Positions 1 through 36,527 of a DNA stretch of 36,527 nt are shown here, piece by piece. The stretch's first letter is position 1, and every line of letters begins with the position of its first letter. The notes under the pieces are model-generated. The model saw nothing but the letters and a program-made list of their open reading frames with translations. It was not told the DNA's origin and searched no databases. The position numbers were made by a program, and so were the translations under genes. This DNA is from Patescibacteria group bacterium (GTDB lineage: Bacteria > Patescibacteriota > Saccharimonadia > Saccharimonadales > OMJO01), in contig JBBTTS010000048.1 in NCBI GenBank assembly GCA_038064135.1, forward strand, positions 1-36,527, written 5' to 3'.

Positions 1-314
1 CCAGGAAATTGGCCGGGTGTTTCTCGGGCTACAATATCGCACGGATCGGCTACCACGGCAACTAATTTTTTATCCCTAGAGGAGTTATCATAAAGTGGAC
101 TGACTGATTCATTTATAGATATCAAGGCAAAAGTTTTAGGACAATATGTAACTTCTTGATGAATTTTGCTTGCTTCGTTTGCTATACGGCGTGCCACGGA
201 CGGTTCTTGCTTAAATAAAAAATAAGCAAATCTTTCGGCGCTTCTTGGCCCAACACCTGGCAATGCCCCAAGGGCGTCAATTAATTCTTCGAGGGCTTTA
301 GGCAAGACTCGCAT
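1..314 (-). CDS. recR: Recombination protein RecR, 5' part (runs off window edge; not in ORF track)
   Basis: Manual translation from ATG 314: MRVLPKALEELIDALGALPGVGPRSAERFAYFL...CPKTFALI...SPLYDNSSRDKKLVAVVADP. LPGVGPRSAER is the RecR HhH motif; lies directly downstream of ybaB. Confidence 0.93.
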   Translation of the reverse strand, partial: MRVLPKALEELIDALGALPGVGPRSAERFAYFLFKQEPSVARRIANEASKIHQEVTYCPKTFALISINESVSPLYDNSSRDKKLVAVVADPCDIVARETPGQFP

Positions 315-334
315 TTGTTACGACTATTTCGACC

Positions 335-628
335 TTAGAGCCCTAAATCACCCAAAGCACCCATCATAGGTTGCATTTTTTCAGCGGCAACTTTTTGTGA
401 TTTACTTACTGCTTCTTTAACAGCATCTTCTAGCCATCTTTCTAGAACCCCGATGTCGTCTAAATCAATGCTTTCAGGGTCGATATGTATTTTTTTGATT
501 TTCTGGTCACCAGTTATCTCGACACGTATGGCTCCATCGCCTTTTTCGACGTTGATAACCATTTTTTCTAGCTCTTTTTGCAACTTTTTAACTTTTAACA
601 GCATTTTAGCTTGATCAAATCGGCTCAT
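335..628 (-). CDS. ybaB: YbaB/EbfC family nucleoid-associated protein
   Basis: MSRFDQAKMLLKVKKLQKELEK...GDGAIRVEITGDQKIKKIHIDPE pattern; adjacent to recR. Start moved from 712 to ATG 628 because AAGGAG lies just upstream. Confidence 0.9.
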   Translation of the reverse strand: MSRFDQAKMLLKVKKLQKELEKMVINVEKGDGAIRVEITGDQKIKKIHIDPESIDLDDIGVLERWLEDAVKEAVSKSQKVAAEKMQPMMGALGDLGL

Positions 629-660
629 AAAACTCCTTTTAGTGCTTTTATTGTAACAGA

Positions 661-1851
661 TTAGGGACGAGGTTGAACCATAGCTTTTTTTGTGGCCGGT
701 GAATTTGCCCAAGCCCGAAAATAGCGAGTTGTTTGAAATCCAACCGAACCAACCACAAGCGCCAGGCTCAGACTAAGAGTTATCGACTTTATGAATGGGT
801 TTTTCGGAAACACGGTTTGCCACTGTTGCATAATTAAAGCGAGTCCTAAAGTTATAACAACATAAATAAGCACAACAAACACCGGCATAAGTACAATGCT
901 CCCTAGGCCAGAAAATACACTGACAATGATGAAACTAACGACTAAAAACCAAAACCTGTCCAGTTTTTTTTGAAAAGATATGACGTACAAGCCAAGCATG
1001 CACAGAATTGTTAGCGTGGCATCGAGTATAGGTGTCGGGTTTAACCAGTAGGAAGGATTTATTTGGCGTTTGAAAAACAAGTGCTGAAACGGTAAGCCAA
1101 ACCCGTTAAAAAATGATTTTATACTGGGCAATTGTTCTGGAATTAACAAAAGCTCTAATAATGAGCTGGGGTTTGTGATTGTCCCCCAAACTAGGGGCAA
1201 AACACTGATTACTGCCACACTAACAAACCCTAGCATAAACCACAAAGGCTGTTCTTGCAGGACACTCAGTATTCGTCTGTATTGCCAAATAAGCAGGGGC
1301 ACTAGCAGCCACAATAAACCGGGAACGTAAATTAAAAGGCCAAAGCAGAGCAGCACACCTGCCAAGACTGTTTTATGTAGTTTTTTTCCGTATGCCAAAT
1401 GAGCGCAACCTGCCAGGAATAGAACGAAAACGAAAGGCAACATATCTGTTGTTCCGGACCTTCCGAAGTGTAGGGTAAAACTACTTGACGCGAACAATAA
1501 GGTGCCAAAAACAGCTATTCTTTTAGTGGCTATATGTATTAACAGTATAAAAAAGGCGATCACAGTACTACTTACGACTAATGCACTAGCGAATCTATTA
1601 ACAAATACTGACCTTTTATTGACTTTTTGCAATATTAACTGCGAAGAGTTGTACGGCGCATAAACCGGATTACTCATAATCATACTTAGGCTATGTTGCT
1701 TACTGACTATTTCTTGTTCTTTAGGTGAAACCCCAGGCGACAGACTACGCAGCCTAAACCCAAAAAGAGTCCACAGAATTATAGTGGTCGTAAGCCCGAT
1801 AAGAGCCACGCGCCACGACAGCGATGCTATTTTACCTACCCTGATACGCAT
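661..1851 (-). CDS. Polytopic membrane protein, possibly GT-C (ArnT/PMT-like) glycosyltransferase
   Basis: About 10 hydrophobic segments; N-terminal TM then loop with SPKE and NPVYAPY, later RFASAL, a layout typical of GT-C proteins. Family assignment is inference. Confidence 0.55.
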   Translation of the reverse strand: MRIRVGKIASLSWRVALIGLTTTIILWTLFGFRLRSLSPGVSPKEQEIVSKQHSLSMIMSNPVYAPYNSSQLILQKVNKRSVFVNRFASALVVSSTVIAFFILLIHIATKRIAVFGTLLFASSSFTLHFGRSGTTDMLPFVFVLFLAGCAHLAYGKKLHKTVLAGVLLCFGLLIYVPGLLWLLVPLLIWQYRRILSVLQEQPLWFMLGFVSVAVISVLPLVWGTITNPSSLLELLLIPEQLPSIKSFFNGFGLPFQHLFFKRQINPSYWLNPTPILDATLTILCMLGLYVISFQKKLDRFWFLVVSFIIVSVFSGLGSIVLMPVFVVLIYVVITLGLALIMQQWQTVFPKNPFIKSITLSLSLALVVGSVGFQTTRYFRAWANSPATKKAMVQPRP

Positions 1852-1881
1852 TTATCTATCAAGAGTATACGCCAGATGTAC

Positions 1882-3240
1882 CTAGCTGTCGAATGGAGTG
1901 GTGTGTTTTGTATCAAGACTACGAATTCTTTGTTTGTCCCGCTCAAAGTAAAGTTCTACAGCACCGGTCGGACCATTTCGATGCTTTTTGATAAAAATGT
2001 CCATGATATTTTTTCGATCAGAGTCAGGATTATAGTATTCTTCGCGGTAAATAAAACTGACAACATCGGCATCTTGTTCAATAGAACCTGACTCACGCAA
2101 ATCTTGCAGTTGCGGAATTTGAGGGCTGCGGCTTTCTACGGATCGGCTTAGCTGGCTAAGAGCAATTAACGGTACGTTCAGTTCCCTGGCAACGCCTTTT
2201 AGCCCCCTAGAAATTTCTGAAATTTCTTGCACTCGGTTTCCATCGCTACTAAATCGATTTCCACCACTCATGAGCTGTAAGTAATCCACAATGATGAGCC
2301 CTAGCGGCCTTGTGTGAGATTCGCGACGGGCTTTGGTGCGAAGGTCGCTAACAGTAATTGCTGGCGTATCATCGATAAAAATCGGCGCTTCACTAAGAGT
2401 GCCCATGGCCTGACCAATTTTTTCAAAATCACTGTCGCTTAGATTACCCGTACGAAGCGCCCAAGCGTCTACCCCTGACTCATTTGCCAACATTCGGTCG
2501 ACCAGTTGTTCTTTACTCATTTCTAGGCTAAATATCAATACCGGCGTAGAGGCTTTTACAGCTACGTTGTGCGCTAAGCTTAGTGCAAGTGCTGTTTTAC
2601 CCATCGATGGCCTGGCAGCCAAAATAATAAGGTCTGAACGCTGAAATCCAGCCAAAATGTTGTCTAAATCTTTAAAGCCTGTTGGAATTCCACGGATTTT
2701 ACCTTTGTCTTTATGGAGCTCATCTAATCTTTCAAAGCTTTCCTCTAAAATTGTCTCTAAACTAGCTATATCTTGCTTAACGTGCTGCTGACTGACCTCG
2801 AAAAGCTTAGTCTCAGCTTCTTCTACAAGCTCCTGAAGACTACGAGACTCATCGTAACCAAGGCTTACTATGTCTTGAGATGCTTTGATCAATCTTCGTC
2901 TTAAGGCTTTTTGGGCTACAATTTCAGCATACTGTTCGACGTGAGCGGCTGTAGGCACAAAGTTGGTTAATTCTGTGATATAACTTGCCCCACCCACCAT
3001 GTCGATAAACCCTGTAGTTTTTAGCTGATTGCTAAGTGTTAGTACATCTATAGGGCTGTGTTTGTCATAAAGCTGGACTACAGCTTCGAAAATTCGCTTG
3101 TGGCGTTCATCGTAAAAGTCACCGGGGTGTACAGTGTCGGCTATTTTAACAATAGCATCGGCATCAATTAGGAGTGCCCCAAGCAAACTAGCTTCGGCGT
3201 CGGTATTTTGAGGTGGAATAATAGATTCTTTTGGCTGCAT
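1882..3240 (-). CDS. dnaB: Replicative DNA helicase DnaB
   Basis: PPQN..AEASLLG N-terminus, AARPSMGKT Walker A, IVDYLQLM, LSQLSR, DLRESGSIEQDAD, KHRNGPTG. Confidence 0.98.
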   Translation of the reverse strand: MQPKESIIPPQNTDAEASLLGALLIDADAIVKIADTVHPGDFYDERHKRIFEAVVQLYDKHSPIDVLTLSNQLKTTGFIDMVGGASYITELTNFVPTAAHVEQYAEIVAQKALRRRLIKASQDIVSLGYDESRSLQELVEEAETKLFEVSQQHVKQDIASLETILEESFERLDELHKDKGKIRGIPTGFKDLDNILAGFQRSDLIILAARPSMGKTALALSLAHNVAVKASTPVLIFSLEMSKEQLVDRMLANESGVDAWALRTGNLSDSDFEKIGQAMGTLSEAPIFIDDTPAITVSDLRTKARRESHTRPLGLIIVDYLQLMSGGNRFSSDGNRVQEISEISRGLKGVARELNVPLIALSQLSRSVESRSPQIPQLQDLRESGSIEQDADVVSFIYREEYYNPDSDRKNIMDIFIKKHRNGPTGAVELYFERDKQRIRSLDTKHTTPFDS

Positions 3241-3256
3241 GAATTTAATTCTTTAC

Positions 3257-4678
3257 TTAGGATTCTAGCACCTCGCCGCCGCCAAAAATATTGCTAATGG
3301 TAGCAACTGTGTCACTATCAGAGTTTTTTTGGGGTTCGCTAGCTGGTGGTTCAATATCTAAACTAGAAACAATTTCATAAGATTGATCACTAAATTTTTC
3401 AAGCTGTTCGGCGATGATTGTTAGGTTTTTAGAATCGCTGAGGCGTTTTTGATGGAATGGAAACTTAGCATAGAGTGTTAATTTGTTATCCTCAAACTCA
3501 GGACGTACCATACGTAAAAAGCTGTACAAGGTGTTGTGGTTCGATTTTATTGCTGCTAAAACCTTTTGCCAAGTTTCCAGCATTTCAGGCAATATTGATC
3601 CTAATGTTTCTAGCTCATTGTTTGGTTGTTCGACCCCCATTATTAGCGGTGGAACGGTTTCGCTAACGATTGCTGGAGCTTGAATAACTTCAGGTAATGT
3701 TTCGTCGACAACGACATTTTTTAACGCAGCGCCAACACATACTATCTCCAATTCGGTTTCAGGAGCCTGAGAATAACCAACAGCTAATAGTTGCTTAGAT
3801 ATTTCTGTATATTCATTTGTTAAATTTACTGGCAGATTTCCTTCAACTGTCTCTGTTCGCAGGTAATTTAATAGTTGGTGCGCAACAGCCGCTGGTAATA
3901 TACCTTGCTGGCGTATTTTTGCAAGTACCTGGTAAACGTCTTTGGGCTTATTTGACAGCGAATTATAAAGTTCTATCAAAAGCCCTTTAGGTGCAATACC
4001 TAAAAATTGCTCTACGTCACTACTGACTATTTTACCTTCTCTTAATCCCCTGATTTGGTCTAACATGCTTATTGCGTCACGAAAAGAACCATTGGCGTGT
4101 TCAGCAATAATATTAAGAGCCGACTCGTCAATTATTAAATTCTCTTTTTTAGCAATACCTGCAAGATGTTCGGCAAGAACTTGCACGTCTATATGCTTAA
4201 AACTAAATCGCTGGGTCCGGCTAATTATTGTTTCAGGTACTTTATGCGCCTCGGTTGTGGCTAAAATAAAAACTACGTGAGCTGGGGGTTCTTCCAAAGT
4301 TTTAAGAAGTGCATTAAATGCCTCTTTGGTCAGCATATGTACTTCATCAATGATGTACACCTTGTATTTTGCGCTGGTAGGTGCGATATGAACTTTATCG
4401 CGCAGATCACGTATTTCATCAATCCGTCGATTACTGGCAGCATCTATCTCTATAATATCTAGGTGGCTGTTTCCTAGCTCATACGCAAGATGATTTATCT
4501 GATATGCCAAGATCCTAGCTACAGATGTTTTGCCGACACCACGAGGCCCAGTAAACAAATAAGCATGTGCAATATTTCCATTTTTTAGGGCATTTTTAAG
4601 TGTAGTTGTAATATGCGGCTGCCCAACAACGTCATCAAATGACGCCGAACGATATTTTCGGTACAACACCTCACTCAT
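3257..4678 (-). CDS. dnaX: DNA polymerase III subunit gamma/tau
   Basis: LYRKYRS, GPRGVGKT, IEIDAAS, IIDEVHML, NALLKTLEEPP, TIISRTQ. Confidence 0.97.
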   Translation of the reverse strand: MSEVLYRKYRSASFDDVVGQPHITTTLKNALKNGNIAHAYLFTGPRGVGKTSVARILAYQINHLAYELGNSHLDIIEIDAASNRRIDEIRDLRDKVHIAPTSAKYKVYIIDEVHMLTKEAFNALLKTLEEPPAHVVFILATTEAHKVPETIISRTQRFSFKHIDVQVLAEHLAGIAKKENLIIDESALNIIAEHANGSFRDAISMLDQIRGLREGKIVSSDVEQFLGIAPKGLLIELYNSLSNKPKDVYQVLAKIRQQGILPAAVAHQLLNYLRTETVEGNLPVNLTNEYTEISKQLLAVGYSQAPETELEIVCVGAALKNVVVDETLPEVIQAPAIVSETVPPLIMGVEQPNNELETLGSILPEMLETWQKVLAAIKSNHNTLYSFLRMVRPEFEDNKLTLYAKFPFHQKRLSDSKNLTIIAEQLEKFSDQSYEIVSSLDIEPPASEPQKNSDSDTVATISNIFGGGEVLES

Positions 4679-4744
4679 ACTGAGTTACATTATATAAACA
4701 AAACTGCACTAGGTGTGTTGTGTAATTAGCTTAAATGTTGAAAG

Positions 4745-5257
4745 TTATAGCGCAGCTTCGAGGGCAGCCCATTCGGAGTGAGCATCATCTTCGGGCACGT
4801 TAACACTCACCTGATCTCCTGGCTTGGCTTTAAAGTAGGTAACGCTTGCTAAAAGTACCCGGTAGTTTTTACCATTCACGTCAACGAAATAGTGACCATT
4901 TTCTTGTTTTAATCCACCAACAACTTGCTTACGAGGTATTGGACCTATCTGCTTATACATGAAAGAGCCGTCGTCAGCTATAGTGAGTTTTAGGATATCG
5001 CCCTGAACCAACTTAGATTTACTAGCGTAGTTTGCTGGAACTGGATAGGTTTTGCCATCACTGCCCATCATGTTTTGACCATCAAAGACACCCTCGATCA
5101 CTTTGCCGAGGATTTCTTCTTTAAGATTTACAGTAGAAACTATGTCGTCATCGCCAATCACACTAACAAGTAGCTCTTTTGCAGCGGCAAGGCTAGTCTC
5201 GGCTTCGGCAATTAATGTCCTAAGGCGTTTTATTTGTTTCTCTGGAAGGTCGGCCAT
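4745..5257 (-). CDS. Hypothetical protein (N-terminal coiled coil, beta-rich body)
   Basis: 170-aa ORF with IEGVFDGQNM, YPVPANYASKSKLV, YKQIGP, YRVLLASVTYF; from recall, a family found downstream of rplL in CPR genomes. Function unknown. Confidence 0.75.
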   Translation of the reverse strand: MADLPEKQIKRLRTLIAEAETSLAAAKELLVSVIGDDDIVSTVNLKEEILGKVIEGVFDGQNMMGSDGKTYPVPANYASKSKLVQGDILKLTIADDGSFMYKQIGPIPRKQVVGGLKQENGHYFVDVNGKNYRVLLASVTYFKAKPGDQVSVNVPEDDAHSEWAALEAAL

Positions 5258-5344
5258 TTTTTCCCTTTATTTGCTCCCTTTTCATCCATACCGTATCACG
5301 AGTCCCCCTGGAAGTCAAAATTTCAAGTTAAAAATCTGTGGATA

Positions 5345-5376
5345 AAAAAACCGCCACAAAATCGTAGCGGTTTTTT
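5345..5376 (-). terminator. Intrinsic terminator after rplJ-rplL (possibly bidirectional)
   Basis: Minus strand CCGCTAC-GATTTT-GTGGCGG-TTTTTTT, with A/T runs on both sides. Confidence 0.8.
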
Positions 5377-5400
5377 ACTTGAAAAAGTTTGAGTTTTACT

Positions 5401-5784
5401 TTAAGCAAGCTCGACAGTTGCGCCGGCTTCTTCGAGTACTTTTTTGGCGTTTTCAGCGTCTTCTTTCTTTGCTTTTTCAAGAACAGTCTTTGGGACACCG
5501 TCAACAATAGCTTTAGCTTCACCAAGACCTAGCCCAGTTACGTCTTTAACAGCCTTAATCACTGCTACTTTTTGTGCACCGGCGTCTTTAAGTACAACGT
5601 CGTACTCGGCTTTGCCTTCATCGGCTGCTGGAGCATCTGCACCTGCAGCTGCTGGACCGGCTGCTACTGCAACCGCTGCCGCCGGTTCGATACCGTATTC
5701 GTCTTTTAAAATTTTACCTAGTTCATTTACTTCCAAAACACTGAGATTAACCAGTTGTTCTGCGAATTTCTTTAAATCTGCCAT
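5401..5784 (-). CDS. rplL: 50S ribosomal protein L7/L12
   Basis: LSVLEVNEL, Ala-rich hinge, [28 protein letters not shown]; AAGGAG upstream. Confidence 0.98.
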
Positions 5785-5798
5785 ATTGTCTCCTTTAA

Positions 5799-6320
5799 TT
5801 AATTAGCTTTGGCTTCTAGTGCGTTCAAAAGGCCATGCAAATTACCTTGTAGGCCACTAATTACCTCCCGAACCGGTGAGTTCAGAATGTTAATGATACC
5901 GGCAATTATTTGCGGTTTGCTTGGCAACGCAGCCAGGGCTTTTACTTCGTCTGCGTTTATAAAATTACCTTCGGTGGTTATTGCCCCGACAAATTGCAAC
6001 GAATCTTGTGTCTTGGCAAAGTTGGCGATAACTTGGGCTGGCGCTACTTCGTCCTGGCTGTTAAAAGCGTATAACAGCATGCCCGTAAGTTGACTTGTAT
6101 CGACAGCTTTAAGTAAATCACTCGACTGAAGTGCCTTAATTACTAATCGATTTTTAACAACCTGCAGGGTTGTGCAGTTATCTTTGGCTTGCCTTCGTAA
6201 TTGCTGTAAAGCCTTAACCGGTGTACCTTTGTACGCAGTAACAACAGTCATCTTAGAACTAGCCAATAGTTGGCTAATTTCTTCAACGACTTCGTTTTTT
6301 TTATGCTTCGTTAATGCCAT
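5799..6320 (-). CDS. rplJ: 50S ribosomal protein L10
   Basis: [28 protein letters not shown]; directly upstream of rplL. Confidence 0.97.
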
Positions 6321-6374
6321 TTAGGTTATTCCTTTATTGGTTTAAAAATTCTCGACCTGAATTTTATAAGAACT

Positions 6375-6502
6375 AAAAAAGTCTTTGGGCTTACCAAAGA
6401 CTCACAGTTCGAGGTTTGTGCTCAAAAACAAAAATGCTGTTGATTGGCCTCGGTGACATTCTTATGTTCGCTCTCGCGCTCGTCACGGTCTTTGGTAAAT
6501 CC
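6375..6502 (-). promoter_or_regulatory. L10 leader (autoregulatory attenuator)
   Basis: Minus strand CCAAAGACCGTGAC...GTCACCGAGG resembles the L10-binding core. Terminator hairpin 6381-6401 with U-tract 6375-6380. Segment 6488-6498 is an 11-nt perfect complement of 6391-6401 (antiterminator). Confidence 0.85.
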
Positions 6503-6507
6503 ATAGC

Positions 6508-6536
6508 ATTATATCCTATCAACAGATTGGGGTCAA
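6508..6536 (-). promoter_or_regulatory. sigma70 promoter of rplJL
   Basis: TTGACC-N17-TATAAT on minus strand directly upstream of the leader. Confidence 0.85.
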
Positions 6537-6559
6537 GGGTAGGCTGAAATCTCATTAGC

Positions 6560-6588
6560 TTGACATGAACATTTCATTGGCGTATATT
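6560..6588 (+). promoter_or_regulatory. sigma70 promoter divergent from rplJL
   Basis: TTGACA (6560-6565)-N17-TATATT (6583-6588). Confidence 0.75.
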
Positions 6589-6594
6589 CTGATT

Positions 6595-6870
6595 TCGTGA
6601 GTTACTTCAACTACAAATTTGCAAAAACAACGGCAACCCGCCCCGGCGGTCTGTTGCTCGTGATTTGCTAATTAGTAGTTGGAGTACTAGTTTAAAAGAA
6701 CTTAAATACCGGTCTCCAGCAAAGATGGACACCGGTATTTTAATACTCGCCAAGCGGAAGTAATTAAATTAATTAATCTGCTTGGGGAGTATTAACTCCT
6801 ACCATTTCCCGCGGGGGGACTTGGTTTCCAGCCTCTGGCAACAATTTTTGCCAGACGAACTTTGGAGGAA
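6595..6870 (+). ncRNA. Putative long structured leader or ncRNA of unknown family
   Basis: Consecutive hairpins: TACTTCAACTAC/GTAGTTGGAGTA enclosing GCAAA/TTTGC, GCAAC/GTTGC, CCGCC/GGCGG; AAATACCGGT/ACCGGTATTT; AATACTC.CCAAGCGGA/TCTGCTTGG.GAGTATT; TCTGGCAA/TTGCCAGA. Confidence 0.5.
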
Positions 6871-6874
6871 TAGA

Positions 6875-7096
6875 ATGTGTGGCCTTTTTGCAAGTGATGC
6901 TGTTCGAGATGCAGCTGCAGAGTGGGACGCTGGCAACCACGAGAAAGCACGATACATTCTCTGTTTGGCACGCGAGACACTTTCGATGGCGCGAATCTGC
7001 CAGCTGCTCGGAATCGAGCGAACTCGCCAGATTTACGGCCTCGTAATCGTAATAAATCGTGGTAAGTCAGTTCGATTCATCGAGTACGCGAGTTAA
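6875..7096 (+). CDS. Small hypothetical protein (73 aa)
   Basis: In-frame part of track ORF 6782..7096; GGAGG at 6864-6868 lies 6 nt before ATG 6875. No recognisable motif. Confidence 0.5.
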   Translation: MCGLFASDAVRDAAAEWDAGNHEKARYILCLARETLSMARICQLLGIERTRQIYGLVIVINRGKSVRFIEYAS

Positions 7097-7207
7097 TTGT
7101 TAGCATGGCCACGGGGCTAGGCTTGTAGGTCTGTCGACCTCGCCGAAAAGGAGTATTATCTCCCTGCCCCTTGCCACTACAATTAAACCCTATTCCTCCA
7201 AATTAAC

Positions 7208-9535
7208 TTATTCGATGTGCTGCAACTTTTGCTGGGTGTAGCGTTCTGCAGCTAATCGTGTTAGTTCGGGGTCTTCGTCGCTATTTACAAATTTCATTGA
7301 TTCGCCAATTAATGGGTGTACTTCGCAAAGTTTTTCATGCATTAAATTTACCAACTTTCGGTAACCCGGATGGCCTTGTGGCGTAGTGCGTAGTTCGTGA
7401 TGGTGAAATGCTTGCCTGGCGTTATATGTTACCTTCCATCGCATTTTGTGCCCTAAAAGAGTTGCGTATTGAGCCTCTAACAGATAGCCTGCTGACTGTA
7501 AATTACTGTAAAGCTCTAAACTAATGTCAAAGCAATCCTGATAAATTTCTTGTAAACTAGCTTTTTCGATTAATTCTGGAATTTCGTAGCCCATACGCGG
7601 CGATAACTGCTGCCATTCCAGTGCGTCAACAATGCGGTGTCTTTGTAGGTCACGAAAAATACCATAGTCGCACACTAAATCCCAGCTGTAGTGAGCTTTT
7701 TCGATGGCACGTCCAGGCTTGTGGCGCCTATTAAATCGCTCGCCAAAATATGTTTTAAAGGCTTTTTCACGTTTTTGGTAGCTCCAACCTGAAATTTCTT
7801 TTTTTAATTCTTCTAGCGATAAATCACTGTGTTCATATAATATATCGGGTAATAGGTCTAGCTCATTTTTCGGCCAATATTCGTTTAATCTGACTGGTTC
7901 GGAAAAGTCAGTAGTTCTTGATTTAATATTATTATTTACAGTTGCTTTTACGGCCTGAAAGGTTTCAGCGCGGTAACCTTGCCAAGCTAAACCTCTTTCT
8001 GGTATGTCAGCCCTTTCTAGAAATACTGGTATAGATTTTCGAGCTTCGGCAAGTAAATTTTGGCCCACTTCGTTCGCTTCGGGTAATTCATCGCTTCTTA
8101 GGTGCATAATCAAACTTTCCAGGGCTTGACCTGATGCGAAAATTCCTACTGTAGAAGTTGTTGCTACTGGCAGGACAGGGCGTGCTGCGTCACAGGCTTG
8201 CGCTCTGGTGGCGGCTTTCCAAGCTGTGTCACGATTTTCGGCTGACTCAGTACTTGTTTTTCTGACGTAATCTGTCAACTTGTGGACAAGCTCGGAATAT
8301 TTATCGAATATTGTGTCCATTTGTATTTTATAATTGTTTTTAACACTATCTTTTAAATAAGCAGGCGTGAAATATTTATAATTACCGTTTTGGTCTTTTT
8401 GGTCGAAAAATATGTACCTCGTGCTTTGTTCTAGGTAAGCCGCTAAACGACCCCATTCCAATTTTTTAGTTAGTAAATTCGAAGCGTTTTCGACAACCAG
8501 GTGCTGGCCAACCAACTGCTGTACAGAATCATCGCCATATGCCGTAATTACGCGATTCAGTAACTGCTGGTCTTTTCCGTTTCGTTCGGTAAATTCATCT
8601 AAAATAGTGATTCGCATATCATCCCCCCGTCGACTCAGTCTGGCCATGGCTGCGGCTATAGTTGAAGTACTCAGTTTGTCGGTGAACCCATAAACATTAC
8701 TATCGATATTTGTTACCGTATTCTCTAAGTATTTGTATCCACTCGGTGTTATTTTGTAAGTCCCGTTTTTAAGTTTTTCTAGATATGGATCTGTAGGAAT
8801 GTTTTGCGTGAAAGTTATAGGTGGTGCTTGCAGCGGTGCGGAATTTAGGGGTTTTTTTTGCAATATTTCAGCAACACTGGCAGCTGGTGTTTCATGTTTA
8901 GCGGCTTGTCTGGTCGCCAAGACTGGTGTGACTAGTTGCCAGATATCATCAGTAATTTCTTCAATTGATTTTGTAGCAAAAACTACTGGAAAATTACGCT
9001 TTTTAGCTTCTAGTAAATATCCCGTTCGACAACGTTCTAAAAATTCCACATCAAGGTTGTCAAATCTTTCAGCACTAAACCGGCTGCGTGTTCGCTCTTG
9101 AATAACGTTCACAGGTGCATCTAAAATAACCGTCAGATCAGGTTCATTCTCGCCGACAGCAAATTTTATTATTTGCTCGATACTTTCGTAGCTAGCAATA
9201 TCACCTCTACCATAAAACTGCATAACCAAAGTGGATAAATAACTTCTGTCTACCAAGCAAATTATGCCAGAATCAACACACTGCCTAATAACGTCCAAAG
9301 ACAGTGCTCGGGCGGCATTATAAAGTAGTACCTCGGATTTTGTATTTAAGGGGTAATGTGGGTCTTGAGTAATCTGCCTAATGGCTCGGGCCGTCAGATG
9401 ACTTTGACTGTCGGGTTCACGTAGCAATCTAACAGGTAATCCAGCACTCTTTAAGCGATTAGCTAGGTGACCAAGCTGAACGGTCTTGCCTACGCCTTGG
9501 GGCCCTTCTAAAACTATGTATTTGCCTTTATTCAT
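7208..9535 (-). CDS. thyX: Fusion of thymidylate kinase (Tmk) and tandem-domain FAD-dependent thymidylate synthase (ThyX type)
   Basis: N-terminal YIVLEGPQGVGKT, LREP, LLYNAARA, DRSYLS (Tmk); C-terminal ARLSR, YGDDSV, LEQSTRY, DAARPVLP, RDLQRHR, ELRT (duplicated Thy1 type). Confidence 0.88.
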   Translation of the reverse strand: MNKGKYIVLEGPQGVGKTVQLGHLANRLKSAGLPVRLLREPDSQSHLTARAIRQITQDPHYPLNTKSEVLLYNAARALSLDVIRQCVDSGIICLVDRSYLSTLVMQFYGRGDIASYESIEQIIKFAVGENEPDLTVILDAPVNVIQERTRSRFSAERFDNLDVEFLERCRTGYLLEAKKRNFPVVFATKSIEEITDDIWQLVTPVLATRQAAKHETPAASVAEILQKKPLNSAPLQAPPITFTQNIPTDPYLEKLKNGTYKITPSGYKYLENTVTNIDSNVYGFTDKLSTSTIAAAMARLSRRGDDMRITILDEFTERNGKDQQLLNRVITAYGDDSVQQLVGQHLVVENASNLLTKKLEWGRLAAYLEQSTRYIFFDQKDQNGNYKYFTPAYLKDSVKNNYKIQMDTIFDKYSELVHKLTDYVRKTSTESAENRDTAWKAATRAQACDAARPVLPVATTSTVGIFASGQALESLIMHLRSDELPEANEVGQNLLAEARKSIPVFLERADIPERGLAWQGYRAETFQAVKATVNNNIKSRTTDFSEPVRLNEYWPKNELDLLPDILYEHSDLSLEELKKEISGWSYQKREKAFKTYFGERFNRRHKPGRAIEKAHYSWDLVCDYGIFRDLQRHRIVDALEWQQLSPRMGYEIPELIEKASLQEIYQDCFDISLELYSNLQSAGYLLEAQYATLLGHKMRWKVTYNARQAFHHHELRTTPQGHPGYRKLVNLMHEKLCEVHPLIGESMKFVNSDEDPELTRLAAERYTQQKLQHIE

Positions 9536-10241
9536 AACTTAAGCCTTCAATTTTGATAGGTAATTGCCTGGTGTCTCGATAAGCTTGCGGCAACATCATA
9601 TCTGGTGACCATATTTTAATTAATGTTTCTAAATCTGTACTGGATTGATATTTACCGCTAAAACCACTATCTCGGCCAGCGCCATAGTTGCCTTCAACTG
9701 GGCCGGTTTGGTGAAATATTGCCTGGGCAATTCGTTCGCCCACCGGTAAAAGAACAGTTTCTCGCTGATTTAAATTAAAAATCTCCAAGGTAAGTCTATT
9801 TATATAACCTGGGTCTATCCAACCTGCGTCAAAACATACCGCAATACCGTTCCTACCCCAGCTAGAACGACTTTTTAATTCGGGTGCACCTGGTGGTAAT
9901 ATTCCAAAAAACTCGTGCGTGTGAGCCAGTATTCGTTCACCTGGCTTAAGAGCAATTACCGGATGCTCTGGCGGAATATTGGTTAACAATCGCATGCCGT
10001 TCAATTTACACCATTGCTCGTGACTTAGTGCCTTGTATGGTCCATCAAAATAGCGCTCTACGTCCTCACGGTCAAACGGGTTATATATGGTTCGATCATT
10101 AGTCCGCTCAGTTCTGTAATAGTAATGGCCTAGTGTGACATCTAAGCTAGCGTGACTTATATGTTTAGGGTTAAAGGGTGTACAAACAATATGCCCAGAT
10201 TTTATTGCTTCACGTATTTGCGAGTTGCTATAAACCCCCAA
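9528..10241 (-). CDS. dcd: dCTP deaminase
   Basis: ASLDVTLG, LAHTHE, SRSSWGRNG, AGWIDPGY, LTLEIFN, ERIAQ, GKYQ. Confidence 0.92.
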   Translation of the reverse strand: MGVYSNSQIREAIKSGHIVCTPFNPKHISHASLDVTLGHYYYRTERTNDRTIYNPFDREDVERYFDGPYKALSHEQWCKLNGMRLLTNIPPEHPVIALKPGERILAHTHEFFGILPPGAPELKSRSSWGRNGIAVCFDAGWIDPGYINRLTLEIFNLNQRETVLLPVGERIAQAIFHQTGPVEGNYGAGRDSGFSGKYQSSTDLETLIKIWSPDMMLPQAYRDTRQLPIKIEGLSYE

Positions 10242-10411
10242 GTTTACTCGTCTCCCTCCAAATCAAACTATATTGTACGATTTGACAAAAGCATGACGCA
10301 AGCCCGTGGTGATCTTTTTTGTTGTATTTTTGCAGAATATGTCGACTATATATAAATCTAATCTAGAAAAGTCTACCAAAGGGCAGATCTAAAAGATATA
10401 CCGAATGCTAT

Positions 10412-11374
10412 TTACAGTTCGCTGTGCAGCAGAGGAATACTTGGGCCCATAGTCGAGCCGAGATAGATACTTTTCACGAAAGTTCCCTTAACACTGGCAG
10501 GTTTAGCCGATCTGATACTTTCAAAAATTGCCTTAACATTAAGGAGTAACTTGTCAGTTCCAAAGCTAACTTTGCCAATGCTTAGGTGGATAATACCGGT
10601 GCTATCAACTCGGTACTCTACCTTACCAGCTTTAGCTTCGGTTACAGCTTTGGTGATATCAGTAGCTACAGTACCGCTTTTTGGGTTGGGCATTAAGCCT
10701 TTCGGACCCAGTAATTTGGCATACTTACCAAGTTTGGGCATAAAAGCTGGCGCGGCAATCAAAATATCAAAATTTAGCTCTGATTTATCGAGTTGTTGCA
10801 TAAATTCGTCACTCGCGGCAATATCAGCTCCAGCCTTTTTTGCTTTGGCTACATCATCGGCATCAGCAAATACGGCAATTTTTACTGTTTTACCACTACC
10901 AGCTGGCAATACCACAGTTTGGCGAATGTTTTGGCCGGCCTGGCGCGGGTCAACGTTTAGACGAAGATGAAGCTCCACACTGGCATCAAATTTGACTGTC
11001 GAAGTATTAATCGCCAATTCAATTGCCTCTGGGAGTGTGTACTCTTTATCTTTTTCGATTAGTTCGGCCGATTTTCTATATGATTTACTGCGGCGTTCCA
11101 GTCGTGTTCTGGCTGGTTTTGTTAGCAATTTTGGTTTAGATTCAGCCTCGACAGCGTCTTCTTTAGCTTTTGCTTTTCGCTCTTCTTTGGCAACCTTCTT
11201 TTCTACTTCCTTAATAGCTTTTTCACTGCGTTTGCCAGCTTTGGCGGTAGCCTTCTTTTTTACAGTTGCATCTGTTGTTTCAGCAATTTCTGTAACTGCT
11301 TCGTTAGCTAAAGAAGCGTCAATTACTATTTCTTCAGTTTTCTTTTTAGTTATAGTCTTTTTGGCTTCTGCCAT
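10412..11374 (-). CDS. rplA: 50S ribosomal protein L1 with ~90-aa charged N-terminal extension
   Basis: KFDASVELHLRL, LGPKGLMPNPKSGTV, STMGPSI; AAGGAG upstream of ATG 11374. Confidence 0.97.
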   Translation of the reverse strand: MAEAKKTITKKKTEEIVIDASLANEAVTEIAETTDATVKKKATAKAGKRSEKAIKEVEKKVAKEERKAKAKEDAVEAESKPKLLTKPARTRLERRSKSYRKSAELIEKDKEYTLPEAIELAINTSTVKFDASVELHLRLNVDPRQAGQNIRQTVVLPAGSGKTVKIAVFADADDVAKAKKAGADIAASDEFMQQLDKSELNFDILIAAPAFMPKLGKYAKLLGPKGLMPNPKSGTVATDITKAVTEAKAGKVEYRVDSTGIIHLSIGKVSFGTDKLLLNVKAIFESIRSAKPASVKGTFVKSIYLGSTMGPSIPLLHSEL

Positions 11375-11388
11375 GGGTTATCTCCTTC

Positions 11389-11421
11389 GTGGTACAAACC
11401 TCGCTGTCCAGCGAGTCCCAC
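11389..11421 (-). promoter_or_regulatory. Putative L1-binding autoregulatory element ahead of rplA
   Basis: Minus strand GTGGGA-CTCGCT-GGAC-AGCGAG-GTTTGT-ACCAC directly 5' of the SD; matches the GUGGGA...ACCAC L1-operator pattern. Confidence 0.7.
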
Positions 11422-11438
11422 AAATATTAAATTAGTAC

Positions 11439-11801
11439 TTATTTACCGTCCGTAACTTGGCTATCGCCTTCAAAAAACAAAGCGTCTGAAAATGCTGTTG
11501 GCAATAACTCCCCGGGAGTCAAATTTTCCCTTGCTGCTTGGGCTCGTGAAATAAGTTCAGCCGTTGGGTAGCCGTTTTCGTCGTATACGGGTTTTACTTC
11601 TACTAATACGCTTGTTGGTATGCCAAGTGCCTGTAAATATGCCTCAGCAGCACCACGTTTAGATAGTTCGTAAAGCCTCTGTGCAGTATTTATATGGCCG
11701 TCAATTGTTTTTGAACTTGCGCCGTTCAGAATCATGCGTTCTGCCCAACCTGGAAATTCGACATCGTGTGGAAGTGAAAACCAATTTTCCCCGGTTGTCA
11801 C
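11439..11801 (-). CDS. Hypothetical protein between rplK and rplA
   Basis: 120-aa ORF fills the gap; GTG start directly abuts the rplK TAA. Confidence 0.6.
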   Translation of the reverse strand: MTTGENWFSLPHDVEFPGWAERMILNGASSKTIDGHINTAQRLYELSKRGAAEAYLQALGIPTSVLVEVKPVYDENGYPTAELISRAQAARENLTPGELLPTAFSDALFFEGDSQVTDGK

Positions 11802-12233
11802 TTAAGCTTCAACCTCCACACCCATGCTACGGGCGGTGCCAGCCACTATCTTTTTAACAGCAGGAATGTCGTCGGTATTCATGTCTCGAGCTTTAGCTTC
11901 GGCAATTTCAGTTAGTGCCGCGTCGCTTAATTTCTTCTCGATCTTTTCACTATTTGGCTTGCCAGACCCTTTTTGGATACCAAGTTTGGCACGAATCAGG
12001 TCATCAGTTGGTTCACCAACAACCCTAAATGCCATAGTGCGGTCGTCATAAATTGTAATATGGGCTGTGACCATTTTTCCTTGGTATTCTTTAGTTGCTT
12101 CATTGAATGGGTTAATGAAGTCCATCATATTCACTCCGTATTGACCAAGTGTACTGCCGACAGGAGGTGCAGCACTTGCTTGTCCGCCACGAATTTTCAA
12201 CTTTAAATTAGCTTTTACGACCTTCTCGGCCAT
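11802..12233 (-). CDS. rplK: 50S ribosomal protein L11
   Basis: GGQASAAPPVGSTLGQYGVNMMDF..FN, KGSGKPN, IVAGTARSMGV. Confidence 0.97.
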   Translation of the reverse strand: MAEKVVKANLKLKIRGGQASAAPPVGSTLGQYGVNMMDFINPFNEATKEYQGKMVTAHITIYDDRTMAFRVVGEPTDDLIRAKLGIQKGSGKPNSEKIEKKLSDAALTEIAEAKARDMNTDDIPAVKKIVAGTARSMGVEVEA

Positions 12234-12298
12234 GGTAAACTCCTATTTCCTTGCATTTTGGGTTACTGAAGCTTGTAACCCTTGTGCGTAACCTGTTA

Positions 12299-12327
12299 AT
12301 TATAGCAATTATTACTCAGATTGTCTA
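12299..12327 (-). promoter_or_regulatory. sigma70 promoter of rplK
   Basis: TAGACA-N17-TATAAT with extended -10 TGn. Confidence 0.7.
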
Positions 12328-12498
12328 TCTAGATTTGCTAATGGGTGGTAAGTTTTTGCTTGATTTTGAGAGAAGGATTGATTTAGTGCTGAATCTCCGC
12401 CAATCAAAATTCCCAAAATAGTTCCAGAATAAATCATGCCACCACCAATTAAGAACTCAATAACTTCTGAGGAGTCTCCGCTTTCCGGTGGTTCGCTT
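12312..12498 (-). pseudogene. Possible membrane-protein gene remnant between nusG and rplK
   Basis: Open frame EPPESGDSSEVIEFLIGGGMIYSGTILGILIGGDS...DRQSE* with no start upstream of the hydrophobic segment (only an internal ATG at 12437). Confidence 0.25.
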
Positions 12499-13041
12499 CT
12501 ATACTCGTTTTACCTGTAAGCTGTCGAGTTCAACCGGAGTTTCGCGACCGAACATATTCACAAGTACTTTAAGCTTGCCCTTTTGGGGGTCAATTTCGTT
12601 AACACTACCGTCAAAACCTTTAAACGGTCCATCTGTAATATTTACTACCTCACCAATATTAAAGTCAATCTTGTGCTTCGGTTCAGCGCGACCCATTCGT
12701 TTCATGATTTTTTCGATTTCCTCTGGACTAATCGGAGTTGGTTCGCTACCACTACCTACAAAGCCAGTAACACTGGGAGTGTTTCGTACGATATACCAGG
12801 CATCTTCAGTCATTTTGATTTGCACCAACACATAGCCCTGGAAAATTCGCTTTTCAACAACTTTTCGCTTGCCGTTTTTTACTTCAATCATCTTTTCTTT
12901 TGGTACTAAAACCTGAAAGATTTTGTCCTTCATGTCTAAACTTTCGGCACGTTGGCGAATACTTTCAGCAACTTTTTCTTCATAACCGCTGTAGGTGTGA
13001 ATGGCGTACCACTGTTTTTGAGAATCGTATCTTTTACTCAT
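12499..13041 (-). CDS. nusG: Transcription termination/antitermination factor NusG
   Basis: WYAIHTYSGYEEKV, VRNTPSVTGFVG, KOW motif ITDGPFKGFDG, MFGRETPVEL. Confidence 0.98.
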   Translation of the reverse strand: MSKRYDSQKQWYAIHTYSGYEEKVAESIRQRAESLDMKDKIFQVLVPKEKMIEVKNGKRKVVEKRIFQGYVLVQIKMTEDAWYIVRNTPSVTGFVGSGSEPTPISPEEIEKIMKRMGRAEPKHKIDFNIGEVVNITDGPFKGFDGSVNEIDPQKGKLKVLVNMFGRETPVELDSLQVKRV

Positions 13042-13060
13042 GAATCAAATCAACCTTTCC

Positions 13061-13450
13061 TTATTTGAGTAGTAATTGTTTAAAGGTACGCTCTAACCCA
13101 AAATCGACGACCGCAACAATAAGGCCAAAACTAACAGCAAATATAAAAACTGCCAGCGTTAAACGCAGGGTCTCGCGGCGATTAGGCCACTTTACCTGGC
13201 GAACCTCGGCCCACGCGTCTCGGAAGTATTTAGGGATAAATCTACGGCGCTTGTTTAGAAATTGGCCCAAACGATTGTCTGGTAAGGGCAGATAATATTC
13301 TTTTTGGCCAAAAGTTCTGGCCTTGCCTATGGGTTTAGTTACTTTGCTAGCCGTTTGCTTCAAACGCCTTGGTTTTGGCTTTGCAGACGAAGCAGCCTGA
13401 GCTTGTTGGCGCAGGGTTTCTGGCTTTTTCTTTATCGGATTCTTGGCCAC
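13061..13450 (-). CDS. secE: Preprotein translocase subunit SecE
   Basis: YFRDAWAEVRQVKWPNRRET followed by one TM helix; upstream of nusG; basic N-terminal extension. Confidence 0.95.
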   Translation of the reverse strand: MAKNPIKKKPETLRQQAQAASSAKPKPRRLKQTASKVTKPIGKARTFGQKEYYLPLPDNRLGQFLNKRRRFIPKYFRDAWAEVRQVKWPNRRETLRLTLAVFIFAVSFGLIVAVVDFGLERTFKQLLLK

Positions 13451-13576
13451 GTTAATTAAATCTCCAATTAAAAAGACCTACTATTTGTAGATCTGCACTT
13501 GTCAAGCATAGATGATATAAAAATTTTAGTCAATAGCTGAAAATTTAGTTCAAAAAAGGTTATCATTAATCTAGTC

Positions 13577-15076
13577 ATGATTTATACTTTGATTTTAAGT
13601 TTTATTCTGGAATTAGTATTTTACCTAATACCCCCAGCTTTTCTCAAAAAACTTTTAGCAATTTTGGCAGGAATGTCGCTAATCGCGGCAGAATTGTTGG
13701 CTATAAATAGTAGGTCGGTTACACTCATTGGATTGTTGCTATTAGTCGGTTTATTCAGGGGCGTGAACATAGCCAGATTTTTAAAAGGTCGAATGCACAA
13801 TGCTTACCGTCAGCGTGTTTGTAAACGTACTAGCTTACACCTGCTTTTAGCAACTGTGTTAATTGTTAGCCTATTTTATCTACTAAGAATTAACGAACTT
13901 AACAGCTTTTTACTTACATTTGTTGCATTACAGCTTGTAGCGGCCGTTTCTATTTTAGTCATTCTTATCATTAATTTGTTGAGCTACCGCCGGAAACAAT
14001 TAACTGGATACCTAGCGGACAAAGAGCTTCCATCAGTAACGGTTGCAATACCTGCCAGAAATGAAACGGCCGACTTAACAAACTGCTTGCGTGGACTAAT
14101 AGCCAACGATTACCCAAAACTAGAGATTTTAGTATTAGATGATTGCTCTCAAGACAAAACCGCCGAGGTTATCAAGTCTTTTGCTCAAGACGGGGTGCGA
14201 TTTTTGCTGGGTCATCCAGCAGACAATAATTGGCTAGATAAAAATTTTGCATATCAGCAACTTCTAAACGAAGCCTCTGGCGAATTAATTTTATTCTGTG
14301 GAGTCGACACTCGCTTTGGGCCAGGAACCATCAGAGAGATGGTTAACACACTTTACGTTCAAAAAATCGATATGTTAAGTGTTTTACCGGTGCGGCATGT
14401 TAGTACGCCGTCTACTTCGTTAATTCAGCCGCTTAGGTATTGGTGGGAATTAGTGTTGCCACGCAATATTATGGGTCGTCCGGCTGTACTTAGCACCGTT
14501 TGGCTAATAAAAAACAGGGCTCTAAAAAATATGGGTGGATTTGATGCCGTAAAGCGATCTATATTGCCGGAAGCTTACTTTGCCAGGCGATTATTTGCTA
14601 AAAAATTATATAAATTTTTCCGTCATGATCAAAAATTGGATGTACAGACTTATAAAACATATCGGGACCAGCGCGAAACAGCCGTCAGAATGCGCTATCC
14701 TCAAGCCCACAAAAGACCCGAAATCGTGTTATTGCTAACGACTGTAGAACTATCATTGTTACTGTTGCCAATTGTTCAAGTCTTTGTATTTCTTGTAACC
14801 GGTAATGGGGTTATGGCAAAACTATCTATATTAACAACGTTGCTGCTAATAATTACCCATATTATGGTAGTTTACGTCAGCAATCCTGCAAACGTTGTCT
14901 TGGCTATGATGAATTTTCCGGTTGTTATAGTGACAGAACTAATTTTAGGAATATATTCGATGTATAAATACGAATTTTCAGAGATACTTTGGAAAGATCG
15001 AAACATTTGTATCCCAGTAATGCATGTATATTCACATATGCCAAAATTGACTGACATTAATACAGCTAAACATTAG
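13577..15076 (+). CDS. GT2 family glycosyltransferase with N- and C-terminal membrane segments
   Basis: PSVTVAIPARNE, LEILVLDDCSQDKT, WLDKNFA..QL...ASGELILF; the DxD position reads CGVD. Confidence 0.85.
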   Translation: MIYTLILSFILELVFYLIPPAFLKKLLAILAGMSLIAAELLAINSRSVTLIGLLLLVGLFRGVNIARFLKGRMHNAYRQRVCKRTSLHLLLATVLIVSLFYLLRINELNSFLLTFVALQLVAAVSILVILIINLLSYRRKQLTGYLADKELPSVTVAIPARNETADLTNCLRGLIANDYPKLEILVLDDCSQDKTAEVIKSFAQDGVRFLLGHPADNNWLDKNFAYQQLLNEASGELILFCGVDTRFGPGTIREMVNTLYVQKIDMLSVLPVRHVSTPSTSLIQPLRYWWELVLPRNIMGRPAVLSTVWLIKNRALKNMGGFDAVKRSILPEAYFARRLFAKKLYKFFRHDQKLDVQTYKTYRDQRETAVRMRYPQAHKRPEIVLLLTTVELSLLLLPIVQVFVFLVTGNGVMAKLSILTTLLLIITHIMVVYVSNPANVVLAMMNFPVVIVTELILGIYSMYKYEFSEILWKDRNICIPVMHVYSHMPKLTDINTAKH

Positions 15077-16211
15077 TCAAATTTGGAATAAAGATTGTAA
15101 ACGTTGTACCTTTATCTAGTTCGCTTAATAGCGTTAGTTCTGCGTGTAAAAGCTTTGCTAACTTCATAGTTACATAAAGCCCCAGACCGGTACCGCTACT
15201 TTGGCGAGTTCGAAAATCTTCGCTCCTAAAAAACTTGTCAAAAACTTTTTCCTGATCGGCCTTGCTAATACCTATACCGGTGTCGCTAACTGTAAACTCA
15301 ACGCCATTTGGCTTTGCTTGTGCCGATAGTAATACATGTCCAGAATTGGTGTATTTAATAGCATTTGTAACAAAATTCTGAATTATTTCTCTTACGTACA
15401 GCTTGCTAGAATTTAAGATTTCTAATTTTGGATCAATTTTTACGCTAAAATCCAGGTTTTTGGCCTGAGCTTGCGGCTTGTATGTTGCATGTAATTCATT
15501 TGTTAATTGAGAGATATTAATTGACTCAATCTCGACTGTTAATTTGCCTCTTTCGGCTCGGGAAAGCGTTGCAAGATCATTAATCATAGCCGACAAAAAA
15601 TTAATTTGTTCATGAGCTACCTTTAACGCTTCTTTTACCTTGTCGTTTTGAACACCACTTTTGTTAAACAAGTAAGCCGCATTGCCGATGTTGCCCTCGC
15701 TTATCGCAATCGGTGTCCTAAGTTCGTGACTGACTACACTAATAAATTCATCACGCTCTTCCTCGAGTGATTTTTCACGGGTAATATCGCGAACCAAAAC
15801 TACGTAGCCTTTCATTCCATCTTGCCCATAGCTAAGCCGTACCGGAGCTATGCTGATATATAAATTAGCTTGGCTGCCGTCTGGATAATGAATTAACCAG
15901 TCCCTAGAACTTGAGGCTGTTTTGGCTTCGAAAATAAGTCTTTTAACATCAACTGGTTGAGAGTTTTTATCGAATAGTTTTAAAAAATTTGTTAATGGCA
16001 GGCCAACCATGGAATTGTTAACATCTAATATGTTCAACATTGCGCCGTTGTAGAGCACGATTGTACATTTTTCATCGACTGCCATCACACCGTCGGCCAT
16101 GCTGTTTATTAAACTGGTCAGCCGTTCGTGGTCCAAGTTTTGAGCTAAGGGCAGGCTTGGGTTATTTACGTCCATATAGGTATTGTATGTTAGGCTTATG
16201 CTTTGGGTCAA
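15066..16211 (-). CDS. Soluble PAS-domain sensor histidine kinase (start may be ATG 16175)
   Basis: INSMADGVMAVD PAS, SHELRTP H-box, NFVTNAIKYT, DTGIGI, FDKFFR, GTGLGL. Confidence 0.93.
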   Translation of the reverse strand: MTQSISLTYNTYMDVNNPSLPLAQNLDHERLTSLINSMADGVMAVDEKCTIVLYNGAMLNILDVNNSMVGLPLTNFLKLFDKNSQPVDVKRLIFEAKTASSSRDWLIHYPDGSQANLYISIAPVRLSYGQDGMKGYVVLVRDITREKSLEEERDEFISVVSHELRTPIAISEGNIGNAAYLFNKSGVQNDKVKEALKVAHEQINFLSAMINDLATLSRAERGKLTVEIESINISQLTNELHATYKPQAQAKNLDFSVKIDPKLEILNSSKLYVREIIQNFVTNAIKYTNSGHVLLSAQAKPNGVEFTVSDTGIGISKADQEKVFDKFFRSEDFRTRQSSGTGLGLYVTMKLAKLLHAELTLLSELDKGTTFTIFIPNLTNV

Positions 16212-16894
16212 AAACTAGGCCGATATTGTTTTAGCTCACGGCGTAAATCTTTAAAACTTGGCAACAAACTTTCAACATAAATCCAAAAATCTTTTGAGTG
16301 CGACATATGAACAGTATGCGATAGTTCGTGAATAATAACATAGTCAATAAGATGCCAAGGCAGCTGCAGCAAAAAACAGTTTAATATTATGTTTTTGTGG
16401 CTGTCACATACTCCCCAACGAGTCTTATGGTGTTTAATTTGAAGCGAGTCATAGACCAAATTATGCTTTTTCGCCAAATGTTCCAGTCTTTGCGGTAAAA
16501 GTTGCTTTGCTTCTAAAATCAAAGCCTTTTTGGCGACGTTTTTTACTACTTTTTGTACGTCCGGGTGGTTAAAATCCAGCTGTCCGCTAAAAATACTTAT
16601 TTCGTTTTGTATTATTCTGCTAGACACTCGGGTGCCCTTGCTTACGTAGAAAGCCAAGCGATGAGCTTTACCAATCTGCTGGTTTTGAATTAATATGTCG
16701 GGGTTAATTCGATTTTTTATTATCCAGTGCAATTTGCTATTAAGAAAATCTTCGGCTATTTTTCGGCTAATTCCCTTCGGTACGTTTAAGACAACCCGGC
16801 CATCTGGCTTTAAACTTAACCTTAAGCTGCGACTACCCTTTCTGGATGTCAACCAAATGTCGCCAATACCATCTATGTTTATTTTATCTGTCAT
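16208..16894 (-). CDS. YgjP/DUF45-like zincin metal-dependent hydrolase
   Basis: KTRWGVC, IDYVIIHELSH, HSKDFW. Confidence 0.88.
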   Translation of the reverse strand: MTDKINIDGIGDIWLTSRKGSRSLRLSLKPDGRVVLNVPKGISRKIAEDFLNSKLHWIIKNRINPDILIQNQQIGKAHRLAFYVSKGTRVSSRIIQNEISIFSGQLDFNHPDVQKVVKNVAKKALILEAKQLLPQRLEHLAKKHNLVYDSLQIKHHKTRWGVCDSHKNIILNCFLLQLPWHLIDYVIIHELSHTVHMSHSKDFWIYVESLLPSFKDLRRELKQYRPSF

Positions 16895-17545
16895 CTAACG
16901 AATGATGACATTTCGCCGATTTTGATCTACCCGCCCAGGCACTAAGTTGACTAGCCCGGGTTTGACAACGCCGCTTGCGACCGTGGTAGTCGACACCAGA
17001 CCCATTGTGTAGAGTTTTTTCATAAGTGCACCGCGCTGAGTGTGGTAGGTGTGCTTGCCGCTAACTACAACATACTCCTCGGTAGGGTTGGGATTTTGCA
17101 TATAGCCAGTGAATCTTTGGAACATCTCTTCGCTCATTTCCTGAGCATACTTGTCGTCTGTTTTTCGATGGTCGCGCTTTGATGCTCTTACGTAGGCACT
17201 CTCTAAATCTACCTGCAGCCAAACAATTAATGATTGACATTTGGCACGTCGGCCTAAATCACGCAAAGTGCGGCGCTGTGAGAGCCTCATAGCATTAGTG
17301 TCGTAAACAACTGGAATGCCAGCTTTTAGAAATTCCTCGCCCATGTAATTCATCAGGTGCATTACCAATTCGTTTTCTTGGCGGTCATAACGAGGTTCTT
17401 CAAATAGTTCAAAGCGAATTCTGTCTCCTTGAATATGAGCACCACCAATTTCTTCTGCTAGTTGGCGAGCAAAATAGGTTTTACCAACTCCAGGATACCC
17501 GTAAAGTAAAAATAATACCGGTTCGTTTAGCTGAAGTTTACTCAT
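16895..17545 (-). CDS. P-loop kinase (AAA_33-like)
   Basis: LYGYPGVGKT, DRIRFEL, VVYDTN...R motifs. Confidence 0.8.
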   Translation of the reverse strand: MSKLQLNEPVLFLLYGYPGVGKTYFARQLAEEIGGAHIQGDRIRFELFEEPRYDRQENELVMHLMNYMGEEFLKAGIPVVYDTNAMRLSQRRTLRDLGRRAKCQSLIVWLQVDLESAYVRASKRDHRKTDDKYAQEMSEEMFQRFTGYMQNPNPTEEYVVVSGKHTYHTQRGALMKKLYTMGLVSTTTVASGVVKPGLVNLVPGRVDQNRRNVIIR

Positions 17546-17592
17546 CCATATATGTATAGCAGATTTTAAGTGTTATTAAAAGTGTTTAACAG

Positions 17593-17621
17593 ATGACATA
17601 AACGGTTTCATACTGTAAAAT
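17593..17621 (+). promoter_or_regulatory. sigma70 promoter ahead of the tRNA-Trp half, HNH and tRNA-Trp
   Basis: ATGACA-N17-TAAAAT, 21 nt upstream of the half tRNA. Confidence 0.6.
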
Positions 17622-17642
17622 AGCAGCCAGTGTACCTGCTTA

Positions 17643-17682
17643 AGGGGCATAGTGCAACGGTTAGTATGAAGGCCTCCAAAAC
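17643..17682 (+). pseudogene. Orphan 5' half of a tRNA-Trp(CCA) gene
   Basis: AGGGGCA-TA-GTGC-AACGGTTA-GTAT-G-AAGGC-CTCCAAA-AC: acceptor 5' strand, D-arm and Trp anticodon loop, after which tRNA structure stops. Confidence 0.82.
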
Positions 17683-17702
17683 AATAAGTTATACTAGATT
17701 CC

Positions 17703-18047
17703 ATGGCCTATAAAGATCCTAATGATCCTCGAAGACTTATAAGTGGACGCAAACATTATTTGAAGAATAAAGATAAATATATTGCAAACGCAATTGCCGC
17801 TAAGGAGAAACTGCGCGCATACATTCGTAAGGAAAAAAATAGACCTTGCCTAGATTGTAATGCACAATATCCATATTATGTGATGCAGTTTGACCACATT
17901 AGAGATAAAAAGTATCATATTAGTACCCTCGTGAGTTCGAATAACTTAAAAAAATTACAAGAAGAGCTAAAAAAATGCGAGGTCGTGTGTGCAAATTGCC
18001 ACGCTGAAAGAACTTATCAAAGGGGAGTAGCTCAGCTGGTAGAGTAG
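17703..18047 (+). CDS. HNH endonuclease (phage-type, Zn-binding)
   Basis: CLDC...QFDHI...CEVVCANCHAERT; the last codons (RGVAQLVE*) are the first 27 nt of tRNA-Trp. Confidence 0.88.
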   Translation: MAYKDPNDPRRLISGRKHYLKNKDKYIANAIAAKEKLRAYIRKEKNRPCLDCNAQYPYYVMQFDHIRDKKYHISTLVSSNNLKKLQEELKKCEVVCANCHAERTYQRGVAQLVE

Positions 18048-19671
18048 CGGTCTCCAAAACCGTTGGTCGCAGGTTCGATCCCTGTCTCCCCTGCCATTCA
18101 AGACAAATTGCCTCTTCGGAGGCTTTTTTCATCTGTTCTGGCAAGGTTCTAACCTTATCTAATCTATCTCTTAGTGATTTAGCGTTATTTCTTACCGGTT
18201 CGAGCCACTCATTAGGTGTTATCTGCAGCTTTCCTTGGTAGAGTACAGGGTTCTGACCAATAGAGAGCAGTATGTCTTTTTTGGTTAGTATATTGCCGTC
18301 TGTAAATTTCTCTGTTGCATTCGTTAGTCGTTCAAAGGTTTTTGTGGCAAACTCGTACCAATTTTCTATGCGATATGCCGTCGCTGCTTGCTCTTCGTGT
18401 ATGCTTTTAAGTTCTATTTTAAGTTGGGTGCTTTTTCGTTCATATTCGGCTTCATCTATTAGCTTTTTACTAGGCATGTCGAGCAAATTATCTAGCTGAT
18501 TTTCTAAGCTATTTGCAGTGCCGTGCTGCATTGTTTTAACATCATTTCTGTCTTTTATTTCTTCGTCTGCCATCTCCCTAAACGTGTCCATTGCCCACTC
18601 TTCGAGCTTGGGCGATAATTCATAGCTGTCTAGTAAAACATTTAACTCATCGTATAGTGCTTCTTCTTTTTTATAGCCATACTTATTTACCTGTATACAG
18701 CCACCGCGCTTACCCGTGCAGTGATAATACCTGTGTAGGCTCTCACCACCGTTTTTAAGACGTTTTTTGGTGACTTGCGCCGTAATCATACATCCACACT
18801 GGCCACACGTTATAAAGCCCCTTAAAGCGAATTCTCTGCGGGTTGCAAGACGTGGACATCCTCGGCTACCAAGTAATGCCTGAACCTTATCGTATTCATC
18901 TTGAGTAATCATTGCTGGAAACTCAGATTTGTAAAACGTTTGGCGATCATACGGATCGGGCACTAAACCTGCGTACCGTTCGTTTTTAAAGATGCCGTAT
19001 AGAGCAGACCTAGACAGTGGCCTGTCGCCAGATTTGCTACGTTTTGGAGTGCGGTAATTCCAGCCATCATTCATCGTGCGTAAAATGTCTTGCACGCTAT
19101 GCTCACCTGTTAGGAACATATCAAAAGCTTGCCGGACTAGCGGAAAGCGTAGAGGGTCTTTCACTACGCGATGCGTTGCTATATCGTTCAAGTAGCCTTG
19201 CGGTGCAACGCCTGTTAAACCACCATTCTTGCGCTTTGTTTCATTACCACGCTTTACGTCCTTACTGAGCTTTGCAGAAAAATATTGTGACTGGCTCATA
19301 GTCATCTGCAGCATCATCATGCCTTCTGGCGAATTATCAAAATTAAAGCTTACAAATTTTAATTCTTTTAGGTTACCTTTGGTGACTCTGTGACTTATTG
19401 CTGCTGCGTCTACCGCATTACGCGATAGCCTATCAGGGTGCCATGCTAAAATGCCATCTATTTTACCTTCGTCTATCATTTTAAGTATAGAGGCAAATAC
19501 TGGGCGCTTATCAGGGTCGAAAGCACTCTTGCTTTCATCTAATATGTCTACTATGTTTAAGTCGCTAAATCGCTCACGTATCTTATCGCGCTGCGCTTCT
19601 TTAGATAGCACTTGGCGCTCTTCGTCTTCTGTAGACTTGCGGACGTATCCTATGTATCGTAATTGTTTCAT
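17920..19671 (-). CDS. Large serine recombinase (integrase); last 55 aa are antisense read-through of tRNA-Trp and the HNH gene
   Basis: YVRKSTED catalytic Ser, DRLSRN, APQGY recombinase domain, CGQCG...YYHC...C zinc ribbon, coiled coil. Confidence 0.95.
   Translation of the reverse strand: MKQLRYIGYVRKSTEDEERQVLSKEAQRDKIRERFSDLNIVDILDESKSAFDPDKRPVFASILKMIDEGKIDGILAWHPDRLSRNAVDAAAISHRVTKGNLKELKFVSFNFDNSPEGMMMLQMTMSQSQYFSAKLSKDVKRGNETKRKNGGLTGVAPQGYLNDIATHRVVKDPLRFPLVRQAFDMFLTGEHSVQDILRTMNDGWNYRTPKRSKSGDRPLSRSALYGIFKNERYAGLVPDPYDRQTFYKSEFPAMITQDEYDKVQALLGSRGCPRLATRREFALRGFITCGQCGCMITAQVTKKRLKNGGESLHRYYHCTGKRGGCIQVNKYGYKKEEALYDELNVLLDSYELSPKLEEWAMDTFREMADEEIKDRNDVKTMQHGTANSLENQLDNLLDMPSKKLIDEAEYERKSTQLKIELKSIHEEQAATAYRIENWYEFATKTFERLTNATEKFTDGNILTKKDILLSIGQNPVLYQGKLQITPNEWLEPVRNNAKSLRDRLDKVRTLPEQMKKASEEAICLEWQGRQGSNLRPTVLETATLPAELLPFDKFFQRGNLHTRPRIFLALLVIFLSYSNSRGY
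18021..18096 (+). tRNA. trnW: tRNA-Trp (CCA)
   Basis: 76-nt cloverleaf: AGGGGAG/CTCCCCT acceptor, CTCCAAA anticodon loop, TTCGATC T-loop, G discriminator, encoded CCA. Confidence 0.98.
18110..18129 (+). terminator. Intrinsic terminator for tRNA-Trp, inside the LSR coding sequence
   Basis: GCCTC-TTCG-GAGGC-TTTTTT (cUUCGg tetraloop), 13 nt after the CCA. Confidence 0.85.
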
Positions 19672-19806
19672 TGTTTTAGCTCCAAACTAAAAGGGCGACT
19701 CGGTTGTTCACACTTCCAGTAGCACAAAGCCACTTTCAGATACCAAGCCGCCCTTACGGGTCTGAAAATAAAAACACTTTGTGCGTTATAACTGAAAATG
19801 TGAACA
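19672..19806 (-). ncRNA. Structured 5' leader of the LSR (long hairpin plus 14-bp loop pairing)
   Basis: Nested pairs 19705-12/19799-806, 19714-20/19791-97, 19722-29/19777-84, 19734-40/19761-67. Loop 19742-55 complements 19691-704. Extended -10 TGaTATAAT at 19812-19820. Confidence 0.65.
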
Positions 19807-19840
19807 TTTCTATTATATCACTTTTAAATACAGGTGATGG

Positions 19841-21268
19841 TTACCACTCTCCACCTAGACGTATTGGTGTTACACCCACACCACCGCTACCTATATTGTC
19901 AGTAATGAGGTTGCCTTGTTCATCTAAGAACACTTTTATATAGATATGTAGACTTCGCTTGTCTCCAGCTTCAGGCTGTTTCTGAGTTATAAAACCACTA
20001 TTTTCGAGTAGTGGTAAAATCTGCTTGCGTAGTCGCTCGTCGTCTAGTAACGCACTTTCAACACGCAGATAATAGTTACTCAAATCCTGACGACTAAGCC
20101 CAATGACACCATTTTTCATAGCCAGCTGGTAATCACTATTGCTGTACTTTTTCATCCATGCAGGTAATATATATTTCTTGTAAAAATGCAGGACGGCTGG
20201 TGGTACGTTCAAGTTTTGGCTTGTAGCAATAGCCGCCCATAATCTAAAAGCTTGGTCTATGTCAGACTGACTCGCCAAAATTGTGCCGTCCGGCTGTTTC
20301 CGAAACCATACGTTTAGTAGTGCGATCGCCTTTATCAATTCCATTAAGTGTCGGATATCACGTGCATGACGTGGCTTCAGCCGCGGGAAAGCATTTCGAA
20401 AACGCTTTTCGATCGCTTCTTTGCTCGGCACTACTATGCTTTCTACATGCTCATAGCGTATGGCAATGATGCGCTTTTTAAGTTCTGCACGAGCAGGTTG
20501 TTCTTCTAGCCATTGATTAAAGGCATTTCTGTCTGCGCTACGCCGCACCTCAAGATGTACTGCACTACTCAGCTTTGCTTCACTAACTTCAGGGCTAAGT
20601 AGCAAAAACCGTGTTGCCTCTTGTTCATCCAGTAGCATATTTGCAGAACAGAAGACTGTTGCCGGAAAACCACGCAGAATGACATGCTCAGTACGGTTAG
20701 AGCCTTTATTCTTATTGGTCATCTTGTAGTGTAATTCGCGGTCATCTTTAGATAACAGTGCCCGCAGTTTTTCTTGTAGAAGCGGATTAGGCTGTTCATA
20801 CAGTAGTAATATCTTGCGCTCAAGCGATACCACTTTTGCTCCACGCTCAACATCGTTCACGCCTCTACTATAAAAGAATGACGTAGGGGAAGCGCCGCTC
20901 AATGGTACTTTGTCGACTTCAGGGAATAGCTTTGCAATTTCACTTGTTAAATATGTCTTACCAGAGCTGCTTTGTGCGTTAAAGCTGATGTTAATTTGGT
21001 CTTCGGACGTATACGCACTAAGCATCCCTAAAAAGCCGATAGCCTTGTTTTCGTTATCATCCTTAATAGTCAAAGATAGTACTTCCATGACATCTTCAAC
21101 CGTCATTTCACTAAACTGCGAAATATCTATCGTTGCGTTGATTTCAGCTAACTCAGCTTCCAGCTCACGTTCACGTTTTGCTATTGGGTCTTCGCTTTGC
21201 TTAATCTTTTTTTGTTTAGGTTTTTTATTGTCTGGCGCCGATTCTGGCGCATTAGTAATGTCAGCCAT
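19841..21268 (-). CDS. P-loop ATPase, AAA+/MCM-like putative replication helicase of the island
   Basis: NAQSSSGKT Walker A, ILLLYE Walker-B-like, VFCSAN sensor-1-like, DEQEATRFLLL Arg-finger-like, C-terminal LPLLENSGFI (wHTH-like). Helicase role is inferred. Confidence 0.65.
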   Translation of the reverse strand: MADITNAPESAPDNKKPKQKKIKQSEDPIAKRERELEAELAEINATIDISQFSEMTVEDVMEVLSLTIKDDNENKAIGFLGMLSAYTSEDQINISFNAQSSSGKTYLTSEIAKLFPEVDKVPLSGASPTSFFYSRGVNDVERGAKVVSLERKILLLYEQPNPLLQEKLRALLSKDDRELHYKMTNKNKGSNRTEHVILRGFPATVFCSANMLLDEQEATRFLLLSPEVSEAKLSSAVHLEVRRSADRNAFNQWLEEQPARAELKKRIIAIRYEHVESIVVPSKEAIEKRFRNAFPRLKPRHARDIRHLMELIKAIALLNVWFRKQPDGTILASQSDIDQAFRLWAAIATSQNLNVPPAVLHFYKKYILPAWMKKYSNSDYQLAMKNGVIGLSRQDLSNYYLRVESALLDDERLRKQILPLLENSGFITQKQPEAGDKRSLHIYIKVFLDEQGNLITDNIGSGGVGVTPIRLGGEW

Positions 21269-21440
21269 TGTTGCTAACCTCCGTATTATTAGTTAATTCT
21301 TGCTGCTTTTGAGCCTTAGCAAGCGTAAATCGCATAATTGCAAGGCCAGCCTCTTGCGTTTGCTCATCGGTCAATTCCAGTCCGTGTAGCTCGCTCAGAA
21401 GTGCTTGCAATTCTTTAATTTGTTGGCTGCTTAATCTCAT
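21261..21440 (-). CDS. Small 59-aa helical protein (missing from ORF track)
   Basis: MRLSSQQIKELQALLSELHGLELTDEQTQEAGLAIMRFTLAKAQKQQELTNNTEVSNNG*. Its stop overlaps the ATPase start (ATGGCTGA); TAATCT lies 7 nt upstream of the ATG. Confidence 0.75.
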   Translation of the reverse strand: MRLSSQQIKELQALLSELHGLELTDEQTQEAGLAIMRFTLAKAQKQQELTNNTEVSNNG

Positions 21441-21514
21441 ACCGTCCAGATTAATCCTGCGGGGATAGCTAAAAGCAAAACTCCCGATAGCCTCACGATA
21501 TTTATGCGGGTAAC

Positions 21515-21537
21515 AAAAAAGCCGCTTGTGACGGCTT
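21515..21537 (-). terminator. Intrinsic terminator after ORF 21566-22633
   Basis: Minus strand AAGCCG-TCACAAG-CGGCTT-TTTT. Confidence 0.7.
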
Positions 21538-21538
21538 A

Positions 21539-21581
21539 CGATTTACTCGCGATTTTTCTCGCGATTTACTCGCGATTTTTT
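21539..21581. repeat. Tandem 11/12-bp repeat, about 3.7 copies
   Basis: CGATTTACTCG-CGATTTTTCTCG-CGATTTACTCG-CGATTTTTT; three TCGCGA palindromes. Confidence 0.9.
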
Positions 21582-22633
21582 GTTTTCACATTATTAGATT
21601 GTTTCTTGACTGCTTCAACCTGTTTGTCATTCAGCATGGCAACTGGTGTAAATTGGATCTTTCCGTTCTTACTTTTTGGGAAAAACGCAAGCTTCATCTG
21701 CTTATTAAATCCACTATGTCGTATAAGTTCTGATATGTCTTTAGCGGATTGCAGTGTTCCCTTAAGCGCTTTTATGTCGTCTATGCCTATACTAAACCCA
21801 GCATTTTCTTCGTCAAGCACATAGTTCATGAATCTATCATAAGAACCGCCTTTTTCAAGTTGTGCAATTGTGTAGTTTTGGTCACCACTTATTGAAATAA
21901 TTATTAGACGTCCGTCTTTAATGATTCGACCCTCATGTTTGGTTCCTTCACCGTCTGCCAGTACCGGAACAATATCGGATGGGGGTGTGGGGGTGACAGT
22001 ATTTGGTCTTTTTGTGCCAAGCCGCTTAATATCAGTTACTAGCGTATTGTCTGTAATCGTAAAGTCAATTAAGGGTTGAGCGTCATCATCATACATTCCA
22101 TCGTTGCGCCGCCCGTAAGCCATGTAAGTAATTTTCACTTGCTTATCGAGCAGTTGCCACGACAGGACTAACTCCCAGAACTTTGGTGCATACTCGAGGG
22201 CACTGGGATCACCATATACATTCTTAAGTGTAATACGTGGTTCATTTATATTATTAGGGTAAGCTAGTGCAACTGCATCGATTAGCAACGATTTTTGGCG
22301 CATAAAATCTGGTGGCTTATTGGCAGGTAATGAAAGTAGTTTATCTTGTTGCCATTGACGTAAGTATTCTATTAGGACGCTATTGGCTTTCTTGCTGTTT
22401 ACACTTGTTATTTTGTAGAGTGCGCCTGTACTTTCGTAGTCTATAAGGCCTAGTTTACGGTACTCGTTAAGCTCTAGATTGATAAATTTCATGTCTGTGC
22501 CTATGAAATATGGCGTGTAAAACAAAGGATTAACCTCGTGCCCAAGAAGCTTTTCGGGGAATAGTGCTAAAGTAGCGACAAAATACACCCTATGCTCTGG
22601 CCAATATAGTTGCGGTTCAATTTTCATATTCAT
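21566..22633 (-). CDS. Hypothetical island protein
   Basis: 355-aa ORF, no motif recognised. Confidence 0.7.
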   Translation of the reverse strand: MNMKIEPQLYWPEHRVYFVATLALFPEKLLGHEVNPLFYTPYFIGTDMKFINLELNEYRKLGLIDYESTGALYKITSVNSKKANSVLIEYLRQWQQDKLLSLPANKPPDFMRQKSLLIDAVALAYPNNINEPRITLKNVYGDPSALEYAPKFWELVLSWQLLDKQVKITYMAYGRRNDGMYDDDAQPLIDFTITDNTLVTDIKRLGTKRPNTVTPTPPSDIVPVLADGEGTKHEGRIIKDGRLIIISISGDQNYTIAQLEKGGSYDRFMNYVLDEENAGFSIGIDDIKALKGTLQSAKDISELIRHSGFNKQMKLAFFPKSKNGKIQFTPVAMLNDKQVEAVKKQSNNVKTKNRE

Positions 22634-22693
22634 TGTTGCCTATATTATCGTTCAACGTAGGTTAAAGCCCAAGCTTAAGAATCTTAAAAATAC

Positions 22694-23332
22694 CTATTTT
22701 TTGCGTTCGTCAGATGATCTTTTGCTTTGTTTTGCAGTCTTGGGTTTAGTGTCGTTTAGCTTTTTACCCGTTTTAGGGTCCAGTCCATGGTCAACCAAGT
22801 ATGCATTTAAGCGAATTGTTTCCTGGCCTATGCTTTGTTCGAAATAATTAGCCATTTCATAGAATTTAACACCATGATAAGTAAGTTTGGTTTCCGGTTC
22901 AGTGTGTTTAGGGAACCATTTGTCTTTATAGGCATGAGCGTAGTGGTGACTACGAACAATCTTGCTGTCTTCTAGTTCTTTGCCTTCGTCTTTAGCCAAA
23001 GCTTCTAGAACATATTGTAATTCAGTACCATAAAGCTTCCATGCCTTATCAAAGTGCTTTTTTTCGGTTGGGTCGCTAGGTTTGTAGTCATGATCTTTTA
23101 TAACGTGTAGAACAAACTCTATGTCTGCTGTTTTTCTAAATTCATGATGGTGAAGGTGGCGAATGTCCCAGTAGTAGAAATCTTTACCAAAGTGATCGCG
23201 CAATATTATTAATTTCCACCTTAACCAATTCATGAGTACGGTATGGTTCGGGGGTATGTATTCAGCTACGTAAGTGCCTTTTTCATTAATAAAGTGGAGC
23301 AGCGGTTCCATAGAGATTTCTTGATTTGCCAT
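22694..23332 (-). CDS. Hypothetical island protein (His-rich)
   Basis: 212-aa ORF; TATAAT 9 nt upstream of the ATG. Confidence 0.7.
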   Translation of the reverse strand: MANQEISMEPLLHFINEKGTYVAEYIPPNHTVLMNWLRWKLIILRDHFGKDFYYWDIRHLHHHEFRKTADIEFVLHVIKDHDYKPSDPTEKKHFDKAWKLYGTELQYVLEALAKDEGKELEDSKIVRSHHYAHAYKDKWFPKHTEPETKLTYHGVKFYEMANYFEQSIGQETIRLNAYLVDHGLDPKTGKKLNDTKPKTAKQSKRSSDERKK

Positions 23333-23436
23333 ATTAATAACATTATAAGATTATGATGGCCTAATAACTAAGCCTATTACCTTAATAATTCAAAATATGT
23401 CTAAGCATTTAAGGTCAAACTATATAGGAAAGCACC

Positions 23437-26400
23437 TTAGGAGTTTTTAGCTTGGCGGCTCCACTCGTTGCCATATCTTTTTGCTTGCTCTAGAACTAAA
23501 TCAGTGGCAATAGCTTGCTGATCCGGTGGGTAGCCGTATTTTGCCAAAGTTTTCTTTACATTAATGCGTAGTTTAGCCTGTACACTCTTGCGGAACTGCC
23601 AGTCAATAGAAGCATCACGCCGTACTTGTTCTACCAATAGTTTGGCAATTTCTCTGAGTTGCTGATCATCCATGACTTCTTGAGCGCTACCGTTATCAAC
23701 TAGTGCATCATAAAAAACTACTTCATCTTCAGTCAGTCCAAGCTCAGTGCTTGCATTCACGGCCTCACGGATATCTTTGCCAATAGCAATAAGTTCTTCG
23801 ATTACTTGTGCAGCTTCGATAGTGCCATTCTTATATCGATTAAGCGCCTTTGTAAGCATTTCAGAAAACTTGGCATCTTTTACGGCGTTACGGCCAAACT
23901 TAGCCTTAACCTCATCGTTAAGTAGTTTCTTTAAGGCTTCAACTGCCAAATTCTTGCGCTCCATTGCGCGTATTTCGGCAAAAAATTCATCACTAAGAAT
24001 CGATATTTCTGGCTTATCTAGACCTGCCGCTTCAAATACGTCAACAACACCAACCGGTGCAATTGCTTTGTCGACAATCTGCTTAAGTGCCGTCCTGTAC
24101 TCTTCGTCACCAATTACACCACTTCTAGCCGATACTTTTTCTATGCGTGCCTTAACAGCTTGGAAAAACGCTACTTCTTCACGAATTGCCAGTGCATCAG
24201 GCTGCGGCATAGCAAGCGCAAAAGCCTTACTAAGCTCCAGAACATGTTGCTTAATACGCTTCTCACCGTCATCAATGCTTAGTATATGTTCTTCCGCATC
24301 AAGGATAATCTGAAGTTTCTCATTTGTTGGTGCGTTAAAGTATTTCTTATAGTCAAAAGTGCCGAACAAGTCACGCACTATTTCGTAGCGCATTTTCATC
24401 TGTGCTATAGCTTCTGATATATCTAGCTGTGGAATACCTTCGCCGCCACTTCGAGTATAATCGGCCATCGCGTCGCGCAATGCACCTGCAACGCCTAAAT
24501 AGTCCACCACAAGTCCACCGATTTTACCTGGCCATACACGGTTAACTCTTGCAATGGCCTGCATAAGGTTATGGCCCTTAATAGGCTTATCTAGATACAT
24601 TGTATGTAAGCTAGGCACATCAAAACCTGTAAGCCACATGTCGCATACAATTACCATCTCAAGTGAATCGTCAGGGTTTTTGATTCGTTTTTCGATAGCC
24701 TTAATTCGTTTTTTGTTACGAATATGCGGCTGCAAATGTTCTGGATCGCTAGCTGATCCAGTAATAATAACTTTTATAGCACCACTCGCATCATCGTCGC
24801 TGTGCCATTCGGGTCGGTAGGCTATAATTTTTTCGTATAAATCAGCAGCTATTCCGCGGCTCATCGTCACGATCATTCCTTTACCCTCTATTACATCTTG
24901 TCGAGCTTCAAAGTGCTCAATTATGTCTAAGGCGATTGTATTCAACCGTTCGGCATTGCCAACGATAGCTTCTTTTTGGGCGTACTCTGTTTTAAGCTTG
25001 TCTTGCCGTGATAATTCTTCGCCCTCTAGCAATTCGTCAACTTCACGATCAAGCCATTCTTTGGTATCTTCGTCCATGCCCAAATCAACGAGACGGCTTT
25101 CATAATAAATTGGCACTGTAGCACCATCTTCCACAGCTTGTTTCACATCGTAAATGTCTACATAGTCTCCAAATACTGCAGGTGTTGATTTATCATCTGA
25201 TTCTATAGGTGTACCCGTAAAGCCAATATAACTAGCACTGGGTAGCCCATCACGCATATATTTTGCATATCCGTATACTAAATGCGCGTCACTTTCTCGG
25301 ATTCGTGCTTTTAGCCCATACTGGCTTCGATGAGCTTCGTCTACCATAACTATGACATTTCGACGATTAGTTAGTACTGGTAAAGTATCATCTTCGTCTT
25401 CTGGCGAGAATTTTTGAATGGTGGTGAATATAATTCCACCCGCATTTCTTTCAAGTAACTTGCGTAGGTCTCCACGATTTTCAGCTTGTTTAGGATCTTC
25501 GCCTAATAGATCTCGGCATGCACTAAAGGTGCCAAACAATTGTCCATCAAGGTCGTTTCGGTCAGTCACTACGACAATAGTAGGATTTTGCAGTTCACGG
25601 CTTCGCATCATTTTGCCTGTATAAAACACCATACTAAGTGATTTGCCAGAGCCTTGAGTATGCCACACCACTCCAGCCCTCTGATCACCATCGCCGCTAC
25701 TAGCACGCAGCGTACTTGCTAGTGACTTATTTACCACCCAGTATTGGTGATACGCTGCTACCTTTTTTATAAACTGTGTTTCGTCTTTGTCGTCACGTTC
25801 AAATACTATAAAATTTTGCACTAAATCCAGTAGTCGCGTAGGGTCACATACGCCACGCGTCAGAATATCCATCATTGGCACGCGCCCTACTTCTTTTTCG
25901 CCATCTACAGTCTTCCAGGGCATCATGCGCTCTGGGCTACTACTTAATGTACCCATTTCAGCTTCAATGCCATCACTAATAATGCATAGTTCATTAAATC
26001 TAAAGAAGTCGCTTATTTCTCGCTTATAGGTTTGAATCTGGCGGTAGGCTGCAGCAAGATCTGCTTTGCTGTCGGCGGCATTTTTTAGTTCTACCAACAC
26101 CAGGGGTAGACCATTAACAAACAACACCACATCGGGCCGCCGGTGAAAATCACCCTGAAGTACCGTTAGTTGATTGACTGCTACAAATTCGTTATTGAGC
26201 GCATTATCAAAATCCAACACCCTGGCGCGATCGTGCTTTATGTCTCCAATATCGTTACGGTATTCTACCGGCACGCCGTCTACTAGCATTTCGTGAAAAG
26301 CGCGATTATTTTCTAGCAGAGTTGGCTGTTGTACTCTAGTGAGACGTTTGAGTGCTTCACTAAGGGAAGCGGTAGGTATTTGTGGGTTTAGCCGCTCTAG

Positions 26401-26547
26401 CGCAGATTGCAAACGATTATTCAGTACGGTGTCATGATAATCACGCTCAAGCGTGCCATCAGGCCCAATTTCTGGACCATGCAATACTTGCCAACCCATT
26501 TGGGCAAGTGTTTCAAGAGTAGATTGCTCTATTTGATCCTCGGTCAT
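23437..26547 (-). CDS. hsdR: Type I restriction endonuclease subunit R
   Basis: RPDVVLFVNGLPLVLVELK nuclease motif, WHTQGSGKS, DEAHRSQYG, FTGTP, MWLTGFD, LMQAIARVNR. Start at 26547 via TAATG overlap. Confidence 0.97.
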   Translation of the reverse strand: MTEDQIEQSTLETLAQMGWQVLHGPEIGPDGTLERDYHDTVLNNRLQSALERLNPQIPTASLSEALKRLTRVQQPTLLENNRAFHEMLVDGVPVEYRNDIGDIKHDRARVLDFDNALNNEFVAVNQLTVLQGDFHRRPDVVLFVNGLPLVLVELKNAADSKADLAAAYRQIQTYKREISDFFRFNELCIISDGIEAEMGTLSSSPERMMPWKTVDGEKEVGRVPMMDILTRGVCDPTRLLDLVQNFIVFERDDKDETQFIKKVAAYHQYWVVNKSLASTLRASSGDGDQRAGVVWHTQGSGKSLSMVFYTGKMMRSRELQNPTIVVVTDRNDLDGQLFGTFSACRDLLGEDPKQAENRGDLRKLLERNAGGIIFTTIQKFSPEDEDDTLPVLTNRRNVIVMVDEAHRSQYGLKARIRESDAHLVYGYAKYMRDGLPSASYIGFTGTPIESDDKSTPAVFGDYVDIYDVKQAVEDGATVPIYYESRLVDLGMDEDTKEWLDREVDELLEGEELSRQDKLKTEYAQKEAIVGNAERLNTIALDIIEHFEARQDVIEGKGMIVTMSRGIAADLYEKIIAYRPEWHSDDDASGAIKVIITGSASDPEHLQPHIRNKKRIKAIEKRIKNPDDSLEMVIVCDMWLTGFDVPSLHTMYLDKPIKGHNLMQAIARVNRVWPGKIGGLVVDYLGVAGALRDAMADYTRSGGEGIPQLDISEAIAQMKMRYEIVRDLFGTFDYKKYFNAPTNEKLQIILDAEEHILSIDDGEKRIKQHVLELSKAFALAMPQPDALAIREEVAFFQAVKARIEKVSARSGVIGDEEYRTALKQIVDKAIAPVGVVDVFEAAGLDKPEISILSDEFFAEIRAMERKNLAVEALKKLLNDEVKAKFGRNAVKDAKFSEMLTKALNRYKNGTIEAAQVIEELIAIGKDIREAVNASTELGLTEDEVVFYDALVDNGSAQEVMDDQQLREIAKLLVEQVRRDASIDWQFRKSVQAKLRINVKKTLAKYGYPPDQQAIATDLVLEQAKRYGNEWSRQAKNS

Positions 26548-27467
26548 TATTTTCCTCTCCACTGATCATAAGCCATAGAATCAGCCATTGCTTCATAATA
26601 AGCATTCAAAGCCTCAATATCTTGTTCCTTTAATTCGTTATCAAGAATATTTTTATCATTACAGAGTTCAGAAAAATAGCTAACAAGTGTAATAGCCGAA
26701 TTTACTGCCAGCTTTGCATGACGAATACCTGGTTTATGCTCTGTTCCATGAGCATCAGAAGCCTTGTTTCGCAAACCAGAAAGCCCTGCTATCATACTAT
26801 TCATGCCGGTAATAAGCTGCTTTAATGGCGTGTTGTATAACTCAGGGTCCATATCAAACCGTCTAGATACTTCATTTCCGATTTTCCCCAAATTACCTTC
26901 TAGTTTTCTGTCATACCCACCCTCGGTATTTTTTAGAATCCAAATATATAATTGCTCCACCATAGAACGTGCATTAGTAATTGCGCCTTCGTAATCTTCA
27001 TCGGCAATTTTCTGCTGACATTTTCGATAATGCGCATCAATCCAGTTTTGCAAATTGTCTCCAAGAGATTTCGGTAGTGTAGCAACATCTAACTGCACAT
27101 CAGCACCAACAGAAAGAACTTTTGGAAATTTTCCTGCCATAACTATTTTGTAACCATCAAATTCTAAAAATTGGTTTAAATATTGAATATTATCACCCAA
27201 AATAACACCTTCGTGACCTATGTAGTTCATAGGGTGAAGCTGCTTTTCTATTACCTTTTTTATCTTATCTGTTCCATTTAGCTGCTTTAAACAATTCTCT
27301 GTCATAAACCAGCGAGAACCAGGCTCTGGGGATATGTCAAACTCTGCAAAAAATTCTTGTATGTCGGTTCCTCTTTTATATATTGAACGTGCTGCATTGT
27401 TTGGCCCTTGTTCATCACCATTTATAATCAATCTAATTGCCTCAATAGTGCGTTCGCTCAGAGTCAT
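26547..27467 (-). CDS. Abortive-infection family protein (Abi_C / HEPN-like C-terminal domain)
   Basis: DYEGAITNARSMVE, LSGLRNKASDAHG, HAKLAVNSAIT; translationally coupled to hsdS and hsdR. Confidence 0.8.
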   Translation of the reverse strand: MTLSERTIEAIRLIINGDEQGPNNAARSIYKRGTDIQEFFAEFDISPEPGSRWFMTENCLKQLNGTDKIKKVIEKQLHPMNYIGHEGVILGDNIQYLNQFLEFDGYKIVMAGKFPKVLSVGADVQLDVATLPKSLGDNLQNWIDAHYRKCQQKIADEDYEGAITNARSMVEQLYIWILKNTEGGYDRKLEGNLGKIGNEVSRRFDMDPELYNTPLKQLITGMNSMIAGLSGLRNKASDAHGTEHKPGIRHAKLAVNSAITLVSYFSELCNDKNILDNELKEQDIEALNAYYEAMADSMAYDQWRGK

Positions 27468-28603
27468 ACTTTAATCTTTCCTGAAATGAGTCGTGGCAGA
27501 AGAATATCACGGAGAGTAATAAGATATTGAATTTCTCTTGAGTTGACAACCTGTTGATCATAGATCGGATTCGCAATGCTTGAAAATTCTGCCATTATTT
27601 CTTTAGGTGCATCTATATATGTAAAGCGATCTATATCAGTTTTACTTAAATGTATTACTGTTGTACCAATTTTTGTATTTTCATAAAATGCGAGTTGAGG
27701 TCGAATAGTTTCAAGTAAAAATAGCTTCGAAATAAATGTTGTTTTGGGCTCAAAAGCACACACTCTTTGGTTGAGCCAAGCAGGATCACGTGCCCAAATA
27801 ATAGGCTTAAATTCTGCATCCATCCCTGCGATTATATCTCCTGCTTTTATAAGCCGACCTTTTTTATGATTTTCTGTAGTCCATATCGTCGGTACTTGAG
27901 ATTTTAGATCACGAATCCTTATAAGTGGTATACCTTCACATTCTTCATTGAAAAATTTCGAGCTAAAAGGTGCTCCATTAACTATCTCTGCTAATTCGTA
28001 TATGCTTTGCTTACCCCACTTTTCAGCTTCGGGGTTGGTGATGAAATAGTGACGGAAGAGTGCTTTACCAATTTGTTCCAGCGTATCGTTCATTTTCCGA
28101 TTCAACTCAATTTTTTCGTCGATTGATCCAAGAATACTTACTATTCTATTTTGCGTATCCAGTGTCGGGAGAATTATTTGCATTGAAGCTATTTGTTTAG
28201 CACCAAGATTCTGCTGTGCAGCACCTGTAGCAGCGCCTAGAAGCTTTTCGTAATTGTTTAATAGGTAATAGTAGACATACCTATAATCGGCTTTTTTGTG
28301 ATCAATAATTAGATTACAGCATGCTTGGTTTGTAGTTAACGGGATTTTATTAATTGCAGACTTGCCAGCCGTGGCACCATACATTGCAATAATGACCGAA
28401 TTTTCAGGTATTAGTTTTGCGGATGAATTCTTTAGTCCAGAATCAGTAATTGTCTTTTCTGTACGATATATATTCCCAAATTTCACTTCCTGTGTTCTTA
28501 ACCATGGTATATCACCGTTATAATATTCGGGATGTTTGGTTGAAGGTGTACCTCCAGAAGTTACTTTTGTGCAAATATCTCCTAGCAAAACAGTTTGAGG
28601 CAT
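27464..28603 (-). CDS. hsdS: Type I RM specificity subunit S
   Basis: SGGTPS, TNQACC, LGSIDEKIELNRKMNDTLEQ central conserved region, LRDILLPRLISG. Confidence 0.96.
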   Translation of the reverse strand: MPQTVLLGDICTKVTSGGTPSTKHPEYYNGDIPWLRTQEVKFGNIYRTEKTITDSGLKNSSAKLIPENSVIIAMYGATAGKSAINKIPLTTNQACCNLIIDHKKADYRYVYYYLLNNYEKLLGAATGAAQQNLGAKQIASMQIILPTLDTQNRIVSILGSIDEKIELNRKMNDTLEQIGKALFRHYFITNPEAEKWGKQSIYELAEIVNGAPFSSKFFNEECEGIPLIRIRDLKSQVPTIWTTENHKKGRLIKAGDIIAGMDAEFKPIIWARDPAWLNQRVCAFEPKTTFISKLFLLETIRPQLAFYENTKIGTTVIHLSKTDIDRFTYIDAPKEIMAEFSSIANPIYDQQVVNSREIQYLITLRDILLPRLISGKIKV

Positions 28604-30087
28604 TATTTATCATGCCCTATCTTTGCTAGTTGTTCTTGTATATTCGCTGCTAGTTCATGGCTTTTTATAAATTGCTCACCTAGATCAGTAGTTAACCGTT
28701 CCATTTTTTCAGCAAAAGCTTCATCGTCCTCTTCTACTACAACCGCGCCAACATAACGTCCTGGTGTTAGCACATAATCGTGTTCTTTTATTTCGTCTAA
28801 TGAAGCGACCTTACAAAAGCCTGCAACGTCTTCGTACTTACCATTTTGAGTTTTAAAGTTATGATACGCATCGGTAACTAGGGTAATATCTTCCTCTGTA
28901 AGCTCACGATTCTTGCGATTAATCATCTTTCCCAGGTTTCGACCATCTATAAACAGTACTTTACCGTGGCGATTAGTTCGTTCGCGCGATATAAACCACA
29001 AACAACAGGGTATGGCTACATTAAAGAATAGCTGACTTGGTAGTGTTACTATGCAATCCACCATATCGTTAAGTACTATTTGCTTTCGTATGTCGCCCTC
29101 GCCATTGCTTTGGCTGCTCATACTACCGTTCGCCAGAACAAACCCAGCTGTACCCCGCGGACTAAGATGATGAATAAAGTGTTGTATCCAAGCAAAGTTG
29201 GCATTACCCTTAGACGGCATACCGTATTTCCATCGAATGTCATCCTGTAAATGTTCTTGGCCCCAATCGCTAATATTGAACGGCGGGTTGGCAATTATAT
29301 AGTCAGCTTTTAAGTCTGGTAGTTGATCGTGAGTAAGTGTGTCGCCACGGCGAATGTCTGCGTCTATACCTCGAATAGCCATATTCATTTTGGCAAGCCT
29401 CCAGGTGGTCTCATTCAGCTCTTGACCATACACTGCAATATCATCAATACGGCCTGCATGTTCTGCAATAAATTTTTCGCTCCATACAAACATTCCACCG
29501 CTACCACAGCATGGATCGTAAACACGCCCCTTGTACGGTTCAAGCATTTCGACAAGTAGTTTTACTATGGATCGAGGTGTATAGAATTCACCACCATGCT
29601 TGCCCTCGCTATCGGCAAACATTCCCATAAAGTATTCGTATACCTGGCCAAGTAGGTCCTTCGCATCAGTAGTCGCAAAGCTAATATTAGTAAATAGATC
29701 AATTAACTCACCCAAACGTCGCTTATCTAGTGCTTCTCGTGCGTATTCTTTAGGCAAAACACCTTTTAGAACTGAGTTGTCACGCTCTATGGCTTCCATT
29801 GCCTCGTCGACTAAAACGCCAATATTTGGCTGTTTAGCATTGGCAGTTAGGTTATCCCAGCGCGCTTCTTTAGGTATCCAAAAAACGTTATCTGCAAGAT
29901 AAAAATCACGGTCTTCTGGATCAAATTTCTCACTCTCTGCCTTTTTATATTGTTCAGTGAACGCGTCCGATACATATTTAAGGAATATTAAACCAAGTAC
30001 AACATACTTATAGTCAGATGAGTTTATGTTGCCTCGAAGCTTATCTGCCGCAGCCCAAAGCTGTTTTTCTAATTCTTGTGTATTCAT
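28603..30087 (-). CDS. hsdM: Type I RM N6-adenine methyltransferase subunit M
   Basis: [40 protein letters not shown]. Start set at ATG 30087 (MNTQELEK). Confidence 0.97.
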
Positions 30088-30325
30088 TTTATTATCTCGC
30101 AATCTATAACAAATATAATTACTCTCATTAAAAGTATTATAGCTCTTTTTTACAGGCATAAACTAATGTTATTTCACACTGAGTGTAGCAAGATGCATAT
30201 GCTTATATTTGTATATTCCAAAATTTTCAAAAATATTTGGTACGGTACATATCGTATGTTTTTGGTATCACTTAATTTAGTACCCCCCCTCGAACGGTAT
30301 TCTTTCTGTTAATGGGTCATTTTGA

Positions 30326-30379
30326 TTAGACTGTCACAGTGGTCAGCAGGGTTCTAACTTGTACTAGCACGCCCTGCCA
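30326..30379 (-). other. Right attachment site; encodes the displaced LSR C-terminus WQGVLVQVRTLLTTVTV*
   Basis: Core CCCTGCCA 30372-30379; 18 codons ending TAA (30326-28), in frame with LSR codon W526; GTTCTAAC at 30351-30358. Confidence 0.8.
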
Positions 30380-30501
30380 AATTTTTTATAGAGTCCTCGC
30401 TTAATTCGTATTCTTCATTTGTTAAATTACTTTGTGTATAAGTGCTTGTGTTTAGTGCTTGTAAAAACTATAATTTACAGAGGTAAACAATAAGGGGTCG
30501 G

Positions 30502-31710
30502 GTGAAGGTATTAATGCTAGGCTGGGAGTTACCGCCATACCACGTAGGGGGTATGGGCATTGCTTGTGAACAACTTTGCCGTAATTTGGCCAGCACAGGT
30601 GTAGATATCGAGTTTGTAATTCCATTTGATGCCGATTTCAGCCATTTAGATTATATGAATGTCAATCCGGCCACCACAATCAATTTTTATACTATGGCTG
30701 CAAACAACTTTGATATTTATAGTAGCAAGCACTACCACACATCTACTCAAACCCTGCCAGCTAACGATATTGAAGTTGCCTACGAAAAATATGTAGAAAA
30801 ACTTGTAAACCTTGGTAGTTTCGATATTATCCATGCGCATGACTGGCTTACGTTTCGGGCTGGGCTCAGTGCCAAACAAAAAAGTGGCAAGCCTTTAATT
30901 GTTCACGTACATGCCACAGAATTTGATCGAGCCGGTAGGGCTTACGGCAACCAATTGGTACGTGAAATTGAATACATGGGGTTTCAGTTGGCTGATCGGA
31001 TAATTGCCGTTAGCCAAGCCACTAAACAGATAATAATTGATGAATATGGTATTTCTGCTTCAAAAATAGACGTTGCTCATAACGCTTATCACTTTAATCC
31101 TTACGAACAACTTAACGGTTTGAATGTATATAAATATCTGGATCTATTAAAAAAACATGGTTATCAAGTTGTTTTAAGCGCTGGAAGATTAACAATTCAA
31201 AAAGGTCTAACCCACCTAATGCGCGCTGCTAAAGATGTAATTGCTCACCAGCCAAAAACTATCTTCTTATTTGTTGGCAGCGGTGATCAATATAACGAAT
31301 TAATTAGGCTTTCTGCCGAACTAGGTATCTCCAACAATGTTATTATGGTTGGACATTTAAACGGCACAGGCCAGCCGTGGCGTGATTCCTTTAGGATTGC
31401 CGATGTATTTGTTTTGCCGTCGGTTTCGGAACCCTTTGGACTAACACCTTTAGAAGCATTGAGTCATTCCACGCCGGTAATAATTAGCAAACAATCGGGT
31501 GTTTCGGAAGTTTTAAACCATTGTCTAAAAGTAGATTTTTGGGATGAGCAAGAGCTTGCTAATAAGTTAATAGCTGTGTTACGAGACTTGCCACTCAAAA
31601 GCATGCTGTCCGAAAATGGTCAGCGTGAGTTAAATCACATCACCTGGAAACGCTCAATTGATACAATTGTTGAAGCCTATCAAAGGCACTTACAGGGGGC
31701 GTCGCCGTGA
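30502..31710 (+). CDS. GT4 family glycosyltransferase (glycogen-synthase-like)
   Basis: MLGWELPP..GGMG, IHAHDWLT, VHATEFDR, GRLTIQKG, PSVSEPFGLTPLEA. Confidence 0.92.
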   Translation: MKVLMLGWELPPYHVGGMGIACEQLCRNLASTGVDIEFVIPFDADFSHLDYMNVNPATTINFYTMAANNFDIYSSKHYHTSTQTLPANDIEVAYEKYVEKLVNLGSFDIIHAHDWLTFRAGLSAKQKSGKPLIVHVHATEFDRAGRAYGNQLVREIEYMGFQLADRIIAVSQATKQIIIDEYGISASKIDVAHNAYHFNPYEQLNGLNVYKYLDLLKKHGYQVVLSAGRLTIQKGLTHLMRAAKDVIAHQPKTIFLFVGSGDQYNELIRLSAELGISNNVIMVGHLNGTGQPWRDSFRIADVFVLPSVSEPFGLTPLEALSHSTPVIISKQSGVSEVLNHCLKVDFWDEQELANKLIAVLRDLPLKSMLSENGQRELNHITWKRSIDTIVEAYQRHLQGASP

Positions 31711-32912
31711 GTCGATCAATGGTGCTATATTTGCACATGCACCAACCAATGCGAATTCGTCACTTCACAATTTTTGACGTTGGGGTTAATGCCGACTATT
31801 TTCAGTCGACAAGTGATGACGACACCAACAACCAAAGAGTACTCGATAAAATTATCGAAAAATCGTACTCACCAACACTAGATGTACTAGGTGAACTGCT
31901 TCAAACCCATCCTGAATTTCAATTTAGCCTGTCAATCTCCGGAACGTTGATCGAACAATTAGAAAATTGTGACAGTGAAATAATCCCCAAACTTCGTAGC
32001 CTGGTCGAGACCAGACGAGTTGAAATTGTTGGCGAAACTTACCATCACAGTTTGACATTTTTTTACGACCAACAAGAGTTTGAGACCCAAGTTAATATGC
32101 ATGCTCAAAAAATTCAACACCTATTTGGCGTGACGCCCACTGCCTTTAGGAATACAGAACTGGCCTATAATAATCAGTTGGCCAGTTGGGCCGAAAGTAG
32201 GGGTTACAAAGTTATTTTAGCTGAAGGTTGGGACCCAATTTTGGGTTGGCGAAGTCCAAACTTTGTTTATCGCCCACCAGATACCCATAACATTCGCCTG
32301 TTACTAAAGAATTACAAACTCAGTGATGATATTGCCTTTCGATTTGGTGACAAGAAGTGGTCGGGCTGGCCGTTAACTGTCGACAAGTTTAACTCATGGG
32401 CGAATGCTGGCGACGGGACAAACATTAATTTATTTATGGATTTTGAAACTTTTGGCGAACACCAGTGGGAGGACACTGGAATTTTTGACTTTTTAAAAGC
32501 ACTGCCTGGCGAGTGGCTAAAAACTGCGAGTAATAACTTTATGACCATCAGCAAAATGGCATCTTCGCAAGAACCTGTTGACGTAGTTGATATGCCGAAC
32601 ACGGTAACTTGGGCCGATACAGAACGTGATTTATCGGCTTGGCTAGGGAATCCTATGCAAAGGCAGGCTATCCAGTCCCTTTACGAGCTTGGAGGATCAA
32701 TAACGAATACTCAAGACCTTGAATTGATTGAGGATTGGCGCAAATTACAAACCTCTGACCATTTTTATTATATGTGCACTAAATGGTTTAACGATGGCGA
32801 CATTCATGCCTATTTCAGTCCTTACCAAACACCTTATGAAGCATTCATCAACTTTATGAACAGTTACCATTCGCTTCGTGCCCGACTGATCGAAAAAGGT
32901 GTACAACTGTAA
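31707..32912 (+). CDS. GH57 family glycoside hydrolase (alpha-amylase-like)
   Basis: HMHQP, ETYHHSL, FRNTEL, MDFETFGEHQ, LQTSDHFYYM. Confidence 0.93.
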   Translation: MSRSMVLYLHMHQPMRIRHFTIFDVGVNADYFQSTSDDDTNNQRVLDKIIEKSYSPTLDVLGELLQTHPEFQFSLSISGTLIEQLENCDSEIIPKLRSLVETRRVEIVGETYHHSLTFFYDQQEFETQVNMHAQKIQHLFGVTPTAFRNTELAYNNQLASWAESRGYKVILAEGWDPILGWRSPNFVYRPPDTHNIRLLLKNYKLSDDIAFRFGDKKWSGWPLTVDKFNSWANAGDGTNINLFMDFETFGEHQWEDTGIFDFLKALPGEWLKTASNNFMTISKMASSQEPVDVVDMPNTVTWADTERDLSAWLGNPMQRQAIQSLYELGGSITNTQDLELIEDWRKLQTSDHFYYMCTKWFNDGDIHAYFSPYQTPYEAFINFMNSYHSLRARLIEKGVQL

Positions 32913-34858
32913 TGGCTAGGCCAATATTACTAGGTAATGGTGCATTAACAGTTGGGATTGATGAATTTGGCCAAGTTCATGATTTTTACTACCCGTATGT
33001 GGGGTTGGAAAATCTAACTACAGCACGAAGTACGGGCCATAAGATTGGAATTTGGGTAAATGGTCTGTTTAGTTGGTCAGATGACGGCAACTGGCAAATA
33101 AATCAAAAAATAGCCGATAACGCACTGATTGGAATAACAACTCTTGTGTCAGACTCTTTGAAAGTTGAGTTGGTTTTTACGGATTTTGTCGATACAGACC
33201 ATAATGCATTTATCAGACGTCTGGTGGTTACAAACAACAGCGACAACGAACAAGATATTCGGGTATTTCTACATCAGGTATTCGAAATTTCACCCTATGG
33301 CAGAGCCGATACAGCGCTTTTCGAACCCGACGAAAATTATATTTTAGACTACAAAGGTCGTTGCAGTATTTTAACTTATGGTTGGAACTATCAGTCCAAT
33401 AAACCTTTTGATCAGTTTGCTATCGGAAATCATGGAATAGAAGGTAAAGAAGGAACGTATAAAGATGCCGAAGACGGTGAGTTATCTGGAAGTGCGGTAG
33501 AACACGGTAGCGTAGATGCAACAATAAGGTTTAAACTGAATATTTCCGCAAAAAACAGTGTGAATATTGATTATTGGTTGGTTGCTGCTGATTCCCAAAA
33601 TAAAGCTGAAAAGATTCATCTAAAATTAAAATCTACTGGTATGAATTCAATTCAACAAAAATGCGAAGATTACTGGAAAGATTGGCTAAATGTTGCCAAG
33701 GATAAATTAAGCGTAATTCCTGAACCTTACAAACAACTCAGCAAAACATCACTGATGCTTATAAAAGCCCACTGTGACCGTCGAGGTGGCATAATCGCCT
33801 CGTGCGACTCATCAATTTATAATTATGGTCGCGACTACTATACTTACGTCTGGCCCAGGGACGGTGCCTATGCTGTTTGGCCGCTTATTCGCCTAGGATA
33901 TAGCGAAGAAGCTCGAAAATTTTTCGAATTTTGCCGAGATATTATTACAGAGGAAGGTTACTTAGAACACAAATTTCAGCCAGACCGCGCCATTGGCAGC
34001 ACTTGGCATCCATTGCTTCACGGAAACCATAAAGAACTTGCCATTCAACAAGACGAAACAGCAATTGTTTTATACATGCTGGGCGAATATGATTCGATGT
34101 TTAAAGATCACGAATTTATTGAAAACCTATACGGTTCTTTTATACAGCCTATGGCCAATTGGTTGAGTGATTTCATAGATAGCCACACCGGGCTTCCACA
34201 TGCTAGTTACGATCTGTGGGAAGAAAAATTCTTAACCAATACTTACACAGTAGGGGTTGTCTATCAAGCTCTACTTACGGCAGCAGATTTTGCCGAAGCT
34301 ATGAACTATCCAGATGATACTGTAAAGTGGCAAGATATCGCCGAACAACTAAAAGCTGGTGCAAATGTATTTTTCGAACCCAACCGCGGAATTTTGCGAA
34401 AAGGTTTTTTACTGCAGCCAGACAAATCGCTCCAATTTGATGACACTTTAGATATATCGAGTATTTTTGGAAGTGTAATTTTCGGTCTATTCGACAAACA
34501 ATCACATGAAGTTTCTCAAACGCTCAATGTAATAGAAAAGGATCTAATCGACCAATCACCTTCTAAGGGTGTGCCAAGATATGAATATGACAAATATTTT
34601 GCATCAGAGCAGCCATATAAGGGAAACCCATGGTTTGTTGCGTCATTTTGGATGGCTCAGTACTATATTCGGATAGGTCGGGGGGAACGTGCCAAGCAAA
34701 TTCTTGACTGGGCACATGATCATAAACTTTCCACTGGGGTATTATCTGAACAGGTTGATCCAACCTACGGAAACCCAGTTTCAGTTACGCCATTAGTTTG
34801 GAGCCACGCCGAATTTATAAATACCGCGTTGGACTATAGTCTAAGTTTGCAGGACTAG
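32912..34858 (+). CDS. GH15 family glucoamylase-like hydrolase
   Basis: YVWPRDG, IQQDET, DLWEE, LSEQ, PLVWSHAEF. Confidence 0.92.
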   Translation: MARPILLGNGALTVGIDEFGQVHDFYYPYVGLENLTTARSTGHKIGIWVNGLFSWSDDGNWQINQKIADNALIGITTLVSDSLKVELVFTDFVDTDHNAFIRRLVVTNNSDNEQDIRVFLHQVFEISPYGRADTALFEPDENYILDYKGRCSILTYGWNYQSNKPFDQFAIGNHGIEGKEGTYKDAEDGELSGSAVEHGSVDATIRFKLNISAKNSVNIDYWLVAADSQNKAEKIHLKLKSTGMNSIQQKCEDYWKDWLNVAKDKLSVIPEPYKQLSKTSLMLIKAHCDRRGGIIASCDSSIYNYGRDYYTYVWPRDGAYAVWPLIRLGYSEEARKFFEFCRDIITEEGYLEHKFQPDRAIGSTWHPLLHGNHKELAIQQDETAIVLYMLGEYDSMFKDHEFIENLYGSFIQPMANWLSDFIDSHTGLPHASYDLWEEKFLTNTYTVGVVYQALLTAADFAEAMNYPDDTVKWQDIAEQLKAGANVFFEPNRGILRKGFLLQPDKSLQFDDTLDISSIFGSVIFGLFDKQSHEVSQTLNVIEKDLIDQSPSKGVPRYEYDKYFASEQPYKGNPWFVASFWMAQYYIRIGRGERAKQILDWAHDHKLSTGVLSEQVDPTYGNPVSVTPLVWSHAEFINTALDYSLSLQD

Positions 34859-35062
34859 TTATTTTTTGGGTTTAACTTCGTTACGTCCAAGATTTTTCTT
34901 GGTTTCAACAAAAAGCGCATGACGCCTCAAAACAGGGTCGTACTTCTTTAGTTGTAGTTTGTCAGGAGTATTTTGGGCATTTTTAGTGGTGTAGTAAATA
35001 CGGTGACCGCTGTCTTCGCTCACCAAACCTATAACTTTTCTTTTGCCTTGCTTCTTTGCCAT
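34859..35062 (-). CDS. rpmG: 50S ribosomal protein L33 (cysteine-free type)
   Basis: YYTTKN..NTPDKLQLKKYDPVLRRHALFVE. Confidence 0.96.
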   Translation of the reverse strand: MAKKQGKRKVIGLVSEDSGHRIYYTTKNAQNTPDKLQLKKYDPVLRRHALFVETKKNLGRNEVKPKK

Positions 35063-35105
35063 TTAATTATATTTTAACAGATTAATAATTATATTTCAAC
35101 GATTT

Positions 35106-35180
<75 letters not shown>

Positions 35181-35291
35181 ATGCATTTAACGTGCGTATT
35201 TTAACCGTTTAAGAAGTATATATCAACGATTCAGTAATAATTTTTCGGTTGTTTAATTGGTTTAGTGAGATCTACGGCGAGATAACTTTAG

Positions 35292-35555
35292 TTATACATC
35301 AACACCACTCTGTTGCATCAAAGCACGTGCCGTGCGTTTAAACAAATCTAAATCTATCCCTTCATCTGGAATAATTTCCATTCTTCGAAGTGTTGCAAAC
35401 GTAAATTCAGAGGCATAAGTAGCACCTATATCACCGATAGTATAAGCTTGATCGGCGTGAATACCTTGTGCCACACAAAGTCTACCAGCATGGTACGTTA
35501 CTTCATTTGTTGCGCCTCGATCTCTTGGATCAAATCCTTCAATGTCAATACTCAT
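35292..35555 (-). CDS. Hypothetical protein
   Basis: 87-aa ORF with TAAAGT 6 nt upstream of the ATG. Confidence 0.6.
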   Translation of the reverse strand: MSIDIEGFDPRDRGATNEVTYHAGRLCVAQGIHADQAYTIGDIGATYASEFTFATLRRMEIIPDEGIDLDLFKRTARALMQQSGVDV

Positions 35556-35593
35556 GGAGGTACTTTACAATTAATTTACATTAAGCACAAATT

Positions 35594-35622
35594 TGGTGCG
35601 TCATGTGTCCCTCCGTTGGAAC
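35594..35622 (+). other. Candidate attachment site of a second tRNA-targeting island extending to the right
   Basis: TGGTGCG (reverse complement CGCACCA, tRNA-3'-like) with GTTGGAAC starting 21 nt after the TGG, the same offset as at 30379/30358. Confidence 0.5.
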
Positions 35623-35690
35623 ACTCTGTATCATAGTTTACTACGACTAGTTGAAAAGTTGCAGGAACCTGGTTGTCCATGTGCCTAATT

Positions 35691-35957
35691 CTAGTAAACC
35701 TGGTTGTGTGTACCTATATCTATAAAGATAATTTTGTCTTGGAGTTCTATATAAACTACTCGAATATCTCCTGTTATCGAGAAAGCACGTCTGCCCTGCA
35801 TATCACCAGTGAGTGCGTGATCATTCAGAGGTGTCCCGAGACGCCCCTCCATAAACATGTTGAGACGTTTCTCGTACTGAGTCATCAATTTACTGTTCGC
35901 TGCTATACGCTTTCGAAAATTCTTTACAAACGAACGATTAAGCTCAATTCTTTTCAC
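35691..35957 (-). CDS. RelE/YafQ family mRNA interferase toxin
   Basis: SFVKNFRK, DHALTG, RAFSITGDIRVVY, DIGTHNQVY. Confidence 0.9.
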   Translation of the reverse strand: MKRIELNRSFVKNFRKRIAANSKLMTQYEKRLNMFMEGRLGTPLNDHALTGDMQGRRAFSITGDIRVVYIELQDKIIFIDIGTHNQVY

Positions 35958-36246
35958 TCTGAAGGTATTCCATCATGCTTTTAGAATCAGTAAAGCCGGG
36001 AAGTTTGCCTGTCTTAGAATCTTTAATTGCTTCAGCAGTCCACTTATTCAAACGAGCTGTTGCTTCAGACGAGGGTTGACCCCAATCATCAACTTCAAGG
36101 TCGATACGACGTCCATCAACAGTAGCTTTAATAATAACGCGCAAGTATGCTTGTGCTGAATCGAAGCCAAGCTGCTTTGCCTTACTAGTAAATTTTTTTC
36201 GTAAAGATGACTCTAACGGAATATGGATTGTGGATGTATCACTCAT
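35944..36246 (-). CDS. Putative antitoxin (RHH-type N-terminus)
   Basis: Overlaps the toxin start; TIHIPLESSLRKK...AKQLGF N-terminus; acidic C-half. Confidence 0.75.
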   Translation of the reverse strand: MSDTSTIHIPLESSLRKKFTSKAKQLGFDSAQAYLRVIIKATVDGRRIDLEVDDWGQPSSEATARLNKWTAEAIKDSKTGKLPGFTDSKSMMEYLQSEKN

Positions 36247-36252
36247 ACCTAT

Positions 36253-36281
36253 ATGATATCAAACAGAAATAATTATGTCAA
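36253..36281 (-). promoter_or_regulatory. sigma70 promoter of the TA operon (leaderless geometry)
   Basis: TTGACA-N17-TATCAT, then 6 nt, then ATG. Confidence 0.8.
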
Positions 36282-36527
36282 TACTAAAACATTACCAGTT
36301 ACAGACCAGAGTCGTCACGTTTCCTAACCCTAAGAATATGAAAGGTCTCAAGGCTAAGCTGAACAGACTAGTTGTGCTTCAAGTACGGACATGTATCTTT
36401 ATCGTAAGGACAGTTTATGGCTGATTCCATGATCTTAGTTCGTAGCTCTACTGCAATCGGATCATCTGACTTTGTCAAGCTACCATTTTAACGAACAACT
36501 TGTCTCGTTCAATTGAATTGGTTTTGA

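Follow-up and report, generated by a model that had tools for sequence, protein, structure and literature searches.

A Saccharibacteria defence island whose serine recombinase probably carries attP within the last codons of its own gene

In archaeal integrases of the SSV1 type, which are tyrosine recombinases, attP lies inside int, and integration partitions the gene, disrupting it into two large parts. For serine integrases, Abe et al. in 2021 reportedly dealt with an extreme C-terminal element of the SPbeta SprA protein. Residue F532 of the SPbeta integrase was earlier found to be of importance to directionality, as stated in an excerpt of PMC11722253. Mycobacteriophage BPs shows integration-dependent immunity (Broussard 2013, as described in the available part of Hatfull 2022, PMC9262239). 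The closest system is found in excerpts of McMurdie et al. 2011 (BMC Genomics 12:287, PMC3146451), where the gene of the large serine recombinase (LSR) DsiB overlaps attL in Dehalococcoides ssrA islands; the authors proposed that dsiB is perhaps fully functional only on the circularised element. Because the same overlap and hypothesis were put forward in 2011, the idea considered here is not new, and the novelty claimed in a preliminary description of the present DNA was, going by those excerpts, too strong.

The window, the whole 36,527-nucleotide stretch that was analysed, contains a 12,283-bp mobile defence island (18097-30379) at the 3' end of tRNA-Trp in a tiny Saccharibacteria genome. 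This is the single tRNA-Trp gene of the host genome (G000; 1 among 39 tRNAs found). The features of the locus are as follows.

18021-18096, plus strand: tRNA-Trp (CCA anticodon), the integration target, which remains intact; its 3' CCA is antisense to LSR codon W526
17920-19671, minus strand: LSR gene as integrated, 583 aa, of which residues 1-528 are island plus core
within 17920-19671, minus strand: LSR residues 529-583, antisense of tRNA-Trp, then of the neighbouring HNH-like ORF
18089-18096, no strand: core copy in attL, CCCTGCCA; its antisense codes W526-Q527-G528
18110-18129, plus strand: GCCTC-TTCG-GAGGC with T6, a terminator-like hairpin in tRNA-sense orientation, 14 nt past CCA
18145-18153, plus strand: internal GGTTCTAAC (antisense GTT AGA ACC, the V-R-T of DKVRT), conserved at the nucleotide level
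19841-21268, minus strand: 475-aa protein of no assigned family with a P-loop-like SSSGKT, conserved LSR partner on the upstream side
21566-23332, minus strand: two ORFs, 355 aa and 212 aa, without family match
23437-30159, minus strand: cargo block, type I restriction-modification plus an AbiJ/Abi_C-like gene
23437-26562, minus strand: hsdR, type I restriction-modification
26547-27467, minus strand: AbiJ/Abi_C-like gene
27464-28603, minus strand: hsdS, type I restriction-modification
28603-30159, minus strand: hsdM, type I restriction-modification
30326-30370, minus strand: detached LSR 3' end, 14 codons VLVQVRTLLTTVTV plus TAA, in frame with the core and joined to the gene only in the circle
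30350-30358, plus strand: P-arm GGTTCTAAC, starting 30 nt from the CCA end, a candidate zinc-ribbon-domain site
30372-30379, no strand: core copy in attR, CCCTGCCA, where island-conserved sequence stops and host DNA starts

Domains and predicted fold identify the ORF at 17920-19671 on the minus strand as a large serine recombinase, or serine integrase. The resolvase catalytic domain (PF00239) matches residues 7-151 with an E-value of 7.7e-23, the Recombinase domain (PF07508) matches with 1.3e-8, and the zinc ribbon (PF13408) scores 24.6 bits, slightly below its cut-off of 25.3. Residues R11, K12 and S13, the cysteines C289, C292, C318 and C325, and W526 are invariant across 40 aligned sequences. 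AF2 models contain long paired helices at 354-401 and 407-449, the inserted coiled coil of the zinc-ribbon domain, and Foldseek ranks the SPbeta, Bxb1, phiC31 and A118 integrases highest for the LSR model (E-values down to 9.5e-17). A Pfam scan of the eight island ORFs found no second resolvase-domain protein beside the LSR.

As the preliminary description had it, the LSR gene has no stop codon inside the island; the frame passes W526 and continues for 55 residues beyond the core, antisense via tRNA-Trp into the HNH gene, to make a 583-aa ORF. The two core copies it had named, one of them forming codons W526-Q527-G528, are indeed present as the 8-bp CCCTGCCA at 18089-18096 and 30372-30379. Its joined 542-aa reading also holds: antisense from 30379, the sequence reads W-Q-G-VLVQVRTLLTTVTV in frame to a TAA at 30326-30328 (525 + 17 = 542 aa).

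By our estimate, an 8-bp repeat is expected about 0.2 times per strand in 12 kb, and no longer repeat was seen among the 20 largest direct-repeat families listed. Since the 8-bp repeat alone is near chance, it is the comparison with relatives that settles the position of the core. After the CCA, two of nine tRNA-Trp loci (the window and G027:C27) run into the homologous LSR end 'ttcaagac...', six continue into unrelated DNA and one stops at a contig end. In three genomes (G024, G044 and G047), a homologue of the glycosyltransferase at 30502 follows within about 125-400 bp after the tRNA, and the first of these has blocks in common with the window's spacer after 30379. By these homologies, the tRNA-Trp CCA of island-free relatives abuts directly on counterparts of what follows 30379 in the window, the arrangement predicted for an empty site. 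At the other junction, the right-end element is kept up to CCCTGCCA and diverges beyond it in G011 (95% identity) and G027:C35. The comparisons thus place the crossover within CCCTGCCA, whose LSR strand encodes W-Q-G and whose tRNA strand is the acceptor end plus CCA. It could be argued that the 9-bp repeat GGTTCTAAC (18145/30350), being longer than the core, is the true crossover site, or that the 8-bp match is a chance repeat, as its near-expected frequency would permit, combined with a mere overlap of ORF and tRNA. Both ideas are already contradicted and barely credible: empty sites of relatives break exactly past the CCA, two islands share the sequence directly after it, right-end conservation ends at CCCTGCCA, and a circular metagenome contig (L160) goes from W-C-R straight into VLVEVRT.

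The layout is not peculiar to this island. Of 133 related loci with an alignable C-terminal region, 96 have the antisense-tRNA CCA as a TGG codon in the LSR frame (57/71 GTDB loci and 39/62 metagenome loci, a C-terminal match being required); as in all family counts here, the sequences are related, and there is overlap between the two collections (by name, L136 and L050 are one contig). Three further loci have the CCA in another LSR frame, and at least 11 tRNA isotypes are targeted. In the window, attL and attR are identical over 8 bp; for family members the figure is 7-10 bp, the search having taken only cores of at least 7 bp. The best 120 database homologues divide into 66 with antisense-tRNA-like tails, 28 that stop at most 3 aa from W, 8 with contiguous VRT tails, 16 that are unplaceable and 2 of other kinds. 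The host genome itself has a second family member, at tRNA-Tyr, ending ...EWCRV*. As far as these alignments go, attP within the LSR gene is the rule in a large Patescibacteria family, with the conserved Trp codon matching the CCA whichever isotype is targeted.

Detached VRT-type tails of the family sit kilobases upstream of the LSR. Contig L160 has an exact 127-bp terminal overlap and is therefore a 6,984-bp circle; its LSR homologue is contiguous, 542 aa long, and ends in WCRVLVEVRTLLLDYSTV*. The full 542-aa LSR would be encoded solely by the excised circle: with the recombination site placed in the final part of the LSR gene itself, the proper last 14 residues would be found only there. The contiguous gene on a circular contig supports the initial proposal that attP lies inside the LSR gene and that integration swaps the C-terminus. 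One might suppose that integration disables the LSR in the 'suicide' style of SSV1-type integrases, the island then being fixed unless full-length enzyme is provided in trans. The catalytic and DNA-binding domains are, however, all intact in the integrated LSR, and integrated copies are full-length and conserved in >90 loci, which argues for continued selection. The predicted disorder of the integrated C-terminus would suit disablement, as would the arrays of 2-3 detached tails found at several loci, which may be remnants of islands decayed in place. So would the finding that neither an excised circle nor an empty site of this island was seen in the assembled contigs of four runs, where rare forms are invisible. 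Since circular and contiguous forms exist in the family, however, excision does happen there, and we consider disablement very improbable.

Tails measure a median of 18 aa from W to stop (IQR 17-21), and matches to the tail pattern number 59 on the LSR-sense strand vs. 8 on the opposite strand (2.21 Mb). This collecting pattern selects amino acids at codons 4-10, where entropy figures are biased; at codons 11-13, which played no part in finding the tails, the second position is T in 29/43, 42/43 and 31/43 tails, respectively, with first and third positions free. In six WQG-type tails, pS is five-fold above pN (0.53 vs. 0.10; 15 non-independent pairs and only 9 codons). The G011 scar, which lacks an adjacent LSR, has two non-synonymous and no synonymous changes relative to the window's tail. 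These codon patterns indicate that purifying selection acts on the tail and that it evolves as a coding sequence does. Reconstructed tails of homologues are conserved in frame, length and VRT motif, the outcome on which the original proposal depended. Just 12 of the 56 unique tails have the conserved C-terminal end Y-S-[TI]-[VA], so a shared degron is not supported.

By its codon choice, tail conservation is also partly at the DNA level. V-R-T is written GTT AGA AC(T/C) far above the codon-usage prediction (AGA is 27 of 34 Arg codons vs. a 16% background), and 23 of 35 internal VRT motifs are exactly GTTAGAACC. At the DNA level, the echo between the tail's VRT and the internal DKVRT, remarked on previously, is genuine: 18145-18153 and 30350-30358 hold one and the same 9-mer, GGTTCTAAC. 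In the tRNA T-arm, GGTTC begins 25 nt from the CCA end, and in the P arm 30 nt from it. This fits the offset described for serine integrases, whose ZD motif in attB lies nearer the centre, by 5 bp, than that in attP (PMC3783163). The P' and B' arms have no inverted copy of the motif, so this att-site model is incomplete.

Because its codons are biased beyond usage, the V-R-T motif could be kept as a binding site rather than as protein. The overlap would then be a by-product of packing: the P arm must adjoin the tRNA-like core, so the LSR frame happens to cross it, the tail is kept for DNA binding and both protein forms act alike. The excess of GTT AGA ACC in the tail and at internal VRT motifs is in line with such a by-product, as is the likeness of the motif to the T-arm GGTTCGA, 5 bp further out. 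Integrated forms moreover carry 0 to >100 extra residues; any C-terminus is thus tolerated by the enzyme, as far as persistence goes. The second-position bias of codons 11-13, the excess of pS over pN and the changes in the LSR-less scar all speak against a by-product, as do the structure predictions. In the contiguous homologue P0012, AF2 confidently extends the last helix over 512-538 (pLDDT 83-92); in the window's integrated LSR it ends at 527, having started at 512, and residues 529-583 have pLDDT <50. In the AF2 predictions, the last three turns of the C-terminal helix are thus made by the tail, and the integrated-state C-terminal stretch, host-determined and without conservation, is disordered. 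Overall, we regard a pure by-product as unlikely.

The hairpin at 18110-18129 is antisense to the LSR codons for K-K-A-S-E-E-A. A hairpin with T-run is present in 36 of 56 members, compared to 6.7 +/- 2.2 (maximum 13) in 200 runs of synonymous codon resampling, and stem sequences vary between subfamilies.

The probable explanation for these data is that the LSR inserted the 12,283-bp island at the 3' end of tRNA-Trp, using an attP that lies within the last 17 codons of its own gene. Integration would move the last 14 of these to the far end of the island, the integrated frame instead entering the tRNA antisense. The full-length enzyme made from the circle would be the form selected for integration, and the tail-less chromosomal LSR may be unlike it as regards activity, directionality or stability. 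In the tRNA T-arm, GGTTC could serve as the zinc-ribbon-domain motif of the B arm and, offset by 5 bp, the tail's GGTTCTAAC as that of the P arm; the hairpin may substitute for the tRNA terminator displaced on integration.

The purifying selection on the tail, the predictions of helix vs. disorder and the SprA report lend indirect support to the earlier suggestion that the two isoforms may control directionality or stability. More tentatively, the tail swap could be the directionality or commitment switch of these islands, a possibility we hold to be on the doubtful side. The circle's LSR, with its complete C-terminal helix, would integrate; the tail-less or garbled chromosomal form would have other coiled-coil control or stability, so that excision would be set without a classical RDF. 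A stretch of about 110 bp would then act at once as protein code, attP and tRNA terminator while also mimicking the tRNA acceptor end, a new tRNA target would require changes only in the two codons after the Trp codon, and arrays of detached tails could be alternative attR partners that shuffle cargo cassettes.

If the isoforms do differ, serine integrases would have a self-contained directionality or commitment switch set by the position of attP, with a bearing on LSR control and on genome engineering with these enzymes. The family provides a natural series of close LSRs retargeted to its various tRNA isotypes and, as the core codons track the acceptor stem, a data set on the evolution of LSR site specificity. 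Mobile DNA is little known in very small Patescibacteria genomes, and these elements appear to be a main vehicle of defence genes (type I R-M, Abi) in those of Saccharibacteria and other Patescibacteria. Gene callers will give these integrases wrong C-termini. Pipelines that filter att-site predictions by the coding length of the LSR or by distance from the edge of the element, as in the available part of the Durrant et al. preprint, may mishandle them.

Compared to known systems, the SSV1 type differs in the extent of the exchange: here the last 14 of 542 codons alone are swapped and all domains remain. Going by partial accounts, SPbeta SprA, also the best structural match of the LSR model, is a precedent for the last LSR residues in directionality control; its C-terminus is, however, constant, and the switch is the RDF SprB, with no tail swap. 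BPs, in the part of the review available, resembles the island in having attP within a gene, a tRNA 3' end as target and no evident RDF, and in that integration takes off C-terminal residues and alters protein properties. Its recombinase is of the tyrosine type, the gene that is split encodes the repressor, and what is lost is an ssrA-like degradation tag, whereas the serine recombinase described here splits its own gene and its tails have no -LAA-like tag.

DsiB, by the excerpted description, is like the window's LSR in being roughly 540 aa, at the attL edge and reading outward, with a 3' end that overlaps attL and a stop codon outside the island. It shares with the family divergent C-termini that run antisense through the target RNA gene, and both have direct repeats in tandem arrays downstream of the target. 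The target of DsiB is ssrA (tmRNA), with a 20-bp repeat and the T-loop given as the crossover position; the present family uses tRNAs as targets, and its core of 7-10 bp sits at the acceptor/CCA end (tRNA-Trp and 8 bp in the window). The six-gene Dehalococcoides module, again as excerpted, has a second, small serine recombinase, DsiA, where the island has the 475-aa P-loop-like partner. In those excerpts, no conserved detached tail, tail selection or circular form is shown for DsiB. What is new relative to the 2011 work is the tRNA-targeting CPR family, the selection on the tail, the circle and the putative tRNA terminator antisense to the LSR.

The gene for the large serine recombinase (LSR) leaves the island at its tRNA target. 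Codon W526 is antisense to the CCA of tRNA-Trp and Q527-G528 to its acceptor end; beyond G528 the frame adds 55 residues through tRNA-Trp into a small HNH-like ORF. At the other end of the island, the antisense frame read from the second copy of the core gives W-Q-G-VLVQVRTLLTTVTV and a TAA at 30326-30328, for a joined product of 542 aa. The preliminary description of this region was accurate as to the ORF, its tRNA overlap, both cores and the in-frame joined product.

Features of the island and its integrase end
17920..19671, minus strand: LSR gene in the integrated state (583 aa; no stop inside the island)
18021-18096, plus strand: tRNA-Trp (ARAGORN)
18089-18096 and 30372-30379: core CCCTGCCA, two copies in the window
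18110-18129, plus strand: terminator-like hairpin GCCTC-TTCG-GAGGC followed by T6, 14 nt after the tRNA-Trp CCA
19841-21268, minus strand: 475-aa protein with a P-loop-like SSSGKT, directly upstream of the LSR gene on the same strand
Between the cores: the LSR gene, the gene for the 475-aa P-loop-like protein and two ORFs without family match
Between the cores, cargo: hsdR, an AbiJ/Abi_C-like gene, hsdS and hsdM

The ORFs of 355 and 212 aa gave no match in Pfam, PHROGs, PADLOC or NCBIfam. The HNH-like ORF (window 17703-18047, plus strand; 114 aa; motif C..C...H...C..C..H) has a weak PADLOC match to a type IV restriction enzyme (E 0.003). It covers the first 27 nt of tRNA-Trp and is in turn overlapped in antisense by the final 43 codons of the LSR frame in its integrated form.

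An 8-bp repeat alone is near chance, and the island ends showed no long direct repeat among the 20 largest direct-repeat families listed. We searched both window flanks against 60 relatives and the window's own genome, and fetched ten regions. Among nine tRNA-Trp loci compared, the window and one contig of a relative (G027:C27) go from the CCA into a homologous LSR 3′ end, sharing 'ttcaagac...gcctc...ggttctaacc'. Six others continue into unrelated DNA, which starts with 'aa' in four relatives (G011, G024, G044 and G047), and the remaining one ends at a contig end, its continuation contig starting with the last 55 nt of the tRNA and then 'aatagg'. A homologue of the glycosyltransferase at 30502 lies within about 125-400 bp after the tRNA in G024, G044 and G047, and the G024 spacer has blocks in common with the window after 30379 (AAGTGCTTGTG, CTATAATTTAC and the start of the glycosyltransferase gene). 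The island's rightmost 40 bp or so are kept in G011:C9 (95% identity) and G027:C35 (83%); conservation ends at CCCTGCCA, beyond which the sequence differs genome by genome. The tRNA-Trp locus, glycosyltransferase, spacer and right-end comparisons thus show that relatives without the island join the CCA to the DNA found here after 30379, as the preliminary description had anticipated. The empty-site and junction comparisons also rule out a crossover at the second repeat, GGTTCTAAC, present at 18145 and 30350.

The joined form of the gene exists in a circular element. A metagenome contig of 7,111 bp (L160) has an exact terminal overlap of 127 bp and is therefore a circle of 6,984 bp; it carries a contiguous 542-aa LSR ending in ...DWCRVLVEVRTLLLDYSTV before the stop, preceded directly by a gene with 56% identity to the window's 475-aa ORF. 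Contiguous tails, in which the last codons are joined to the gene, were seen at seven loci of the metagenome set and at two or three of the GTDB set. The window itself is covered over 17000-31500 by assembled Logan contigs from four runs, a form of data that cannot show rare forms; two of the runs (X1 and X3) possibly represent the source sample, and the other two (X5 and X6) belong to another study. In these contigs, neither a circle joint nor an empty-site joint of the window's island was seen; the one joint listed, from 18163 to 18241 and skipping 77, came from short contigs of other sequence. All covering Logan contigs, including those of the possible source runs, have C at 18474, where the window has G, and T at 25132, where it has C; these are small differences of the Logan assemblies from the window.

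A gene of the 475-aa type lies directly upstream of the LSR gene, on the same strand, in 45 of 80 GTDB loci and 30 of 80 metagenome loci as well as on the 6,984-bp circle. The window's protein has no match in Pfam, PHROG, PADLOC or NCBIfam. Its Atlas look-alikes belong to clusters with PF27228 in 10-41% of members (archaea, bacteria and Uroviricota); a replication or partner protein of plasmid or virus type is only a lead.

The central structural claim, that integration swaps the integrase's C-terminus, is borne out, and the layout is the rule in a large family. All 120 best database homologues (54-100% identity) have a C-terminal region ending in ...KVRT.PQQIQKASEEA....W. What follows the W is an antisense-tRNA-type peptide (DSNPR, ESNSH etc.) in 66, a stop after at most three residues in 28 and a contiguous VRT-type tail in eight (a ninth, P0119, was missed by the locating pattern), with 16 not placed and two other. 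We collected two partly overlapping sets of 80 loci each, one from GTDB genomes and the other from metagenome contigs. Where the C-terminal region could be aligned, the CCA of an ARAGORN-called antisense tRNA is the in-frame TGG of the LSR in 57/71 GTDB and 39/62 metagenome loci, counts that describe one family of related members and not independent events. The CCA falls in another frame at one GTDB locus and two metagenome loci; the other alignable loci are contig ends, partial tRNA pieces, contiguous tails and miscellaneous cases. The target tRNAs are Gly, Gln, Tyr, Ser, Trp, Arg, Asn, Met, Leu and Asp, and the two codons after W follow the acceptor stem (WQG, WCG, WCR, WYT, WLG, WWG, WRR). 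By their records, the members come mostly from Saccharimonadales, and also from Peribacteria/Peregrinibacteria, Gracilibacteria and others. A scan of IMG/VR with the family alignment gave 38 pattern matches and zero relatives.

The window's own 0.81-Mb genome holds a second LSR of the family (locus L036, at 777-1178 of G000:C73), ending in ...EWCRV and a stop, antisense in tRNA-Tyr(gta) at 826-911 of that contig, which breaks within the LSR gene. The 3′ end of this second LSR shares at least 30 nt with that of the window, and the assemblies break at 18066-18102 because of this. In two GTDB loci (L081 and L079, about 11578-11602), the LSRs end in a partial tRNA-Gln-like 3′ fragment instead of an entire tRNA; L081 has a complete tRNA-Gln 2.4 kb beyond. 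These two loci suggest that insertions on the tRNA side, too, are nested or in tandem.

The detached tails were located with the pattern W-x-x-[VI..][LIV..]-x-[EQ..]-V-R-T, which selects on codons 4-10, so that the case for selection is built on other evidence. In 2.21 Mb from the 160 loci, it gave 59 sites on the LSR-sense strand vs. 8 on the opposite strand. The sites are kilobases away from the LSR, on its upstream side. The reconstructed homologue tails are kept in frame, in length and in the VRT motif, the outcome on which the preliminary description had staked its reading, with a median of 18 aa from W to stop (IQR 17-21; 17 in the window). In codons 11-13, the second position is T in 29, 42 and 31 of 43 tails, respectively, while the first and third positions vary freely, a pattern that reads as a hydrophobic coding signature of period three. 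Among six WQG-type tails, codons 4-12 have a pS of 0.53 vs. a pN of 0.10, values based on 15 non-independent pairs of short sequence, with two of the six tails taken from DNA similarity and not from the pattern. A tail copy in G011 with no adjoining LSR has two non-synonymous and no synonymous changes relative to the window tail, which is what the decay of a scar would produce. There is good support for the tail being real coding sequence that serves only in the circle.

Two or three tandem tails are present in eight loci. Arrays with a spacing of 0.3-1.7 kb lie upstream of integrated islands (L040, 704-3017; L056, 1672-3435; L048, 1967-2890), with further arrays in L050, L059 and L038; G011 has two tails, at 4918 and 5497 of contig C9 (locus L025), beside a tRNA-Trp without LSR. 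The arrays may have been left behind by earlier islands as scars, or they may serve as alternative attR partners; comparable tandem ssrA repeats are reported for Dehalococcoides (PMC3146451). A degron shared by the tails is not supported: they have no common C-terminal end, and of 56 unique tails 12 end in Y-S-[TI]-[VA]. The window's genome, which is 90.7% complete, gave no tmRNA with ARAGORN.

Predicted structures give an idea of what is exchanged. We ran AlphaFold2 on a natural contiguous homologue (P0012, 77% identical to the window LSR; 39-sequence alignment, mean pLDDT 81.1) and on the window's integrated LSR (40-sequence alignment, mean pLDDT 75.6). In the former, the last helix (512-538) passes through W-Q-G into the tail, with block pLDDT values of 83-92, whereas in the latter the same helix stops at 527 and residues 529-583 have a pLDDT below 50. 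The swap would thus replace about three predicted helix turns with a host-determined stretch that is predicted to be disordered; in other family members, an immediate stop takes the place of the helix turns. The best Foldseek matches were the SPbeta, Bxb1, phiC31 and A118 integrases.

The LSR 3′ end also encodes a terminator-like element on the opposite strand. The hairpin at 18110-18129 lies antisense to the LSR codons K-K-A-S-E-E-A. We scanned for stems of 5 bp or more with a T-run after them, with synonymous codon resampling as the null, and found hairpin plus T-run in 36 of 56 family members vs. 6.7 ± 2.2 on resampling (maximum 13 in 200 runs). The stems vary by subfamily (GCCTC/GAGGC, GAGCC/GGCTC, GCGCC/GGCGC, GACCC/GGGTC) and the register of the hairpin shifts from one subfamily to another. 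Native sites have hairpins of their own directly 3′ of the CCA in G011, G027:C35 and G044, and the window's genome has one tRNA-Trp among its 39 tRNAs. We infer that the island supplies a replacement terminator for a tRNA gene cut off from its own.

A second constraint at the DNA level concerns the VRT motif. Both the tail V-R-T and an internal V-R-T are encoded by GTT AGA ACC far above the expectation from codon usage (AGA 16%, GTT 31% and ACC 27% in LSR genes): the tail Arg codon is AGA in 27 of 34 cases and AGG in six, and 23 of 35 homologues have exactly GTTAGAACC at the internal copy (DKVRT). Selection seems to act on the tail both as protein and as DNA. On the tRNA strand, GTT AGA ACC reads GGTTCTAAC, near the T-arm GGTTCGA, and the distance from motif start to CCA end is 30 nt in the P arm vs. 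25 nt in the tRNA. This is the same 5-bp offset as that given for zinc-ribbon-domain motifs of attP vs. attB by Rutherford et al. (PMC3783163). By this geometry, the crossover dinucleotide would be about 6-7 nt from the CCA end, within the shared core. No inverted copy of the motif was found in the P′ or B′ arms. The identical 9-mers at 18145-18153 and 30350-30358 are in direct orientation and flank the reconstructed attP; the internal copy (18145-18153), by this orientation and its distance of 49 nt from the CCA, is a misfit to a canonical P′ arm.

Integrases of the SSV1 type are split by integration. In the integration-dependent immunity of BPs-type phages, which have tyrosine integrases, attP lies in the repressor gene, according to PMC9262239. 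For the SPbeta integrase, PMC11722253 states, citing Abe et al., that residue F532 had earlier been found to play an important part in directionality. It is plausible that the swap seen here could control directionality or stability, as the preliminary description proposed. The available part of the preprint by Durrant et al. describes filters on LSR coding length and on distance to the element edge, with no mention there of an overlap. Our literature search, which excluded supplements and left subscription journals mostly outside its reach, found the arrangement described neither in tRNA-targeting LSRs nor in Patescibacteria; the sole description of the overlap that it gave was that of McMurdie et al. 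(PMC3146451). In that paper, LSRs of Dehalococcoides islands have their stop codon only outside the island and divergent C-termini, and the authors propose that full function of the gene may be confined to the circularised element. The idea is the same in those tmRNA-targeting islands as here, where the targets are tRNAs. What is already known is thus the Dehalococcoides arrangement; what is new here is the targeting of tRNA acceptor ends with the CCA as a Trp codon, the conserved tail, the circular form and the dual-coded terminator.
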